Source: a virus
Lineage: Duplodnaviria; Caudoviricetes
Direction: 5' to 3' (one strand)
IMG/VR virus record: IMGVR_UViG_3300028558_000029
Span: 356-64,355 of that record
DNA length: 64,000 bases
A model generated the notes under the pieces. It made no database searches and had not been told where the DNA came from. It saw only the letters and a list, made by a program, of their open reading frames with translations. This document shows positions 1 through 64,000 of the stretch, piece after piece (position 1 is the first letter of the stretch; every line of letters starts with the position of its first letter). Position numbers and translations under genes: made by a program.

Positions 1-176
1 GCAAGCATGAGGCGGCGGAGGCTTGCTTCCGCAGGGCCGTCGAGCTGCTCGGCGAGGAGCCTTACGCGCTCTCCAATGTCGGCTGGTCGCGCTACCTTCA
101 GGGCGACGTGCATGGCGGGATCGCCTGGACGGAGCGCTCGCGCAAGGTGACGACCAGCCTGCCCGGCCCGTTGAAC
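1..176 (+). repeat. Terminal direct repeat copy 1 (matches 63825-64000, 6 mismatches)
   Basis: Direct alignment; mismatches at 20,23,30,32,62,65; 66-176 identical. Confidence 0.95.
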
Positions 177-1190
177 AATCTGGCCCATATGTATATGGGG
201 GTTAGGGATCATGAGAGCGGCCTGTCGCTTGCCGAGCAGGCGATCGCCCTCGATCCGGGCAATCCGACCTACCGGGTGAGCCGGGCCTTCGCCCTTCTCT
301 ATAACGACGAAGTGTCGAAGGGCCTGCGCGAGTACGAATCGCGCTTCCGCTTTAAGCTGAAGGAATTCGAGAACTATCCGATGCCGTTCTGGCGCGGCGA
401 GAAGACCGGGCATCTGTTCATCGTCGGTGAGCAGGGCATCGGCGACACTATTCAGTTCGGACGGTTCATCAAGCGGGCCGGGATGTACGCGGAGCGCCTG
501 ACGATCAGCGTACACCCGGCCCTGGTCAAGCTGTTTACGGCGGAGTTTGATGGGTTAGCGACGATCATCGGATCGCCGGCCCCGATGCCGGAGGCGGATT
601 ACTACTGTCCGATGATGAGCCTGCCGGTGGCGATGGGACTGAAGGACAACGAAATCCTGGAGATCGGCGAAGAGTGGACAGGGCGGCCGATCGCCACGAC
701 CATACAGCCGGACTGGCTGGTCCCCAGTCGCAAGCTGCATGTCGGCATCGCCTGGGCCGGCAGCCCGGACATGGAGAACAACACCAACCGCTCGACGGTG
801 CCGGAGGAGTTTCTCGCGCTCTACGACGCGCCCGGCATCCAGCTCTACAGCCTCCAGGTCGGGCCGGAAGCGCTGCCGAACAAGCATGCCCATCTCGGCA
901 ATCTGATCAAGGACCTGTCCTGGGAGATCAGGGATGTCACCGATACCATGGCTATCATGGAGCATCTGGACGCGGTGGTGAGCGTCTGCACCTCGGTGGT
1001 CCATATCGCTGGCGCGGTCTGCCTTCCGTTCGCCGTGCTGTCGCCGTCCCGAGCCCCGCACTGGGTCTGGGGTTACAATGACCGCTCGGTATGGTATCCG
1101 GAGACGGCGCATGTGTTCCGTCAGCGCTTCGGTGGCGACTGGCGTCCGGCGATGAAGGAGGCTGCTGAATGGCTGACGACGCTAAAGTAA
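1..1190 (+). CDS. TPR + GT-B (GT9/FlmG-like) glycosyltransferase, 3' part (gene starts at 63638)
   Basis: TPR-like helices, GEQGIGDTIQFGRF, VGIAWAGS and DAVVSVCTSVVHIAGA motifs. Confidence 0.85.
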   Translation, partial: KHEAAEACFRRAVELLGEEPYALSNVGWSRYLQGDVHGGIAWTERSRKVTTSLPGPLNNLAHMYMGVRDHESGLSLAEQAIALDPGNPTYRVSRAFALLYNDEVSKGLREYESRFRFKLKEFENYPMPFWRGEKTGHLFIVGEQGIGDTIQFGRFIKRAGMYAERLTISVHPALVKLFTAEFDGLATIIGSPAPMPEADYYCPMMSLPVAMGLKDNEILEIGEEWTGRPIATTIQPDWLVPSRKLHVGIAWAGSPDMENNTNRSTVPEEFLALYDAPGIQLYSLQVGPEALPNKHAHLGNLIKDLSWEIRDVTDTMAIMEHLDAVVSVCTSVVHIAGAVCLPFAVLSPSRAPHWVWGYNDRSVWYPETAHVFRQRFGGDWRPAMKEAAEWLTTLK

Positions 1191-1444
1191 TCGGGCTGGT
1201 CACAGCGCCATTGGCGTCCGAAAAGATAAGGAATCAGATAGTTGAGTATCTGAAGGAATGCCTTTATCTGGCTGAGAAAGGGGAGGTGGACGATGTTCTG
1301 ATCATCGTCAACCTGACCAGCCACAAATGGCGGGACTTTGTCAGCGGGACGAACAACTTTTCGGTAAGGATAGGCCGCCTTGAGATCGTCAAGGCAGCCA
1401 TGATCGAGATGTACCGTCAGGAAGAGGAAAGCGAAAGTGACTGA
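1169..1444 (+). CDS. hypothetical protein
   Basis: ORF in tightly packed operon with AAGGAGG SD. Confidence 0.7.
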   Translation: MADDAKVIGLVTAPLASEKIRNQIVEYLKECLYLAEKGEVDDVLIIVNLTSHKWRDFVSGTNNFSVRIGRLEIVKAAMIEMYRQEEESESD

Positions 1445-1718
1445 AGACAAGGGATACGTTGTCAACGACGTCGATCCAGACGAACCCTCGCACCGCTTCA
1501 CCATGTTCCTTGCCGATCTGTGCGGCAATGCGCTGGCCCAGGGGCTGGGGCTGGATACGGTTAGCAACGCGATGACCAGCGCCTTCGTCAACATCGCGTT
1601 CCACAATGGCGTGCCGGCCGAGCACGTCGCGGAGCGACTGCACCGGCTCGCCGAACTGATGCCGCGCATCTACCAGGACATGCGGCTGATCAATATGGAT
1701 GTGCAAGGGAGCGCGTGA
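1437..1718 (+). CDS. hypothetical protein
   Basis: Overlap-coupled ORF. Confidence 0.7.
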   Translation: MTEDKGYVVNDVDPDEPSHRFTMFLADLCGNALAQGLGLDTVSNAMTSAFVNIAFHNGVPAEHVAERLHRLAELMPRIYQDMRLINMDVQGSA

Positions 1719-2011
1719 TGAGCCTGATGGAGTTCATAAATTCCGCGAACCGCCGGTATCTGAGGTGGGCCGAGCGCAGAAGGAACGCGCGCCTCGCCCG
1801 CCGGGCGGTCAAGGCCGCAGGAAAGAGGCAGATCGTCATGACCAGACTGATCTGGATCGATGAGGCGGAGCTGCGCGGAATGGGAGCTGTCACGGCCGAG
1901 GGCCTGTGGGTGGCCCCGACCGCAAAGCCGGTCTTTATCGCCGAGCGCGAGGATGGCTCCTACCTGATGTGGCCGACACCGCCGGTCGGCTTCAATGTGT
2001 TCGTGGAGTGA
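1715..2011 (+). CDS. hypothetical protein
   Basis: GTGA-coupled ORF. Confidence 0.65.
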   Translation: MMSLMEFINSANRRYLRWAERRRNARLARRAVKAAGKRQIVMTRLIWIDEAELRGMGAVTAEGLWVAPTAKPVFIAEREDGSYLMWPTPPVGFNVFVE

Positions 2012-2014
2012 GCG

Positions 2015-2227
2015 ATGCCTGAAATGCGCAAGGTCTTCTCCAGTCACGTCGACTCCATCGGCTATGAGGACGGTGAGCTGTTCGTGACCTATAAGTCCGG
2101 CAAGACCGCCGTCTACGAGAAGGTGCCGGAGAACGTGGCCGAGATGGTGACGGGCGCGGCGAGCATTGGCAGCGCGCTCAACGCCTATATCAAGGATGTG
2201 TACGGCTTCAGGTATCTCGACGAATGA
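2015..2227 (+). CDS. KTSC-domain protein
   Basis: SSHVDSIGYE..ELFVTYKSG..AVYEKVP...S.GS pattern, 70 aa. Confidence 0.85.
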   Translation: MPEMRKVFSSHVDSIGYEDGELFVTYKSGKTAVYEKVPENVAEMVTGAASIGSALNAYIKDVYGFRYLDE

Positions 2228-2958
2228 ACCAGACTCTCATCACCTCCAGCTCGTTCATAAAGGATGACGCGCGGGCGCAGCTGGTCAGGCTGTGGGCCGA
2301 CGTGCTGAACAAGCTGACGCCGCCGGACTGGCCGGTCATCCTGTTCGACAACGATTCGCCGATCAGCGCGGCTTCGGTGCTGGCCGACAAGGGGTTCGTC
2401 GAGCTGAAACATGATGAGCCGTGGGCACCGCACATCAAGCGGGCCATCGTGGTCAACCGCGAGCCGAACAAGTACCTGCTAAACGGCTCCGACCACTGCA
2501 CCGATGCCATTCTGTCGGCGGTCGAGGAGGGTGCGTGGACCGGCATGGAGTACGCGCTCTATCTGGAGAGCGACATGATCCTGGCCCGGAAGCCGGAGTG
2601 GATCGTGGACCGGATGCAGACCTACGGCATGCTGTGTACGAGCGCATGGAGCAAGATGCACGACTTCGTCGAGACCAATATCATGGGGTTTCACGTGAAA
2701 CAGTGCGCTGCCATGGGTCTGGTCGAGGCGTGGCGCAAGCACGAGCGGCGCGGCGGCGAATGGCCGGAGGTATGGTTCGAGAAGTTCTTCGGCGACAATC
2801 TGCATATCCTTCCGCTGCGTGGCGACCGCGATGATCGGCATGAGTTGACACGTTTAAACTGTTTGTACGCCTATCCGCGCGGCTGGGACTATCTCACCCA
2901 CTGCGATGATCTGGCGGTGTATCGTGAACTCCTGGCCAGGAATGGGGTGGAGGTATGA
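2224..2958 (+). CDS. putative GT-A glycosyltransferase-like protein
   Basis: VILFDNDS and ALYLESD (DxD-like) motifs; lies among glyco genes. Confidence 0.55.
   Translation: MNQTLITSSSFIKDDARAQLVRLWADVLNKLTPPDWPVILFDNDSPISAASVLADKGFVELKHDEPWAPHIKRAIVVNREPNKYLLNGSDHCTDAILSAVEEGAWTGMEYALYLESDMILARKPEWIVDRMQTYGMLCTSAWSKMHDFVETNIMGFHVKQCAAMGLVEAWRKHERRGGEWPEVWFEKFFGDNLHILPLRGDRDDRHELTRLNCLYAYPRGWDYLTHCDDLAVYRELLARNGVEV
2687..2702. promoter_or_regulatory. parS-like palindrome GGTTTCACGTGAAACA
   Basis: 15/16 match to consensus TGTTTCACGTGAAACA, inside a CDS. Confidence 0.7.
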
Positions 2959-3428
2959 AGATTCCGGAATGGCTGCGCCTACGCCTGCTCGCCTACGCTC
3001 GCCGCACCATGGCTTCGCGGCCCGCTGACTTCGTCATCGCGCCGTATGACGAGCCGTACCTGTACCGCTGGCATATCATCAAGACCAAGTGGTTCAGCCT
3101 GTATGTTCACAAGATGGTTCACGACGATGACGATCGCGCTCTGCACGACCATCCTGGCGACAATGTCAGCGTGTTGCTGAGTGGCGCGTACTACGAGCAT
3201 CTGGAGAATAGGCGTCGCATATCGCGAATCCAGGGTGACATGCTGTACCGGAAGGCCGAGGAGAAGCATCGTCTGGAGATGGTTTTTACAGAACAGACCA
3301 TCTCGCTCTGGGTTGTCTTCCACAAGCGTCGCGTCTGGGGCTTCTGGCCAGACGGACAGTTCGTTCCGTGGCATGACTTCGTCGACCAGGATAGTCCGGG
3401 TCGGGTGCGTGCGGATAGGAGGGTGTGA
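2955..3428 (+). CDS. cupin-fold phage protein
   Basis: YLYRW...LHDHP...LSGAYYE...H.L...WGF. Confidence 0.7.
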   Translation: MKIPEWLRLRLLAYARRTMASRPADFVIAPYDEPYLYRWHIIKTKWFSLYVHKMVHDDDDRALHDHPGDNVSVLLSGAYYEHLENRRRISRIQGDMLYRKAEEKHRLEMVFTEQTISLWVVFHKRRVWGFWPDGQFVPWHDFVDQDSPGRVRADRRV

Positions 3429-3637
3429 TGGGGAGGAAGAGGGTGCCCCTGCCGGGCCTGTCGATAGAGCTTCTCCATATGCTAAGGAACGACATGGGTT
3501 CAGAGATGAACGCGACGGTCCTGATGGCGGAAGCGTTTAGAGAGCACCTGGTCCATGAGGGCTGGCGCGTCCTGCCGCCAATCCATCACCGCAAGCCGAA
3601 GCCTGACGAAAGACAGATCGAGATGTTCGATGAGTAA
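3425..3637 (+). CDS. hypothetical protein
   Basis: Coupled ORF. Confidence 0.6.
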   Translation: MMGRKRVPLPGLSIELLHMLRNDMGSEMNATVLMAEAFREHLVHEGWRVLPPIHHRKPKPDERQIEMFDE

Positions 3638-3878
3638 GCAATCAATCGCGAATCAGTTCCGCACCATGGCCGAGCGCATCGAGGCCGCCGAGGAGAGCGA
3701 GTTCGGCGGGGCTTTTGTGATCGTTCCGCCGGACGGTGAGCAGGCTCTGATCGCAATGGTCACGTCGAACGACGGCGCGGCCGACATGTTCTACCTGCTG
3801 CTCGCCACGCAGGTTCAGAAAGAGCGGGACCGCGTGGACGCGAAGCGGCCGGGCGGCATGGGGATCAGGGGGCGGTGA
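3630..3878 (+). CDS. hypothetical protein
   Basis: MSKQSIANQFR start, coupled to neighbours. Confidence 0.65.
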   Translation: MSKQSIANQFRTMAERIEAAEESEFGGAFVIVPPDGEQALIAMVTSNDGAADMFYLLLATQVQKERDRVDAKRPGGMGIRGR

Positions 3879-4399
3879 AATACCGCGTCATCCTCGCCGA
3901 TCCGCCGTGGTCCTTCGCCACCTGGAGCGACAGGGGCAAGGGGAAGTCGGCTGACCGGCACTATTCGGTCATGACCCTGAATGATATCTGCCGCCTGCCG
4001 GTCGCCGACCGGGTTGAGGACGACGCCGTCCTGTTCCTGTGGGCGACTTGGCCGACGATCTTCTGGTCGCAGAAGGTGATCGAAGCCTGGGGCTTCACCT
4101 ACTCTGGTCTGGCCTGGGAGTGGATCAAATTCAACCCCGTCACCGGAAAATACGCCTTCGGTTGCGGCTACGGGACGCGGAAGAACGTCGAGCCGTGCCT
4201 TCTGGCGAGGCGCGGCAAGCCCGTTCTGAAGAACCGGTCGGTGCGCGACTTCCTGTTTTCGCCGCGCCGCGCCCATTCGCAGAAGCCGGACGAACAATAC
4301 GGGTTGATCGAGGCTATGTTCGACGGTCCGTACCTCGAAATGTTCGCGAGGCAGCGCCGATTCGGCTGGGATGCGTGGGGAAACGAGGTGCCGGGGTGA
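3875..4399 (+). CDS. MT-A70 family adenine methyltransferase
   Basis: ILADPPW, LFLWAT, WGF.Y, HSQKP, LEMFAR, WGNE motifs. Confidence 0.92.
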   Translation: MKYRVILADPPWSFATWSDRGKGKSADRHYSVMTLNDICRLPVADRVEDDAVLFLWATWPTIFWSQKVIEAWGFTYSGLAWEWIKFNPVTGKYAFGCGYGTRKNVEPCLLARRGKPVLKNRSVRDFLFSPRRAHSQKPDEQYGLIEAMFDGPYLEMFARQRRFGWDAWGNEVPG

Positions 4400-5556
4400 G
4401 TCTGTTCGAAAACGCTGACCTGATTGTCGTCGGCGCTGGCTTTTTCGGCCTGACAATCGCCGAAAGAGCCGCATCAGCCGGCTTCAACGTCACGATTATC
4501 GACAAACGCAGCCATTCCGGCGGCTCCGCGAACGCCTATTTCGACAAATCTACCGGAATCGAGGTGCATCGCTACGGTCCGCACGTCTTCCACACCAATT
4601 CCGACGATGTCTGGAACTACCTTTCGCGCTTCACCGGCTGGTATCCCTATACGCAGCGCACCTGGACGGTGGCGCGCGGCGGCGTCTGGCCCCTGCCGGT
4701 CAATCTGGCGACGATTTCGCTCTATACCGGCGCTGCGATGTCGCCTGGACTGGCGAGGAACTGGGTCGAGCAGCATGCGGCCGAGATCAGGGGTCGGCCT
4801 GGCAATCTGGAGGAGAAAGCCATCGCTTCGATCGGCCGTCCGCTCTACGAGCTGCTGATCAGGGGCTACACGGCCAAGCAATGGGACACCGATCCGAAGC
4901 TGCTGCCGCCGGAAACGGTGGCGCGCATGCCGGTGCGCTACACCTACGACAACCGCTACTTCACCAGCAAGTATGAGGGCCTGCCGATCGACGGCTACGA
5001 CACTATGTTTTCCAGGATGGTGAACCAGGACCATATCAGCTTGTATGTCAACACGGAATGGGACGAAGTTAAGTCGCTGCGTTCGGATATACCGGTCGTT
5101 TACACGGGTCCGGTCGACGCCTATTTCGGCTATCGCCTGGGCCGGCTCAACTGGCGGGTGGTCGATCTGGAGATGGAGCGTCTGGCCGGCGACTTCCAGG
5201 GAATTCCAGTCATGTACTATGCCGACGAGCACATTCCGTTCACTCGCATCAGCGAGTTCAAGCACTTCCGTCCCGACCGTGACTACGGAGAGGAAACCAT
5301 CATCGCTCGCGAGTACAGCCGGGCGGCGGTGCCGGGGGATGTGCCTCACTATCCCGTAAATACGCCGGGCGATCGCATGCTCTACGACGCCTACGCGACC
5401 ATGGCGCGGTCTGAACCGAACACGTTCTTCGGCGGACGGCTGGCGACGTATCGCTACCTGGATATGCACCAAGCGGTGGGATCGGCGCTGAAGATGTGGT
5501 CCAACCAGATAGAGCCGCAGCTATCTAATCGTCATAATCGTACTATCCGCGCATAG
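4396..5556 (+). CDS. glf: UDP-galactopyranose mutase
   Basis: VVGAGFFG FAD motif, HRYGPHVFHTN, YT.KQW, GRLATYRYLDMHQ; GTG start overlaps upstream TGA. Confidence 0.95.
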   Translation: MSLFENADLIVVGAGFFGLTIAERAASAGFNVTIIDKRSHSGGSANAYFDKSTGIEVHRYGPHVFHTNSDDVWNYLSRFTGWYPYTQRTWTVARGGVWPLPVNLATISLYTGAAMSPGLARNWVEQHAAEIRGRPGNLEEKAIASIGRPLYELLIRGYTAKQWDTDPKLLPPETVARMPVRYTYDNRYFTSKYEGLPIDGYDTMFSRMVNQDHISLYVNTEWDEVKSLRSDIPVVYTGPVDAYFGYRLGRLNWRVVDLEMERLAGDFQGIPVMYYADEHIPFTRISEFKHFRPDRDYGEETIIAREYSRAAVPGDVPHYPVNTPGDRMLYDAYATMARSEPNTFFGGRLATYRYLDMHQAVGSALKMWSNQIEPQLSNRHNRTIRA

Positions 5557-5592
5557 CTCTATCGTAAAGGCCGGCCCCGCAATGTTAAATGC

Positions 5593-7512
5593 GTGGCTAT
5601 GGCCGATCTTGTCGAGAGCGGGGCTTGGACGCCGGAGAAGGTTGCTGCCTTCCGGGCCGGTTTCTACGAGTTCCTGAAATATGTCGTCATCAACTCGAAG
5701 GATACCGGCGGCCTCACGGTCATGGCCGACAATATCTATTTTGCGCAGCAACGCTTTCTCGACTCCGTGTTCGACGGGCTCTCTGAAGATGTTCATGACT
5801 TCAAGGCCCTGAAGAGCCGACAGCTCGGCATCTCCACCATCTCGCGAGCCCTCGCCCTCTTCTGGCTCGGCGTCCATCCCGGCCTCCAGGGCGCGATGAT
5901 CTTCGACACCGACTCCAACAAGGAAGTGGCGAGGGCAGAGATCACCACGATCCTGGACAATCTGCCGGCTCGCTTCGGATTCCCCGGAAAGAAGAGCGAG
6001 AACCGCTACGGCCTGCGCCTGTCCAACGACAGCTTCCTCCGCTTCATGTCAGCCGGTGTGCGTTCCAATCGCTCCAGCGGTACGCTGGGCCGGTCGAGCG
6101 GCCTGAACATGGTCTGGGCCAGCGAAATGTGCAGCTGGGAAAACCCGGAAGGTATCGTCTCGCTCCGGCAGGCGCTGTCCGACAAATACAAGGACCGACT
6201 CTATATATGGGAGTCGACGGCGCGCGGCTTCAACGACTGGTATCGCATGTGGCAGGACGCGCGGGCCGATAGCCTGACCCAGCGCACCGTGTTCATCGGC
6301 TGGTGGGCGCGCGAGGACCAGCGCTTCGTCAAGGGCTCCAAGGGCTTCGATCTGTACGGCCTGGAGCCGCCAACCGAGGGCGAACAGGAGAAGATCGACG
6401 CGGTTCGCGACCAGTATGGCTACGAAGTCGACCAGGAGCAGCTGGCCTGGTATCGCTGGAAGTCCAATCCGATCGCCGCCGACGATGACGAGTTCGATGG
6501 CGAAGGCGAGGAGAGCGGCTATCTCCAGCAGGACCAGCCCTGGACCGAAGACGAAGCGTTTATACAGACCGGAAGCCAGTTCTTTCCGGCCGACAAGCTG
6601 ACCCAGATCACCAAGGAAACCGTAACCGACAATTACAAGCCGTACTATTTCGTGCCGGCCACCGAGTTCGTCTACATGCAGGTTCATCCGGCGCTGAACC
6701 GCCGCATGACCCAGCTCAAGGTGTGGGAGGAGCCCGACGAGCACGGCCACTATGTCTTGTCCGGCGATCCGGCCTTTGGCCACAACGAGAAGAACGATCG
6801 CTCCGCCCTTCAGGTGCTGCGCTGCTATGCCGACTGCGTAGAGCAGGTTGCCGAGTTCGCCAGCCCGAACTTCCAGCCCCACCAGTTCGCCTGGGTCATG
6901 ATGAGTCTGGCCGGATGGTACAAGAACTCACGCTTGATCATCGAACTGAACGGACCCGGAGAGGCCATGCTGCGCGAGATGCAGCAGCTGCCCGCCGTGA
7001 TCCAGCGTGGCTACCTGCGCCCGGTGGCCGAGGAGCTGGGGCTGAAGAACATCTTCAGCAACGTCAGACACTATATATATACGAAGACCGATTCGATGGG
7101 GGCCGGTCACGTCCTTCATTTGAAGACCAACAGCTCGCTCAAGGTCACCATCATGGAGCGTTGTCGGGACTTCACCTCGACCGGCCGGCTGATCATCCAT
7201 TCCAGGGACCTGATCGACGAGATGAAGACCATCCGTCGCGAGGGGGACAAGATCGAAGCCGAAGCATCCAACAAGGACGACCGGGTCTTCTCAATGGCCA
7301 TGGGGCTGCGGGCCTGGGAGCAGGCTGAGCGCATGGCCCTGGTGTCGCAGGGCAAGACTCGCGCTGTCGAGAACGCCAAGAAGCAATTCACCCTGGCCGA
7401 TCAGATGGCCCTGCTCAACAAGATGCAGATCGAATCGTTCTTTAAACGTAAGATCGCCACGCGCCGCAATCTGGCGGCGGACTTGCGTCGCAACACCTGG
7501 AGATATCGCTGA
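5593..7512 (+). CDS. terL: terminase large subunit
   Basis: KSRQLGIST Walker A, WESTARG, GDPAFG..ND.S, IIELNG, DDRVFS nuclease motifs. Confidence 0.92.
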   Translation: MAMADLVESGAWTPEKVAAFRAGFYEFLKYVVINSKDTGGLTVMADNIYFAQQRFLDSVFDGLSEDVHDFKALKSRQLGISTISRALALFWLGVHPGLQGAMIFDTDSNKEVARAEITTILDNLPARFGFPGKKSENRYGLRLSNDSFLRFMSAGVRSNRSSGTLGRSSGLNMVWASEMCSWENPEGIVSLRQALSDKYKDRLYIWESTARGFNDWYRMWQDARADSLTQRTVFIGWWAREDQRFVKGSKGFDLYGLEPPTEGEQEKIDAVRDQYGYEVDQEQLAWYRWKSNPIAADDDEFDGEGEESGYLQQDQPWTEDEAFIQTGSQFFPADKLTQITKETVTDNYKPYYFVPATEFVYMQVHPALNRRMTQLKVWEEPDEHGHYVLSGDPAFGHNEKNDRSALQVLRCYADCVEQVAEFASPNFQPHQFAWVMMSLAGWYKNSRLIIELNGPGEAMLREMQQLPAVIQRGYLRPVAEELGLKNIFSNVRHYIYTKTDSMGAGHVLHLKTNSSLKVTIMERCRDFTSTGRLIIHSRDLIDEMKTIRREGDKIEAEASNKDDRVFSMAMGLRAWEQAERMALVSQGKTRAVENAKKQFTLADQMALLNKMQIESFFKRKIATRRNLAADLRRNTWRYR

Positions 7513-8054
7513 TGCGCGAGCGTTGCTATCGCTGCCCTGATTGTGGCGGTTCGTTCTGGGTTCCGCTTGTCTCGGCCAACCAGCCGCCTCCGGACGACTG
7601 CCCGATCTGTCATGGAGCAGGAGCGCCGCCAGCCGAGCCGGTCGACATCAGCGATCTGCGTTTTCCACACATCGCCAAGTCGATCGGCAAAGTGACCGAC
7701 AAGGTCTACCGCGACATGGAGTCCGGTTCCCAGGCCAGGGCCGAGATGGCCGCCGAGGTGCTGGGCGAGAGCGCCGCCGAAACCGGCATGGCGATGACCA
7801 ATCTGAAGGACAGCCTGCGCGAGGGCGACACTGCCGCCGCCCTGCCGGTCAGCCCAGAGATGACCAGCTTCGTCCAGAACAACCCCAATGTCATGAACAT
7901 GAAGTCGCCTGAAGTCGGGGCCGAATTCGCCGCCGCGACCCGGCAGGGACCGGCCGCTGGGGCCGGAGACTGGGTCCGCTCGCAGGTTCAGCGCCAGCAC
8001 CACGTAACGGCGGCGTCGGTCATGCGTGCCGGCAATATGGGGGTGGCCAAGTGA
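7512..8054 (+). CDS. zinc-ribbon (FmdB-like) phage protein
   Basis: YRCPDCG...CPICHG, between TerL and portal. Confidence 0.7.
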   Translation: MRERCYRCPDCGGSFWVPLVSANQPPPDDCPICHGAGAPPAEPVDISDLRFPHIAKSIGKVTDKVYRDMESGSQARAEMAAEVLGESAAETGMAMTNLKDSLREGDTAAALPVSPEMTSFVQNNPNVMNMKSPEVGAEFAAATRQGPAAGAGDWVRSQVQRQHHVTAASVMRAGNMGVAK

Positions 8055-9724
8055 TCTTCCCGACTTCCCACAAGGAAACCCTCAAGTTCGCCCAGGAGCG
8101 GGTGGCCGAGTGCTCGATTTCGATGGGGTCCAGGCAGGCGCTCTGCCAGCAATACTACCAGTGGGTGGAGACTGGCCGGGCCAGCGGGGTTCGTGCCCTG
8201 GTCAACAAGCTGTACGCCCATCTCGACAATCTGGCGTCGCACCTGTTCAGCCCGTCCGACTTGCGATTCCATATCGATTTCGAGACTCCCTACGACACCG
8301 ACTTTCTGAAGAAGGCCGAGATGGCATCGCGCGTCCTGACGCGCGAGTGGCAGCGCCACGACATCGATATGATCTTCGCCTCGGCGGTCCCGCCGGCCCT
8401 GCAATACGGGGCGGCGTTCATCTGCCAGAACGAAACCTTCAACGGCGTGACCGGGCGTCTGGTGATGCCGTGGAATCTCGGCGTCTACAACGAGACGATC
8501 AACAATCTGGACGACCAGGAAGCCATCCTGGAGACGATGTTCCTCACCAAGTCCGAGGTGTGGCGTCGGATCAGCCACCTTCCTGACGCCGAGAAACTGT
8601 ACAAGCGGATCGTCACCAATGCTCGCCAGCAGAGCGGCGTCGGCACCGGAACCAGCTTCTTCCATCAGGTTCTGTCGACATCGACGCTCGATACCTCGTT
8701 GACCGGCACCGGCAACCGTATCCAGTCCGGCGGTATTGTCCAGCTTTCCAATGATCCCGGCTATGCGATCATGGGGCCGGACGTGGCGGCGGAGATGATC
8801 AAGTTCCACCAGCTCTACGTGGTCGACGACGAGCGCGGCGACTGGACCACGATCCAGATGGTCGACCCGGACGTGATCATCGCGCCGATCTTCAAGCGCT
8901 CGAACATGTTCGTGAAGCACCGGCAGCCCTATTCGATCATCCAGCCCAACTACAAGCAGGGCTACATCTGGGGCCGGTCCGAGATTACCGATCTGATCGA
9001 GCCGCAGAACCTGTCGGCGACATGGTGGGACGACATCCGCCGCGTTATGGGCACCATGTACGACAAGCTGCTGGCCTTTCCTGGCTACGATGGCCTGACC
9101 GACGAACTGTATGACCAGTTCCGCGCCCAGGGCTATATGGGCCTGCCGCAGGGGGCCGATGTCAAGGATTTGACCCCAAAGCTGCCGCAGGAAGCCTTCA
9201 CCGCTGTCGAGATGCTGTACCGGCAGATGGACGCCATCGCCGGCTTCGACAATATCCTGTCCGGTCAGGGCCAGTCCGGCGTCAGGGCCGGCGTTCACGC
9301 CGAGACGCTGACTCGCAATGCCAGTCCGCGATTGCGCGACCGTTCGCTTCTGGTCGAGCGCCAGTGCGCGGCGGCGGCCGACAAGACCTTCGCCCTGCTC
9401 CAGGCCAAGGATGCGTCGGCCTACTGGACGGACGCCAACAATCCGGAGCCGACCCAGTTCCTGCTGTCGCAGCTTCCGGATGACATCCACATCACGGTGG
9501 ACAGCCACTCCTCAAGCCCGATCTACGAGGAGGATCATCGCGAGCTGATCGCGTTCGGCATCAAATCAGGATTCATTACCGGCGAAACAGCAATCGAAGA
9601 GCTGCCGTTCCCGTCCAAAGACCTGCTGCTTGCTCGCCTCAAGCAGCAGCAGGAGCAGCACGCCAAGCTGCTCCAGGAGCATCCAGAATTGCTCGCCAAG
9701 GAAGTCGGCAAGCACCACAGGTGA
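8051..9724 (+). CDS. portal protein
   Basis: 557 aa after TerL, WGRSE motif, helical C-terminus. Confidence 0.8.
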   Translation: MIFPTSHKETLKFAQERVAECSISMGSRQALCQQYYQWVETGRASGVRALVNKLYAHLDNLASHLFSPSDLRFHIDFETPYDTDFLKKAEMASRVLTREWQRHDIDMIFASAVPPALQYGAAFICQNETFNGVTGRLVMPWNLGVYNETINNLDDQEAILETMFLTKSEVWRRISHLPDAEKLYKRIVTNARQQSGVGTGTSFFHQVLSTSTLDTSLTGTGNRIQSGGIVQLSNDPGYAIMGPDVAAEMIKFHQLYVVDDERGDWTTIQMVDPDVIIAPIFKRSNMFVKHRQPYSIIQPNYKQGYIWGRSEITDLIEPQNLSATWWDDIRRVMGTMYDKLLAFPGYDGLTDELYDQFRAQGYMGLPQGADVKDLTPKLPQEAFTAVEMLYRQMDAIAGFDNILSGQGQSGVRAGVHAETLTRNASPRLRDRSLLVERQCAAAADKTFALLQAKDASAYWTDANNPEPTQFLLSQLPDDIHITVDSHSSSPIYEEDHRELIAFGIKSGFITGETAIEELPFPSKDLLLARLKQQQEQHAKLLQEHPELLAKEVGKHHR

Positions 9725-9725
9725 C

Positions 9726-10013
9726 CTAGTCCTGGGCTGGTTCGTCGCCATAGTCTGGCGGTGTCCAGTTCAGGCGTTCCTTCATGTAGTTTTCGATGTC
9801 CTCGCGGCGGTAGCGGATGGTCCTCTGACCAAACCAGTACCACGGCGGACCATCGTGCTTGCGACGGCGCGCATCGCGTAGCCAGTCGTGCGAGACGTGC
9901 AGCAGGTAAGCGGCCTGCGCCGTGTTCAGCATATTCCCGAACGTCTTCGAATCGAGCGGAGTGCGCGACTCGCCCCTTCCGGCCCGTCCGGTTGTGTCGG
10001 TGCTCATCGTCAT
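9726..10013 (-). CDS. AlpA/excisionase-like HTH protein
   Basis: LNTAQAAYLL.VS..WL...R...GPP....G.R.IRY...DI. Confidence 0.8.
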   Translation of the reverse strand: MTMSTDTTGRAGRGESRTPLDSKTFGNMLNTAQAAYLLHVSHDWLRDARRRKHDGPPWYWFGQRTIRYRREDIENYMKERLNWTPPDYGDEPAQD

Positions 10014-10208
10014 TCTCCGATCAAATCGCGCTGATCTTTAATAACACCCTTAAACTGTTTAATCAACCTGTTGATGTTTACACCCACTCAAGCCGAACAT
10101 GCGGGCACCCAAGGCAACCGCCTTCCTGCTTCCTCACGGACGCAAGATCGGCGGCTGAAAAGAGGAATCTCTTGGGTTTGTGCAACTCCAGCAGGAAGGA
10201 AGTTTGTC

Positions 10209-10253
10209 ATGAACATCCGTTTCCGTCGCGGTCACCGCAAGGGTCGCCGCTAA
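10209..10253 (+). CDS. 14-aa Arg-rich peptide MNIRFRRGHRKGRR
   Basis: AGGAAGGAAG SD upstream; stop 3 nt before next ATG. Confidence 0.55.
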   Translation: MNIRFRRGHRKGRR

Positions 10254-10256
10254 GCC

Positions 10257-10658
10257 ATGACGGGCGTTCCTCCAATCCAGCCAGGGCAGTCGATGCCGCA
10301 AGCTGGTGCGGGCACACAGCCGGGTCAGCCGCCTTTCGGTTCCTCCCCGACTTCAATGCCCACGCCGAATCGCGGTCTTGAGGCTTCCGGAATGGCGCAG
10401 ATTGGGGTGATCGTCCGCCTCATGGAGCGAGCCCTCCAGCTATTGCCGGTGGGCTCCGAGCCTTGGAAGGACATGGCGAAGTCAATGAATCAGTTGGCTC
10501 GCCATGTCCCGCCAAACCCCGCCATGGGCGGCGTGGAAAATACCGCCATGAAGGGAATTATGCAGCAGCAGCAGCAGATGGCTCCGCTGATTGCGCAGAT
10601 GAGAGGCGCGCCCGCCGCTCCGTCTGGACCACAACCGCAGCCCGGTCCGGGCGCGTGA
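10257..10658 (+). CDS. hypothetical head-module protein (Pro/Gln-rich)
   Basis: ORF between portal and scaffold. Confidence 0.75.
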   Translation: MTGVPPIQPGQSMPQAGAGTQPGQPPFGSSPTSMPTPNRGLEASGMAQIGVIVRLMERALQLLPVGSEPWKDMAKSMNQLARHVPPNPAMGGVENTAMKGIMQQQQQMAPLIAQMRGAPAAPSGPQPQPGPGA

Positions 10659-10673
10659 GATAGGAAGACGACA

Positions 10674-10844
10674 ATGGTCAATATCTTTCAGGACAGCACC
10701 AAGTCGATCCCGAAGAACCCGCCCGATTCGATGATCGTGCGCGTGACGATGGAGCAGTCCGAGATCGCCGGCCGCAAGGACCACCTTCCGAACATGGTCA
10801 GCTCGGCGGCGATGGGCATCGCTCACGTTCCGAACAAGAGCTGA
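10674..10844 (+). CDS. small hypothetical protein (56 aa, MVNIFQDSTK...)
   Basis: AGGAAG SD; fills the gap before the scaffold gene. Confidence 0.7.
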   Translation: MVNIFQDSTKSIPKNPPDSMIVRVTMEQSEIAGRKDHLPNMVSSAAMGIAHVPNKS

Positions 10845-10847
10845 TCC

Positions 10848-11426
10848 ATGGCGCTCGTCGAAATCGATGATGGCGAACTCGCGCTGCTCCATGGGCAGCG
10901 CGATACGATCGCCAAGATGCTGGCCCACCCGGATGCGCGCAAGCGAGTCCTGGAAGCCCAGAAGCTGATCAATCCGAACCTTCCGATCCCTGAAATCGAT
11001 GCGGCGAAGCCGATCATGGATGCCGTCTCCGGCATGCGTGAGGAAATGGCCAAGTTCATGAAGGAACAGGCCGATCGCGAAGCCGAGCGTGAGAAGACAG
11101 AGAAGATGAAGACCCTTCAGCAGCGCTGGGACACCGGTCGCGGCTACGCGAAGGGCGAGGGCTACACCGACGATGGTTTGGCGGCCCTCGAAAAGTTCAT
11201 GGAAGAGCGCGGCATCGCCGACCACGAGGACGCCATTCCGGCGTTCGAGCGCAAGCACCCGCCCGCCCCTCCAGCGATCCCGTCCGCGCCCGGTCGCTTC
11301 GACATCATGCAGCCGGAAACCCGCAAGGACGAGATGATGAAGATGCTGTTCGACGGCAATGAGGAGGCTTTCCTCGCTCAGGCGGTGCCGCAGGCAATTG
11401 GCGAGGTGCGGGGCGCGAAGCGCTAA
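10848..11426 (+). CDS. capsid scaffolding protein (putative)
   Basis: Charged helical protein directly upstream of capsid gene. Confidence 0.65.
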   Translation: MALVEIDDGELALLHGQRDTIAKMLAHPDARKRVLEAQKLINPNLPIPEIDAAKPIMDAVSGMREEMAKFMKEQADREAEREKTEKMKTLQQRWDTGRGYAKGEGYTDDGLAALEKFMEERGIADHEDAIPAFERKHPPAPPAIPSAPGRFDIMQPETRKDEMMKMLFDGNEEAFLAQAVPQAIGEVRGAKR

Positions 11427-11455
11427 CCGCTGAATCTGAGGGAAGGACTTAGAAA

Positions 11456-12484
11456 ATGCCGCTACCGGGCCAGGGTGCAGTTCCGACTGGAGCCCTTTAC
11501 AACGAACTGACCGCCGCGACACGCCGCGCCTTCGTGCCGCGTCTGTTCGTGCAGATGTACTTCGCGTCGCCGTCGTGGTTCTACATGATGGGCAACGCGC
11601 AGAAGGCTGCGGGCGGCCTTTCCCAGATCACCATCCCGATCCAGGGCCAGTCGATGGTCCAGGGCGGATTCACCGGCTACGGCGGCGGCTTCAACCAGCC
11701 GGTCATCACCCCCGGTGTCCAGAACGCGCAGTTCCCGCTGTGCTATTGGGTGGTTCCGGTCCCGCTGCCGTTCGGCGAAACCGTCATCCAGGCGACCGAT
11801 CGCGAGATCAGCCTGCTGAAGGCCCGCATGAACGACGTGTACGCGGTCAGCGTCCAGACGCTGTCGCCGCTCATGTTCGTTCCGAACTCAGCCAACAGCC
11901 TGTATCCGAACGGCTTCGAGGACGGCTTCGACAACGGCACCAACTATCCGACCTACGGCGGCATCAGCCGCCTGACGGCGGCGAACGCCAACTGGAAGGG
12001 CCAGTATTACAACGCGGCCACCGCCTCGGCTGCTGCGGGCATGACCCGTCAGGTGCTGTCCCAGTACATCATCCAGATCACCGACGCCGCTGGCGGCGAG
12101 GCTCCGACCTTCGGGGTGATGAACCCATCGGATTTCTCGACTACCAACAACGACTTCATCGGTGTCGAGCAGGTTTTCGTCCGTCCCGGCACCCAGTACG
12201 GGATCGAGACGCCGGTCCGCTCGTCCTTCCCGAACATCAATATCGCTGGCGTGCCGATCTTCGCCGATCACTTCTGCCCGAAGGGCAACATGTTCTTCGT
12301 CAACACGAAGTACACGGCGTTCTACATGTCGGAAGACGCGGCCTGGGACTTCTCCGGCTTCTACAGCCTCGTTCCGCTTGGCCAGATCGGCCAGCAGGGC
12401 GTGGTGATCCTTGGTTACAACATCGTCACCGCCAAGCCTTCGGCAAACGCCTGGATCACAGGCATCGCTCACGGCGCATTCTAA
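11456..12484 (+). CDS. major capsid protein
   Basis: 342 aa, position, YGGISR and GVPIFADHFCP..FFVNT features of HK97-fold capsids. Confidence 0.85.
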   Translation: MPLPGQGAVPTGALYNELTAATRRAFVPRLFVQMYFASPSWFYMMGNAQKAAGGLSQITIPIQGQSMVQGGFTGYGGGFNQPVITPGVQNAQFPLCYWVVPVPLPFGETVIQATDREISLLKARMNDVYAVSVQTLSPLMFVPNSANSLYPNGFEDGFDNGTNYPTYGGISRLTAANANWKGQYYNAATASAAAGMTRQVLSQYIIQITDAAGGEAPTFGVMNPSDFSTTNNDFIGVEQVFVRPGTQYGIETPVRSSFPNINIAGVPIFADHFCPKGNMFFVNTKYTAFYMSEDAAWDFSGFYSLVPLGQIGQQGVVILGYNIVTAKPSANAWITGIAHGAF

Positions 12485-12496
12485 GGGGTAGCGCTC

Positions 12497-13618
12497 ATGT
12501 CACAGAACAATCTTGGTGGCGCTGGACTGGGGCTTCCGCTTCCCCAGTACGTTTCCCCGCCGCAGCTGTATAACGGCAACCTGCAAGGGGCGTCCGCTCC
12601 GATGGGTCTGGCTCCCGGTGACGCGGTTCCGGTTCCTCCTGGTGTGTGGGAGATCGTGCTGGGCTCCTACGCGATGCTCCAGTACCTCGATCCGCTGACC
12701 GGTGGCTGGTACAACTTCCCGACCGCCGACCAGTCCTCGAATCCGATCCAGATCAAGTCGGACGGAGAGAACTTCCGCGTCGCCAACCTGACCGGTTGCG
12801 TGATCGGCGCGGTGGTGACCGGCGGTGGCTCGGCCTACGTGCAGTCCACCACCAGCGTCGTGGCCTCGTCTGGCGGCGCGGTATTCCAGCCGATCGTCGG
12901 CGGCGTGCTGACCTCGATCACTGTGACGACCGCCGGCACCGGCTACACCATTCCGCCGGTTGTGTTCATTCCTGACCCGCCGGTTCCCGGACTTGCGGCC
13001 ACGGCCGCCGCCACCATCGCGAATGGTACGGTTTCGGCCATCACCCTGCTTGCCCAGGGCGGCGGTTACGCTTCGGTGCCATCGATCACCCTACTGCCTT
13101 CGCCATACGATCCGAATCTGGCGAACATCACCAACGCCACAGCTGGCGTGACCTCGCTGACCGGGACCGGCTCGCTGGTTGCCGTGATCGTGACCAACAA
13201 TGGCGCGGCGTCGGCTACTGCCGCAGTTCCGACCCTGACCGTGACCGGGGCTGGTGCCAGCGCCACCGTCTCGGCCGTGGTGCTTTCGACCACGACCAGC
13301 GTGTCGGTGTCCGGTGTCGGCGTTGGCTACAATGCCAACACCTTGCTGTTCTCGGTCGGCGGTCGCGCGAACTTCGCCAACCTGTTCACCAACCCATATT
13401 GGGAGAACAGCATCCTGCCGGCTCCGCGCAATATCCAGCAGGCTTCGGTGACCATCTCCAGCACCTCGCTGACCGCCGCCACACTGTACGACGGCGGCCT
13501 GTTCACCGCCCAGCCCACTGGCGTGGTCCTGTCCAACGTGGCCTCGATCACCACCGCCGGCACCATCTCCCTGGTTCAGGGAGCGGCCAACACACACGTC
13601 TTCATGCAGCCTTGCTGA
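12497..13618 (+). CDS. virion structural/decoration protein, Thr/Ser/Gly-rich with GxGY repeats
   Basis: Follows capsid gene, precedes terminator. Confidence 0.65.
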   Translation: MSQNNLGGAGLGLPLPQYVSPPQLYNGNLQGASAPMGLAPGDAVPVPPGVWEIVLGSYAMLQYLDPLTGGWYNFPTADQSSNPIQIKSDGENFRVANLTGCVIGAVVTGGGSAYVQSTTSVVASSGGAVFQPIVGGVLTSITVTTAGTGYTIPPVVFIPDPPVPGLAATAAATIANGTVSAITLLAQGGGYASVPSITLLPSPYDPNLANITNATAGVTSLTGTGSLVAVIVTNNGAASATAAVPTLTVTGAGASATVSAVVLSTTTSVSVSGVGVGYNANTLLFSVGGRANFANLFTNPYWENSILPAPRNIQQASVTISSTSLTAATLYDGGLFTAQPTGVVLSNVASITTAGTISLVQGAANTHVFMQPC

Positions 13619-13640
13619 TCGTTCTCAGGGTGGGCGAGCC

Positions 13641-13682
13641 GGGCCGGGAAGGTGCTCCACCACCGACCCGGCCCTAATTTTT
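13641..13682 (+). terminator. intrinsic terminator after capsid/decoration genes
   Basis: GGGCCGGG...CCCGGCCC stem followed by TAATTTTT. Confidence 0.65.
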
Positions 13683-13692
13683 AGAGGCGGCG

Positions 13693-14415
13693 GTGCTTAA
13701 CACCTACATCGCGCAAACCCAGAGGCTGCTTCAGAATCCGGTCCCGTCGACCCCGCTTTACGCGACATCCGATCTGACGGCTTACATCAACACCGCTCGC
13801 GGCCAGATCGCGGGCGAGGCCCAGTGCATCCGGACGATTGGGCAAATTCCAACTGTCGTCGACCAGCGTCCCTATGCCTTCTCGGCTATCGACGTGACCT
13901 TCGCGACCGTTGGCATCCACGGCGTCCAGGGCGTGCTGTCGATCGACAATATCCTGACCGGAATCGGCACTGGCATGCAGTGGTTCCGGTCCAGGCCGTG
14001 GCCATGGTTCCTGCTTTACAAGCTGAACAACGCCAATCCGCAGGAAGGCCCGCCGTCCGAATGGGCGCAGATCGGCCAGGGCGCGAGCGGAGTCTTCTAT
14101 CTCGATCCACTGCCTGATAGCGTTTACACGCTATATGTCGACAGCGTGTGCTACCCTGTCGCGCTGGTCGACGACACGACGGCCGAGGCGCTGCCCTATC
14201 TGTGGACCGATGCGGTTCCGTATTTCGCGGCGTATATGGCCTACATGTCGTCCCAGCGCACGCAGGACGCCGACGCCATGTACAGCAAGTTCAAGGAATT
14301 CATGGCCAGGGCACGCGCTGCGGCGACGCCGGAAGTGCTGGCCCCGAACTATTCGCAAGGTCCCGACCCGGTGGCGGCGAACAGGCTTGGCATCAGGTCT
14401 GGGGGTGGGCAGTAA
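13693..14415 (+). CDS. head-tail adaptor protein 1
   Basis: YINTAR...W.DAV.Y.AAY; position. Confidence 0.7.
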   Translation: MLNTYIAQTQRLLQNPVPSTPLYATSDLTAYINTARGQIAGEAQCIRTIGQIPTVVDQRPYAFSAIDVTFATVGIHGVQGVLSIDNILTGIGTGMQWFRSRPWPWFLLYKLNNANPQEGPPSEWAQIGQGASGVFYLDPLPDSVYTLYVDSVCYPVALVDDTTAEALPYLWTDAVPYFAAYMAYMSSQRTQDADAMYSKFKEFMARARAAATPEVLAPNYSQGPDPVAANRLGIRSGGGQ

Positions 14416-15335
14416 TGCTGTTCAATTACATGCGCAGCGTGCAGCGCTTTGTTCGCGATAGCGGACAGAAACTGATCGATCCAGGCGACATCATTGAATA
14501 TGTCAACACCGCGCGCCGTCAGGTGGCGATGCAGGCTCAGTGTGTTCGCATCCTTCCGTCGATCCAGAATGGGATCAAGACGATTGACGTGACGGCCAGC
14601 GGGTCCGGATACACCAACCCCACCGTGTCGATCAGTGCGCCTGACTTTCCGAGCGCCATGCTGCCGTCGCCGAGCGGATTGCAGGCCACTGCTATCGCCA
14701 CCCAGGCCGGTGGCAGCATCATTGGCGTGAATGTAGATGTCGGCGGAAGCGGGTATTTCCAGCCGGAGATCACCATCGTCGACCCGACCGGGTCTGGAGC
14801 ATCGGTGGTTGCCCATATCGCGCCGATCAACCAGACCAACACGAATCAGGAAGTCTACAACTTCAGCGATGTCGACCTGAGTGCGTTTCCTGGCGTGGAA
14901 TCGATCCTGGCGATCAAGTCGATCAGCATCATCTACTCCAATTACCGCTATACGCTGCCGTACTACAGCTTCACCACCTATCAGTCGATGATCCGGCAGT
15001 ACCCGCTGCAATACTATTACGTGCCGGTCATGTGGTCGCAGTACGGGCAGGGTGCCGGCGGCAGCGTCTATGCCTATCCGATCGCCTCGCAGGCGTATCA
15101 GTGGGACTGGGATTGCATCTGCCTGCCGTCAGACCTGACCAGCGACAACGATGTCGAAGCCATTCCGATGCCGTGGACGGATGCGGTCAAGTATCTCGCC
15201 ACCCACTTCGCCTTCCTTGAACTGCAAAACCTGAACGCGGCGGACTATTATTACAAAATGTTCATGATGCAAATCAACCGCTTCAGCGTTGCCGCTCGTC
15301 CTGGCCGAATGAACAACCCTTACGGCAGATTCTGA
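14415..15335 (+). CDS. head-tail adaptor protein 2 (paralog of 13693 with GxGY insert)
   Basis: Shares YVNTAR.Q.A..AQC.R, W.Q.GQGA.G, WTDAV.Y with previous gene. Confidence 0.7.
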   Translation: MLFNYMRSVQRFVRDSGQKLIDPGDIIEYVNTARRQVAMQAQCVRILPSIQNGIKTIDVTASGSGYTNPTVSISAPDFPSAMLPSPSGLQATAIATQAGGSIIGVNVDVGGSGYFQPEITIVDPTGSGASVVAHIAPINQTNTNQEVYNFSDVDLSAFPGVESILAIKSISIIYSNYRYTLPYYSFTTYQSMIRQYPLQYYYVPVMWSQYGQGAGGSVYAYPIASQAYQWDWDCICLPSDLTSDNDVEAIPMPWTDAVKYLATHFAFLELQNLNAADYYYKMFMMQINRFSVAARPGRMNNPYGRF

Positions 15336-17410
15336 TGGCTGACGAACGCGGCGGCTCTCTTCCGGCGCATCCACCACAGACGCCGGGCTTTCCTGGCAAC
15401 CCCATGCCCATCGTCTTCGATGGGTTCAGCGGGATGAACACGAAGCCGTCGCGCCCGGCTATCGAGGACCAGCAAGCCTTCTGGTCTGACGGCTTCATGA
15501 TGATCGGGCCGAACAACGCCAGGACCCTGCCTGACGTTGGCCCTGCCATCTACATGGCCCCTCCGGGCCAGCTATCGTTTTTCGGCTTCGCCAATATCGG
15601 CGACACGCCGTACTCGATTGCCTTCCTGTCCACCGGCTCCATTGTCGCGATCAACACCAACACGACGATGACGACCAGCGTCGCGCCGGCCGGAACCATT
15701 CTGAACCCGGCCAATCAGATCGGCCTGAGCCAGTGGGGCAGCCAGTACGTCCTGATCTGCGCGCCGCAGACCAATGGCTACTTCATCTGGGATGGCACGA
15801 CGCTCTATGAGGCCGGAACGCTCGGCCCAACCGTCCAGATAACCGACGACGGTGCCGGCTACACCTCGGCCCCGACCATCAGCGTGATCGGCGGAGCCGG
15901 CTCCGGAGCGTCGCTGGTCGCGACAGTCACCAACGGCGGCGTCACCGCCATATCGGTGGTCAATCCAGGCACCGGCTACCAGTTTGAGGATCAGCCCTAT
16001 CTGGCCTTCTCTGGTGGCGGATCGAACACGACGGCGATCCTGACCGCCACGATTTCCTCTGGGACAATCGCATCGATCAACGTCGTCAATGGTGGCACCG
16101 GCTACACCAGTTCAGGGGCGGTGGTCGAGGTTATGGGGGGCGGCGGAACCGGCGGTGCGGTGACGGTCGGCATCAGTGGCGGGGCCGTCAATTCGACGAC
16201 CATCACGGCAGCTGGCGAGGGCTACCTGACACCACCATCGATCTATGTGACCGATCCAAACAATTCGGTTGCCGAAGCGACGGTCAACGTGATGCCGTTC
16301 GGCATCCAGGGCACCGGATTGGAAACCTACCAGGGCCGGGTATGGATCGTTAATGGCGCGGCTCCGACCATCCCGCCGCCGCGCGGGCTGGTCCAGTTCA
16401 GCGCGCCCGGCGCGCCAGACGACTGGTCGGCCGGCAATGGCGCGGGCTCGTTTGTTTCGACCGACTCGTTCCTCCGTGTCGGCTTCCACGGGATCAAGCA
16501 GAGCAACGGCTTCCTGTATCTGGTCGGAGATTCGTCGCTGAACTACATCTCGAACGTCCAGCAGTCGACCGGCGTGCCGCCGATCGTGCAGTTCAGCAAC
16601 CAGAATGTCGACCCGCAGATCGGCTCGCCTTGGCCGAACACGGTCCAGGTGTTCAGCCGAAATGTGGTGTTCGCCAATCCGTTCGGCGTTCACGTCTCCT
16701 ATGGCGGGGCCGTTACCAAGGTCAGCGATGCGCTGGATGGCGTTTACACGACAGTTCCGAACTTCGGCAACTCCAACCCCAGCTCGGCCATCGCCGACAT
16801 CTTCGGCATCCGCGTCTACATGCTGTTGCTGCCGATCATCGATCCGATCAGCCTCGCCCAGGTCAACAAGCTGCTGCTGTGGGACGGGAAGAAGTGGTTC
16901 GCGGCCTCACAAACCATCGGCCTGACCCAGGTTTCGTCGCAGGAAATCAACTCGGAGCTGACTTCGTGGGGCACTGACGGGACCGGCATCTATCCACTGT
17001 TCCAGCTGCCGAGCGGCTCGCTTCAGAAGGTGATCGAGTCCAAGCTGTGGGACTTCCCTGGCTACGACTGGACCAAGACGGCGCTGCGCCTGTATGGCAT
17101 GGTCTTCTATTATTCGCTGGTATCTCCCGATCTGGTCATCTCGATTGACACTTCGGTTGCTGGCGTGTCCCAGCAGATCGTGGTGTCCGGAACCACCATC
17201 AAGATTTTCAACCAGTTCGGAGCGCTTGTTCCGGTGTTCAACAATGTTGGAGCGCCGGTCAATGTAGGCGGCGCGGTCCTGAATGTGTTCGGACCTCTAC
17301 CGACTTCCCAGGCCGGGCCGCTTATCGGGTTGACACTCACTACCGACGCGGCCGATATGGTGCTATTGTCCCTGAAGATTTGGGAACGCGCTACCCAGGC
17401 GAACCTGTAA
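15335..17410 (+). CDS. tail nozzle / DNA stabilisation protein (P22 gp10-like)
   Basis: FSGMNT N-terminus, beta-rich 691 aa, position after adaptors. Confidence 0.7.
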   Translation: MADERGGSLPAHPPQTPGFPGNPMPIVFDGFSGMNTKPSRPAIEDQQAFWSDGFMMIGPNNARTLPDVGPAIYMAPPGQLSFFGFANIGDTPYSIAFLSTGSIVAINTNTTMTTSVAPAGTILNPANQIGLSQWGSQYVLICAPQTNGYFIWDGTTLYEAGTLGPTVQITDDGAGYTSAPTISVIGGAGSGASLVATVTNGGVTAISVVNPGTGYQFEDQPYLAFSGGGSNTTAILTATISSGTIASINVVNGGTGYTSSGAVVEVMGGGGTGGAVTVGISGGAVNSTTITAAGEGYLTPPSIYVTDPNNSVAEATVNVMPFGIQGTGLETYQGRVWIVNGAAPTIPPPRGLVQFSAPGAPDDWSAGNGAGSFVSTDSFLRVGFHGIKQSNGFLYLVGDSSLNYISNVQQSTGVPPIVQFSNQNVDPQIGSPWPNTVQVFSRNVVFANPFGVHVSYGGAVTKVSDALDGVYTTVPNFGNSNPSSAIADIFGIRVYMLLLPIIDPISLAQVNKLLLWDGKKWFAASQTIGLTQVSSQEINSELTSWGTDGTGIYPLFQLPSGSLQKVIESKLWDFPGYDWTKTALRLYGMVFYYSLVSPDLVISIDTSVAGVSQQIVVSGTTIKIFNQFGALVPVFNNVGAPVNVGGAVLNVFGPLPTSQAGPLIGLTLTTDAADMVLLSLKIWERATQANL

Positions 17411-18183
17411 TGCCCCTACCAATCATATTCGGCCCACTTACCAGCATCGTCACGACCTACTTCGACGAGAACTTCGCCGCCGTGGGCGAGCTGGTGATTG
17501 CGCCGTGCTCGATTGCCGGCACGAACTCACTGGTCCTGACGCCGTTCGCCAACAATCCGACCGTATCGCTCTACGGCAACTACATGGTGTTCAGCGGTGT
17601 CGCGTCCGGCACCAACACCACGGCGGTCACAGCACAGCTCCTCGGGCTTGGCACATTGCCAGTTTACACGGATACAGCCGGCGGCCCGGTGGCGCTGACT
17701 GGTGGCGAGATCGTCATCGGCAATCTGGTGATGCTGGTCTACGACGCCAATCTTGGTGGCGGCGGCGGCGGATTCCACCTCCTGTCCAGTTCTCAGGTCC
17801 AGCACTTCACGTCGCTGGCGGTTTCTGGCCTGCTTACGGCCGGAACGGTTTCGGTCAGTGGAGCCGTTACCGCCGCCACCGTGTCGGCGACCTCGCTTGT
17901 GGTCGGCGGCGGGGCGGCTGTAAAGCATGTCCTGTCAGCCACCGCGTCGCTCACCTTCGCCTCGATCGTGCCGGGGGCCAGTCAGGACCAGACCGTGACC
18001 GTGACCGGAGCTGTGGTCGGCGACGGTGTATTCCTGGGGATGCCGGCTTCGGTTACGGCTGGGGTTGCCTACGATGGCCGCGTCTCGGCCACCAACCTTG
18101 TCGTGGTTCGCGCGACCAACGCCACCTCTGGAACGGTGACGCCGGCAGCCGGAACTTTCCGCGCGGTTGTCATGGGCTTCTGA
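17410..18183 (+). CDS. tail-associated structural protein
   Basis: Beta-rich; FDENF N-terminal motif; position. Confidence 0.6.
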   Translation: MPLPIIFGPLTSIVTTYFDENFAAVGELVIAPCSIAGTNSLVLTPFANNPTVSLYGNYMVFSGVASGTNTTAVTAQLLGLGTLPVYTDTAGGPVALTGGEIVIGNLVMLVYDANLGGGGGGFHLLSSSQVQHFTSLAVSGLLTAGTVSVSGAVTAATVSATSLVVGGGAAVKHVLSATASLTFASIVPGASQDQTVTVTGAVVGDGVFLGMPASVTAGVAYDGRVSATNLVVVRATNATSGTVTPAAGTFRAVVMGF

Positions 18184-18524
18184 TGTCGCTTGGTCAGCTC
18201 TATAACACGCCGGGCGATGGTCCGGGAATGAACGAGTTTTCGTTCGCCAATCAGGACCACCATCTTCAGATCGCTAGGGCAATCTATTCTCAGGCCGGAA
18301 TTTTTATTCCGGTCTATTCGCTTGATCCAATCCACCTCGCCGACCCTGGCGTCTTCCTGTACCAGCATCAGCAGGCTCACAACGTCCAGAATTCTGTCCT
18401 TGGCATTCAAGGCAATGACTTGACAGACATCGACTTGACGAAGAGAAGTGAGCTGGAAGAGTGGATTCTGATCCACTTTCAGGAACACTTTGCTGCTCAA
18501 CAGATATTGGGGTTGACCCTATGA
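18183..18524 (+). CDS. hypothetical His/Gln-rich protein
   Basis: TGATG coupling. Confidence 0.7.
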   Translation: MSLGQLYNTPGDGPGMNEFSFANQDHHLQIARAIYSQAGIFIPVYSLDPIHLADPGVFLYQHQQAHNVQNSVLGIQGNDLTDIDLTKRSELEEWILIHFQEHFAAQQILGLTL

Positions 18525-19120
18525 TCGATCTTCAGCCTGCCGTCGTTCCTGTCCGTCGCGGGCGTCCGCCTAGGAAGGACATCGAAGGAATCGAGCGAAC
18601 CAAGAATCGCTTCGATGTCCTGGAGGACAGGGACACAAGCCGTCCAGAGCCCGTCCCTGAAAACCGACAGGAAGTCGTCTTCGATACGACAACCAAGGCC
18701 GATTTGTCGGTCACTCGCTTCATGTATGAGGACCTGCTGACCATAGGCCCGTGGCTGGCAATGCGGCTGCGCATGGATCGCCGGCCAGACCTGTCCGACC
18801 GAATGGTCATCGGGTGGCTGCGCGGCTGCATGGACAACAATCTATTCTGCCTGCTGAAGAACGAGAATGCGGTCGGTCTGGCCCAGATCACCTACGATCC
18901 GCTTGACCCGCGCCCGGTCCTGGAAGAGCTGTTCGTTTACACGAAAGACGGCTGCGAGGCCGATGGTTTGCCGATCCTCGACCGCTTCATCGAATGGGGC
19001 AAGCAGATGCAGGCTTTCCGCGTGGTCTTCGGGGGCGAGAGCGATGTCCCCGGACAGATGATCGAGGAGAGGTACGGGCGCACCAAGCAGAGGGTGTCGC
19101 ACTACCTGCCGCTAAAGTGA
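18521..19120 (+). CDS. hypothetical protein, possible GNAT-like fold
   Basis: EELFVY...L..F.EWGK pattern; position before ejection genes. Confidence 0.55.
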   Translation: MIDLQPAVVPVRRGRPPRKDIEGIERTKNRFDVLEDRDTSRPEPVPENRQEVVFDTTTKADLSVTRFMYEDLLTIGPWLAMRLRMDRRPDLSDRMVIGWLRGCMDNNLFCLLKNENAVGLAQITYDPLDPRPVLEELFVYTKDGCEADGLPILDRFIEWGKQMQAFRVVFGGESDVPGQMIEERYGRTKQRVSHYLPLK

Positions 19121-19875
19121 TCATCGAGCGCCAATATGACGCCAGGAAGATTGATGGGTTCCTGAACCATCCCGAGGTGTACGAGGCTATCGCTGGCCCG
19201 CATGTCGGACCATTCAGCATGCAGTATCTGATCGACCAAAATCTTGGCATCATCCTGGCCGGAGAGTTCGGTGGGTTTGTCGTCTACCAGACCCAGCCAG
19301 GAACCTATGGATTTCACACCGCCGTAGTTCCGGAGGGGCGCGGTCGGTGGGCGATGAGGATGTTCATCGACGGACTGAGATGGATGTTTACACGAACTGA
19401 CGCCGTGGAGCTGATGACCCACCGTCCGGCCGGGAATCTGGCGGCGCTGACTGCGCTGAAGCGTTCCGGGGCCTCTCATGAATTCACTACGCGCCCGCTG
19501 TGGCCGATCAACGGAATCCTGGTGAAGATGGACGTTTATGCTTTCCGTATCCAGGAGTGGGCGAAGTCAGTCCCGGGCATGACGGCGGTCGGCAGGGATT
19601 TTCACGAAACGCTTGAACGAAAGACCGCAGGTACAGGCAAGTTTAATCATGAGGATGACGATTTGCACGACAGATATGTGGGGATCGCCATCGAGATGAT
19701 CAGAAATGGCCAGACAAGCAAGGGGGTTGGGTTCTACAATCGATGGGCGGCGATGGCCGGTTATAAGCCGATTGTCATTCGGAGCACCAACCCGCTCACG
19801 ATCGATATATGGGACGCCATTATAGAGATCTGGGCAGACGATTTCGAGGTAGTCAATGCCAACCGGAGGTCTTGA
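19117..19875 (+). CDS. acetyltransferase-like tail assembly protein (P22 gp14-like)
   Basis: YGFHTAVVPEGRG...WMFT.T...T..P.GN.AA. Confidence 0.65.
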   Translation: MIIERQYDARKIDGFLNHPEVYEAIAGPHVGPFSMQYLIDQNLGIILAGEFGGFVVYQTQPGTYGFHTAVVPEGRGRWAMRMFIDGLRWMFTRTDAVELMTHRPAGNLAALTALKRSGASHEFTTRPLWPINGILVKMDVYAFRIQEWAKSVPGMTAVGRDFHETLERKTAGTGKFNHEDDDLHDRYVGIAIEMIRNGQTSKGVGFYNRWAAMAGYKPIVIRSTNPLTIDIWDAIIEIWADDFEVVNANRRS

Positions 19876-21109
19876 TGCACTGGCGATTGGGGCTCTGATC
19901 GGGGCCGGAACCGGTGCCGTTGAAGCGTCAACGGGCCACGGCAAGTGGTTGCCTGATGTTCTCGGGGGTGCGGTTGTAGGGGCGGCGACCGGTGGTCTGG
20001 CTGGCCCGATTGGCAGCGCAGTCGGCGGTGAGTTTGGTGGTCTGGTCGGCGGTGTGGGGGCTGGTGCGCTTGGTGGACTTGCTGACGCTGCGATCACCGG
20101 ACAGAAGCCTGGGCCGGCGGCTCTGTTTGGCGGCATTACTGGCGGTATTGGCGCTGGGCTGAGCGGAAACATCTCAGGAGGGTCAGGCGGTCTGTTTGGC
20201 AGCGGGGCTCCCAGCGCCGCCGCTGGGCTTACGTCGGCCGCCGCACCAAGCGGATTCGATGTCTCGGGTGGGCTTGGCGCGACTGGCGATTTAACATCGT
20301 CTGGGCTTGGCAATCTCGACCCATCGGCACTGGCGATTTCTGGCGGTGGCGGAAGTCTGCCTGTCGGAGGACTGACTGGCGTTGCACCGGCCTCGGTTGG
20401 TTCTGGAGACTCTCTTTCCGGTCTGATTGGTCCAGGCGGCGGCGGTGGCCAGGGATCGGTCCTTACTGGCACAATTCCTGTGGTTGGTTCTCCGACTGGG
20501 TCTGGAGTTGGGGTTCCTGGTGGGGCTCCTGGTACAGCAACTCCCGGAAGTGCAATCGATCCGACCAAGGCAGCATTCTCTAGCTTTATAGACAATCCGA
20601 GTTTTGGCGGCGCGGGCGATGTCTTGAAGTCGACCGTCACGAATCATCCACTGGATATTCTGAACGCAGCGCTGCTTGGCAAGTCAGCTTTGGCCCAGAA
20701 TAACATTCCTGGCATGAAGCAGCTTGAGGCTAACGCCGCCATCGTCAGCGCCAATTCGCAAGCGATGCAGAACGCCCTCAACGGCCAGCTGCCACCGCTC
20801 GCAGCCAACGCGCTCAAGGCCGCGTCGAATTCAGCCAAGGCTTCGGTCCGCTCCTATCTGGCGGCCAACGGCTTGGGCAACAGCACGATCGCGTCCAGCA
20901 TGGAGCAGGCGATCGACGCCAACATGGCCCAGCAGACCTTCGCTATCGCCGACAAGCTGGTCGCGCAAGGCGTCGATCTGGCAAGCATCAGCTCGAACAT
21001 GTGGGCCAGCATTCTCCAGGCCAATACGACCCAGAACAATGCGCTCATGCAGAGCATCGCGTCGTTCTCGGCCGGTCTGGTGCCGGCGAAGCTCGGCAAG
21101 GCCGCGTGA
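19856..21109 (+). CDS. ejection (pilot) protein 1, Gly-rich
   Basis: Glycine-zipper N-terminus, GLGNST motif, podovirus position. Confidence 0.65.
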   Translation: MPTGGLDALAIGALIGAGTGAVEASTGHGKWLPDVLGGAVVGAATGGLAGPIGSAVGGEFGGLVGGVGAGALGGLADAAITGQKPGPAALFGGITGGIGAGLSGNISGGSGGLFGSGAPSAAAGLTSAAAPSGFDVSGGLGATGDLTSSGLGNLDPSALAISGGGGSLPVGGLTGVAPASVGSGDSLSGLIGPGGGGGQGSVLTGTIPVVGSPTGSGVGVPGGAPGTATPGSAIDPTKAAFSSFIDNPSFGGAGDVLKSTVTNHPLDILNAALLGKSALAQNNIPGMKQLEANAAIVSANSQAMQNALNGQLPPLAANALKAASNSAKASVRSYLAANGLGNSTIASSMEQAIDANMAQQTFAIADKLVAQGVDLASISSNMWASILQANTTQNNALMQSIASFSAGLVPAKLGKAA

Positions 21110-21112
21110 TAG

Positions 21113-22624
21113 ATGGCAGACGCAGCCGTAGCGGATGACGACACCAAGGTGCTGAACGGGACCGAGGGCGGCATAGCCGCGCCCGCCGAGGTCAGCATTC
21201 CGGACGATGCTTCGCCGCGCACAAAGACCATCGATTATGCGATGGATCAGATCGCCAGGAACCATGCCGCCCTTCACGATCTGAGCATGGGCCTGGAGAA
21301 GCAGAACGCCGATCTGATGAAGGCTTCTCAGGCGTCTTCAGATACGGCCAAGGCGCGCGGTCAGGCGCTCAAGCAGCCGCAGATTCCAGAGGACGCGACC
21401 AAGCCGTTCCAGTCCAACCAGCAGCCAACCTCGCCGCTGGAATCGTTCGGGTCGCTAGCGTCGACGTTCGGCCTGATGGCCTCGCTGTTCACCAAGACGC
21501 CGCTCACTTCGGCGCTGAACGCGGCTGGCAGCGCCATGCAGGCCGTCAAGCAGGGCGACATCGATGCCTACAACGCATCGCTGGCGGCCTGGAAGACCCA
21601 CACCGAAATGGCGCTGAAGCAGTACGATCTGGAGAGCAAGTCGTACCACGATGCCATGGAGCTGATCGGCAAGGACGATTCGCAGGCCCAGGCTCGCATC
21701 CGCACCATGGCGACGCTGAGCAACAATCAGTACATGCGTGCCGCCGCCGAGGCCGGGCGCTTCGATCTGGCGATGGAATATCTGACAAAGATGGACGGGC
21801 TGGCCAACAAGACCAGGAATCTGAAGTTCGATCCGCTCGAAACCATGTACATGCAGATGCGGAAAGATGATCCGGAGGGGGACCCGGTCAAGCAGCTTCT
21901 GTCGGCCCAGAAGCAGTTGTCTGATGCCAAGGCCAAGGAAAACGACAGCAGCAAGCAGTCGCCCTCCACTCAGGTTTTTGATGCCAGGGTCAAAGAATAC
22001 AAGGGCCAGCACGACGGCCAGGAGCCGCCGGCCGATATGAAGCAGAAGTGGCTGTCGGAGATTCAGTTCCAGCAGGGTGCGACGAAGAACGCTCTTCCGA
22101 CGCCGGCAGACGCCGCTCGCATGCGTGCCAGCGAAGATCAGATCATCATCACCCAGGCCAAAATTGACAGCGCGATTGACGATGTGAACAAGACAATCGC
22201 CTCGGTTGGCTTCAAGGGCAGGATTGGCAAGGCGGCCGAGACGGTCGGCAACATCCTTGGTCTGACCGACGATGCTACCCGCCACGTCCTCCAGAGCAAG
22301 CTAGACGACATTGCGCTGGAAGCCTCCACCACCCTCAAGGGATGGGCGGTTTCGTCACGCATTCCGGTTGCTATGCAGAAGGTCGTGCGCGATATAGTCG
22401 GCGGTCGGCTTGATCCAGGGACGACGTGGCAGAACACGGTGGCTGGGCTCAAGTACGTCAAGAAGGCCCTTGAGGCACAGAAGGCGGCGAGCGAGGCCGA
22501 AAGACATGGCGACACGATTTCGCCTTTCGCAGCCAAGCGGCTCGTCGGGCCGGATGACAACTCTGGCGGCGGGGGCTCTGGCGGCAATCCGTGGGATAGC
22601 GATCCGGCTGTCGGGGGGCAGTGA
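21113..22624 (+). CDS. ejection protein 2
   Basis: Helical Ala/Gln/Lys-rich 503 aa; position. Confidence 0.6.
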   Translation: MADAAVADDDTKVLNGTEGGIAAPAEVSIPDDASPRTKTIDYAMDQIARNHAALHDLSMGLEKQNADLMKASQASSDTAKARGQALKQPQIPEDATKPFQSNQQPTSPLESFGSLASTFGLMASLFTKTPLTSALNAAGSAMQAVKQGDIDAYNASLAAWKTHTEMALKQYDLESKSYHDAMELIGKDDSQAQARIRTMATLSNNQYMRAAAEAGRFDLAMEYLTKMDGLANKTRNLKFDPLETMYMQMRKDDPEGDPVKQLLSAQKQLSDAKAKENDSSKQSPSTQVFDARVKEYKGQHDGQEPPADMKQKWLSEIQFQQGATKNALPTPADAARMRASEDQIIITQAKIDSAIDDVNKTIASVGFKGRIGKAAETVGNILGLTDDATRHVLQSKLDDIALEASTTLKGWAVSSRIPVAMQKVVRDIVGGRLDPGTTWQNTVAGLKYVKKALEAQKAASEAERHGDTISPFAAKRLVGPDDNSGGGGSGGNPWDSDPAVGGQ

Positions 22625-25600
22625 TGCCTGAAGTCAAGCCGCTGGACATTCCGTCGGTCACCGACGCCGAAAGCTACGGCAAGATCACCGAGGGCGGGCA
22701 GTACACGACTCCTGAAGGCAAGCTTCAGGTCAAGCCCTATGTGGTCAACAAGGAAGACCCGTCGAGCTACCGTGACATTCCTGACGGCCGGCTGTACCGT
22801 GACCCAGAAGGCGTGCTCAGGACCAAGCCGACCTACGAGCCGATCCATCCTGGCGCGCAGACGCTTTTCGACATGACCGACAATGTCGAGGAGCAGGAAA
22901 AAGTCCTGTCCAAGTTCTACGGAGCCGACTCGATCAAGCGCGATCCGGTCGGCGACCCGTACATCGTTACCCAGGATGGCAAGCGCCTGAAGCCAGGACG
23001 TGGCATGCCGGCCGTGACCGGGGCAATCGCCAGCCAGGCCTTGCCTATGGGATTGGCGGCTGGCGGAGACTTTCTTGGCGGTGCCGGCGGCGGACCGGTC
23101 GGTGCCGTGGCTGGTGGTGCCGCAGGTTCGATGCTGGGCCAAGAACTCAACAACACCATCCTGCGCGCCGCTGGCGTCTACGACGAGACGGGGGCGCAAG
23201 AGTTTAAACAACTGATGGGGGCTGCCCAAGGCGGTGGCATCGGCAGTGGTGTGGGGCGCGGAGCGGGGCTGATTGCCGGCGGCGCAGCCAAGGCGGCTGG
23301 TGTGGCTGGAAGTGTGATCCCGAGCTGGCTGCGCGGAGTCATGGGGGCCGACCCGGAAAGGCTGAAGATCGCTCTCGACCTGGATGCGCAGGGCGTCCGC
23401 TCATGGCCGAGCAAGTGGGCCACCCACACTCCGGTTCTGCCGTTCTACGAGGCCATGTCGCGCCGGTTCGGCTTCGATCCGGTCAGGACAACCGGCAAGG
23501 AATATTACGAGCGCACCGCAACCGATCTGCTTCATCAGCTTGGCGTCGAGCGTGGCAGTGCTGGCCGGTTGACTGAACAGGGTTCCATTCCAGGCGTGCG
23601 AGCGGCGAGCGCCGTCGATCCTGGTCAGGCCGGTCAGCTCCTTAGAGATCGTGTAAACAGAGATATGGCTGTCGCCGATGGCCGGCTTGAAGTGGCGCAG
23701 CGCGCTGCCGAGGCCGCCGCGCGTGAACGCGCCGCCGGCACATCGGCGGACGCTGATCGCACCTACCAGGATGCCCTGAAGGCGTTGAACGAGGAAGCCA
23801 ACTCGGCAACGATGCAGGCGCAGCATCTTCTGGACGGTGAGTTCAAGTCGATCATCGACGACAACAAGAAGGCCATCGACATCGCCAAGGCCGGCGAAAA
23901 CCCCGGCGATTTGGCTCGCAACATGGCCAACAAGATCGTGACGCTGCGTACCGCGATCACACGTCGCGCCCGCATGATGTATAGCGCGGCGGACAAGGCG
24001 GCCGGAGACGATATTCCTGATGTTTCCAAGCTGACCGGGGCGGTTGACGAGTTCCGTTCTCGTTTGCCGCAGGACATCAAGGAAAATCACCCAGGACTTG
24101 TGATCATGCTCGACAAGCTGGGCAAGCCCAAAGAAGCACAGGGCGGCGTTGGCGGGCAGGTTGCGGCCGACTTCGGCGCTGGTGGGGCCGGCGGTGAGCC
24201 GGCCAAGTCTGAGCCAATGACATTCGGTCAGCTACGCATGCTGCGCACAATGCTGCGCGATGTGCCAAACTGGGGCAATCTCGATCCGTCGTTTCGTGAC
24301 GGCATGTACAAGTTCTTCTCCGGCAAGGTCGACGAGGCCATCCACGACTCGGCCAACTCTCCTGGAATACAGCGCGCCGCCGGCCTTCTAGATCAGGCTG
24401 ACTCGTTCTACTCCAAGAACATGGCGCAGTTTCGCGATACCAAGATTCAGCAGATCACCGATACGATCAAGGCCGGAATGCCACCAGACCCTGGCGAGAT
24501 TGCCTCCATGGCGATGCAGGGCGGCTGGACGGAGCGCATGGGCGCTTTGCGTCGCATCACCGGGCCGCAGGTATGGAAGGCCGTCCAGTCAGCCGACACC
24601 AACCAGATGATTCAGGCGAGCCGTCGTGTCGACGGCACGATCAGTGGCAAGGACTTCGCCCGTCAGGTCGAGGACCGTGTCCAGAACGGCGTGCTGGACG
24701 GAGCCTACGACAAGGTGACCGCCGACCGACTGAAACTCCAGGCCAGTCGGGCTCTGTTCCATGGTGGCGATAGCGATATCGTGCTCGCCCCTGGCGACAC
24801 ACTTGAGACGTTGTCCAAGCGCCTATTCGACGCCAGAGAGCAGATCAAGCAAATGGCGCAGCAGAATCCGGAGCGAGTTCTGCGTGACGAGATGCAGCGA
24901 GCGCAGCGCGAATCCGCTATGCGCGCCAGAACGCTGACGGTCGAGCGCCGAAATGACCCACTGTCCTTTCTGGCCAGCCCATCCGTTGGCGCGGTCGATG
25001 CGGCGGAGAAGATTCTCGGAAGCCCCGACCTGATGAAGACGGTCATGCAGCGTTACGGTCAGGACAGTCCAGAGTGGATAACTATCCGTAACGTCGCTGT
25101 CCGTCGCATCCTTCAGAGAGAATTCGATAGTACGGGAAAGCTGCTCGGCGACGTGGCCGGAAAGATTCCGGAAGAGGCGCAGCGCATGTTGTTCCCAGGT
25201 CAGGCGTATGACGACTTCCATAAGCTGGCGAGCAATATGGAATATCTGATCTCCGACGTTCCTGACATGGGCTCGTCGCTGGCTACCGCCGCTGGCGTCA
25301 TGAATCCCGCTTCGTGGCTTAACCGCCTGTCCCATCCGATTGGCAAGGTCGCCAAGGCGGTTCCGACCGTGGCCGCCCGTGCCGCTGTCGAAGGTGTGGT
25401 GGCAGCTTTCGCTCGCTTCGGTACTGGTGGCCCACTGCTGCGCTACGTCGCCAAGGGCCTGGACGGCAGCCCGGCGCAACGCGAGGCGATTCGCGAGTTC
25501 GTGCGGAAAGCTATCGCTTCCGGTGGGGCCGGGTTCAGCGCGGCTGGGGCTGGCGGTGCCAACACACCTCCAGGCTTCGTTCCCGGTGATACGGCAACCT

Positions 25601-25632
25601 ACGGCGGCACCGGCACCCCGGTCCAGCCGTGA
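22621..25632 (+). CDS. ejection protein 3 (large internal virion protein)
   Basis: 1003 aa helical with glycine zipper; position. Confidence 0.65.
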   Translation: MMPEVKPLDIPSVTDAESYGKITEGGQYTTPEGKLQVKPYVVNKEDPSSYRDIPDGRLYRDPEGVLRTKPTYEPIHPGAQTLFDMTDNVEEQEKVLSKFYGADSIKRDPVGDPYIVTQDGKRLKPGRGMPAVTGAIASQALPMGLAAGGDFLGGAGGGPVGAVAGGAAGSMLGQELNNTILRAAGVYDETGAQEFKQLMGAAQGGGIGSGVGRGAGLIAGGAAKAAGVAGSVIPSWLRGVMGADPERLKIALDLDAQGVRSWPSKWATHTPVLPFYEAMSRRFGFDPVRTTGKEYYERTATDLLHQLGVERGSAGRLTEQGSIPGVRAASAVDPGQAGQLLRDRVNRDMAVADGRLEVAQRAAEAAARERAAGTSADADRTYQDALKALNEEANSATMQAQHLLDGEFKSIIDDNKKAIDIAKAGENPGDLARNMANKIVTLRTAITRRARMMYSAADKAAGDDIPDVSKLTGAVDEFRSRLPQDIKENHPGLVIMLDKLGKPKEAQGGVGGQVAADFGAGGAGGEPAKSEPMTFGQLRMLRTMLRDVPNWGNLDPSFRDGMYKFFSGKVDEAIHDSANSPGIQRAAGLLDQADSFYSKNMAQFRDTKIQQITDTIKAGMPPDPGEIASMAMQGGWTERMGALRRITGPQVWKAVQSADTNQMIQASRRVDGTISGKDFARQVEDRVQNGVLDGAYDKVTADRLKLQASRALFHGGDSDIVLAPGDTLETLSKRLFDAREQIKQMAQQNPERVLRDEMQRAQRESAMRARTLTVERRNDPLSFLASPSVGAVDAAEKILGSPDLMKTVMQRYGQDSPEWITIRNVAVRRILQREFDSTGKLLGDVAGKIPEEAQRMLFPGQAYDDFHKLASNMEYLISDVPDMGSSLATAAGVMNPASWLNRLSHPIGKVAKAVPTVAARAAVEGVVAAFARFGTGGPLLRYVAKGLDGSPAQREAIREFVRKAIASGGAGFSAAGAGGANTPPGFVPGDTATYGGTGTPVQP

Positions 25633-25862
25633 AAAAAGTCGTCCAAGTCCCCGAGTTCGAGCAGTCCCTCAAGAAGCTGGCCCAGGACATCGCCGATCAG
25701 GCGTTGACCGAGCAGGACTTCAAGGCCAAGGTAGACGCCTTCAAGGCCCTGGCCGCATTCCATATCGGCGTGACCAGGGTCAAGGCCAAGATTCCAGAAG
25801 AAGACGACCAGGAGACATTCGGTGGCATCATCAGGGACATCGCGACTACAGGCCGTGGGTGA
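25629..25862 (+). CDS. hypothetical protein
   Basis: GTGA-coupled ORF. Confidence 0.65.
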   Translation: MKKVVQVPEFEQSLKKLAQDIADQALTEQDFKAKVDAFKALAAFHIGVTRVKAKIPEEDDQETFGGIIRDIATTGRG

Positions 25863-26142
25863 GCGGGAAGCACCGACGCTGGAGGAAATGCACGCTGATA
25901 TGGTCGCCGCCCCGCCGACCGTAGGGCCGGGAATGGCGCTAGGCATGGTGCTTCTCGGCATCAAAACCCTGTCCCAACGTGCGTTGGTGATGATCGGAAG
26001 CCTCGCGAATCTGGCGCTATGCGCCTCGGTTTGGTGGTTGTTCGTCCAAATGCCAGATAATCCCTCATGGCCCAAGATCGCAGCCAATGCCGGATATGGC
26101 ATCTTCGTGCTTACTGCAATTTTCCTGACCAGACGAAGGTAG
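25855..26142 (+). CDS. small membrane protein (2-3 TM)
   Basis: Hydrophobic segments, basic C-terminus; start uncertain. Confidence 0.65.
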   Translation: MGEREAPTLEEMHADMVAAPPTVGPGMALGMVLLGIKTLSQRALVMIGSLANLALCASVWWLFVQMPDNPSWPKIAANAGYGIFVLTAIFLTRRR

Positions 26143-26154
26143 CGAGGGTGCGAC

Positions 26155-27744
26155 ATGCGGCTAGGCTGGCTTTCCATATTCTTTGCCGGCCTGATCGCAT
26201 CGCTTCCGGCGGGTGCCGCCGAGTACATCCAGCAAGGCGGTAATGTAACCCAGGGGCATGTCGGCTCCTGGACGGCTCCCGGCATTCTTCAGGACGGTGG
26301 GCCGGCGACCGCTGGCAAGGTGACCGAACTCGGCATCACCCGGAACGGCGGCCTGCCGTTCTGCATCTATACCGGGCCAACCTCCCCAACCGTTCGCCTG
26401 TGCTTCACCGTTAGCAGCACGGACGGCGCGACCATCACCATGGTCAACAGCGGGTCGCCGCTGCCGTTCAACGTAAATTACAATGGGGTAATTTCCCCAT
26501 TCTCCATCCCTGTTCCGGTATCGCTCGCCAACGGCGGAACTGGAGTGGCACTGACCGCCAATAACGGCGGCATCGTCTATTCCAATGCCTCGACCCTGGC
26601 GATCCTGAGCGGAACCAGCACGGCCGGACTGCCGCTGATTTCTGGCTCGAATGCTGTGCCAAGCTGGGGCTCCAGGTCGGGCAACACCACGGTCTTCGGC
26701 ACGGCAAGCGGCACGTTGACGGACGGTCATTGCGTGACCATCAACGGCGGCAACTTCATCGATGCTGGCGGCCCCTGCACAACTGGCGGTGGCGGCGGAA
26801 CCGTGTCGGCCGGCACGGCCGGTCAGATGACTTACTATGCCGGATCGGGGACCGTGGTGGCTGGAAATGCCAACGCGACGATCAGCGGCGGCGCGCTGAC
26901 GCTGGGCCAGTCCAGCTCGGTGGCCGGTTCCCTGATCCTCAACGGGTCTGGCAGCGGTCACGGGACGATCGTAGCCCAGGCGGCGGCGGGCACGCCAACC
27001 CTGACACTTCCGACCGGCAGCGGTACTTTCGCCAACTCGGCCTCCGCGCCCCTTTCTCTATCGGCCACAACCGGCGCGCTGACCATATCGTCGGCCACTT
27101 CCGGAGCGCTCGGTGTCGTCCAGGGCGACGGATCGACCCTGACGATCTCGGCTGGCGTCATTTCTTGCACCACGGCGACCACCAGCCAGATCGGCTGCGT
27201 GAAGCCTGACGGCACATCGGTCACCATCTCCGGAGGCATCATATCGTCGGTCAACACTAGCGGTCCGGTCCTGCTGGCGACGCTGACCGCCAGCACCTCG
27301 GCATCGTTGACCGACACAACTCACATTACCAGCTCTTACAAGTCGTATGAGTTCAGGGTCATCAATCTACTGCCGGTGAACGCTAGCGCCACCCTGCAAA
27401 TGCAGCTTTCGACCAATGCCGGCTCGTCCTATGACAGCACTCTTGGAAACTACTGGATCAACAACGCCAACAGCATGGCGTGTCCGAGCGCCGAACTCGA
27501 TACGTCTAACTCCCTTCCGCTTGGCGGCATGAATTCGATCATGAAGCTGTATACGCCATCAACCAACGGCACCTACAAGATGCTCTACACGGCGGCTGTG
27601 GCGGCTTTTACCAGTTCGGATGTTCTGAGGGATGAGGTTGGCTGCATGTATGTCGGCAGCACGTCGCCAGTGAACGCGATCAAGTTCATCGAGGACTCCG
27701 GCAGCATTAGCTCTGGCGTGATCGAGATATGGGGATACCCATGA
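26155..27744 (+). CDS. tail-fibre-like protein with Sec signal peptide
   Basis: MRLGWLSIFFAGLIASLPAGA-AE; V..GGTG fibre repeats; Ser/Thr/Gly-rich. Confidence 0.7.
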   Translation: MRLGWLSIFFAGLIASLPAGAAEYIQQGGNVTQGHVGSWTAPGILQDGGPATAGKVTELGITRNGGLPFCIYTGPTSPTVRLCFTVSSTDGATITMVNSGSPLPFNVNYNGVISPFSIPVPVSLANGGTGVALTANNGGIVYSNASTLAILSGTSTAGLPLISGSNAVPSWGSRSGNTTVFGTASGTLTDGHCVTINGGNFIDAGGPCTTGGGGGTVSAGTAGQMTYYAGSGTVVAGNANATISGGALTLGQSSSVAGSLILNGSGSGHGTIVAQAAAGTPTLTLPTGSGTFANSASAPLSLSATTGALTISSATSGALGVVQGDGSTLTISAGVISCTTATTSQIGCVKPDGTSVTISGGIISSVNTSGPVLLATLTASTSASLTDTTHITSSYKSYEFRVINLLPVNASATLQMQLSTNAGSSYDSTLGNYWINNANSMACPSAELDTSNSLPLGGMNSIMKLYTPSTNGTYKMLYTAAVAAFTSSDVLRDEVGCMYVGSTSPVNAIKFIEDSGSISSGVIEIWGYP

Positions 27745-29105
27745 TCCGGTCCGGCGCATTCCTGGCCGCTCTGCTGTGGGCCGTTCCGGCCCTGTCGGCT
27801 GACTATATCCAGCAGTCTGGCAGCGTCACACAGGGCCACGTCGCGTCGTGGGTGGGTTCCGGGCTTCAGCAGGACGCCGGACCGGCGACTGGCGGACGCA
27901 TCACCGAACTTGGCATCACAAAGAATGGCGGGTTGCCGCTCTGTATAAACACCGCACTGGTCGGCCTGCCGCTGGCCGAGGCGTGCCAGGGCGTCAGCTC
28001 GACGACCGGGGCATTCTTCTCGCTTCAGTCGTACAACGGTCAGGCGGCGATGCCGCTATCGTTCCTGATCAACGGCTTCACGCCGCTGGTTCTGAACGCT
28101 GACGGCACCATCACGACGAACATCACCGGGTCGACGCAGTGTCTACAGGTCAGCACGGTGGGGCTGGTCAGCGGGAGTGGCGGAACCTGCGGTGGGGGTG
28201 GCGGGACGCCGGGCGGCTCTTCTGGGCAAGTTCAGTACAACAATAGCGGCTCATTTGGCGGCTTCACCGTCAGCGGAGACGGTACGCTTGACACCGGGAC
28301 CGGGGCGCTGACCGTCAGCAGTGCGTTTGGTGGAGTGCCATTTGCTACTTCAGCTTTTGTTGACACTACGAACGCTAGCAACATTTCGTCAGGAACACTG
28401 ATTCCATCGGCAGTGACCGGCACAGGCACGCTAACGGTCGGCGCAACCGGGGCTGGATTTACGATTGATTTCGGGGCCAGCACCGTATCTGGACAGCTTG
28501 GGCTTTCTGGCGGCGGCACGGGAGCTAGCATCTCGGCAACTTCTGGCGGAATCCCATACTTCTCTTCGACCTCCGCTATGGGATCGAGCGGCCTTCTGAC
28601 CCATTACGGACTGATATACGGCGGCGGTGCTGGAGCGGCTCCGGTATCGATGGTGGCCTGCTCAAGCGGAGCCCCGGTGCTTGGCGGAAGCACAGCCCCA
28701 GTGTGTGGTTCAGATGTCAATCTGGCCTACACCGATGTGGCACAAGCGTTTACCAAGTCGCAGCGGGGGACGCCGGTCAACATCGCCATCTCTACCGCGA
28801 CGTTCACCCCATCGTTCAACAATGCCCAAAATTTTGAAATCGACCTGACCTCCGCGTGTCCGTGTGCTCTGGCGAATCCAAGCACATCGCTGGTGGCCGG
28901 TCAGTCGGGAATGTTTGAGATTCACCAGGATGGCTCCGGCAGTCGCACCATCGTGACGTGGGGCAGCGACTATCAGTCGGTGGGCGGCACGAGCACGATC
29001 GTTCTCAGCACGGCCGCTAGCGCCATCGACTATCTCCCATACTATGTCAACAACGCAGCGACCGCCATTGTGTTTGGCGGCCTGATCAGATCGCCGAGCC
29101 ACTGA
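27741..29105 (+). CDS. tail-fibre-like protein with Sec signal peptide, paralog of 26155
   Basis: MIRSGAFLAALLWAVPALS-AD; shared N-domain; PGGSSGQVQYN and QDGSGSRT..W fibre motifs. Confidence 0.7.
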   Translation: MIRSGAFLAALLWAVPALSADYIQQSGSVTQGHVASWVGSGLQQDAGPATGGRITELGITKNGGLPLCINTALVGLPLAEACQGVSSTTGAFFSLQSYNGQAAMPLSFLINGFTPLVLNADGTITTNITGSTQCLQVSTVGLVSGSGGTCGGGGGTPGGSSGQVQYNNSGSFGGFTVSGDGTLDTGTGALTVSSAFGGVPFATSAFVDTTNASNISSGTLIPSAVTGTGTLTVGATGAGFTIDFGASTVSGQLGLSGGGTGASISATSGGIPYFSSTSAMGSSGLLTHYGLIYGGGAGAAPVSMVACSSGAPVLGGSTAPVCGSDVNLAYTDVAQAFTKSQRGTPVNIAISTATFTPSFNNAQNFEIDLTSACPCALANPSTSLVAGQSGMFEIHQDGSGSRTIVTWGSDYQSVGGTSTIVLSTAASAIDYLPYYVNNAATAIVFGGLIRSPSH

Positions 29106-30034
29106 TGCGCCAAGCCCTAATCACTGCTGTTTTGCTATTCTTTTATACGGGGATCGGATTTCCAGCCGAAGCCCAGATCGTGGGGACTTTCGTTCAGGCG
29201 TCTCCATTTACAGGGCTGGGTGACGCGGTCACCGGAGCCACCGCCTATTGGTCCTGCTCAAGGGCCTACTCTTCGGTGACAACGGCGTCTAAGGCGTGCA
29301 ACATATGCGATGCGGCCAATACTCATTGTGTTGATGTTTACAGTGACGCCGGCACCGGGATTGTGCCGGTTCCAAAACCAGACGGCAGCACGCCATGCGA
29401 CAACTCCGGCAACATCTGTACGGTTCAGACGGTATACAATCAGGTAAGCCCTGGAAATTACAACTTCGGGCAATCCACCGCCGCCAGCCGCCCAACTTTG
29501 GCAATATCTTCCTTGGGAAGCGCCGTCCAATACATAAAGTTTGTTGGGACTAGTTCTCAACATATGGACGGTAACACGGGTCCTAACCTAAGTAACAACC
29601 CGACTACTTATGTGTTTTACTCTCAAAGGAACGGTTCATTCACAACCGAGGGGACTATACTAAGTAACCAAACTGGTCTTACCACCCAGCAAACTGATTA
29701 TAAAAATGCCACCAACTCATTGTCTGTAGTGAATGTGATCAGCAACACGGTGACTGCTTCTGATAGCGCATGGCATTCTATTCAGACCATTGCTAATGGT
29801 GCATCGCCGGCATCTTTCGTTTGGGTGGATAGCACGTTGACAACTGCCAACCTTAGCGCCACCGGGACCACAACAAAACTATGTATGGGTTCTCTTGGAA
29901 ACGGCGGCACCACATGCACGGCCACTGGATTTTATGTGACCGCCATTATCGGCGAGATCGCTATCTATGACGGTGTCGCCTTCAACGCCACTCAGCACGA
30001 CAATGTCAACGCGAATCAGGCAGCGTTTTACTAA
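29105..30034 (+). CDS. signal-peptide protein with AbfB-catalytic/LamG-like domain
   Basis: A-E-A cleavage site; AYWS.SRAY...T.Y.Q....Q.T.A.RP motifs. Confidence 0.6.
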   Translation: MRQALITAVLLFFYTGIGFPAEAQIVGTFVQASPFTGLGDAVTGATAYWSCSRAYSSVTTASKACNICDAANTHCVDVYSDAGTGIVPVPKPDGSTPCDNSGNICTVQTVYNQVSPGNYNFGQSTAASRPTLAISSLGSAVQYIKFVGTSSQHMDGNTGPNLSNNPTTYVFYSQRNGSFTTEGTILSNQTGLTTQQTDYKNATNSLSVVNVISNTVTASDSAWHSIQTIANGASPASFVWVDSTLTTANLSATGTTTKLCMGSLGNGGTTCTATGFYVTAIIGEIAIYDGVAFNATQHDNVNANQAAFY

Positions 30035-30076
30035 ACCGTGAAGGTAGGCTACCATCTGCCCCAGGAGGGCGTTTAA

Positions 30077-31447
30077 ATGATCAAGCGTGTTCTAGGGGCG
30101 TTGGCATTGGTGACGGCGGTAGCGTTCTGGCATAGCGCCAGCGCCGCCGAGGCCGATCTGTACTGCCTGACCAGCAGCACGCCGCCGTTTCAGCCGTGCT
30201 CCGGCACCAACCCCCTCCAGGTCACCGCTTCCGTTAGCGCGACCACGGCCTACACAGCAGCCGCCGCGCTGCCTTCGCTTTCTCCTGGAACGCAGGCCGG
30301 CTATGAGAGCCTGTCCGGCGGACAGTATGTTCAGCCGATCTTTGGCACGACTATCGTCGACCTGACCCATGGCTTGCCGGTCAATATTGTGGCCGGGGCC
30401 GGGGCCGGTGGTACGTCGTCGAACTATGGAGCCGCCTTCCCGACTGCCGGTACCGCCATTGGCTTGACCGATGGTACGAACATGCGAGCATTGACCGGCA
30501 TCAATTATACCGGAACCTCGTATTCTGCTGCGACTTCGGTGGTTCAGGCGCTTCCTGCTGGGACAAACGTCATCGGTCACGTCATTACCGATACCGGGTC
30601 GACGACGGCAGTTACTGGCACCGTGACTGTATCCGGCACCGTCACTGCCAACGCTGGCACGGGAACATTCAGTGTGGCCGGAACCGGTAGCGCCGGAACC
30701 GCCAACGCTGGCGTCGTTACCATACAGGGTATTGCGTCGATGACGCCGGTTCAGGTGTCGCAGGCCACTGCTGCCAACCTGAATGCCACTGTCGTTGGCG
30801 CGGGAACGGCCGGCAGCCCCAGCGGTGGCGTTGTATCTATTCAGGGCGTGGCCTCCGGAACCGTTGTCCCGGTGACAGCGACCAACCTTTCGACCAATCT
30901 CGCACAGGTCAATGGCGCGACGGTCAATGTTGGAACTGGTGCGGCCTCCACCGGTACCCAGCGAGTTACCACGTCGACTGATAGCACCATCGGGACCGTC
31001 ACATCAGTCACCGCAATCGCCAATGCCTTGCCATCTGGCAGCAACGTCATTGGTCATGTGGTAACCGACAGCGGCTCCCTGACCACGCAGACCCCGGCGA
31101 CCAGCGGTGGCCTTTCCGTAGCCCGGACGATCCTGGCGAACAACACCACTTCGGTGGCGGTCAAGGCCAGTGCCGGTCAAGTCTACCATATCGATGCGAC
31201 TAACAATTCGACCAGCGTTAACGCCTATTTCAAGATTTACAACATAGCCCAGGGCTCCAATACCTGCGGATCGAATACCCCGATCATGACGATCATGGTC
31301 CCGTTTGGCAGCGGCTTCGTGCTGGACGACGCCAATGGATTCGCCTTCTCCACAGCAATCTCGGTCTGCGTCACAACCGGGCTGGCGGATGCGGACACGG
31401 GCGCTCCTGCCGCCACGTCCGGCACCTGGAACGTAGGCTATAAGTGA
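30077..31447 (+). CDS. signal-peptide Thr/Gly/Ala-rich structural protein
   Basis: MIKRVLGALALVTAVAFWHSASA; repeated ALP.G.NVIGHV.TD.GS. Confidence 0.7.
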   Translation: MIKRVLGALALVTAVAFWHSASAAEADLYCLTSSTPPFQPCSGTNPLQVTASVSATTAYTAAAALPSLSPGTQAGYESLSGGQYVQPIFGTTIVDLTHGLPVNIVAGAGAGGTSSNYGAAFPTAGTAIGLTDGTNMRALTGINYTGTSYSAATSVVQALPAGTNVIGHVITDTGSTTAVTGTVTVSGTVTANAGTGTFSVAGTGSAGTANAGVVTIQGIASMTPVQVSQATAANLNATVVGAGTAGSPSGGVVSIQGVASGTVVPVTATNLSTNLAQVNGATVNVGTGAASTGTQRVTTSTDSTIGTVTSVTAIANALPSGSNVIGHVVTDSGSLTTQTPATSGGLSVARTILANNTTSVAVKASAGQVYHIDATNNSTSVNAYFKIYNIAQGSNTCGSNTPIMTIMVPFGSGFVLDDANGFAFSTAISVCVTTGLADADTGAPAATSGTWNVGYK

Positions 31448-33159
31448 TGCGGGCGCTCGTCGCGGCTGTTCTGTTTGGGCTGACCCTGACGGCAGGGTTG
31501 CATCAGTCGGCCTATGCGGTTGGCGAGATGATGATGGGGGTTGGGAAGGCGGCGGCTGTTGGTGGCTGCTCGTACACCGGCCCTGTCGACGTGGTGGCTG
31601 GCCCGACGATCCTCTACTCGACCAGGGCCGCGAGCACCGCGACGTGCGGGAACAAGCTGATGAACGTCTGTAACGTCAGCGATGTGGCCTGTGGCGACCT
31701 TTCCAGCAGTGCATCGACCGGCAAGATGGTTATTTCGACCATCGGCGGATCGAACTGCTCCATCGTCACCTGCACGATCAAGACGTGGTATGACCTCTCC
31801 GGGAACGCCAACGACACAACGCAGAGCACCATTGCGAGCCGGGCGACCTTCACGGTCAGTTGCCAGAACTCGCAGCCTTGCGCGACTTGCGCCGGTTCCT
31901 GCATCTATGCGTCGGGCAGCGCGATCTCGACGACCCAGCCGTTCACAATGATCTCCTACGCCGAACGGACGGGGGCGACGACCTCGCTCAACTCCATCGC
32001 CCGTTCGGTCACGACCACTATCATCCTTGAGTTCACGACCTCGGCCAACCAGGCGGGGATCACGGCCGGGACGCTGGCGACGGCGACGGCCTCGGACAAC
32101 GCCTTCCACAGCATCAACGCGGTGGCGAATGGGGCCTCCTCGCTGCTCTCGATCGATGGTGCGACGGCGACGGTATCGGCCAACACCAACGCGATGTCGG
32201 CCAAGGTGTTCTGCGTGGGGACCGGGAACAACGCCTGCACCAGCGCCGCTTCCGGCCTGAACGGGAACCTGACCGAGGTTGGAATCTGGGGCTCGACCGG
32301 CTTCACGACCAGCAACTTGACCTCCATGAACACCAATCAGGCGACGTTCTGGGGGACGACCTTCGCCGGTGCGGGCGATGTTGTCTCGGGTGCCACGGCC
32401 TTCTGGTCAGCGAGCCGGGCCTATGCCGGGGCGACTCGGGGGCTCAAGGTCGCGAACGTCTGCAATGTTGCTGATGCGGCCTGCGCGGATATCAGCAGCG
32501 ATATCTCAAGCGGAGTGGTAGCCGCCCCCACCATCGGGGGCAGCGCATGCTCGGTCGTCACCTGTACGATCAAGGTTATGTACGACCAAACCCTGGGCGG
32601 TTTCGATGCCACCCAGGCGACCATCGCAACGCGGGCCACGCTAACCGTGGCTAGCCTAGGCAGTGCGGCTATCTACGCCTCCGGGAGCGGATCACAGTTT
32701 TACCCCTTGACTGCGGCTACCACCGTCGTGGAGCCATGGACGTTCATATCCTTTAGTAAAAGGAGCGGGAATTTTACAGGCTTTGGAGGTGTTCTATCGG
32801 ACATAAACTCAGGGACGCACCTATACTATAGGTCGATTGTCGATAGCGTTGGCTTCGATGTTAATGGAACGGCGATAACCATTTCCGGAGCAGTTCCAGA
32901 TGCGTCATATCATTCTCTTATCGGCGTATCTGCTTCAGTTGGAAGTAATAGCCTTTTAGTTGTAGATGGCTCGGCCACCACTGGAACCACAGGGACATCA
33001 TCTCTAAGTGGTGGATTTTGTTTGTTTTCGACTTCTAATGGGAGTGTTTGCGGAACGATTGCATCGACTGCAAATATAGGGGAGCTTGCTGTATACCCCA
33101 TTGGGTTCAACTCCACGCAATACGGCAATATGAACACCAACGAGGCGGCATTCTACTGA
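31444..33159 (+). CDS. signal-peptide protein with two tandem AbfB/LamG-like Cys-rich domains
   Basis: Internal duplication NVCNV.D.AC.D.SS...TIGGS.CS.VTCTIK..YD; A-Y-A site. Confidence 0.65.
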   Translation: MMRALVAAVLFGLTLTAGLHQSAYAVGEMMMGVGKAAAVGGCSYTGPVDVVAGPTILYSTRAASTATCGNKLMNVCNVSDVACGDLSSSASTGKMVISTIGGSNCSIVTCTIKTWYDLSGNANDTTQSTIASRATFTVSCQNSQPCATCAGSCIYASGSAISTTQPFTMISYAERTGATTSLNSIARSVTTTIILEFTTSANQAGITAGTLATATASDNAFHSINAVANGASSLLSIDGATATVSANTNAMSAKVFCVGTGNNACTSAASGLNGNLTEVGIWGSTGFTTSNLTSMNTNQATFWGTTFAGAGDVVSGATAFWSASRAYAGATRGLKVANVCNVADAACADISSDISSGVVAAPTIGGSACSVVTCTIKVMYDQTLGGFDATQATIATRATLTVASLGSAAIYASGSGSQFYPLTAATTVVEPWTFISFSKRSGNFTGFGGVLSDINSGTHLYYRSIVDSVGFDVNGTAITISGAVPDASYHSLIGVSASVGSNSLLVVDGSATTGTTGTSSLSGGFCLFSTSNGSVCGTIASTANIGELAVYPIGFNSTQYGNMNTNEAAFY

Positions 33160-33659
33160 TGCGCAAGATCATCCTCTTCTTCCTGCTCGTGGCCTCCCCG
33201 GCCTTCGCCCAGGTCACGACCAACAGCTATCTGCCGCAATCCGATCTCAGCACGGCCGCTGGACGGAGTCAGCTTGAGGCTCAGGCGATGGGGGCGACTC
33301 CGGACGGGAAGGGCAACTATCCGGGGTGGTGGGAATACCGGGCCTATCCATGTACCAAGGGGCCGACCGTGTTCATCACCATAGAGGCCGCGCCGCGCCA
33401 GCTCGCCACCGTGGGCTCCGACGACTTCACCGCCAATCCGCGCGCTCCGGTGATCGCGGCGACGGGGCGCAGCGTGCTCGCGCCTGCGGTCAACGGCCGG
33501 CTGAACATGGTCGCGGAGATGGCCCCGGTGATCGATCAGCAAACGGGGAAGGCCCAGCGCGCAGCGCCGACTGGCCTGAGTGCCGACGAGATCATTGCGC
33601 TGGTGCCCTACGAAACGATGCAGTCAAACGGGTGTTTCCCCGACCCAGGCCAGAACTGA
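33159..33659 (+). CDS. signal-peptide hypothetical protein
   Basis: MRKIILFFLLVASPAFA-Q. Confidence 0.7.
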   Translation: MRKIILFFLLVASPAFAQVTTNSYLPQSDLSTAAGRSQLEAQAMGATPDGKGNYPGWWEYRAYPCTKGPTVFITIEAAPRQLATVGSDDFTANPRAPVIAATGRSVLAPAVNGRLNMVAEMAPVIDQQTGKAQRAAPTGLSADEIIALVPYETMQSNGCFPDPGQN

Positions 33660-33723
33660 CATTGACAAATCAGTGTGACCATCAGCAACCTGCGACAGGC
33701 TCGTAACCCGTCAAGGAACGATC

Positions 33724-34023
33724 ATGATGACACGAATTGCCGCGATTGCGTTTGGTGGAGTAGCGATGGCTCTCTCCCTGTTTGCTCCGGCCATGGCTGC
33801 CGACGCACCACCGGCCCCGCCTGAAAAGCCAGCGCTGGCGGAGCCAGCCAAGCCAGCCAATTACACCATCACCCTGACCATGGACCAGCTCGTCGCCCTG
33901 GACTCGATCCTGAACGAGTCCAATTCGCCGTACCGTCTGGTTGCCGCCCTGCGGCAGTCCATCATCACCCAGTATCAGGCACAGCTCTCAAAGGCCGACC
34001 CGGCCAAGGCAGAAGGAAAATAA
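33724..34023 (+). CDS. signal-peptide small protein
   Basis: MMTRIAAIAFGGVAMALSLFAPAMA-AD. Confidence 0.7.
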   Translation: MMTRIAAIAFGGVAMALSLFAPAMAADAPPAPPEKPALAEPAKPANYTITLTMDQLVALDSILNESNSPYRLVAALRQSIITQYQAQLSKADPAKAEGK

Positions 34024-34026
34024 GCA

Positions 34027-34284
34027 ATGGCCGGCGACTCAAGCGATTCTGGAGCCTATGAGCGCCGGTCTGACGATGGCTGGATGGGAAAGCGGTTCGA
34101 CCGCATGCTCAACATCATCCAGGTGTCGGCGATCATCATTGGTGGGGTCTACGCCCTCGCCCAGATGAGGGAGCAGGTTTCCGGGCTGCGATCCGACCTG
34201 ACCGGGTTCGAGGATCGCATGGACAAAACGGTCACGGATATGGGCAGGCGTATCGACTCCATTCTTCTTTCTGGCAAGAAATGA
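34027..34284 (+). CDS. single-TM coiled-coil lysis-module protein (holin/antiholin candidate)
   Basis: One TM plus coiled coil, coupled to endolysin. Confidence 0.55.
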   Translation: MAGDSSDSGAYERRSDDGWMGKRFDRMLNIIQVSAIIIGGVYALAQMREQVSGLRSDLTGFEDRMDKTVTDMGRRIDSILLSGKK

Positions 34285-34727
34285 CCATCCGTATAAACGA
34301 TGCCGGCATGGCGATTCTGAAGAAGCATGAGAAGTGCTCTTTGGTCTCCTATTGGGACATCGATGGCTGGTCGATCGGCTGGGGTTGTCATAACCACCCC
34401 CTGGTCGATGCGCTTACGCGGTGGAGCCAAGAACAGTGCGACCAGCAGCTGATCGAGGATATCGAAGCCGTCGAGTCTGAACTGGACCATCTGCTGACCA
34501 TTATCGTCACGTCCAATGAGTGGTCCGCCCTGGTCGACTTTCTGTACAATGAGGGATATAGCCACCTGAGTGGTTCGACCCTGCTCAAGCTGGTCAATGC
34601 CGGAGACTTCAAAGGGGCGGCCGACGAGTTTCCGAAGTGGCGCGTGGCGGGCGGCAAGCCAAACGCCGATCTGGAGGCGAGGCGCGCTGACGAACGAGCA
34701 CTATTTTTGACTCCAGATCAAGCATAA
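34281..34727 (+). CDS. endolysin, GH24 lysozyme
   Basis: HEKC....YWD....SIGWG, ALVDFLYNEG, STLLK.VNAG, L..RR..ER.LF. Confidence 0.92.
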   Translation: MTIRINDAGMAILKKHEKCSLVSYWDIDGWSIGWGCHNHPLVDALTRWSQEQCDQQLIEDIEAVESELDHLLTIIVTSNEWSALVDFLYNEGYSHLSGSTLLKLVNAGDFKGAADEFPKWRVAGGKPNADLEARRADERALFLTPDQA

Positions 34728-34733
34728 ACAGCA

Positions 34734-34747
34734 TTTCATATATGCAC
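34734..34747. promoter_or_regulatory. operator copy (TTTCATATATGCAC)
   Basis: Matches GTGCA-N4-TGCAC family; intergenic. Confidence 0.5.
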
Positions 34748-34769
34748 TGATTGTGGCAGAATAACGGTT

Positions 34770-34839
34770 GCGCCGGGGGCACTGCGTTCCTCCCCCGCTT
34801 CGCAGCCGGCCCCTCCCCCCATAGGCCAGCCCTCGGCGC
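34770..34839 (+). ncRNA. predicted three-way-junction RNA with two CCUCCCC loops
   Basis: 10-bp closing stem and two internal hairpins seen by eye. Confidence 0.4.
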
Positions 34840-34852
34840 TCGGAGTTTTCTA

Positions 34853-35104
34853 GTGACCGACATTGCGCCGAAGAGCACAGCGACATCGATGGGGACCGCC
34901 ACTGGCGGTGCTCTGATGATCTACGTTTTCAAGTGCTGGACGGCCCATCAGATTATCGTTCCAGACGAAACCGTAGCGATCATCCTGGCCGGAACGATCG
35001 CGCCGATTGTCGAGATGCTCGGCCGCATCGTGGTTGCACTGATCGAGAAGTTCACCGGGGCCGATATCAACCAGAATGGCGTTGTGGGAAACGGCGCACA
35101 TTGA
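34853..35104 (+). CDS. putative holin (2 TM)
   Basis: GGAG SD + GTG; two hydrophobic segments after endolysin. Confidence 0.55.
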   Translation: MTDIAPKSTATSMGTATGGALMIYVFKCWTAHQIIVPDETVAIILAGTIAPIVEMLGRIVVALIEKFTGADINQNGVVGNGAH

Positions 35105-35115
35105 GGAGTCTGATC

Positions 35116-35457
35116 ATGAATTTGCTTAGCTGGGTACGCTCGCTTGGTGCGGGCTGGTTCGTCGAGTGGCGCGATGCGGTCGAGAACAAGGCCAAGGCCG
35201 CTTTTCAGGCCATCCTGAACAGCATCGAAGAGGATGCGCAGCCGGTGGCAATCGCTGGCTTCGACGCGGCGAAGACCGCCGTACTGGCCAAGCTGGCGAG
35301 CGGTGGCTCGGTCCAGGACGCCGAAGGCGCGGCTATCGATGCGCTGAAGGCGACTCTGGCGGCGAATGGCAAGACCCTGGCCGAGGATGCGTTCACCCAC
35401 ATCGTGGCTGCCGTCATGGCGAGCGCCACGGCCAGCCAGACCACGGCGACGGCGTGA
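35116..35457 (+). CDS. hypothetical Ala-rich protein
   Basis: GAGGAG SD. Confidence 0.7.
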   Translation: MNLLSWVRSLGAGWFVEWRDAVENKAKAAFQAILNSIEEDAQPVAIAGFDAAKTAVLAKLASGGSVQDAEGAAIDALKATLAANGKTLAEDAFTHIVAAVMASATASQTTATA

Positions 35458-35702
35458 TGGCGAACGTCTTCGACGGCAAGCCAGACGAGAGGCAGTCTGA
35501 CAAGTCAATTCAGGTATCGCGTTTCCGTCCGATGTATCGCGCCCTAAGCGATGAGGAGAAGGCGCTGCACGACGCCATCAAAGCCAAGGCTGTCGAACTG
35601 GAAACGCTTTTCGATACGGTGAAGGCCGGGCGCTATCGCTCTCTCGCCTATACCGAGCTGGAGCTAGCGGTCATGTGGATCATCAAGGAGCTGACTTCGT
35701 GA
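35457..35702 (+). CDS. Acb2/Tad1-like nucleotide-signal sponge protein
   Basis: YRALSDEEKAL...IK....L.......GRYRSLA.T.LE.A.MW. Confidence 0.7.
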   Translation: MANVFDGKPDERQSDKSIQVSRFRPMYRALSDEEKALHDAIKAKAVELETLFDTVKAGRYRSLAYTELELAVMWIIKELTS

Positions 35703-35977
35703 GCCTCCTCTCAGAAATCGGCTTGGAGGGTGGCGAGCTGATTCTGAAGGCGCTCGCCACCATTCCCAATCCGTTCATTGCCGAAGCGCGCATCGCCGAG
35801 GCTGTGCTTCCTCACGTCCAGGAGGCCATCGATCTCGGCAAGAAGCTGTGGAACGATGTGGCCGGAGCTGTCAAGAACGACATTCCTCTGACGGCCGAAC
35901 AGGTCGATACGGCACAGAAGGCTCAGGACGCCTACTACATCGCTATGGCGATCCAGGCCACTCCGCCATCAGACTGA
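35699..35977 (+). CDS. hypothetical protein
   Basis: AAGGAG SD, GTGA coupling. Confidence 0.65.
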   Translation: MSLLSEIGLEGGELILKALATIPNPFIAEARIAEAVLPHVQEAIDLGKKLWNDVAGAVKNDIPLTAEQVDTAQKAQDAYYIAMAIQATPPSD

Positions 35978-35981
35978 TCGT

Positions 35982-36374
35982 TTAAACTAACTTAGATTTC
36001 TTCATCGGAACATTCCACCACCCAAGCTGCGCGGCCACATCGTCAACCGATCTGGCTATCGCAACGTGGTGGTGGAGTTCCATGAGCTGAGCGGTCATCA
36101 GAAGCTGCGATTCCGACAGCCTTCCCTTGGCCGACTTCAGTTCGATCCACCCGACGATAGGTTGCTTGGTGTCGGGATCGCTCCACATCAGGCACAGGTC
36201 CGGCATCCCAGCCCTCACCCCCATGCCTTTGAGTCGCTTGGCGGTTATCAGTGAGCGCTGCTCGCCGTTGGGGATATGGAACCACAGGACCGATTTGTGG
36301 AGCACCGCCGACAGGTAGCGCGCGACGGCGGAGTGGATGGCGGCCTCGCTCGGCCCCTTGCGTATCTGCACCAT
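35982..36374 (-). CDS. VRR-NUC domain nuclease
   Basis: SEAAIH...FHIPNG...GVRAGMPDL...WIELKS.KGRLSESQ. Confidence 0.9.
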   Translation of the reverse strand: MVQIRKGPSEAAIHSAVARYLSAVLHKSVLWFHIPNGEQRSLITAKRLKGMGVRAGMPDLCLMWSDPDTKQPIVGWIELKSAKGRLSESQLLMTAQLMELHHHVAIARSVDDVAAQLGWWNVPMKKSKLV

Positions 36375-36386
36375 GCAGTGTATATA
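36358..36386 (+). promoter_or_regulatory. sigma70-like promoter TTGCGT-17-TATATA with overlapping operator; predicts leaderless HTH mRNA
   Basis: -10 ends 6 nt before ATG 36393; operator TTGCGTATCTGCAC at 36358-36371. Confidence 0.55.
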
Positions 36387-36392
36387 GCGCAC

Positions 36393-36623
36393 ATGCTGAT
36401 CATTGACTACCTGATCGAAAACAAAATGTCGGCCGGTGGGCTGGTCAACTTGATAGAGGAGAGGACCGGCTACAAAGTCAGCCGGACAACCCTTACCCGG
36501 ATCATGCGTGGCGACGTTCGCGACCCGAGCGTCAATCTGGCAATCGCCATAGAGCAGGCCACGGATGGCGATGTAAGGGTGTGGGAGGTGGCTCCCCCAA
36601 ATATCGATGCACTTTCGCATTGA
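36393..36623 (+). CDS. XRE/Cro-like HTH regulator
   Basis: VSRTTLTRIMRG..RDPS..LA.AIE.AT.G.V. Confidence 0.85.
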   Translation: MLIIDYLIENKMSAGGLVNLIEERTGYKVSRTTLTRIMRGDVRDPSVNLAIAIEQATDGDVRVWEVAPPNIDALSH

Positions 36624-36648
36624 CAGGTTCGGTTGATCGGCGTATAAG
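36620..36648 (+). promoter_or_regulatory. sigma70 promoter of tRNA array TTGACA-17-TATAAG
   Basis: Near-consensus boxes 17 nt upstream of first tRNA. Confidence 0.8.
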
Positions 36649-36665
36649 CCGCCCTCACGAATTGA

Positions 36666-36741
36666 CGCGGATTGGAGCAGTGGCCAGCTCGCCAGCCTCA
36701 TAAGCTGGAGGTCGGTAGTTCGAATCTATCATCCGCCTCCA
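36666..36741 (+). tRNA. tRNA-Met(CAT), initiator-like
   Basis: C1 mismatch, fMet-like D arm, CCAGC-CTCATAA-GCTGG, CCA. Confidence 0.9.
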
Positions 36742-36757
36742 ATTCGATTGACAGTGA

Positions 36758-36831
36758 CGCGGGATCGTATAACGGTAGTATGACTGGCTCTGATCCAGTA
36801 GGCAGCGGATCAACACCGCTTCCCGTATCCA
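36758..36831 (+). tRNA. tRNA-Gln(CTG)
   Basis: ACTGG-CTCTGAT-CCAGT; atypical T-loop ATCAACA. Confidence 0.85.
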
Positions 36832-36835
36832 AAAT

Positions 36836-36960
36836 TTCCGGACCGAGAGGTGCGGAGACGGTGTGACAGCAGTGGCTCCGGCTAGACCGGTGGGGATCGC
36901 AAGGTCCGTCCCAGCGCACCAAAAAGAACGCTAGACGGCGGCGTAACAATGGCCTTCTTC
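36836..36960 (+). ncRNA. unidentified structured RNA inside tRNA array
   Basis: GAGA and GCAA tetraloop hairpins, CCGG-CTAGA-CCGG hairpin, GGTGTG/CGCACC closing stem. Confidence 0.4.
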
Positions 36961-36973
36961 AATTTTTGAATAT

Positions 36974-37057
36974 GGGTTGGTTTGCGGTGGTCCGCAGCCG
37001 TGTCTGTAAAACACGCGCCTATGGCAATGAGGGTTCGATTCCTCTCCCGACCCACCA
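36974..37057 (+). tRNA. tRNA-Tyr(GTA)
   Basis: CGTGT-CTGTAAA-ACACG, variable arm, CCA. Confidence 0.88.
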
Positions 37058-37063
37058 TTCAAT

Positions 37064-37137
37064 GCGGGGCTGGTATAGTGGCTGTGCCCTAGCCTTCCAA
37101 GCTAGAAACAGGGGTTCGATCCCCCTGCCCCGCTCCA
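37064..37137 (+). tRNA. tRNA-Gly(TCC)
   Basis: CTAGC-CTTCCAA-GCTAG, U73, CCA. Confidence 0.93.
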
Positions 37138-37140
37138 ATC

Positions 37141-37214
37141 GCGACCGTAATTCAATGGCAGAACGAGACGTTGCCAACGTCGGTACAGCGGTTCGATTCC
37201 GCTCGGTCGCTCCA
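37141..37214 (+). tRNA. tRNA-Gly(GCC)
   Basis: GACG-TTGCCAA-CGTC, U73, CCA. Confidence 0.93.
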
Positions 37215-37215
37215 T

Positions 37216-37276
37216 GGGGTTTCCTCTAGGGCCGTGAGGAATTATAGCGGCGCGATCTCCAGCCGCTTCCCCGCCA
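37216..37276 (+). ncRNA. 61-nt mini tRNA-like RNA ending GCCA
   Basis: GGGG/CCCC acceptor-like stem plus two 6-bp hairpins. Confidence 0.5.
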
Positions 37277-37282
37277 TTTCAT

Positions 37283-37361
37283 CAGCGTGTAGCTCAGTCT
37301 GGCCTAGAGTACCTGTCTCGGACACAGGGGGTCGGTGGTTCGAATCCACTCACGCTGACCA
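37283..37361 (+). tRNA. tRNA-Pro(CGG)
   Basis: CCTGT-CTCGGAC-ACAGG, C1-G72, CCA. Confidence 0.92.
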
Positions 37362-37367
37362 TTTCAT

Positions 37368-37444
37368 GCGCCCGTAGTCCAACTGGATAGGGCACCTGCC
37401 TACGAAGCAGGAGTGTGGGGGTTCGAATCCCTCCGGGCGCACCA
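37368..37444 (+). tRNA. tRNA-Arg(ACG)
   Basis: CCTGC-CTACGAA-GCAGG. Confidence 0.95.
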
Positions 37445-37447
37445 TTT

Positions 37448-37524
37448 CGACTCGTCGCCCAAATGGATAGGGCACCGCCCTCCGAAGGCGGAGGCTGGGA
37501 GTTCGACTCTCCCCGAGTCGGCCA
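37448..37524 (+). tRNA. tRNA-Arg(CCG)
   Basis: CCGCC-CTCCGAA-GGCGG. Confidence 0.93.
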
Positions 37525-37526
37525 AT

Positions 37527-37601
37527 GGGGCTGTGCTGATTGGATCAGCGCCGGGTTTCCTAAACCTGGACCAGTGGGTTCGAATCCCTCCGGCCTCGCC
37601 A
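37527..37601 (+). tRNA. tRNA-Arg(CCT)
   Basis: CGGGT-TTCCTAA-ACCTG. Confidence 0.88.
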
Positions 37602-37607
37602 CTCAAT

Positions 37608-37682
37608 GGTCTGCGAAGCATCTGGCGAGGCTGTCCCGCTGTCTACGGGACGAGACGGGTCCGATTCCCGTGCAGACCGCCA
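37608..37682 (+). tRNA. tRNA-Asp(GTC)
   Basis: TCCCG-CTGTCTA-CGGGA, G73. Confidence 0.88.
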
Positions 37683-37688
37683 TTCAAT

Positions 37689-37763
37689 GCCCGTGTGGTG
37701 CAAGGTAGACACGCTGCGTCTCAAAAACGCGCTCGCTCGGATCGTTACCGGGCACGGGCACCA
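37689..37763 (+). tRNA. tRNA-Leu(CAA), no long variable arm
   Basis: TGCGT-CTCAAAA-ACGCG, GGTAGAC D loop, A73. Confidence 0.82.
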
Positions 37764-37766
37764 ATT

Positions 37767-37841
37767 CTTCGGATGATGCAACGGTAGACATACACTGGGT
37801 CAGGCCAAGTCGTGTCGGTTCGACTCCGACTCCGAAGACCA
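37767..37841 (+). tRNA. tRNA-Leu(CAG), atypical anticodon arm, no long variable arm
   Basis: ACTGG-GTCAGGC-CAAGT with G.A mismatch; perfect acceptor and T arms. Confidence 0.7.
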
Positions 37842-37847
37842 ATTCAA

Positions 37848-37922
37848 CCGGGCGTGGGTCAGTGGCTGACCGCTAGTTTTGGGAACTAGTCCAGGCAAGT
37901 TCGATTCTTGCCGTCCGGACCA
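37848..37922 (+). tRNA. tRNA-Pro(TGG)
   Basis: CTAGT-TTTGGGA-ACTAG. Confidence 0.92.
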
Positions 37923-37929
37923 TTTAAAC

Positions 37930-38002
37930 GGGGAGCCCGCAGGGGCGGCGCTGTGTTTTGCAAACACGGACGGGGTCGGATCGTTACCGACGCTCTCCAC
38001 CA
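37930..38002 (+). tRNA. tRNA-Ala(TGC)
   Basis: G3.U70, TGTGT-TTTGCAA-ACACG. Confidence 0.87.
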
Positions 38003-38008
38003 ATTCAT

Positions 38009-38082
38009 GCTCCGATAGGCAACAGGCAGACCACTCGCCCTCAAAATGCGAGATGCTGACGGCTCGAATCCGTCTCGGAGTA
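38009..38082 (+). tRNA. tRNA-Leu(CAA) second copy, no encoded CCA
   Basis: TCGCC-CTCAAAA-TGCGA (C31.U39), GGCAGAC D loop. Confidence 0.75.
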
Positions 38083-38083
38083 C

Positions 38084-38159
38084 GCTCGGCTAGTTCAGTG
38101 GTAGAACGCGGCTCTCGTACAGCCGATGTCCGGGGTCCGATTCCTCCGGCCGAGCACCA
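38084..38159 (+). tRNA. tRNA-Thr(CGT)
   Basis: CGGCT-CTCGTAC-AGCCG. Confidence 0.88.
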
Positions 38160-38160
38160 T

Positions 38161-38235
38161 GCCGTCGTAGCTCAACAGGAAGAGCCCTGCCTTGTAAGCA
38201 GGATGATCGGGGTTCGAGGCCTCGCGTCGGCTCCA
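38161..38235 (+). tRNA. tRNA-Thr(TGT)
   Basis: CCTGC-CTTGTAA-GCAGG. Confidence 0.88.
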
Positions 38236-38241
38236 TTTCAT

Positions 38242-38319
38242 CCCCTCGTAGCCCAATTGGTAGAGGTGACTCGCTTAGAACGAGTAGGTTGGCAGTTCGA
38301 ATCTAGCCCGAGGGGACCA
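38242..38319 (+). tRNA. tRNA-Leu(TAG), no long variable arm
   Basis: ACTCG-CTTAGAA-CGAGT. Confidence 0.88.
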
Positions 38320-38325
38320 ATTCAC

Positions 38326-38400
38326 GCTGATATAGGCCAGTGGCAGACCGCGATCTTGGTAAGATCGATGACGATGGTCCGATTCCATCTATCAGCTCCA
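38326..38400 (+). tRNA. tRNA-Thr(GGT)
   Basis: CGATC-TTGGTAA-GATCG. Confidence 0.9.
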
Positions 38401-38406
38401 TTCAAC

Positions 38407-38475
38407 GGCAGTGCGAGGAAGGCGCTGGCTCTCATAAGGCCGGCAGCGCTGGGTCAGGTCCAGCCACTGTCACCA
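38407..38475 (+). tRNA. tRNA(CAT) Met/Ile2, D-arm-less
   Basis: 7-bp acceptor, GCTGGCT-CTCATAA-GGCCGGC, degenerate T loop, ACCA; 69 nt. Confidence 0.7.
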
Positions 38476-38481
38476 ATTCAC

Positions 38482-38573
38482 GGGCGGTGGCGTTGGACGC
38501 AAGAGGGCCTTATAAACCCTGCTAGCAGTAGATGACTGTTCTCGACACGGATCGTAACCGTGGCCGCCTACCA
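38482..38573 (+). tRNA. tRNA-Ile(TAT) with long variable arm
   Basis: AGGGC-CTTATAA-ACCCT; AGCAGT/ACTGTT extra arm; 92 nt. Confidence 0.75.
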
Positions 38574-38579
38574 TTCCAT

Positions 38580-38653
38580 GGGCATGTAGCTCAACGGCAG
38601 AGCCGGCGGTCGATAACCGTCAGACCGTGGTTCGACACCACGCTTGCCTACCA
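38580..38653 (+). tRNA. tRNA-Ile(GAT)
   Basis: GGCGG-TCGATAA-CCGTC (C33). Confidence 0.9.
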
Positions 38654-38660
38654 TTTCGAC

Positions 38661-38735
38661 GGGCGGTTAGCTCAGAAGAAGAGCGGGGTTCTTACAAAAC
38701 TCAGGTCGGGATTGCGAAATTCTCACCGCCTACCA
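38661..38735 (+). tRNA. tRNA-Val(TAC)
   Basis: GGGTT-CTTACAA-AACTC; atypical T loop. Confidence 0.85.
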
Positions 38736-38792
38736 ATTAACCCGCCCTCCCGTTCGGGATGAGCCAGTAGCGCTGTGGCGGCAGCAAGTTAT

Positions 38793-38866
38793 TCTCTCCT
38801 CTTTCAATGGCAGGAAGTTCGGCTGTTAACCGAATAATCGGGGTTCGAGTCCCTGGGAGAGAGCCA
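38793..38866 (+). tRNA. tRNA-Asn(GTT)
   Basis: TTCGG-CTGTTAA-CCGAA, U1-A72, G73. Confidence 0.92.
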
Positions 38867-38868
38867 AT

Positions 38869-38944
38869 CGCGCGTCCGTCTATCGGAATGGACATCTGGT
38901 TCTCAACCAGAAGATGTAGGGTTCGACTCCCTAACGCGCGTCCA
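38869..38944 (+). tRNA. tRNA-Glu(CTC)
   Basis: TCTGG-TTCTCAA-CCAGA. Confidence 0.9.
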
Positions 38945-38947
38945 TAT

Positions 38948-39022
38948 CGCCCTGTCGTCTATAGGAAGGACACGCCGCCTTTCAAGCGGGGAACCGGGAT
39001 TCGAATTCCCGCAGGGCGTCCA
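38948..39022 (+). tRNA. tRNA-Glu(TTC)
   Basis: CCGC-CTTTCAA-GCGG. Confidence 0.9.
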
Positions 39023-39030
39023 GTTTACAC

Positions 39031-39102
39031 ACTCTAGCCGTTGGATCGGAGCCGGGCCTTCTAATCCCAGCCGAGTGGGTTCGACCCCCACCTAGAGTTC
39101 CA
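39031..39102 (+). tRNA. tRNA-Arg(TCT)
   Basis: GGGC-CTTCTAA-TCCC; short D arm. Confidence 0.8.
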
Positions 39103-39107
39103 TTCGA

Positions 39108-39177
39108 CGGGGTGCGCTAGGAGCCGAGCGAGCCTTTGACACTCGCAGCGAGATTTCGATTATCTCCACCCCCACCA
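39108..39177 (+). tRNA. tRNA-Gln(TTG) (register ambiguous, GAC also in loop), reduced D arm
   Basis: CGAGC-CTTTGAC-ACTCG; GGGGTG/CACCCC acceptor; ACCA. Confidence 0.6.
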
Positions 39178-39180
39178 ATC

Positions 39181-39263
39181 GGACAGGTGACCTGAGCGGC
39201 CGAAGGCACGGACTCTTAATCCGTTATTCCACATCGTGGGTTCGAATCCCACCCTGTCCTCCA
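39181..39263 (+). tRNA. tRNA-Lys(CTT) with Ser/Tyr-like D arm and 11-nt variable region
   Basis: ACGGA-CTCTTAA-TCCGT; GAGCGGCCGAAGG D loop. Confidence 0.85.
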
Positions 39264-39268
39264 CCGAA

Positions 39269-39351
39269 ACACCGGAAGCGTAAACCCTGGCTGGGCTGGG
39301 AACGGCCTTTTAACCCGTGCGCAAGGGGTCCGATTCCCCTCCGGTGTTCCA
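39269..39351 (+). tRNA. tRNA-Lys(TTT) with expanded acceptor-to-D linker
   Basis: ACGGC-CTTTTAA-CCCGT; ACACCGG/CCGGTGT acceptor. Confidence 0.75.
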
Positions 39352-39380
39352 TATGTTAAATTCAGAACCAGGAGGTAGCG

Positions 39381-39932
39381 ATGATGACCGATCTTCCGCC
39401 ATCCCTGGTTCTGAATGCCGATTTCCGCCCCGTCCAATGCCTGCCGCTGTCGACGATGTCCTGGCAGGAAACCATCCACAACACAGTGGCGGGCGATGTC
39501 TCGGTGGTCGCCGAGTACGATATCGACGTTCACTCGCAGAACGTAACGATGCGGCTGCCTAGCGTCATCGCGCTCCGCGCGTTCGTCAAGCCACGGCTCC
39601 GGCCATCGCTGACCCGGCACAACCTTCTGGTCCTCCGGGACAAGTCGTGCTGCGCGTACTGCGGACAGCGCTTCCCGATGGACATGCTGACCTATGATCA
39701 CGTCGTGCCGCGCTCTCATGGCGGCCGGACGAGCTGGGAAAACATGGTTTCAGCGTGCGAGCGTTGCAACTCGACGAAGCTGGACCGGACGCCTGAAAAG
39801 GCCGGTATGCCCCTCCTGTGGAGGCCGCGCCTGCCGAGCATGGAGGAGCTGGCTCGCGCTGACTACTATCTGCGCCAGCGCAAGATTCACGAGACGTGGA
39901 AAGAGTTCCTGCCGTTCCTTGAGGCAGCCTGA
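39381..39932 (+). CDS. HNH endonuclease embedded in tRNA array
   Basis: LVLNAD.RP...RD...CAYCG...TYDHVVPRSHGG.TSWEN.V.AC..CN..K; AGGAGG SD. Confidence 0.93.
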   Translation: MMTDLPPSLVLNADFRPVQCLPLSTMSWQETIHNTVAGDVSVVAEYDIDVHSQNVTMRLPSVIALRAFVKPRLRPSLTRHNLLVLRDKSCCAYCGQRFPMDMLTYDHVVPRSHGGRTSWENMVSACERCNSTKLDRTPEKAGMPLLWRPRLPSMEELARADYYLRQRKIHETWKEFLPFLEAA

Positions 39933-39936
39933 GTTT

Positions 39937-40010
39937 ATCCGATAGGTGTTACGGTAGCATGGCTGGCTCCAACCCAGCTGGAGAGGGTTCAATTCCTTCA
40001 TCGGATGCCA
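39937..40010 (+). tRNA. tRNA-Trp(CCA)
   Basis: GCTGG-CTCCAAC-CCAGC, G73. Confidence 0.92.
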
Positions 40011-40013
40011 ATT

Positions 40014-40085
40014 GCATGGTGAACAGATGGTGAGTGGGCGAGCTGCAACCTCGCCAAAGCCCGTTCGATTCGGGCACCATGCTCC
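40014..40085 (+). tRNA. tRNA-Cys(GCA)
   Basis: GCGAG-CTGCAAC-CTCGC, U73; followed by CCC not CCA. Confidence 0.85.
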
Positions 40086-40171
40086 CACTACCCCTGCGGC
40101 CCTTCACCGGGGCGGCTTTCGCGACGAGTAGCGCTACGTCCATCGCCACGCTACCGCAGGGACTGGTTTAT

Positions 40172-40248
40172 GGTGACGTTGGCTGAGAGGCTATGGCGCT
40201 GGATTGTGAGTCCAGAAAACGTCGGTTCGATCCCGACACGTCACCCCA
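40172..40248 (+). tRNA. tRNA-His(GTG) with G-1:C73
   Basis: CTGGA-TTGTGAG-TCCAG; 8-bp acceptor. Confidence 0.92.
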
Positions 40249-40254
40249 ATTCAC

Positions 40255-40330
40255 GCGCTGCTAGCAATGGTGGTCCATGCGCCGGTCTGAAGAGCCGGAC
40301 ATCTCCGTTCGATCCGGAGGCAGCGCACCA
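40255..40330 (+). tRNA. tRNA-Phe(GAA)
   Basis: CCGGT-CTGAAGA-GCCGG. Confidence 0.9.
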
Positions 40331-40336
40331 TTCCAA

Positions 40337-40426
40337 GGGTGGTTTCGCAGGGCGGCCCCTGTCACGGTCCCGAAAACCGATGATAGCAGCGATGCTATGG
40401 AGATCGACACTACCAGCCACCCGCCA
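40337..40426 (+). tRNA. tRNA-Ser(CGA)
   Basis: CGGT-CCCGAAA-ACCG, long variable arm, G73. Confidence 0.8.
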
Positions 40427-40430
40427 ACAT

Positions 40431-40518
40431 GGAGAGCAGAGCCAGCCGGGCTGGACCGAGTTTGCTAAACTCGTGATGCCTGAAATGGCATGGGGTCCAA
40501 CTCCCCCACTCTCCGCCA
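40431..40518 (+). tRNA. tRNA-Ser(GCT)
   Basis: CGAGT-TTGCTAA-ACTCG, long variable arm, G73. Confidence 0.85.
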
Positions 40519-40521
40519 TTC

Positions 40522-40635
40522 ATGAAGAAGACCAAGCCCAGGAAGCCACGGATACGGTGGTCGGTGCGCCCGGTGACGAAAGTCATTCCGGACAAGCGCA
40601 ACCGGCCACCGCGTTTTCGCGCGCCTATCGTTTAA
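40522..40635 (+). CDS. 37-aa highly basic peptide (MKKTKPRKPRIRWSVRPVTKVIPDKRNRPPRFRAPIV)
   Basis: ATG 3 nt after last tRNA CCA; no SD; contains long hairpin. Confidence 0.5.
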   Translation: MKKTKPRKPRIRWSVRPVTKVIPDKRNRPPRFRAPIV

Positions 40636-40813
40636 ACTTAACGATCCGACGGCACTCCGCCAGGACAACATTGTCCTCCCCGACCCACCCGATCCGCTCA
40701 CGATTACAGGCCAGCTCGGTTTCAAACTGGCCTGTAGCCATGCTCCAGCAGTTTGGCTGCCGGGTGACCTCAGACCACCCGGCGCACCACACTATGAGCA
40801 ACGTGAAGGTCAC
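40625..40813 (-). CDS. small Cys-containing hypothetical protein
   Basis: GTGA-coupled to 40810 gene; hydrophobic N-terminus. Confidence 0.5.
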   Translation of the reverse strand: MTFTLLIVWCAGWSEVTRQPNCWSMATGQFETELACNRERIGWVGEDNVVLAECRRIVKFKR

Positions 40814-41613
40814 GCTTGCGAAGCGTTCAGGATGGCCATCTTGATGCTGGTCTGTGGCGACGGCTTCGGCCACTTGCGCGCAAGCAAAACCTCCCTGGTC
40901 AAGCCAAGGCTGGCCAGGGACTTTTCGACGTTGATCTTCCGGTACGGGACGGCAGTATTGCTGCTATTGTACCAACGGTAGACGCGGTCATAGCAGAGGC
41001 CGGTTTCTTCGTCCTTCTCCCGGAGAACCTTGACCACCTCGCCGTTCTTGTAGGCCGTGCCACTCTTCTTCGCGGCGACAACTATGGGATCGGCGTCGGG
41101 ACGTAGCCCACCGCCGTTGGCAAGCGCCTTGCGACGGTTGATAGAGGCCTGGAGTCGGCTCAGGTCGCTGTGTTTGTCACCGTGACGGCCGAAGGCAACT
41201 TCGTCCTCTGTCTTGCCAAGCGCCTTGAGCGACGCCTCGACATTGATCACGTCGCGCCACGTGCGATTACGGTAGACCTTGTCGTAGACAAGGCGGTCGA
41301 CAGAAGTAGATGGGGTGCCGCCGAACTTCTCGGTCATTACCCTGATCTCTTCGGCACTTTTCGGTGCTGGTCGGGCTTTTGGCGTGAGCGGAACGATCTT
41401 CTCAGGCTTTGTGGAGAGTGGTCCAACCGCAGCGATCACGGCCTCCTCGAAGCTGATTTCTCCGTATGAATTGATGTTGGCGACATCGACGGTTTCGGTA
41501 AGGACCTTGGTGAACCTAACCCCCTTGGCCTGTAGGGCGCGCAGCGCCCGCACCACCGCCGTCTCTGGCTCAAGTGTCTCAAAGCGAACGATCATCCGTA
41601 TTTGGTCACTCAT
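40810..41613 (-). CDS. hypothetical protein with duplicated YDxVYR...INVExSLxxLGxT module
   Basis: GGAGG SD before MSDQIR; internal repeat. Confidence 0.7.
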   Translation of the reverse strand: MSDQIRMIVRFETLEPETAVVRALRALQAKGVRFTKVLTETVDVANINSYGEISFEEAVIAAVGPLSTKPEKIVPLTPKARPAPKSAEEIRVMTEKFGGTPSTSVDRLVYDKVYRNRTWRDVINVEASLKALGKTEDEVAFGRHGDKHSDLSRLQASINRRKALANGGGLRPDADPIVVAAKKSGTAYKNGEVVKVLREKDEETGLCYDRVYRWYNSSNTAVPYRKINVEKSLASLGLTREVLLARKWPKPSPQTSIKMAILNASQA

Positions 41614-41685
41614 AATTTCCTCCAAATTGCAAACACAAAACCGATCGTCTTATATATCGGCGATCGTCTAAATGCAAGATAATTG

Positions 41686-41699
41686 TTGCATACATGCAC
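41686..41699. promoter_or_regulatory. operator copy (TTGCATACATGCAC) in divergent promoter region
   Basis: Matches repeated 14-bp palindrome; overlaps a -35-like TTGCAT. Confidence 0.6.
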
Positions 41700-41740
41700 T
41701 GGTCGATATATTGTGTTGCTCGACCTTGATGAGGGGACCG

Positions 41741-42214
41741 ATGCGAAATCTGCCTGAATTGAAGGATGTGGCAGCCACCTCCGACACCGATCTGGCTAAG
41801 CTGGATACGGACGCCATACTGGCGCTGCGAAGCGAGGCCGCCGAGAAAATCGAGTGGCTGGCCAAGGCGATCAATCGCCTTAACATGACGGTTCGCTCTC
41901 GCTACCAGAGCGAGCTGACCGCGCTGCGCCTGTCTTCCAAGAAGGACACCGGCACCGTCTCGTTCCAGAGCGGCGACTACATGGTCAAGTCGGAAATCGG
42001 CAAGACCGTGAAGTGGGACCAGGACAAGCTGGAGACGATTTACAAGGCCATCCTGATGGCGGGCGACCAGCCGTCGGAGTACATAAAGGTCACCTACTCG
42101 GTCGGCGAGCGCGAGTACAATGCGTGGCCGGACCTGATCAAGGCGAGGTTCGCGCCCGCCCGCACCGTCAAGCCGGGCGCTGAAAACATCACCGTGGAGA
42201 AGATCGAGGAATGA
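41741..42214 (+). CDS. conserved phage replication/recombination-module protein
   Basis: KDTGTV.F......K.VKWDQ..L...Y.V.E..Y.AWP; GAGGGG SD. Confidence 0.75.
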   Translation: MRNLPELKDVAATSDTDLAKLDTDAILALRSEAAEKIEWLAKAINRLNMTVRSRYQSELTALRLSSKKDTGTVSFQSGDYMVKSEIGKTVKWDQDKLETIYKAILMAGDQPSEYIKVTYSVGEREYNAWPDLIKARFAPARTVKPGAENITVEKIEE

Positions 42215-43056
42215 CCCTACGCATCGTATCGGCCGATGAGCGTCTGGCCCAGCTGACCAAGAAGGATACTGTCGCCATCTTTGGTCCGGTTTCGTCTGGG
42301 AAAACCAGCCTGCTCCGCACCATCGATCCGGCGACCGTGCTGGTAATCGACATGGAGTCGGGCCTGCGCTCGGTCAGTGACGTGCCTTTTGACACGGCGG
42401 CCGTCAAGTCGTTCATGGACTTCGCTGACCTGTCGGTGATCCTCGGCGGACCGAACCCGGCGCTGCGAGCGCAGGACCTTCTGTCCAGCGCCCACTATGC
42501 GGCGGCCATCGAACGGCAGGGCAAGATCGACACCAGTAAATACAACCTTCTGTTCGTCGACAGCCTGACCGAGCTGACGCGGCTGGCCGCCCAGTACGTC
42601 AAGACGCTGCCCGGCTCCATGGTCGAGAAAAAGAACAGCGGCGGGCAGATGATCGACGACAATTTCTTCGTCTATCGCGAGCTGGCCGGCGGCGTTCTGG
42701 GCTGCCTGCGCCACCTTCAGCACAATGCGCCGATGACCGTAGTCATGGTCGGCATCCTGGAACAGCGCACCGACGACTTCAATCGCGTGACGTGGCAGCC
42801 GCAGATGGCAGGCGCGGCGATCGGCCGCGAGCTGCCCGGCCTGCTCGACCACGTCTTCATCCTGAGCCAGTTCAACTATGAGAACGGTTCGTTTACACAT
42901 GCCCCCGGTATCGGTGAGCATCGCTGTTTCGTCACCCAGGTTCCCAATAGCTGGGGCCTGCCGGCCAAGAGTCGCAGCCAGCATCTTCTCGACGTTGTCG
43001 AGAAAGGCGACCTAGGCTACATCCTTTCCAAGATCAACGGAGGTAAGCAAGCATGA
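42211..43056 (+). CDS. AAA_24/Sak4-like ATPase
   Basis: GPVSSGKT, IDMESG, FVDSLT, AKSR motifs. Confidence 0.88.
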   Translation: MTLRIVSADERLAQLTKKDTVAIFGPVSSGKTSLLRTIDPATVLVIDMESGLRSVSDVPFDTAAVKSFMDFADLSVILGGPNPALRAQDLLSSAHYAAAIERQGKIDTSKYNLLFVDSLTELTRLAAQYVKTLPGSMVEKKNSGGQMIDDNFFVYRELAGGVLGCLRHLQHNAPMTVVMVGILEQRTDDFNRVTWQPQMAGAAIGRELPGLLDHVFILSQFNYENGSFTHAPGIGEHRCFVTQVPNSWGLPAKSRSQHLLDVVEKGDLGYILSKINGGKQA

Positions 43057-43724
43057 CTGGTTTCATGAATTTCAACGATGCCGGCCCGCAATACGAGATG
43101 GGGACCGTCATTCCTGACGGCACCCTGGCGCGCGTAACGCTTCATATCGTCGACGGCCCGGTCCCCGGTCCATCCCAGACCGATGGCGCGATCCTGCACC
43201 CATCCAAGACCAGCGACGTGCTCCAGCTGCGCACCGAGTTCACCGTGGTCGCCGGTCCCTTCACCAAGCGCAAGTTCTGGCCGAACTTCACCATCTCCGG
43301 CGGAGAGCAGGACGATCATGGCGTGTCGAAGGGCTGGAACATCAGCAAGGCGCAGATCAGGGCGATCATCGAGTCGGCCTTCAATTTCCGTCCCGACGAC
43401 ATGTCGGCCGTGGCGCAGCAGCGCCGCCAGCTCAACGGCTTCCGGGCCCTTGAGGGTCTGGAGTTTGCTGTGAAGATCGGGATCGAGAAGGGCACCGGCC
43501 AGTACAAGGACAAGAACCGCCTGACCGCCATCATCACGCCAGACGACAAGAACTACGGACTGGTCATGGGCACGGCGACGATGACGCCGGGCGGCTGGAC
43601 CATCCAGAGCCAGCCGGCTCCGGCCCCTGTCCAGGGTGGCGTGATGGCTCCGGTGAACAATGGCGGCGCTGCCGGTGGCGGCGCAGTGCCGCTGGCGCAG
43701 AAGCCGGCATGGCTGAACGACTGA
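43053..43724 (+). CDS. putative ssDNA-binding protein
   Basis: Follows Sak4-like ATPase; GPF.KRKFW, YKDKN, C-terminal KPAW. Confidence 0.65.
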   Translation: MTGFMNFNDAGPQYEMGTVIPDGTLARVTLHIVDGPVPGPSQTDGAILHPSKTSDVLQLRTEFTVVAGPFTKRKFWPNFTISGGEQDDHGVSKGWNISKAQIRAIIESAFNFRPDDMSAVAQQRRQLNGFRALEGLEFAVKIGIEKGTGQYKDKNRLTAIITPDDKNYGLVMGTATMTPGGWTIQSQPAPAPVQGGVMAPVNNGGAAGGGAVPLAQKPAWLND

Positions 43725-43939
43725 CGGAGAACGAATGGCAGGCCCGGACCACCGAACAGGCCGGGCTTGCCATTGGTGAGTGGCTGCTGGCCGGGAACAA
43801 GCTGAAATGGCGGGTAGAGCAACTTACAAGAGCCGATCTGGCCGCTATGGCAAGCAACGCCATAAGCCGGTACATCCAGCTGCGCCAGGATCGGGAGTCC
43901 GAAGGAAAGCTGTCCCCCTGGTTCGAACAGGATGTGTAG
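43709..43939 (+). CDS. hypothetical protein
   Basis: Coupled ORF. Confidence 0.65.
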   Translation: MAERLTENEWQARTTEQAGLAIGEWLLAGNKLKWRVEQLTRADLAAMASNAISRYIQLRQDRESEGKLSPWFEQDV

Positions 43940-44067
43940 TCTGCGGCTGGGAATGCGGGGGCATCGCCTATCAGAAGCCGAACACGGCCAATGCCCCCAC
44001 CTACCATTTCTGCTCCATGGTGTGCAGCGACATCGCCATGCTTTCGATCAATGACAGGGGTCAATTC

Positions 44068-44262
44068 ATGCCGAACGAGCTGACCAGTATGGAGGCCAAG
44101 GCAATTCGGTTCGCCAGGGCCTACTTCGCCGACGCCCTGGCCACGACTGGGCTGATGGAGCCATTCGCCAATGCCAACGCGCAGCAGATCGACACGCTGA
44201 TCGAGGCGTGCTGGCGCGGGTGCCGGCGGGGGATGGCAGAGCAATCGGAGGTGCCTTTCTGA
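44068..44262 (+). CDS. DUF6511-like protein (may extend upstream to a CxxC/CxxxC segment)
   Basis: LT..E..AI......LIEAC; C-terminal EVPF. Confidence 0.55.
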   Translation: MPNELTSMEAKAIRFARAYFADALATTGLMEPFANANAQQIDTLIEACWRGCRRGMAEQSEVPF

Positions 44263-44489
44263 TGGCAAAATTCCGTGAAGTCCGTGACATCGCGCTTCGA
44301 ACGCTCGCCGATCACGGCGTCGACGACTATTCGATCGAGCCGACCGGCAGCACTCACTTCCGATTGCGATGGGAGCACAATGGCAAGAAGCTGGCCTACA
44401 TGCTGGCCGCATCGCCATCCGATCGACGTGTAAACAAAACTATTCGGGCCGACCTTCGGCGAATGATGAGGGGGATTAATTATGAATGA
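44262..44489 (+). CDS. HicA-like small protein
   Basis: GSTHFRL.......ASPSDRR pattern. Confidence 0.5.
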   Translation: MAKFREVRDIALRTLADHGVDDYSIEPTGSTHFRLRWEHNGKKLAYMLAASPSDRRVNKTIRADLRRMMRGINYE

Positions 44490-44673
44490 ACACAAGCCTT
44501 CTGCTGAAGAAATTCTTCAGAACGAACGCCATGGCTACGACGATGCGATTATCGCCAAAATGGTTGAGGACTTCGCTTTTCGTTGGGGACCGAAACCAAA
44601 AATACGAATTCGTAGAATTTGTTAGCAGCCTTGCGGCTATTCTTTATGTAGTCAATACAAAAGCGTCCAGGCA

Positions 44674-45435
44674 GTGATCGACACTAATCACGGCAGCGGC
44701 TACGTGCCACAGGCCCCAGCCCTGTCCCCAACAGAGCGTGTAAACATAGCCATAGACAGCGCTCTGGTTTACCGCCAAAGCCTCCAGACGCCGCGCGCCT
44801 ATCTGGGCGGGTCCAGGCTCGGCGAGCCATGCTCCAGGCTGCTGTGCTACGAACTGATGGGCGTGCCGGCCGACGAGGGCAGGGAGTTTACCGGCCGGAC
44901 TCTGCGCATATTCGAGGTTGGGCACCGGTTCGAAGCGATGATGGCCGACTGGCTGACGCAAGCCGGCTTCGGTCTGCGCATCGCCAAGCGAGATGGGAGT
45001 CAGTTCGGCTTCAGCATCGCGGGCGGCAAGATCGCCGGACACATCGATGGTGTGATCACCGATGGGCCTGTCTTGGAGGTTCCGTACCCGATCGGCTGGG
45101 AACACAAGTCGCTCGGCGACAAGGGGTGGTCGAAGATCGCCAACCACGGCCTGCGCCTGGGAAACGAAACCTATTTCGGTCAGGTCCAGATTTACATGGC
45201 CTACATGGACTTGCCAGCCTTCCTGTTCACCGCGATCAACAAGAACGACGAGTCTATCTACGCCGAGATCGTTCGTTTCGATCCGGCTGCGGCCCAAGCC
45301 CTGTCAGACAAGGCGGTGACCATCGTCAGCGCTGTCGAGCGCGGCGAGCTGCTGTCCAGGATCGCCAGCCAACGCGATTTTTACAAATGCCGCATGTGCA
45401 ATCATCAGGACCGCTGCTGGTCTGATCCAAACTAG
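44674..45435 (+). CDS. Cas4-like PD-(D/E)xK exonuclease
   Basis: YLGGSRLG.PC.R, GHIDG, EHKS, QVQIYM, C..C.....CW. Confidence 0.85.
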   Translation: MIDTNHGSGYVPQAPALSPTERVNIAIDSALVYRQSLQTPRAYLGGSRLGEPCSRLLCYELMGVPADEGREFTGRTLRIFEVGHRFEAMMADWLTQAGFGLRIAKRDGSQFGFSIAGGKIAGHIDGVITDGPVLEVPYPIGWEHKSLGDKGWSKIANHGLRLGNETYFGQVQIYMAYMDLPAFLFTAINKNDESIYAEIVRFDPAAAQALSDKAVTIVSAVERGELLSRIASQRDFYKCRMCNHQDRCWSDPN

Positions 45436-45438
45436 CCA

Positions 45439-45467
45439 TTGCATATCTGCACCGGATAGTGTAATAT
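45439..45467 (+). promoter_or_regulatory. promoter TTGCAT-17-TAATAT with overlapping operator TTGCATATCTGCAC
   Basis: Intergenic, upstream of GAGG SD and ATG 45490. Confidence 0.65.
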
Positions 45468-45489
45468 CCACCATTGAAGTGAGGTTCAT

Positions 45490-45678
45490 ATGGTTCGTGA
45501 AGCGATGCGCGCCGATCGACAGCCAACGGGCTGTCGCTACGTGATAGGCGATGTGAGGCAAGGCAACTGGCGGTTCTGCCAGAAGCCCGTGCTGCGCTCG
45601 TCCTACTGTCCGGAACACGACGCGCTGTGCATCAGGGCGCGCGAGCCGGCCGAGTTGATATTGAGGAAGAAGCCGTGA
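45490..45678 (+). CDS. stand-alone GcrA C-terminal-like domain
   Basis: CRYVIGD......FC.......SYCPEH. Confidence 0.7.
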   Translation: MVREAMRADRQPTGCRYVIGDVRQGNWRFCQKPVLRSSYCPEHDALCIRAREPAELILRKKP

Positions 45679-45965
45679 CCGCCAAGACGCCAACCGAGAT
45701 CGCCGCTCTAGCTTACAGAATCTCGACCGCCGAAACTTTCTATGACGCGACAGCCATACTTGAATCCGCCCTCACCACCTACGGCCTCGCCCAGCGCCGG
45801 GAGGGGTTGGAGGAGGCGAAGAGGATGTTCGCGGAGTGGACGGTGGACCATTTCGCGGAGTGGACGGTGGACCATGATTTTAAAAGTGTAGACCTGCGCA
45901 GTGTTCGTAAGGAAATGCGAGATTTCGCCCGCTCCCTCACCCCGTCAGACGAGGAGAAGAAATAG
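45675..45965 (+). CDS. hypothetical protein
   Basis: GTGA coupling; internal 8-aa duplication. Confidence 0.6.
   Translation: MTAKTPTEIAALAYRISTAETFYDATAILESALTTYGLAQRREGLEEAKRMFAEWTVDHFAEWTVDHDFKSVDLRSVRKEMRDFARSLTPSDEEKK
45828..45875 (+). repeat. 24-bp perfect tandem duplication (FAEWTVDH x2)
   Basis: TTCGCGGAGTGGACGGTGGACCAT twice. Confidence 0.95.
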
Positions 45966-46133
45966 ATGGCCCTGATGTATTGCCGCATACATGGCACCTT
46001 TACTGCCTGGGGCTGCCGAAAGTGCTTGGAAGAACATACGGTTTTAGCGGCGAAGGAAGCAGCCGATCGTATCCATGAGATCATCAGGAAAGCGCTAGAG
46101 ACACCCAAGAAGAAAGACCCCACCCATGACTGA
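45966..46133 (+). CDS. small CxxH/CxxC hypothetical protein (55 aa)
   Basis: GAGGAG SD; abuts neighbours. Confidence 0.5.
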   Translation: MALMYCRIHGTFTAWGCRKCLEEHTVLAAKEAADRIHEIIRKALETPKKKDPTHD

Positions 46134-47307
46134 CCGCCCCTCCGAGACGCGCGTCTCCGCGGCTCACGTAGCCATTTCTGAATTTACCGGCGCCTCTCAA
46201 AAGGCGCGTGAGTTCGTCGCCATGCTTGACGCCGTTCTCCCCCTGATGCCCCCGCGCCCCATGTCCGACGCAGGGTGGGCTCTTCTAGAGACGCTGGCGG
46301 CTTCGGTAGCTGGATATTCCGGCCCGATCAGAAAGGCCCTCGATGCCGCCCACGCATCCCGTGCCGAGCGGCAGCCCACTACGCCATCCGGCAACGCCCG
46401 CTGGGAAGATCATGGCGGCCCGATTGTTCGGGCAGACCCTGACCGTCGTCAATCCCCAACCGAAAGCGAGGTGATGCCAAATTCTACCCGATCCGGTCAC
46501 GTCGGTTCCAAAGATACGACGAAGCCCCCGTCCATGGCGGCGGGGGCGGTCGATCCCAAGACGTGGGACGGGGGCGAGCGCAGGGAGAAGCAGCGGCGCG
46601 TCAAGGCTATGGCGGGCGAACACCTCCCAGCACGACGCGTCGGTGAAGACCGCCGCCAACCCCCTCCTCCAGATTGGAAGCAAGACGCGGCCGAGACTTC
46701 GCGCGTGATGCTGGCCAAGTCCCCAGCACCGCCGAAAGCCGGATCGACTGCTGGCGCTGGAGGAGCCCAAGCCATGACCACCATCACCGAAGCCCGGCTG
46801 ACCGCAGAGCAACTGGACGAACTGCGGAAGGTGGCGGAAGCGGCTACGCCGGGGCCGTGGACCGAAAAAGAGATTGGTTGGTGGCAGAACGACATCCTAG
46901 CCCCTGATGGTCATGCCGTTGTGAAGGCTGCCACCAGACCGGCCGGGGCATCAAATGCCAATGGAGGTGTTGCCCGCGTTAAGGACCGCACCCACATCGC
47001 CTCCTTCGATCCACCCACCGCCCTCGCCCTCCTCGACCGGATCGCGGTGCTGACGGAGGCGCTTCAATATTACGCAAAGACCTTCTGTGAAGGCGTCGAA
47101 AACGGGTGTGGGCACCTACATGAAAACGTTTGTAGTGGATGCAGCGCTTATGCCGCCCTATCTGCCCTCCCCCGGCCCGACAACCGCAAGCCGGGGAGGG
47201 AGAGGCGCAAGGAAGATCAGGGCTACTTCCCGCTTTCCGATGGCGGACGCAGAGGCCCACCCAATCAAGGCCCAAACCGCCGCCTCACCCAGCGGAGGAA
47301 AGCATGA
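46126..47307 (+). CDS. mosaic protein with Ead/Ea22-like domain
   Basis: LDELRKVAEAATPGPW...HIASFDPPTALALLDRI. Confidence 0.6.
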   Translation: MTDRPSETRVSAAHVAISEFTGASQKAREFVAMLDAVLPLMPPRPMSDAGWALLETLAASVAGYSGPIRKALDAAHASRAERQPTTPSGNARWEDHGGPIVRADPDRRQSPTESEVMPNSTRSGHVGSKDTTKPPSMAAGAVDPKTWDGGERREKQRRVKAMAGEHLPARRVGEDRRQPPPPDWKQDAAETSRVMLAKSPAPPKAGSTAGAGGAQAMTTITEARLTAEQLDELRKVAEAATPGPWTEKEIGWWQNDILAPDGHAVVKAATRPAGASNANGGVARVKDRTHIASFDPPTALALLDRIAVLTEALQYYAKTFCEGVENGCGHLHENVCSGCSAYAALSALPRPDNRKPGRERRKEDQGYFPLSDGGRRGPPNQGPNRRLTQRRKA

Positions 47308-47627
47308 CCGCCCCCACCGACCGCGAGGAAACGCTTGAGGAGATGGCGGCGAGGCTTGGACATTGCGGTCGCCCGGTGATCTGCTACGAAACACTTAGCC
47401 CCGCTGGTTGCATTGGAACACGAGATACTTGCCAGCAGCACCGCATCCTCTCCGCCCTTCGCGCCGCAGAAAATCGCGGGCTTGAGCGGGTCGGCCATGC
47501 AGTAGAGCACGCACCGGCTCCGTTTTGCGGGGACACGTCCGGAGACGTTCGCCAAGAGGTTCTCCGTTTCATCCGCGCCCTAGCCAACGCCCCTGCCGAA
47601 CCGGAGGATAGTAATCATGGGCGTTAG
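47304..47627 (+). CDS. hypothetical protein
   Basis: GGAGG SD, ATGA coupling. Confidence 0.6.
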   Translation: MTAPTDREETLEEMAARLGHCGRPVICYETLSPAGCIGTRDTCQQHRILSALRAAENRGLERVGHAVEHAPAPFCGDTSGDVRQEVLRFIRALANAPAEPEDSNHGR

Positions 47628-48261
47628 GATTCATCCCTGCTACCGCTGCCCTCTCCGGAAGGGTTGCCCCGATCGAGAGCGCTGGGCACAGAAAGTCCAA
47701 GGTCTCGGACTGACGGCAGCGCGCTTCAAATGCCCCCGCCTCGGCTTTCAGCTTCGCCTTGGTCGTCGCATCGAAATCCGCGTTCCGGTCAGAGACACGA
47801 AATACCAACACGATGGCGTTGCATGGAAGCGTGCGAAGGCCACGATCAGCGCTGTCCAGTCCTTGCGGGATCGGGCAGAAACTTTTCGTATTCGCATGGA
47901 GATTGCGGAAGACAACCTTACCAAGGTTTGTATTCAACGAGACCAAGCCAAAGCCGAACTCGCCGCTACTTCCAAATGGCTGGGCGAACTTCTCGCCATC
48001 ATCCACCGAGACGGCGGGCACTATTCCCAAGAGCGCGGCTGGCAGAAATCGGTCAACGACGCGCACCTGATCTGGGCAGACCTTATTGGCAAGGCGGAAG
48101 AACTCGCCGCCCTCAAGTCCCGCCCCGAGGGGAGAGTGGTGACGGCGGAGGCGTTGCAAGACGCCATGCAGTTCATCGCCGGCAAGGGATTGAAGGTCGA
48201 ATTGAACGATGCTCGTCGAGTGCTGGAACTCCTCGGACCCATCCTCTCAAGCATGGACTGA
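47617..48261 (+). CDS. hypothetical protein
   Basis: GGAGG SD; LLAIIHRDGGHY motif. Confidence 0.6.
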   Translation: MGVRIHPCYRCPLRKGCPDRERWAQKVQGLGLTAARFKCPRLGFQLRLGRRIEIRVPVRDTKYQHDGVAWKRAKATISAVQSLRDRAETFRIRMEIAEDNLTKVCIQRDQAKAELAATSKWLGELLAIIHRDGGHYSQERGWQKSVNDAHLIWADLIGKAEELAALKSRPEGRVVTAEALQDAMQFIAGKGLKVELNDARRVLELLGPILSSMD

Positions 48262-48263
48262 CC

Positions 48264-48602
48264 ATGGCTCCGCCAATCACCGTCTGGACTCCAGACCGCG
48301 TTGCCAAGCTGCGCGAGCTATTCGCCGCCGGCCTCCCTGTGGGTGCTATCGCCAAGCAGCTGAGCACTAGTAAAGCGAGTGCTTACGTGCATCTTCTCAA
48401 GCTGGGCCTGTCGACTCGCGCTAGACGCAATCTCAGGCCGCTCGACGAGCGCAACCGAACCATCCTCGCCATGTTCGAGGCTGGTTACCAACGGAAGGAA
48501 ATAGCGGCCGAGCTGGGCCTGACATCCTGCCACATCGGCAATCTGCTCACAACCTTCGGACTGAGCATCCGGGCACGCAACAAAGAAAGGAAAACAAAAT
48601 GA
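48264..48602 (+). CDS. GcrA N-terminal-like HTH protein (two HTH units)
   Basis: WTPDRVAKLRELFAAGL....IAKQL. Confidence 0.7.
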   Translation: MAPPITVWTPDRVAKLRELFAAGLPVGAIAKQLSTSKASAYVHLLKLGLSTRARRNLRPLDERNRTILAMFEAGYQRKEIAAELGLTSCHIGNLLTTFGLSIRARNKERKTK

Positions 48603-48943
48603 AGATTCTCATCTTTGGTGGCTCCAACAGCCACAATGTCTATCTGGTCTACAAAACGCTGACTCCGCTTCACCGGAGCAAGCCGATCACCAGCGTCGCC
48701 CACACCAACGAATCCGGTATCGGCCGGATCATCGCCAAGTGGGCCAAACAGCACGGGGTCGAGGAGATCGTTTACACGCCATCCTGGTACGACCAGAAAG
48801 AGCCGGTCCTGCGCAACGCCATGCTGCTGGCATTCGAGTCGCCGGACGTGGTTATCGCCATGTCCGACGACCTCGCGACACGCAATCTGGTGGCCATGGC
48901 GCGCAAGAATCATATCAAGACACTAGAGGTGGGGTCAAAATAG
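48599..48943 (+). CDS. DUF2493/YspA SLOG-like protein (degenerate)
   Basis: MKILIFGG...WA...GV......W......RNAML...PDVVIA. Confidence 0.7.
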   Translation: MKILIFGGSNSHNVYLVYKTLTPLHRSKPITSVAHTNESGIGRIIAKWAKQHGVEEIVYTPSWYDQKEPVLRNAMLLAFESPDVVIAMSDDLATRNLVAMARKNHIKTLEVGSK

Positions 48944-49051
48944 TCATCAAGGCCCCACCTATATGGAGAATTCATTCCTAATTGCGGGGCCTCGAAACTG
49001 TGACTAGGCTGGTTGCCTCACTGGTGGTGGTGAGATTCAATCGGGGCTAAA

Positions 49052-51247
49052 ATGACCGGGGACAAGCTGGCTTCCTTCATGGAAGCTATGGCCAGGAGGG
49101 GGATTGCTTCTGGCCACATAATTCCGGACGGTAAGCTGCATCGCTGCGACACGACAGCTCGAAACGGGTCTGGCGATGCGGCTTACGTTCTGTACATGAA
49201 CGGAATAGCCCATGGCGGCTTTCAGAACTGGCAGGATGGCCAGGGCTGGGAGGACTGGCAGAGCGGCGAGGAGTCGTCGCTCTCATGGGAACAGCGCCAA
49301 TCCTACTACCGGGCGGTGCAGGAACAGCGGAGGCAGCGAGATGAGGAGTCGGCGAGGCGTCGAGAGAGTGCAGCTCAAAGCGCGCAAAAACTCTGGACAT
49401 TGGGCGCGGAAATTCAGCGGACGGACGTTGTTCATCCCTATCTCGAAAGAAAGCATGTCGGCGCTCACGGCATCCGGTCGGATGGCGGACGCCTGCTTGT
49501 ACCGGCATGGGGTATGGATGGAGTTCTTCACACGCTCCAGACGATCGACATATCTGGTCAAAAACTCTACCTTCCAGGCGGCAGCGTCCAAGGGCACTTC
49601 CACGTTGTCGGGGTTCCTCGCGAGTCGACACCCCTCCTGATCGCCGAAGGCTACGCCACGGCTGCCAGCCTGCATGAGTCGACGGGCTATCCGGTCATTG
49701 TCACCTTCCAGGCCAACAACCTTCTGCCGGTCGCGCAGGCATGGCGTGAGCGCATGCCGACGGCCAGGATCGCCGTCTGTGCCGATGACGACTGGAAGAC
49801 CGTCGTCGGCGGCAGGCCGACCAATGTCGGCGTGATCAAGGCCACCGAAGCCGCACAGGCCATCGCTGGTTTTCTTATCGTGCCCAAGTTTGTCAAAAAT
49901 AGGGTGGACAAGGACACCGACTTCAACGATCTGGCAATTTCAGAAGGGCCGGACGCCGTTCGCCGCCAGATCGAGTCGGTCATCAACAACCGGCTGGTCC
50001 ATGCCACACCGTTTACATGGATGGATGAGTCGACCATCCCGCCGCGTGCCTGGCTCTATGGCCGGCACCTGATTCGCCGCCACGTCAGCCTGACCATCGC
50101 GCCCGGTGCCATGGGCAAGTCAAGCCTGCTGATCGGGGACGCCATAGCGATGGCGAGCGGCAAGGATTTGTTGAACAGCTATGTGCATCCGGGGCGGGAT
50201 GGTGGCCAGGGGGATGACCGAGGCGCATCCCGGGACAATAACCGAGACACCCTATCGGGCGTCTCGTCCCAACCCGGAGTCCAAGGGCACCGGGTTTGGT
50301 ACTGGAACCTTGAAGACCCCGCCGACGAGCTGCAACGCCGCTTCATCGCCGCCATCCGTCACTATGGCGTGGAGCCCGAGTCCCTAGCCGACCGGCTGTT
50401 TGTCGATTCAGGCCGACAGCAAGGGCTGACCATGGCCCGGCAGGACCGTGGCGAAACCATCATCATGGAGCCGATCGTCGACGCTGTGATCAAGGAGATC
50501 AAGGAACGGAAGATCGACGTGCTTATCGTCGATCCGTTCGTCTCCTGCCACACCGTGCCCGAGAACGACAATGGGGCCGTGGATGCCGTGATCAAGCGGT
50601 GGGCCAAGGTGGCCGACGAATGCGATTGCGCCATAGAGTTGGTCCACCACAGCCGCAAGCTGGGTGGGGGCGAAGCGACAGCGGAGTCTTCGCGAGGAGC
50701 ATCGGCCCTCCTGGCCGCCGCGCGCTCGGTGCGCGTGCTCAACCGGATGACCAAGGAGGAGGCCGAGGAGGCCAGCGTTCCGACTTATGGAAAGTCCGGA
50801 CATTTGAGTTATTTCCGGGTCAGCCATGACAAGGAGAACCTGACTCCAGCCAGCCCGGAAAGCAGCTGGTTCCATTTTTTGAGCGTCGAGCTGGCCAATG
50901 GGGACAATGTCGGCGTGATCGAACCGTGGAAGTGGCCGAGCGCGTTCGACGGCATCTCCGCGAGCATCCTGCCGGCCGTGCAGCGGGCCGTGTCAGGCAA
51001 GGGGCTGAGGTACGACAGCCGATCGGAAGAGTGGGTTGGATTCGCCGTGGCCCGCATTGCCGGGCTGGATCACCAGGACATGGCGGCCAGGGCGCAGATA
51101 CGGCGCATGGTCGACCAGTGGATTCAGAACGCCGTGCTGCGCAAGATCGAGGTGGTGACGGAGCGCCGGCAGACCAAGGTGGCCATCGAAGTGGGGCGGT
51201 GGGTCGAGGGTTTCGTGGGCGCTACAGTCGTTGACGAGGAACTGTAG
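49052..51247 (+). CDS. primase-helicase (TOPRIM + AAA_25)
   Basis: HPYL, IAEGYATA, ADDD, TDFNDL; APGAMGKS, IVDPF, VHHSRK, SRGAS. Confidence 0.92.
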   Translation: MTGDKLASFMEAMARRGIASGHIIPDGKLHRCDTTARNGSGDAAYVLYMNGIAHGGFQNWQDGQGWEDWQSGEESSLSWEQRQSYYRAVQEQRRQRDEESARRRESAAQSAQKLWTLGAEIQRTDVVHPYLERKHVGAHGIRSDGGRLLVPAWGMDGVLHTLQTIDISGQKLYLPGGSVQGHFHVVGVPRESTPLLIAEGYATAASLHESTGYPVIVTFQANNLLPVAQAWRERMPTARIAVCADDDWKTVVGGRPTNVGVIKATEAAQAIAGFLIVPKFVKNRVDKDTDFNDLAISEGPDAVRRQIESVINNRLVHATPFTWMDESTIPPRAWLYGRHLIRRHVSLTIAPGAMGKSSLLIGDAIAMASGKDLLNSYVHPGRDGGQGDDRGASRDNNRDTLSGVSSQPGVQGHRVWYWNLEDPADELQRRFIAAIRHYGVEPESLADRLFVDSGRQQGLTMARQDRGETIIMEPIVDAVIKEIKERKIDVLIVDPFVSCHTVPENDNGAVDAVIKRWAKVADECDCAIELVHHSRKLGGGEATAESSRGASALLAAARSVRVLNRMTKEEAEEASVPTYGKSGHLSYFRVSHDKENLTPASPESSWFHFLSVELANGDNVGVIEPWKWPSAFDGISASILPAVQRAVSGKGLRYDSRSEEWVGFAVARIAGLDHQDMAARAQIRRMVDQWIQNAVLRKIEVVTERRQTKVAIEVGRWVEGFVGATVVDEEL

Positions 51248-51367
51248 CATGACTGTAGCAACTGTAGCACCAGGCTGCGAAGGTGACCATTGCTACAGTC
51301 GCTACAGATATTACCCCCATAGGGGGGAATAATATCTGTAAAGCCCTGCGGGCTAGCGACTGTAGCA
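51221..51367. repeat. putative replication origin: ACTGTAGCA iterons in both orientations around a long palindrome
   Basis: Direct copies 51241, 51252, 51261, 51359; inverted 51221, 51291, 51300; TACAGATATT...AATATCTGTA. Confidence 0.65.
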
Positions 51368-51484
51368 GCCATGGTCACCGTAGGCGAGTGTAGCGGGGTG
51401 CGGCGGGCAGGATGGTCAGACGGAAAATCGGAGATATTGTTTTGGAATTGGTCGAACGGAAAATCGGGGGCTGGGTTTGAAAAA

Positions 51485-51682
51485 ATGATATGGCTGGTTC
51501 AGATCGACGCGCCGCAGCCTGACGCCGCGATCATCGTCGCGTCCGGCGAAGTGGTTTTCGCGACTCCGGCCCTCGGATGGGCGGTGGGGAAGTCGGCGAC
51601 GGAAATTTACGAATGGTGCGAGAGGAAGGGGTATCAGACATCGGCTGCGAGGATCGCTAGCAGGCGCGATAGCGCGACATAG
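51485..51682 (+). CDS. hypothetical protein
   Basis: IDAP...A......V....P.L.W..GK. Confidence 0.55.
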   Translation: MIWLVQIDAPQPDAAIIVASGEVVFATPALGWAVGKSATEIYEWCERKGYQTSAARIASRRDSAT

Positions 51683-51817
51683 CGATTGCGTGCGTTCTGG
51701 TGAGGCTACAGGCCGGTTTGTGGGTTGTCTGGTATGGTGGTAGCTGATGGGGTGGTTTGTGAGGCCTGTACGGGGCTTAGAATGGATTGCGGATTCGGCT
51801 GGCCTGGGTGGTTCGGC

Positions 51818-51851
51818 AAAAGAAAGCCCGGCACGCGGTAGCGGCCGGGCT
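51818..51851 (-). terminator. intrinsic terminator of leftward operon
   Basis: AGCCCGGC/GCCGGGCT stem with AAAAGAA on + strand side. Confidence 0.75.
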
Positions 51852-51875
51852 GGTAGTGTGTAAACGGTTAGTGGT

Positions 51876-52292
51876 TCAGTCTTCCCATTCGACCTTGATA
51901 GTGGCGAAATAACCTTCGCTAGGCGGTCTGGCATAGCCAGCCGTGATTGCTTGGTCTCTGGATTCGTAAAGCCTGATTCCAGGCCCGGCCGTCATGGGTG
52001 GGCGCGGTTCGCGCTCTTTGCCGGGGTGGCGATAGAGATTGAGCCAACCGACACGCTTGGTGGGGATGTTGACAAGATCGCCCGGCATATTCCCTTTTGA
52101 ACCATAGCCAAGCCCACCGGCGGTGAAGCAGGCTACCGCCTCCCCGTATCCAGCCATATCGTCAATCAGGGCAACAATAGACATGCTGCCCCCGACTCGG
52201 TTTGTCGAAATGATCCGGGCTCTCCGCCCATCGCGAGTCTGGACGGGTTTGGCGGGGTCGAAGGGCTTTGGTATGGTTGCGCTGCAAGCCAT
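51876..52292 (-). CDS. hypothetical protein
   Basis: KPVQTRDGRRARII...DL.N...W.N.Y; AAAGGA SD. Confidence 0.8.
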   Translation of the reverse strand: MACSATIPKPFDPAKPVQTRDGRRARIISTNRVGGSMSIVALIDDMAGYGEAVACFTAGGLGYGSKGNMPGDLVNIPTKRVGWLNLYRHPGKEREPRPPMTAGPGIRLYESRDQAITAGYARPPSEGYFATIKVEWED

Positions 52293-52318
52293 TGTGATAG
52301 ATCCTTTAGTTTAAACGT

Positions 52319-52384
52319 TCAGTCGCTATGCGCCACGGCATAGATGACCAGGATGAGGCTGACGAAGATGAGGGTCGCGGTCAT
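52319..52384 (-). CDS. 21-aa single-TM peptide MTATLIFVSLILVIYAVAHSD
   Basis: GGAGG SD, ATGA-coupled to a 15-aa ORF at 52381-52428. Confidence 0.45.
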   Translation of the reverse strand: MTATLIFVSLILVIYAVAHSD

Positions 52385-52486
52385 GCTTCCTCCGCCTCGT
52401 AGTGGCGGGCCTGAAATTTTGGTTTCATGATAGCTCCTCTTTGTGCAGCCCGCGCGAGCGGGCAAGGAGGAACTGACGGGGTGTGA

Positions 52487-52786
52487 TCATGGCGTAGACT
52501 CCGCCAGTCCGCAGGCTTCGAGCAACCGCCGCCGAAGGCGGGGATTGTGACCATGCAAGCGATTCTGGGCCAGGAAGACAGCTAGGATATCGCCCTTGAT
52601 CGCCAGGAACTTAATGGCCGGGCGAGCGGACTCGACAAGGCATTGAGCGGTAGCGGGAGAACATGTCCGGCCGGCGGGATCGTTCGGGATCGGGGCGCGA
52701 ATGCAGCCATCGCGCAACTCCCATCGAAGGCCGGCGGGATTGTCTTTCAGGTAGTCAACGATCTGACAGACGGTAGGTTGAGTCAT
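52487..52786 (-). CDS. hypothetical protein
   Basis: AGGA SD; LRRRLLEACGL C-terminus. Confidence 0.6.
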   Translation of the reverse strand: MTQPTVCQIVDYLKDNPAGLRWELRDGCIRAPIPNDPAGRTCSPATAQCLVESARPAIKFLAIKGDILAVFLAQNRLHGHNPRLRRRLLEACGLAESTP

Positions 52787-52871
52787 GGTCTGGTTCCTAT
52801 CGGTTAGGCTGGCACCGCAAAGCCCCGCCAATGGGGCTACCACGGGCGGGGCGGGGCGGGGCTAGGTCTGA

Positions 52872-53099
52872 CTACTCGTCGTATTCGCTGGGGTCTAGGA
52901 GCGGCAGAATCTCGACGGGATCGGCCCATCCTTCGGTGGCTTCGTTTGCCTCCGCTTCGTCGCGAAAGGGACCGTAGGCAGCAAAGCCGGTGTAGATCGA
53001 TCCGACCAGCACTATCGCGAGCGGTTCGGGCAGCGGCAGGGGTGGGCGTTTCGCCGGTTCGGCCGGCTCCTCGGTTGTGGGTGTTCCATCCATGCTCAT
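52872..53099 (-). CDS. hypothetical acidic protein
   Basis: GGAG SD; G....GF..YGPF....A. Confidence 0.6.
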   Translation of the reverse strand: MSMDGTPTTEEPAEPAKRPPLPLPEPLAIVLVGSIYTGFAAYGPFRDEAEANEATEGWADPVEILPLLDPSEYDE

Positions 53100-53237
53100 T
53101 GTCTCCAGGTATGTCGATTGAGCCACCATGAGGCGGCAAAGATGGCAAGGGAGGCGATAGCGGTAACGCCAGCCCTTGCCAGTGACCAGATCAACCGGGG
53201 AGCGGCCATTGTCCGGACAATTCAGTTTCGTTTTTCA

Positions 53238-53942
53238 TTATCGAATCCACTCGGTGGTGAAGATCGCGTTTGCGTAGGGATCGCGGTCTGGCGACGTGAC
53301 GGCGAGTCGCTTCGCTGCTTTCGCGACCGGATCGGCCGCTTTCGGCTTGTGTCCGGTCTTCAGTTCGGCGTAGGGCCGGACTGGCAGCTTGGGCGGATTC
53401 GCCGCTTTCTCCGCTTTCACTTTTCGTGCGTTTACACGAACAAACTCAAGAACAGCCTCGGCTTGCGATAGCTCGAGTGGACGGGGCGGAGTCGCCTGTG
53501 AGCGGAGGAAGAAGAACGATTGGGCGAATCGCCGTGCTGTCTCGGTTCCCCCGAATCTTTCCAAGTGCTGGATTCCGGCTTGTGGGTCGGACAGGACCAT
53601 GTGGACGTTGGGGAAGTGATAGACGTGAACCGGGCGCGAGGCGGGATGCGCGCGCGTTCGCAGGTTAAGGATAGCGTCGCTGGCTAGCACGATATGCTGG
53701 CGGACATACCGATTGACGCTGCCGTTTCGAACGAACGCAACGATATGGTCGCCGAAATCGCCGATAGCGGCGATAACGGTTGATTCGCTGTTGCCGGTCG
53801 GGCGCGAGTATAGAACCTGACATACCATCGCCTCCGATCTCTCCGGGGATGTTCGGAGCGTCTGGTGACGATTCGTCATGCGGCGACTCGTCATGTTGAC
53901 AAAGCCGTAGATGATCTGGGCATTCGTGAAAGCGCGGGGCAT
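53238..53942 (-). CDS. hypothetical protein
   Basis: AAGGAG SD, 234 aa. Confidence 0.7.
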   Translation of the reverse strand: MPRAFTNAQIIYGFVNMTSRRMTNRHQTLRTSPERSEAMVCQVLYSRPTGNSESTVIAAIGDFGDHIVAFVRNGSVNRYVRQHIVLASDAILNLRTRAHPASRPVHVYHFPNVHMVLSDPQAGIQHLERFGGTETARRFAQSFFFLRSQATPPRPLELSQAEAVLEFVRVNARKVKAEKAANPPKLPVRPYAELKTGHKPKAADPVAKAAKRLAVTSPDRDPYANAIFTTEWIR

Positions 53943-53968
53943 GGTTGAGTCTCCTTTAGTTTAAACGG

Positions 53969-55018
53969 TTAGGCGATTTCGTCGTCCAGGGGCTGGACGG
54001 GACTGGCGATGCGACAGGAGTCGCCAAGGCTTTCGATGTGCTTCGCCATGTCGATGATCAGGGTTGCCGCGCGGTACGGATAGCGATTAATGACGGCGCA
54101 GATTTGCCGGTATGTCATCTGCGCCAAATCTTCCGGGCTATAGCCGGTCGTGGGCATCTGTGGCAAATCGACGTCGTCATAGATGCCGGGGCGGAGATAG
54201 GCTTTCTTGTGGTTATCCGCCGCGCGTTGGGCGGGGGTTTTGTCCGCCCATGTCACCTTGGTTTCGCCAGTCGACATGACGGTTACTTTGGGGTCCGCCG
54301 TAGTGCCGTCAGTCGTTTCCGGGGCCGTGGAAGGCGACGGAGTCTTGGCGCCTGTGGTCGCCGGCAGGTTGGCGTCCTTCGCCTTGCTGGCGCTACTGTA
54401 GGAGCGCGAATAGCTATAGCCGTCTGCGTCCACCCACGTATGCGAAGCGTGGTCCCAATGTCCGCCGCTGTACGTGTTGACATACGGTTGATAGTTCGAA
54501 TTGCTGAACCTTGCACCGCTCTTGTCCTTGACCCATCGGCCCACAAAGATCGATTTTCCGGCCTTGTTCAGGAACACGAGTCGATTGCCTTCGGTGACGG
54601 ACTTCAACCCCTTGGCTCCCCACGTCTTGGGATCGAACACCATGCCGGGGCGCGACTCGACGTAGGGTCGAAGCATGTCGGCGAACGCGGCCGTGTCAGA
54701 TTTGTGCTCATCCGGGATAGGCACAGAGATGACTCCGTTGTGCATGAGATGCACGCCCGCGCCGCAGTCGAAAGGGTGGCAATTGGACTCGTCCTTGTCG
54801 CCATGGGTGCGCCAGCGGAAATGGATGAACAGCGTGCGGCGCTTGAGTTTGTCATACTCTTTCATGAATTCGTCGAAGGTGCCCATCGACTTGATCGTTT
54901 CGACCTTCGCGCCGGTTGCGAACATGATCCCGTAGCCATCCGGATTCTGGTAATAGCATCGGCGCAGGGTGGACTCTTCCAGGGCGACGTCATGTGGCTT
55001 GGCGATGATGATACACAT
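53969..55018 (-). CDS. class II glutamine amidotransferase
   Basis: MC N-terminus, NPDGYG, HFRWRTHG, NCHPF, HNGVI, SDT. Confidence 0.9.
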   Translation of the reverse strand: MCIIIAKPHDVALEESTLRRCYYQNPDGYGIMFATGAKVETIKSMGTFDEFMKEYDKLKRRTLFIHFRWRTHGDKDESNCHPFDCGAGVHLMHNGVISVPIPDEHKSDTAAFADMLRPYVESRPGMVFDPKTWGAKGLKSVTEGNRLVFLNKAGKSIFVGRWVKDKSGARFSNSNYQPYVNTYSGGHWDHASHTWVDADGYSYSRSYSSASKAKDANLPATTGAKTPSPSTAPETTDGTTADPKVTVMSTGETKVTWADKTPAQRAADNHKKAYLRPGIYDDVDLPQMPTTGYSPEDLAQMTYRQICAVINRYPYRAATLIIDMAKHIESLGDSCRIASPVQPLDDEIA

Positions 55019-55047
55019 GGGTTGACTCCTATTTCGAGTGGAATGGT

Positions 55048-56415
55048 TCAGGCTTGATCGGTAACGACTGCCGGCGCATTCGGTGCCGGGTTGCGGTTCA
55101 GGCGGATATAGCCGCGCCTGTCCAGCCACGTCGCCAGATTTGGGTAGAGTCCGACTTGCTGGGGCGTGCAGACAAACCGGCAGAAAGACGGGATGTCCAA
55201 GTCACGGTTAGAGGTTGCCATGGCGAATCCCGCCGCTGCCGCCGTGAATTCCAGGTTCTTGAAAAAGCCCAGCTTGGCGACGTTGGACTTGAAGATGCGG
55301 ACTTCCACGGTTGCGCGCGTATGACCGCTGATCGACACGGCGTCGTAATGATCCGTGTAGTTCAGTGCGCCATCCGAGACTTTCTTTGGACTCCGCCGAC
55401 AGTATTCGTTCTGATCGCGCCCGGCGATTTCGGACATGAATCGATTGTTGGCGGGATCGGTTATGAACGCCATGAGTCGGCCGATGCCTAGCTTGCTCAT
55501 CGATGCGCGGGCGATATGGACGTGCATGCCGCAGTTCCGGGCGCGAAACCCGGACAACTTGGGCGCGGTTTCGGCAAAGAACCTGTCCCACGCGGTTTGA
55601 TGGTAGGCCAGCGTCGCCGGAACGGTACAGATTTCGAATCCGTTGGAAACACTGCCGTCGTGCTTCGCAATGGCGAATTCGCCGAGCGTGTCCCGGAACG
55701 AACGGAATCCGTCGTCTATGCCGTACCCGTCGCGCGGACATACCTCCAGCTCGACTCCGAGGAACATGGTCTGATCCATCTTGCGCTCGGTGGACGCGAC
55801 CAGGAACGACGGCAGGCGTTGAATCGGGTTGGCGGAATAGCTGAGAAGCTGATCCTGCTGGCGTGCGCGGTGCTCGGATCGAAGATAATAGATGCCGTCG
55901 TCTTCATCCTGGACGTAGTGGTCGCACCGGCAATTGGCGCAGATGGTGATGTGCCGGCCGGCATGCTGCGCTTGCCAGAACCATCCAAGCGGCAGGCTTT
56001 CGACTCCGCAGTGTCCGCACGTTGCGGGCTGGCCATAACTACGGAGTCTGATCGGCCCGCGCTCTCCGGTCATACGCGCGTGTCCGCCGTTACGATCAAT
56101 CCATCGCCAAACCGGCTCACGGATTGTGTCGGACTCGGGGTAGACATCGGAGCCAACCAGGACGAAAGTCTGACCGCGTGTGTTGTGGTTCAGCCAATCG
56201 CGGACTCGCGTGCGGTGCCAGATGGTTTCAGTGCCGGTCAGGCCGTTGGCGAATTGACGGGTAAGTAGCGCGATGGCGTCGCGGTCCCATCGGCCGCGCC
56301 GGCACATGTCGATTGCCCATCGAATCGCGATGTACTGGCGACGCTTGATCGCGTGCCGAATCTGCCCGTGACGATCCTGGTACATACCGGCCGGGATGCC
56401 TGGATTGCGTGGCAT
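55048..56415 (-). CDS. amidoligase (Amidoligase_2, COOH-NH2 ligase fold)
   Basis: GVELEV, KHDGSV..GFE, CGMHVHI, TVEVRIF. Confidence 0.85.
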   Translation of the reverse strand: MPRNPGIPAGMYQDRHGQIRHAIKRRQYIAIRWAIDMCRRGRWDRDAIALLTRQFANGLTGTETIWHRTRVRDWLNHNTRGQTFVLVGSDVYPESDTIREPVWRWIDRNGGHARMTGERGPIRLRSYGQPATCGHCGVESLPLGWFWQAQHAGRHITICANCRCDHYVQDEDDGIYYLRSEHRARQQDQLLSYSANPIQRLPSFLVASTERKMDQTMFLGVELEVCPRDGYGIDDGFRSFRDTLGEFAIAKHDGSVSNGFEICTVPATLAYHQTAWDRFFAETAPKLSGFRARNCGMHVHIARASMSKLGIGRLMAFITDPANNRFMSEIAGRDQNEYCRRSPKKVSDGALNYTDHYDAVSISGHTRATVEVRIFKSNVAKLGFFKNLEFTAAAAGFAMATSNRDLDIPSFCRFVCTPQQVGLYPNLATWLDRRGYIRLNRNPAPNAPAVVTDQA

Positions 56416-56532
56416 GTCCTGTTTCCTCTTGTGCGGCTTGCTGGCGGGATTGCCGGCTTACCTGACGCCTTGGCCCGGCGCGGGGTTGTCATGTCCCGGC
56501 CGGGCTGGCGATTGGCTTGTGGTGGCGTTGGG

Positions 56533-57141
56533 CTAGTCGCCCGCGTCGCCACCATCAACGCCCATTTCGCCATGGTTAGGGCAATGCGGTGCGCCAACGT
56601 CGGTTAACCATTTACGTGTCGTCCGAACCACGTAACCACAATCGCCGCATTCGCATTTGACCATACGAGTCGTCTGCTTCTTCTCGCCTTCTGGCATGGC
56701 AATGATGCGAGCGTGCGGGATGTTGCCCAGGTCGGCGATGACTCGTTGCGCGTGCCGTGTAAACGACTCGCCGGCCTTTGTGGCTGTCGCCTTGCCTTCC
56801 AGGCCGATGGATCGGACAAGCGGGACAAACGGCCCCTTGTGTCCGACTCCTGGCCCAAGCGCCAAATGGGCCAACTCATGGGCCAGCGTCGCCAGCACGT
56901 CCACCGAGTCCACGCGGTCAAGGCGTGGCGAGATGAATATCTGGCCGATGCCGTCAGCCGTTGCTGTACCGTGCCACGCTTGCCCAATGATGGCTTTGCG
57001 GGCGCGAGTCCCGCCCTTGTCCGGCCATCCGATGCTGATTCGTACCTGTCGGGGCAGGGGATGGCCGGCTTGAGCGTAGAGCGGGCGCAATTGCTCGGTT
57101 GCGCGCTCAAGCCATGCTTCGCGAGTCTGGGGTTGCGACAC
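56533..57141 (-). CDS. SprT-like HExxH metallopeptidase with C-terminal Zn ribbon
   Basis: TREAWL, LAHELAH...GHKGPF, KQTTRMVKCEC..CGY. Confidence 0.8.
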   Translation of the reverse strand: MSQPQTREAWLERATEQLRPLYAQAGHPLPRQVRISIGWPDKGGTRARKAIIGQAWHGTATADGIGQIFISPRLDRVDSVDVLATLAHELAHLALGPGVGHKGPFVPLVRSIGLEGKATATKAGESFTRHAQRVIADLGNIPHARIIAMPEGEKKQTTRMVKCECGDCGYVVRTTRKWLTDVGAPHCPNHGEMGVDGGDAGD

Positions 57142-57145
57142 GGTG

Positions 57146-57379
57146 CTATTCCTCCGCGTTAAGTAAGCGGTATAGTTCGGCGCGATACCTGGAAACAAGC
57201 GCAGCGCCGTCACCTTCCCGCATGAATTGATTGGTCATGTGTGTTATTTGGTTATTTATTTCCGAGTCTGACGCGGGATAGCCCTCGTTGCGACATTCCA
57301 CAATCCAGCTAAAGGTTAGGCGCGCCTCATCCTCTGGCCAATTGGATTCCGCCTCTTGCATCATACGGGCATATGACAT
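57146..57379 (-). CDS. hypothetical protein
   Basis: GGAGG SD; operon position. Confidence 0.6.
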   Translation of the reverse strand: MSYARMMQEAESNWPEDEARLTFSWIVECRNEGYPASDSEINNQITHMTNQFMREGDGAALVSRYRAELYRLLNAEE

Positions 57380-57382
57380 GGC

Positions 57383-57565
57383 CTATTCCTCCGCGTGTAT
57401 GGCGCTAGCGATACCGCGCGCGCCCTCGAACACATCGTCATAGCGTGCGAAATCGGCATCGATGCCAGCGGACACGCGGTCGAGGCGATCCGCCTCCGCA
57501 CGCTGGACTCGAATGATCCTGGCGATGGCCGGACGGTTGATGATGATGATTCGCTTGGTTTGCAT
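57383..57565 (-). CDS. hypothetical protein
   Basis: AGGAG SD. Confidence 0.55.
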   Translation of the reverse strand: MQTKRIIIINRPAIARIIRVQRAEADRLDRVSAGIDADFARYDDVFEGARGIASAIHAEE

Positions 57566-57576
57566 GGTGTGGACTC

Positions 57577-57786
57577 CTATTCGCCCTTGGTTTCATCGTA
57601 CGCGCGCCACGTGGCGACCGCCGCCGCAATCCTGTCGGCATCTTCATATGACAGGTACAGAATCTCCCCTCCCGTAGTGAGGAGGCGGATTGTTTTGTTT
57701 CGGCAGGATGAGACATTGGTGATGATTTTACCTATGTCCCTGTCTTTGCTTTCGCGCCCGGTGCGGCTTGTCCTGGCTATTTTCAT
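57577..57786 (-). CDS. hypothetical protein
   Basis: GAGG SD before MKIART. Confidence 0.55.
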   Translation of the reverse strand: MKIARTSRTGRESKDRDIGKIITNVSSCRNKTIRLLTTGGEILYLSYEDADRIAAAVATWRAYDETKGE

Positions 57787-57802
57787 CGCCTCTCTCCGTT
57801 CC

Positions 57803-58018
57803 TTAGCGTATGCGCAGAATGTCTGCCGGCGATTCGCCCGTATCCTCTCCCCATTGATCGCGCGGCGCGAGGCGCTGTCCGCTGCTATTGTAGTCAGCCC
57901 CGCAATCGTCACAGGTGTTCGTAAAGCCGCGCAGCACAACATGCGCATTGCAGTCGCACCGCCCGACTCGCGGGGATCCGGGATATTCAGCATTGCGCTG
58001 TCTGATAATCATGATCAT
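57803..58018 (-). CDS. small Zn-binding hypothetical protein
   Basis: CDC...CDDCGADYNSSGQ.LAPR.QWGE.TGE; first gene after promoter. Confidence 0.7.
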   Translation of the reverse strand: MIMIIRQRNAEYPGSPRVGRCDCNAHVVLRGFTNTCDDCGADYNSSGQRLAPRDQWGEDTGESPADILRIR

Positions 58019-58064
58019 TTGTTCTATCTCCGTTCCTATCGCGGTCAGCCGCGATGGCCCATTC

Positions 58065-58093
58065 AAGCTAGTGCAAATCTGCACCGGTTGCAA
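58065..58093 (-). promoter_or_regulatory. leftward promoter TTGCAA-17-TAGCTT with operator GTGCAAATCTGCAC in spacer
   Basis: Operator at 58071-58084. Confidence 0.65.
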
Positions 58094-58526
58094 GCCTCGC
58101 GATGAGAGGAATCGCCCACTCGCACGAATGCAATGGTTGTGCCATGGCGATTCCAGCGTCGATTGAGCGGCGGAATCCCCCATCGCCGACATGAGACAGA
58201 ATTGCGTGTAATGGCAAAATGTATAGCAATGTCATGGCGTTATGTTGAAACTCTCAACCATGCGAGTGTTGACTGAGTCCACAACATTTTGATCGATCGA
58301 TGGCTATTCGGTGGGTCGATTAGGATTCTGACCGCCCGGAAAGCCGCAGAAACCCTGGATTTAGGTGCTGAACTGGCGAAGGCAAGTTTTAAGCTATAAC
58401 TGGCCGGTCAGGATCAAACCGGCCTGTAGGCCTGTTAAAACGCAATTGCGGGGCTATGGGGTTTGCGTGGTTGTGGCGACTGGTGAGAGAGGCGAGTCCA
58501 TCAATCGAAAACATCGATTGATCGTG

Positions 58527-59039
58527 CTAGCGCTGATTCCAGCGGCGCCCGGAGCGGGGGATTGATCCTTCGCCATCGCGTTGTCTGACGATCATGGCTC
58601 CACCCATTCGAGCGATCACGGCCTGCTGTCGGATGATCTCAGAGTCGATCTCTGCGAGTATGGCGATTGCATCATTTACACGTTCAGCAATGACGTGTCG
58701 TAGGGCTGCCAGAGCAACGATTGGCGCATGTCTTCCGTACCTGTGCCACCGCTTAACCGTGATGGTGGAGTAGCCTGGCACAAGCATCTGAATGAGTTTC
58801 CATCGGCCAGGGCAATCCCAATGTGTTGCATATGGAGCGAGCCACATAACCGCCCGTGACCAGGGGCCGCGTCCTGCCTCAATAGCCGGGGACGACTGCC
58901 ACCGGGCTTCGCGCCTGATGCGGTTTCTGTTTACACGATCTACTCGCTCCGCGAGCGCGGCGCGCACAGCGTCTGGCGCGGGAATTGCATTGGCGCGCGG
59001 AACTGGCTTGACGAGGGTGGATGTGGCGTCTAGTGGCAC
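58527..59039 (-). CDS. possible hypothetical protein
   Basis: 170-aa ORF in an otherwise non-coding gap; weak SD. Confidence 0.35.
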   Translation of the reverse strand: MPLDATSTLVKPVPRANAIPAPDAVRAALAERVDRVNRNRIRREARWQSSPAIEAGRGPWSRAVMWLAPYATHWDCPGRWKLIQMLVPGYSTITVKRWHRYGRHAPIVALAALRHVIAERVNDAIAILAEIDSEIIRQQAVIARMGGAMIVRQRDGEGSIPRSGRRWNQR

Positions 59040-59306
59040 CAGAGTCGACCTACTAGATGTAGTGGGTCATATAATCGAGAAGCACGCTCAACGACTAAGC
59101 CATTGAAATAGGCTGCGATGGTTTTCGCATAATGTGTATTACGGTGCTCATGGTCTATTCCTAGCCTTTCCTGGCTGGTCTGCGGTCGCGCGCGAGCGCG
59201 TCGGACGCGGCGTCTGACAACATTGATGACCCCACCCCCTACGGCCCCCAAAGAAAAATCGTATCGCGCGCCCCGGAAAATTCCGGACTGTTCGTGCTAA
59301 TCGTCC

Positions 59307-59340
59307 TTGACTTCAATTATCCCCATGTGCTTATATGCAC
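59307..59340 (+). promoter_or_regulatory. rightward promoter (TTGACT...TTATAT) with operator GTGCTTATATGCAC
   Basis: Operator at 59327-59340 overlaps -10 region. Confidence 0.55.
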
Positions 59341-59341
59341 A

Positions 59342-59436
59342 TCGATGAGCGGCGTGCCCGCCGCCGAGCCCGGCCCGACCCCCAAAGCCTCGCCAGCTCG
59401 GCTTTCCCCCAGAGCCCCGGTCACGCCGCTCATCGA
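59342..59436 (+). repeat. 15-bp perfect inverted repeat enclosing C-rich structured RNA/leader
   Basis: TCGATGAGCGGCGTG / CACGCCGCTCATCGA; inner GCCGAGC/GCTCGGC. Confidence 0.8.
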
Positions 59437-59455
59437 CATCTGGGGAGATCAATCG

Positions 59456-59662
59456 ATGCCTGAACTCAAGCCCTGCCCCTTCTGCGGCTACCCCGCGCGC
59501 CTATCGGTCGCGCTGGTCCAGCAGGTCTGGCACGGCACCGCCGGCTGCTCGCACTGCACGGCGCAGACGCAAGCGAATGGCGAGACGTATCTATCGACGC
59601 GCGAGGTGACGGCCGAGGGTTGGAACCAGCGCGCGAGGCCGAAGAGAGAGTGGATCATATAG
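59456..59662 (+). CDS. Lar-family restriction alleviation protein
   Basis: ELKPCPFCG...C..C......WNQR. Confidence 0.8.
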   Translation: MPELKPCPFCGYPARLSVALVQQVWHGTAGCSHCTAQTQANGETYLSTREVTAEGWNQRARPKREWII

Positions 59663-59672
59663 GAGAGTGACT

Positions 59673-60584
59673 ATGGGTGGCGGAACCTTTGACCACAATG
59701 CCTATCGTGCCTACGCCTCGACGACCAGGGGGAAGAGTACTGATGAAATTTATCGGGCGCGGGAAATCAATGCCGACCTGAACCCGCTCGGCGTGAAGCT
59801 GCGCGAGTCACGCGACAGTGTTGACAATCCGCGCTCTACGCCGCTCATCGTTGGCATCGATGTGACCGGCAGCATGGGAATCATCGCCGATACGTTGGCT
59901 CGCGAGGGTCTTGGCACCCTGTTCAGGGGTGTTCTGGAGCGCAAGCCAATCTCCGACCCACACGTCATGTTCATGGCGATCGGTGACGCCTATATCGACC
60001 GCGCACCGCTCCAGGTGTCGCAGTTCGAGGCGGACAACCGCATCGTTCAGCAGCTGGCTTCGATTTATCTGGAGCACGGCGGCGGTAGCAACGATTTCGA
60101 GAGCTATAACCTGCCCTGGTATTTCGCCGCGATGCACACGAAGCACGACAGCATGGAGAAACGCGGAAAGCGCGGCTATCTGTTCACGGTTGGCGACGAG
60201 GAGGCACCGAAGGCGTTGACCAAAGAGCAGCTGAAGAAGATTTGCGGAGACGACGCGCAGGCCGATATGTCGAGTCTTGACCTGCTCCACATGGCGCAGC
60301 GCTCCTATGACGTGTTCCACATCGTCATTGAGCAGGGAAGCTACGCCAGTCGCGCCATCGACAGGGTGATGAGCAGCTGGACGCCGTTGCTCGGTCAGCG
60401 TGTGATCCGCCTGTCTGACTACACCAAGCTGGCCGAGACGATCGTCAGTGCGATCGAGGTTGCCGAGGGCCGGGACGCCAGCGATTCGGCTGCTGGTTGG
60501 GGCAGCGGATCGTCGGCTGTCCTGGCGGCGGTAAAGGGTATCGACCGCATCGGTGCGACCAGGGTGCTGGGAGGGCCACGCTGA
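59673..60584 (+). CDS. vWA-domain protein
   Basis: MGGG.F, RESRDS..NP, DVTGSMG MIDAS-like, QVSQFE, GYLFTVGDE. Confidence 0.8.
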   Translation: MGGGTFDHNAYRAYASTTRGKSTDEIYRAREINADLNPLGVKLRESRDSVDNPRSTPLIVGIDVTGSMGIIADTLAREGLGTLFRGVLERKPISDPHVMFMAIGDAYIDRAPLQVSQFEADNRIVQQLASIYLEHGGGSNDFESYNLPWYFAAMHTKHDSMEKRGKRGYLFTVGDEEAPKALTKEQLKKICGDDAQADMSSLDLLHMAQRSYDVFHIVIEQGSYASRAIDRVMSSWTPLLGQRVIRLSDYTKLAETIVSAIEVAEGRDASDSAAGWGSGSSAVLAAVKGIDRIGATRVLGGPR

Positions 60585-61630
60585 TGCGAGCGCGCGTCGT
60601 CATCGGAGCGAACTTCGGCGATGAGGGCAAGGGCCTTGTCACCGACTGGCTTTGCGCTACGCAAGGGGCTGGTGTGGTTGTGCGCTTCAATGGCGGCGCG
60701 CAGGCGGCCCACACGGTGGTCACGCCAGAAGGTGAACGGCATGTGTTTTCGCACTTTGGGTCGGGATCGTTCTTGGGTGTGCCGACCTTTCTGTCGAAGT
60801 TCTTCGTCTGCAATCCGATCGCGTTCTTCGACGAGGCCAGGCAGCTTGACGCGATCGGCGTCACGCCGGATGTCTACGCTCATCCGGACTGTCTGGTCAC
60901 GACCTTCGCCGACATGATTATCAACCAGCGCATGGAGGATGCCCGTGGTGAAGGCCGCCACGGCAGCGTTGGGTTCGGGGTTGGCGAGACGGTGGTTCGC
61001 TCGTCGATGCCGAACCTCCAGATCACCATGAGTGATCTGTGGAACCGCACGTCGCTCAGGGACCGGTTGACTGAAATCTGTACGAAGTATGCGGAATTCC
61101 GGACCGGAGCGCCGATTGAGAAGGCTGATCAGATGATCGAGGCTTTCCTGGCGTGCTGCGAGCGGTTTGCCGAGTCAATTGGCTCGGCCGGCATTGGCCA
61201 GTGCCAGGAACCGGTGTTCGAGGGTGCCCAGGGGCTACTACTGGACCAGGATAACAAGGAGTTCTTTCCTCACGTCACCCGGTCGAGCACTGGCCTGAAG
61301 AATGTCCTGTCGATCTGTAGCGGCACGGAGTTCGGCGACCTGGACATCTATTACGTTTCCAGGACGTACATGACCCGGCACGGTGCCGGTCCACTGCCGG
61401 GGCACGATCCGGCCATGTCGTACCATGACGATACCAACCTGGATCATGCCTACCAGGGAAGGATTCGTTTCGGCAGGCTGGACGGCCCGGCCCTGGTCAA
61501 GCGCTGCACCGCCGATGCGGCTGGACGTGACTTCAAGCTGGTCATGACCCACTGCGACCAGCTTGCGTCGTCGGTCAAGGCTGATGTGTATTCGTTTGGC
61601 CCCAAGAGAACGGACGTGACAGATGGTTAA
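60584..61630 (+). CDS. purA: short divergent adenylosuccinate synthetase-like protein
   Basis: GANFGDEGKG, RFNGGAQAAHT, FEGAQG.LLD, TRS.TG, TRHGAGP. Confidence 0.85.
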   Translation: MRARVVIGANFGDEGKGLVTDWLCATQGAGVVVRFNGGAQAAHTVVTPEGERHVFSHFGSGSFLGVPTFLSKFFVCNPIAFFDEARQLDAIGVTPDVYAHPDCLVTTFADMIINQRMEDARGEGRHGSVGFGVGETVVRSSMPNLQITMSDLWNRTSLRDRLTEICTKYAEFRTGAPIEKADQMIEAFLACCERFAESIGSAGIGQCQEPVFEGAQGLLLDQDNKEFFPHVTRSSTGLKNVLSICSGTEFGDLDIYYVSRTYMTRHGAGPLPGHDPAMSYHDDTNLDHAYQGRIRFGRLDGPALVKRCTADAAGRDFKLVMTHCDQLASSVKADVYSFGPKRTDVTDG

Positions 61631-61692
61631 GATCATCCACCTCGCGATCTTTATCGTCCTCATCCTCCCTAACCTGATCAGCTATCCCGGTC

Positions 61693-61887
61693 ATGGCAAA
61701 GAGATCGAACCGTCGACGCCGCCCAAGCCAGTCTCCTGAACGGCCGTGGGATGGCAAGGCTTTTGATGCCACCGGTCAGCTGACGACGCCGTTGATTGTG
61801 TCGGCGGTGTCGCGGCGGATCATGAAGGGCATCGACGAGATGGAGCCGGAAGAGCGTCGGAAGTGGCATGAGAGCGACAATGGATAA
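61693..61887 (+). CDS. hypothetical protein
   Basis: ORF in operon. Confidence 0.5.
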   Translation: MAKRSNRRRRPSQSPERPWDGKAFDATGQLTTPLIVSAVSRRIMKGIDEMEPEERRKWHESDNG

Positions 61888-62356
61888 TCTGCCCATATTC
61901 CACGGCGGCAAACTGATCGGCAGGATTCGCAACGCGCCGGAGCCGGACAACGCCTATCTGGTGTTCCCTTCGATCGGCCGCCCCCCAAGTATGGCTTACG
62001 GCCAAATGAGGGCACCAGTCACAACTATCATTACCAGCGTCACTGTCAGGCTGGTCAGGGCTGGTGATATCACAATTGGCACGACGGACGATCCTGGCGC
62101 TATGCTGGGCGTCAAGGGCTATGAGCGACTGGTTGGCGGCCTGTTTGTGGGACTGACTGACGAATGGGAGCCAGGCGTCGAGCGTGTGGCGAGGGCTATG
62201 TGTCGTCAATACCTACACGGTGAGCTGGCTGTGGGTGGGGCGTATGAGGCTGTCCTGGAGAAATGTGTCGACCTGGAGTGGTCGTGGCGTTTCGGCAGGC
62301 TCGCCTACGTTGCGATCATGACGATGGAGGGATCGAAGCGTGACGACCGAGGTTGA
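61880..62356 (+). CDS. hypothetical protein
   Basis: VERVARAMC motif; overlap-coupled. Confidence 0.6.
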   Translation: MDNLPIFHGGKLIGRIRNAPEPDNAYLVFPSIGRPPSMAYGQMRAPVTTIITSVTVRLVRAGDITIGTTDDPGAMLGVKGYERLVGGLFVGLTDEWEPGVERVARAMCRQYLHGELAVGGAYEAVLEKCVDLEWSWRFGRLAYVAIMTMEGSKRDDRG

Positions 62357-62642
62357 AGCAAACAGTTTGATCTGTGGCGAGATGTCCAAGCCAGTGGTTC
62401 GCCTCAATGGTGAGGCGGGGCTGTTCAGAGTCCAATGCTACGCATCGCTCTGCGGTCACTGGCGCTGGGCCGAGCCCTCGACAGAAATCAAGGACCTTGC
62501 CCGTGAAGAGGATGTGCCGGAGGGCGAGGGCTGGGTGAAGCAGCCAGGCACGATTAACAAGCACTACCGCTGGTCCCGCCGGAATCCTGACCGGCACGGC
62601 TTCTGCGGGCTGGCTGGAGCGCAGGGAGCGCCGATATCATGA
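62340..62642 (+). CDS. hypothetical protein
   Basis: C..S.C..WRW...GFCGLAG pattern; GGAGG SD. Confidence 0.7.
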   Translation: MTTEVEANSLICGEMSKPVVRLNGEAGLFRVQCYASLCGHWRWAEPSTEIKDLAREEDVPEGEGWVKQPGTINKHYRWSRRNPDRHGFCGLAGAQGAPIS

Positions 62643-62866
62643 GTGACCCGTGGCCGTTTCTGCTGTGCGGTTGGTTTGCTTGCGGGTGGATGGCATCCGC
62701 CGGGTGCGTTGCGGAGTGGCGCGCTCGGTTTAACAGCCACCCCGGAGTGGCGCTCGTTGTGGCGCTGATCGTGTTCGGCCCGGTCGGCCTGCTGACCCAG
62801 GTGACGACGAGCTGGATTGACAATGGTGGCCCGTTTAGCCACGGATTTATCTGGAGTCTGAAATGA
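62639..62866 (+). CDS. small membrane protein
   Basis: Two hydrophobic segments, ATGA coupling. Confidence 0.6.
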   Translation: MSDPWPFLLCGWFACGWMASAGCVAEWRARFNSHPGVALVVALIVFGPVGLLTQVTTSWIDNGGPFSHGFIWSLK

Positions 62867-63099
62867 TCGACCGGGGAACCGCGTCAGTAACTATCCGCAC
62901 AGCCCTCTCCATGCAGGTTTGCGTGCCACGACACTGGACGGACGATCAGGTGATCGAGTTCGCCGAAGAGCAGAACCGCTGCGGTACCGTCAATGGCTGG
63001 CAGATCAGGCGCGAGGGTGACCGGCTGCTGGCTGGCGCGAAAGAGCGGGTGACGTGTGCCGACAGCATCGGTCACGTCCACATCGTCCTGGATGCCTGA
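62863..63099 (+). CDS. hypothetical protein
   Basis: MQVCVP..WTD.QV..FA....CGT..GW. Confidence 0.7.
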   Translation: MIDRGTASVTIRTALSMQVCVPRHWTDDQVIEFAEEQNRCGTVNGWQIRREGDRLLAGAKERVTCADSIGHVHIVLDA

Positions 63100-63102
63100 C
63101 CG

Positions 63103-63351
63103 ATGAAGATCGTCAATCTACGTGCCGCCAACCTGACCAATATCCCCGCGATGTTGCGCGAGGTGGCGGACTCGATCGAGAAGGGCCGGCACGGCGAGGT
63201 GCGCGCGATGAGCGCTGTCATGTTGGCCGATGGCCGTGACCCGGTGATCTTCGGGTGGGGCTTGACCGATAGTATCCACTCGCTCGGCGTGCTTCAGATC
63301 GGCCTGACATGGCTGGCGCAGTCGCACCGGGCTCCGGGGGAGAAGAAATAA
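63103..63351 (+). CDS. hypothetical protein
   Basis: IPAMLR..AD.IE.G..G...FGWG. Confidence 0.7.
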   Translation: MKIVNLRAANLTNIPAMLREVADSIEKGRHGEVRAMSAVMLADGRDPVIFGWGLTDSIHSLGVLQIGLTWLAQSHRAPGEKK

Positions 63352-63641
63352 TGCCTTGTTTAAGCGGTCCATCCGAAGCGGAGCTGTGGCATGAAGAGAG
63401 GCTGAAGAATGACCGGGTTACGGCCCTGCTTTGTGCGCTTTGCCAGAGAATCGAGGAGGGCCCGTCTAGCAAGGTGATCAACGAGGACCCGGCCCTGGTG
63501 GCGTGGTGGCAGGAGCACAAGCGGCTGGACGCTGAGCGCAAGGCTCAGGAGGCCAGGGATTTCAGGCGCAAGCGTGTCGCCGAGGAGGCCCGGTCAAAGC
63601 TGACACGAGAAGAGCGCATTGCGCTGGGGATTGAAAGATGA
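63351..63641 (+). CDS. hypothetical protein
   Basis: MPC...LC..C...WW.EHK..D...KLT.EER.ALG. Confidence 0.75.
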   Translation: MPCLSGPSEAELWHEERLKNDRVTALLCALCQRIEEGPSSKVINEDPALVAWWQEHKRLDAERKAQEARDFRRKRVAEEARSKLTREERIALGIER

Positions 63642-64000
63642 ACGACGTAACCACCCTCACTCCACTCAAGGAACCGCCCGGCCTATCGCTGTTTCGCGCC
63701 TCGGCCCAGGCCCGCTCGCAGGGCGACCGAGCCACCGGCCGCAAGCTGACCGAGCAGGCGCTGCGCTTCGATCCTGCCATTGGCGGGGCATGGTTTAACC
63801 TCGGAACGGACTACATGCTGGAGGGCAAGCATGAGGCGGCGGAAGCCTGCTTCAGAAGGGCCGTCGAGCTGCTCGGCGAGGAGCCCTATGCGCTCTCCAA
63901 TGTCGGCTGGTCGCGCTACCTTCAGGGCGACGTGCATGGCGGGATCGCCTGGACGGAGCGCTCGCGCAAGGTGACGACCAGCCTGCCCGGCCCGTTGAAC
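63638..64000 (+). CDS. TPR-glycosyltransferase 5' part (continues at start of window)
   Basis: ATGA-coupled start; AWFNLG...AEACFRRAVEL TPR; in frame with 108..1190 ORF across the repeat. Confidence 0.85.
   Translation, partial: MNDVTTLTPLKEPPGLSLFRASAQARSQGDRATGRKLTEQALRFDPAIGGAWFNLGTDYMLEGKHEAAEACFRRAVELLGEEPYALSNVGWSRYLQGDVHGGIAWTERSRKVTTSLPGPLN
63825..64000 (+). repeat. Terminal direct repeat copy 2
   Basis: Matches 1-176. Confidence 0.95.

Follow-up and report, generated by a model that had tools for sequence, protein, structure and literature searches.

A block of tRNA genes in a soil phage

The record IMGVR_UViG_3300028558_000029 is a virus of 64,355 bp with a G+C content of 60% and a CheckV completeness of 100. 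The phage looks lytic, and its host is probably alphaproteobacterial; an earlier sequence-only reading took it for a podophage, and family searches of the phage open reading frames (ORFs) returned no tail-type marker. We analyzed a stretch of 64,000 nucleotides of this record (the window), on the plus strand of which a tRNA gene array takes up 6% of the genome; all features described below lie on that strand. With default settings, ARAGORN called 27 tRNA genes between positions 36666 and 40330 and none elsewhere on either strand of the window. The Rfam model RF00005 detected, at its gathering score of 29 bits, 19 units under standard and 22 under permissive filtering, adding Gln-CTG and Val-TAC, which default ARAGORN had missed, so that the union comprised 29 units. 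At -ps90, ARAGORN added Arg-TCT and Ser-GCT, at -ps80 a second CAT unit, a TAT unit and a Lys-TTT unit, and at -ps70 it touched 40337-40426; Gln-TTG was spotted by eye, which brought the total to 36. The sequence-only reading, which had proposed about 36 same-strand tRNA genes, was thus borne out, with 7 of the 36 units called by relaxed thresholds or hand parsing only. The D-stem-less CAT unit, Arg-TCT, Gln-TTG and Lys-TTT are candidate tRNA genes. At the gathering score 14 of the 36 units had no Rfam tRNA match, and only six scored at least 55 bits; many units might score low under standard tRNAscan-SE. A rigid cloverleaf-plus-CCA geometric scan found 28 units on the plus strand of the array, one on its minus strand and seven in the other 60 kb (both strands), compared with a mean of 0.115 in 200 shuffles. 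Six or seven of the seven acceptor pairs were present in all 36 units (35 units from the cloverleaf table; Lys-TTT with 7/7 after its start was reset to 39269). The array is real and consists of 27 to 36 tRNA genes in one block.

Unless stated otherwise, the following units were called by default ARAGORN, and bit scores are those of the Rfam tRNA model. The first unit, tRNA-Met CAT (36666..36741; 57.9 bits), has a C1 x C72 mismatch and U73. It is followed by Gln CTG (36758..36831), which Rfam matched at 36758-36828 with 44.3 bits and ARAGORN called only at -ps90; this unit has a C1 x A72 mismatch and the T-loop ATCAACA. Tyr GTA (36974..37057), with a long variable arm, was matched in Rfam only by the tRNA-Sec model (38.3 bits, below its cut-off). 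Then come Gly TCC (37064..37137; 54.3 bits), Gly GCC (37141..37214; 52.9 bits), Pro CGG (37283..37361; 59.4 bits) and three Arg units, ACG (37368..37444; 64.3 bits), CCG (37448..37524; 60.2 bits; 78% like ACG) and CCT (37527..37601; 32.4 bits; 75% like Arg TCT). No Rfam match was obtained for Asp GTC (37608..37682; cloverleaf MFE, z -2.07), Leu CAA (a) (37689..37763; T-loop ATCGTTA) and Leu CAG (37767..37841), the latter two being without a long variable arm. Pro TGG (37848..37922; 51.4 bits) precedes Ala TGC (37930..38002), which likewise had no Rfam match and shows a cloverleaf MFE (z -2.20), the acceptor GGGGAGC/GCTCTCC and the T-loop ATCGTTA. Leu CAA (b) (38009..38083; 37.1 bits) is without an encoded CCA and abuts Thr CGT (38084..38159; 40.0 bits), after which Thr TGT (38161..38235; 48.7 bits), Leu TAG (38242..38319; 36.7 bits; bulged T stem) and Thr GGT (38326..38400; 55.5 bits) are found.

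The 69-nt CAT unit (38407..38475), called by ARAGORN only at -ps80 and by the geometric scan, belongs to the weakest evidence class. It has no D stem and a three-armed MFE, together with 7/7 acceptor pairs, A73 and CCA, and is a candidate Met tRNA, or Ile2 tRNA if modified. The TAT-anticodon unit (38482..38573; ARAGORN only at -ps80; no Rfam match) has a long variable arm, A73 and the variable-loop motif AGAU. Ile GAT (38580..38653; 50.2 bits) is followed by Val TAC (38661..38735), found by Rfam (38661-38732; 43.1 bits) and at none of the ARAGORN thresholds tried, and by Asn GTT (38793..38866; 51.9 bits), Glu CTC (38869..38944; 43.5 bits) and Glu TTC (38948..39022; 46.1 bits). Arg TCT (39031..39102; ARAGORN -ps90; no Rfam match) has a weak anticodon stem (3/5). 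In the case of the Gln TTG candidate (39108..39177), which has a C1 x C72 mismatch and A73, the geometric scan and a cloverleaf MFE agreed with the identification by eye, and neither ARAGORN nor Rfam gave a call. Lys CTT (39181..39263; 83 nt; 47.8 bits) has an 11-nt variable region; other arrays also hold long Lys tRNAs resembling it. The Lys TTT candidate (39269..39351), partially called at -ps80, matched by the tRNA-Sec model (20.5 bits) and found by the geometric scan, has an enlarged D region. Trp CCA (39937..40010; 47.9 bits) and Cys GCA (40014..40085; tRNA-Sec model only, 30.5 bits; MFE z -2.85; no encoded CCA) are followed by His GTG (40173..40248; 55.0 bits) and Phe GAA (40255..40330; no Rfam match; cloverleaf MFE, z -2.19). 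The array ends with the Ser CGA candidate (40337..40426), which ARAGORN reported only at -ps70 and mis-called there and whose five-arm cloverleaf MFE (z -1.99) has an acceptor of 8 bp, and Ser GCT (40431..40518; ARAGORN -ps90; geometric scan; MFE z -2.71); both have a long variable arm.

Interruptions and flanking signals

The run is interrupted by four gaps and one gene. Gap A (36832..36973, 142 nt) is non-tRNA, with no ARAGORN call at -ps60, no Rfam match and a fold z-score of -0.06. Gap B (37215..37282, 68 nt) has a three-way-junction MFE (z -0.70) and a GCCA end and is possibly a remnant tRNA-like unit, which neither ARAGORN nor Rfam called. Gap C (38736..38792, 57 nt; z +0.06), also non-tRNA, contains a weak terminator-like hairpin at 38772-38785, and gap D (40086..40172, 87 nt) forms an 8-bp long-range stem around two hairpins, with no family match and a z-score of -1.46, its folding being equalled or beaten by 18 of 200 shuffles. 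The four non-tRNA segments that had been described as structured exist, but their folding does not set them apart from shuffled sequences. The gene, correctly recognized as HNH, encodes an endonuclease of 183 amino acids (39381..39932; phrog_16726, E 1.6e-27; PDB HNH matches) and has AGGAGG 7 nt upstream of its start codon. Relatives with 38-43% identity lie within tRNA arrays in four of seven IMG/VR loci, and the protein is a resident endonuclease of a family repeatedly found in such arrays.

Upstream of the array, a promoter-like TTGACA-17 nt-TATAAG can be read at 36620..36648, 17 nt before the first tRNA. The near-consensus hexamers noted earlier are thus present, but a consensus promoter scan, whose counts in the region were at chance level, did not list the site because it demands T at the sixth -10 position, and this conserved final T is absent from TATAAG. 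The stop codon of a small ORF (36276..36623) overlaps the -35 hexamer. Its product has a weak Cro-like helix-turn-helix (Pfam HTH_3, E 3.3e-4; 21.1 bits, below the cut-off of 23 bits) and is a putative regulator of the array. About 90 nt past the last tRNA, the consensus scan found a weak terminator-like hairpin with a T-rich tail (40610..40633); such hairpins occurred at chance level (6 found, 5.6 expected). Within the array, CCA is encoded in 34 of the 36 units, 29 of the 35 inter-unit gaps are at most 10 nt long, and TTC occurs within 5 nt 3' of the CCA in 18 of the 34 CCA-encoding units, in agreement with the encoded CCA and short AATTC-like spacers described before.

Decoding capacity and tRNA types

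The 36 units carry 34 distinct anticodons (P ~0.0006 or less in random draws). They read 49 of the 61 sense codons under strict wobble rules and 57 if U34 reads four ways, which corresponds to 82.8 to 97.5% of the 15,786 phage codons. All 20 amino acids are represented when the full set of 36 is accepted; Ser depends on weakly called units. With this proviso, the proposed near-complete and almost non-redundant tRNA pool holds. The array has no G34 tRNA for GCC and GTC, the commonest phage codons, and leaves TTA and three Ser codons without a decoder, so that the autonomy of the phage is incomplete.

Certain bases of the acceptor stem and the discriminator position serve as tRNA identity elements, and those expected were read from the sequence: G3:U70 in Ala; G-1 facing C73 in His; U73 in the two Gly units and in Cys; G73 in Asp, Trp and the two Ser units; A73 in the four Leu units, in Tyr and in the two Pro units, which also have C1:G72; G1-C2 in the three Thr units; and unpaired positions 1 and 72 in the two Gln units. 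About one-third of the units are non-standard, with a swapped T-loop, a short-arm Leu, a long-arm UAU or reduced or enlarged D regions. We rejected decay as their origin, since the identity elements are kept and both the T-loop ATCGTWA and the long-arm tRNA(UAU) recur in many phage arrays. The element CGGATCGTWACCG-N10-CCA stood at the 3' end of an ARAGORN tRNA, with at least 19 anticodons, in 99 of the 121 IMG/VR matches listed, five more of which lay inside arrays; in bacterial and archaeal genome contigs, 7 among the 120 matches listed had a tRNA context. The long-arm UAU class shows covariation at 18 of 19 predicted pairs. A covariance model of 19 long-arm UAU tRNAs from other phage arrays, built without the unit at 38482..38573, matched that unit with 64.2 bits (E 1.3e-13), and the next-best match in the window had 30.3 bits. 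Judged from their sequences, the odd units are recurrent phage-array tRNA types and not decayed genes. The Arg ACG/CCG and Arg CCT/TCT pairs are paralogous, which indicates that local gene duplication, combined with changes of the anticodon, enlarged the array.

Single units also have close counterparts elsewhere: Val-TAC is 93.3% identical over 75 nt to a copy in a complete 98.8-kb phage, and Asp-GTC is 86% identical over 72 nt to an array copy in a Propylenella MAG contig. Among 60 loci surrounding relatives of the neighboring AAA_24 gene, none contained a tRNA, so the array does not come with the replication module as a trait of its lineage. According to an excerpt of a 2019 survey, genomes with clusters of at least 15 tRNAs span 72 to 617 kb, and among cluster carriers the number of clustered tRNAs correlates negatively with genome length (PMC6409571). 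Set against the range in that excerpt, the array appears unusual for a genome this small; however, an unrelated complete IMG/VR phage of 65,633 bp has 30 ARAGORN tRNAs compared with 27 here. The negative correlation, as far as the excerpt goes, weakens the view that arrays of this size characterize phages with much larger genomes. Phage tRNA arrays of this kind are known, and the present one stands at the extreme without being the only such case.

Possible explanations of the array

A bacterial tRNA array misjoined to a phage contig during assembly could mimic this arrangement, as tRNA genes attract mis-joins and many joints to tRNAs of other organisms were seen at 80% likeness; moreover, the record is classed as 'linear' and has no terminal repeats. 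The array and both junctions are, however, reproduced in other assemblies. X2 contigs covered 37033-38737 with no differences and 38732-40530 with one, and one of them extends beyond the left end of the array. An independent JGI contig (L097), obtained from a different sample, spans the right junction, covering 40120-45451 with 99.8% identity. In 13 runs, 50% or more of the sampled words were present; one of these runs may be the source sample, and all may represent one campaign, because they share one year and one habitat. Given also that the G+C content of the array (0.59) fits that of its flanks (0.58-0.63) and that the record is complete according to CheckV, an assembly artefact is extremely improbable.

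The classical explanation of phage tRNAs, as presented in an excerpt of PMC10264068, is compensation for codon usage: the tRNAs would chiefly serve codons poorly decoded by the host and speed late-gene translation, with no general replacement pool. The set does decode AGA, AGG, AUA, CUA and UUG, which are infrequent in this genome of 60% G+C and probably also in the host, but no rare codon has extra tRNA copies, and there is nearly one of each anticodon. The commonest codons of the phage are decoded as well, namely, CUG (54% of Leu), CCG (54% of Pro), AAG (84% of Lys), GAG (66% of Glu) and CAG (82% of Gln), for which decoders should be plentiful in a G+C-rich host. We therefore regard compensation as the chief role as improbable. 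Only a little less doubtful is a mobile tRNA module spreading with the HNH gene, in which some 27 to 29 genes would be functional and the weakly scoring units and the gaps would be copies in decay that benefit the phage little. The HNH relatives within arrays, the Val and Asp tRNAs common to otherwise unrelated phages, the tRNA-free AAA_24 loci, the remnant-like gap B with its CCA end and gaps A-D without detectable function would fit such a module. The weak units nevertheless keep their acceptor pairs, discriminator and CCA and supply exactly the missing anticodons (Ser, AGA, AAA, the CAA-reading Gln and AUA), the TAT unit falls into a class that is conserved and shows covariation, and across the runs only few single-base differences and no disrupted copies were seen.

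We consider it reasonably likely that the array, judged by its sequence features, is a working tRNA operon of the phage. A single transcript of ~3.9 kb would start at the sigma-70-like site and run across the 36 units and the HNH gene, and host RNase P and endonucleases would cleave the A/T-rich spacers of 2-8 nt. Trimming would halt at the encoded CCA, so that most units would need no CCA addition; in a scan of ~50 phage ORFs, no gene for tRNA repair, CCA addition or tRNA modification was found. Host aminoacyl-tRNA synthetases would charge the products, given that these retain their main identity elements. With about one tRNA per anticodon and a coverage of 83 to 97.5% of codon usage, translation of the phage would depend little on host tRNAs. 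The benefit would arise as the host pool falls during infection, by host shut-off or by tRNA-cutting defences. Excerpts of three papers describe how phage tRNAs are able to save an infection from such defences (PMC10264068, PMC11555353, PMC11464382), and by analogy with those phages the array may replace host tRNAs destroyed by nucleases.

Gene content of the tRNA array

With default settings, ARAGORN called 27 tRNA genes between 36666 and 40330, all on the plus strand, and left the window otherwise empty on both strands. The Rfam tRNA model, applied at its gathering score of at least 29 bits, found 19 units with standard filters; permissive filtering of the 4.2-kb region raised this to 22. 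Rfam, unlike ARAGORN at default, recognized Gln-CTG at 36758 (44.3 bits) and Val-TAC at 38661 (43.1 bits). At standard thresholds the union of the two programs is 29 genes for 19 amino acids, with Ser absent. Relaxing ARAGORN to -ps90 added Arg-TCT and Ser-GCT, and -ps80 added a second CAT unit (38407-38475, without a D stem), a TAT unit (38482-38573) and a partial Lys-TTT (39269-39351), all on the plus strand. Two further plus-strand candidates are Ser-CGA at 40337-40426, which was touched at -ps70 and whose identity was read from the sequence, and Gln-TTG at 39108-39177, read by eye only. The full set consists of 36 units with 34 distinct anticodons, CAA and CAT each occurring twice. The sequence-only reading had counted about 36 same-strand tRNAs, which agrees with the full set and compares with 27 genes by ARAGORN default and 29 with Rfam. 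Its claim that all 20 amino acids are covered stands for 19 of them at standard thresholds; Ser enters through weak calls only.

Calls made by ARAGORN below -ps80 included many opposite-strand and overlapping ones and were discarded as evidence, and for this reason we wrote a rigid cloverleaf test. It required an acceptor stem of 7 bp with at least 6 pairs followed by a discriminator and CCA, a T arm of 5+7+5 with at least 4 pairs, and an anticodon arm of 5+7+5 with at least 4 pairs, U33 and a purine at position 37. The test accepted 28 units on the plus strand of the array and one on its minus strand (3.9 kb), and seven in the remaining 60 kb on both strands, whereas 200 shuffled versions of the array gave 0.115 on average (maximum 2). 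Five of the seven units called only at relaxed thresholds or by eye passed it (CAT, TAT, Gln-TTG, Lys-TTT and Ser-GCT; the other two are Arg-TCT and Ser-CGA), and several good genes failed only because of a bulge or an absent CCA. Standard finders miss between a quarter and a third of the units in such arrays, with 27 of the 36 reported here by ARAGORN and 22 by Rfam.

The sequence-only reading described an encoded CCA in most units, together with short spacers, and both were found. CCA ends 34 of the 36 units and is absent from Leu-CAA(b) and Cys, and 29 of the 35 inter-unit gaps are at most 10 nt long, the six longer ones measuring 16, 142, 68, 57, 585 (with an HNH gene) and 87 nt. In 18 of the 34 units with CCA, TTC follows within 5 nt, mostly as ATTCA, TTCAA or TTTCA. 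A promoter-like sequence, TTGACA-17 nt-TATAAG, lies at 36620-36648 and is a plausible, putative promoter of the array. The near-consensus promoter described earlier is thus readable in the sequence, but it is missing from a consensus promoter scan, because the last base of its -10 hexamer is G, and the totals of that scan around the array are at chance level. No leader reading frame or switch was found ahead of the array, where 17 nt separate the -10 hexamer from the first tRNA at 36666. On the 3′ side, a weak terminator-like hairpin is present at 40610, followed by a gene on the opposite strand (40810-41625). A 37-codon frame on the plus strand (40522-40635), starting 4 nt past the last tRNA, would encode a very basic peptide; it has no obvious ribosome-binding site and stops inside the terminator-like hairpin.

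Four non-tRNA segments interrupt the run at 36832-36973, 37215-37282, 38736-38792 and 40086-40172 (gaps A to D). Their presence had been noted before, but their description as structured is unsupported, as the folding z scores against dinucleotide shuffles were -0.06, -0.70, +0.06 and -1.46, respectively. The four segments matched no Rfam family, gave no ARAGORN call at -ps60 and showed no likeness to 1,590 tRNAs of other arrays. Gap B folds into a small three-way junction with a GCCA end and may be a remnant tRNA unit. A long inverted repeat around the array was not found.

Decoding capacity was calculated with the codon usage of 54 predicted ORFs (15,786 codons). Under strict wobble the 27 default genes read 39 of the 61 sense codons, corresponding to 70% of usage, and the 29-gene set with U34 reading four ways in family boxes reads 50 (91%). 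For the 36 units the values are 49 sense codons (82.8%) with strict wobble and 57 (97.5%) with four-way U34, which supports the proposed near-complete set. TCC, TCT, TCA and TTA are the codons left unread by the 36-unit set, and a G34 tRNA is lacking for GCC and GTC, the commonest codons of the phage.

Integrity of the array and its unusual tRNAs

The viral record has 64,355 bases, a CheckV completeness of 100% and no terminal repeats, and its G+C content is about 0.60 across the window, array included. At least half of the sampled words of the array were present in 13 rhizosphere metagenome runs, one of which may be the source sample; all 13 date from one year and therefore possibly belong to one campaign. 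Contigs of run X2 matched 37033-38737 without any difference and 38732-40530 with a single one; a further contig of that run led from the array into its left flank. A JGI contig from another sample matched 40120-45451 at 99.8% identity and links the array to the replication genes. With the array bridged to its flanks in this way, a chimeric assembly is very unlikely. The runs listed as containing the array included no RNA data set. Depth peaks at 37392-37523 and 39240-39371 were rejected as a phage signal, since the reads come from tRNAs of other organisms at 80% likeness.

In the Rfam comparison (RF00005, 29 bits), 22 of the 36 units reach the gathering score, six of them with at least 55 bits, and 14 stay below it, three of the latter matching only tRNA-Sec, also below its cut-off. 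On these scores the array might look half made of pseudogenes, which would speak against the sequence-only reading, but three lines of evidence oppose decay. One is the state of the tRNA bodies. Acceptor stems have 6 or 7 of 7 pairs in all 36 units, including Lys-TTT, which reaches 7 of 7 with its start reset to 39269. Ala has G3:U70, and His has an encoded G-1 facing C73. The discriminator is U73 in both Gly and in Cys, G73 in Asp, Trp and both Ser, and A73 in all four Leu, in Tyr and in both Pro, which also share C1:G72; all three Thr start with G1-C2, and position 1:72 is unpaired in both Gln. These positions are elements read by synthetases, and each fits the anticodon of its unit.

The anticodons form the next line. 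Thirty-four distinct anticodons among 36 units are not expected from random draws out of 45 or 61 anticodons (P of at most 0.0006), and the same draws give P values of 0.0008 to 0.012 for the 26 distinct anticodons of the 27-gene set. The decoders missing from the strong units are those supplied by the weak ones. The remaining line is recurrence elsewhere. Val-TAC has a counterpart with 93.3% identity over 75 nt in a complete 98.8-kb phage, and Asp-GTC, for which Rfam gave no match, shares 86% identity over 72 nt with its counterpart in an array on a contig of a Propylenella metagenome-assembled genome (MAG). For five units, namely CAT without a D stem, Arg-TCT, Gln-TTG, Lys-TTT and Ser-CGA, other arrays gave no comparable support. 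Lys tRNAs with an enlarged variable region, 83-88 nt in length, were seen at 39181-39263 and in several other phage arrays (L213, 3374-3456; L190, 1011-1094; L136, 12382-12468).

Three units, Leu-CAA(a), Ala and the TAT unit, have a T arm of the form CGG-ATCGTWA-CCG (plus strand; 37736-37752, 37975-37991 and 38545-38561, respectively), in which A54...U58 replaces the usual T54...A58. We searched for this swapped T-loop with the pattern CGGATCGTWACCG-N10-CCA. Among the 121 IMG/VR matches listed (119 loci, L109-L227), 99 form the 3′ end of an ARAGORN tRNA, with 19 different anticodons, and five more lie within arrays (104 of 121 in total, 86%); 17 have no tRNA context. Among the 120 matches listed for bacterial and archaeal contigs, taken from one genome per species, 113 have no tRNA context, and the seven that do (6%) are all in array-bearing contigs. 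Short Leu tRNAs are usual in the arrays with swapped T-loops, the median length of Leu-CAA being 77 nt (n=33).

The TAT unit falls into a class of long-arm UAU tRNAs characterized by a length of 88-97 nt, the UAU anticodon, A73 and a variable-arm hairpin with an AGAU loop. ARAGORN reported "Ile(tat)" in 26 distinct calls in the sampled arrays (27 table rows, one record being present twice), 19 of which are at least 88 nt long. An alignment of these 19 with the TAT unit showed three features invariant in all 20: TTATA in the core of the anticodon loop, GA in the centre of the AGAU variable loop, and the ACCA end. The T of the AGAU loop was present in at least 90% of the rows. Compensatory changes occurred at 18 of 19 predicted pairs, the variable-arm stem included. 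A covariance model built from the 19 long-arm tRNAs, with the TAT unit left out, scored the TAT unit at 64.2 bits (rough E value 1.3e-13), the next best score in the window being 30.3 bits. Across 100 other loci, the class scored 56.7-80.3 bits in 23 hits, six of them outside the training set, and the next score was 49.7 bits. Members of the class were found at L111, L112, L114, L124, L125, L138, L142, L150, L161, L172, L179, L184, L186, L197, L199, L200, L201, L218 and L226. In a table that repeats a few records, an exact AGAT was present in the variable region of 16 of 21 long TAT tRNAs, and elsewhere in two of 21 Leu-TAA, one of 23 Leu-TAG, one of 43 Ser-TGA and none of 35 Tyr tRNAs. The model alignment matches the AGAU variable loop with the GAU anticodon loop of tRNA-Ile. 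The AGAU arm may be a second, mimic anticodon arm, or the body may be of the Leu/Ser type and recode AUA.

A full-text search, judged by titles and the openings of abstracts, yielded no paper on a phage long-variable-arm tRNA-Ile(UAU), and the supplements of the nearest papers may hold some. The allo-tRNAs of Mukai et al. (2017) share the long variable arm and UAU with the TAT unit, but the latter has a 7/5 layout, and not 8/4 or 9/3, with A73 and the conserved AGAU loop. The accessible text of PMC5389517 describes 8/4 and 9/3 allo-tRNAs in which UAU predominates, as well as 8/4 tRNA-Ser and tRNA-His in tRNA clusters of alphaproteobacterial phages. In our array, the minimum free energy fold of Ser-CGA (40337-40426) has an 8-bp acceptor and a weak 4-bp T stem. 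The V-arm tRNA-Ile(UAU) of nematodes, which according to the accessible part of PMC4300185 is leucylated in vitro, likewise has a long arm and UAU; the TAT unit differs in its 7/5 layout, A73 and AGAU.

Genome context and relatives

One HNH gene had been placed within the tRNA run, and it is indeed found there, at 39381-39932 on the plus strand between Lys-TTT and Trp, with a strong Shine-Dalgarno sequence and unambiguous matches to HNH families. In four of the seven IMG/VR loci that contain its relatives (38-43% identity), these are located within or next to tRNA arrays; among the four are two contigs of 81-91 kb with 29 tRNAs. The 29-tRNA array at L102/L103, next to an HNH relative, bears only a generic tRNA likeness to that of the window. 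The tRNA regions of T4 and T5 reportedly contain free-standing homing endonucleases (SegB, HNH genes) among their tRNA genes. The array resembles them in its embedded endonuclease gene and differs in that its HNH family also has chromosomal relatives in Alphaproteobacteria, at about 50% identity.

Elsewhere, the genome encodes a major head protein (phrog_9953), a phage lysozyme, a VRR-NUC nuclease, an AAA_24 ATPase, a primase-helicase and a GcrA-like regulator. Most structural proteins had no match, and family searches for sheath, tube and tape-measure proteins, which would indicate the tail type, were all negative. Relatives of the AAA_24 ATPase at 45-47% identity belong to Alphaproteobacteria, and an alphaproteobacterial host is therefore likely. 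All 60 IMG/VR loci around AAA_24 relatives lack tRNA genes, which argues that the array was not inherited with the replication module. Several further plus-strand genes were observed. The 312-aa product of 47664-48602 combines a GcrA-like segment with a helix-turn-helix of the LuxR/sigma-70 region 4 type, a combination that hints at Alphaproteobacteria as hosts and at phage control over the cell-cycle promoters of the host. The gene at 4039-5556 encodes a UDP-galactopyranose mutase (Pfam GLF, E value 3.7e-68) with an N-terminal extension of 120 residues. At 59294-59662, the C-terminal half of the product resembles Lar-type restriction alleviation proteins (TIGR03655, 34.7 bits; cut-off 39.6), making this a possible anti-restriction gene. 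The gene at 60497-61630 encodes a divergent PurA-family protein of 377 aa. Neither the PurA nor the PurZ model recognizes it above its cut-off, and its best PDB matches all carry the name adenylosuccinate synthetase. The protein may be a PurZ-like enzyme that serves 2-aminoadenine DNA; neither DatZ nor MazZ was detected as a partner.

The array DNA had no counterpart covering more than 5% of it among 50,697 phage records. Single-protein pattern scans of IMG/VR with AAA_24 and HNH gave no match, and alignment searches with AAA_24 and its 78% relative retrieved only IMG/VR relatives of at most 29% identity. In JGI metagenomes, AAA_24 alignment recovered only the same phage again and relatives at 34-36%. 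The nearest cultured match is Rhizobium phage RHph_X2_26, whose primase is 38.7% identical over half its length and for which no tRNA is annotated in the 48.5 kb examined. An array order of Thr-Thr-Thr-Leu(-Leu-Leu)-Val-Ile-Lys... is common to L300 (the Propylenella sp. MAG contig), L348, L207 and the complete IMG/VR phage G002 (locus L124). The Thr-Thr-Thr-Leu order occurs in phages of 65.6 and 98.8 kb and on alphaproteobacterial MAG contigs, and the Val (93%) and Asp (86%) tRNAs of the window are closest to those of arrays with this order.

Cluster M mycobacteriophages, on which Pope and colleagues reported in 2014, are said to combine mid-sized siphophage genomes with unusually large tRNA repertoires. 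The accessible text of Morgado and Vicente 2019 (PMC6409571) defines a tRNA cluster as at least 15 tRNA genes at two or more per kb and describes clusters of 15-37 genes with about 2-10 genes per kb, eight of them with all 20 isotypes, carried almost exclusively by tailed phages. Under that definition the array is a cluster in a virus genome, with 27-36 genes in 3,853 bp (7.0-9.3 per kb). According to the same text, clusters of at least 15 tRNAs occur only in genomes of 72-617 kb, whereas the present genome has 64.4 kb, and among carriers the number of clustered tRNAs falls with rising genome length. As far as the accessible parts of the papers go, alphaproteobacterial phages with about 24 tRNAs have 130-215 kb (PMC5648845), and the M2 phages Estes and Aziz have 83.4-83.6 kb and 21 tRNA genes (PMC7953290); compared with the latter, the window's genome is shorter by about 19 kb, carries more tRNAs, belongs to another host phylum and shows no sequence relation.

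Completeness was checked for 15 of the 119 array- or motif-bearing IMG/VR contigs, of which three are complete and 12 are fragments of 6-73%. The complete phages are G002 (65,633 bp, direct terminal repeats, 30 ARAGORN tRNAs), G011 (98,782 bp, at least 28 tRNAs) and G009 (73 kb), which has no tRNA match at an E value of 1e-9 and whose motif match is a chance hit. G002 resembles the window in G+C content (0.61), size class, a long-arm tRNA(UAU) of 90 nt, a tRNA with a swapped T-loop and a PurA-family gene (24892-25899; 42% identical to 60497-61630), and its 30 tRNAs lie in 4.2 kb, all with a CCA end. It differs in that only three of 29 proteins matched, the tRNA order is another one, the array is at the genome end and no HNH relative was detected. 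The number of tRNAs per kb of genome is 0.42-0.56 here and 0.46 in G002. The view that such an array is unusual for a small genome fits the 72-kb minimum of the survey text, but G002 at 65.6 kb qualifies it; the companion statement that large arrays typify larger phages is weakened by the fall of tRNA number with length among the carriers in that text. This phage is at the extreme of tRNA density, but has company in G002.

Function of the array

On balance we think that the array is probably a functional, nearly self-sufficient tRNA supply operon. By analogy with work on other phages, it might replace tRNAs destroyed by defence nucleases. An artefact of assembly is hardly credible in view of the independent contigs that join the array to its flanks. 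It is also unlikely that the array represents a selfish, mosaic and partly decayed module; the low Rfam scores of many units could be read in this way, but the preserved acceptor stems and identity positions, the nearly non-redundant anticodons and the recurrence of odd features elsewhere stand against decay. Codon compensation, in which the array would mainly provide tRNAs for codons poorly decoded by the host, we regard as quite unlikely.

The supply operon could also be more than a spare copy of the host set. That it is a phage-specific "stealth" set, in which about one-third of the units are body types kept across phage arrays, is a tentative reading that we consider doubtful. The bodies in question (swapped T-loop, short-arm Leu and long-arm UAU) may be almost absent from cellular tRNA genes and could let the phage tRNAs evade host tRNA nucleases or do without host modification enzymes. 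For the UAU tRNA, a mimic anticodon arm presented to the synthetase could make the host lysidine enzyme unnecessary for reading AUA; charging with Leu or Ser, and thereby recoding of AUA, would be the alternative.

Together with G002, this phage shifts the lower size limit for a near-complete tRNA set from the 72 kb given in the accessible text of PMC6409571 to about 64 kb. The array takes up 6% of a small genome, an investment that argues for strong selection, in some soil phage-host pairs, for independence from the tRNA pool of the host. The swapped T-loop and the long-arm tRNA(UAU) may matter more than the number of tRNAs, and both are accessible to in vitro charging and tRNA sequencing.
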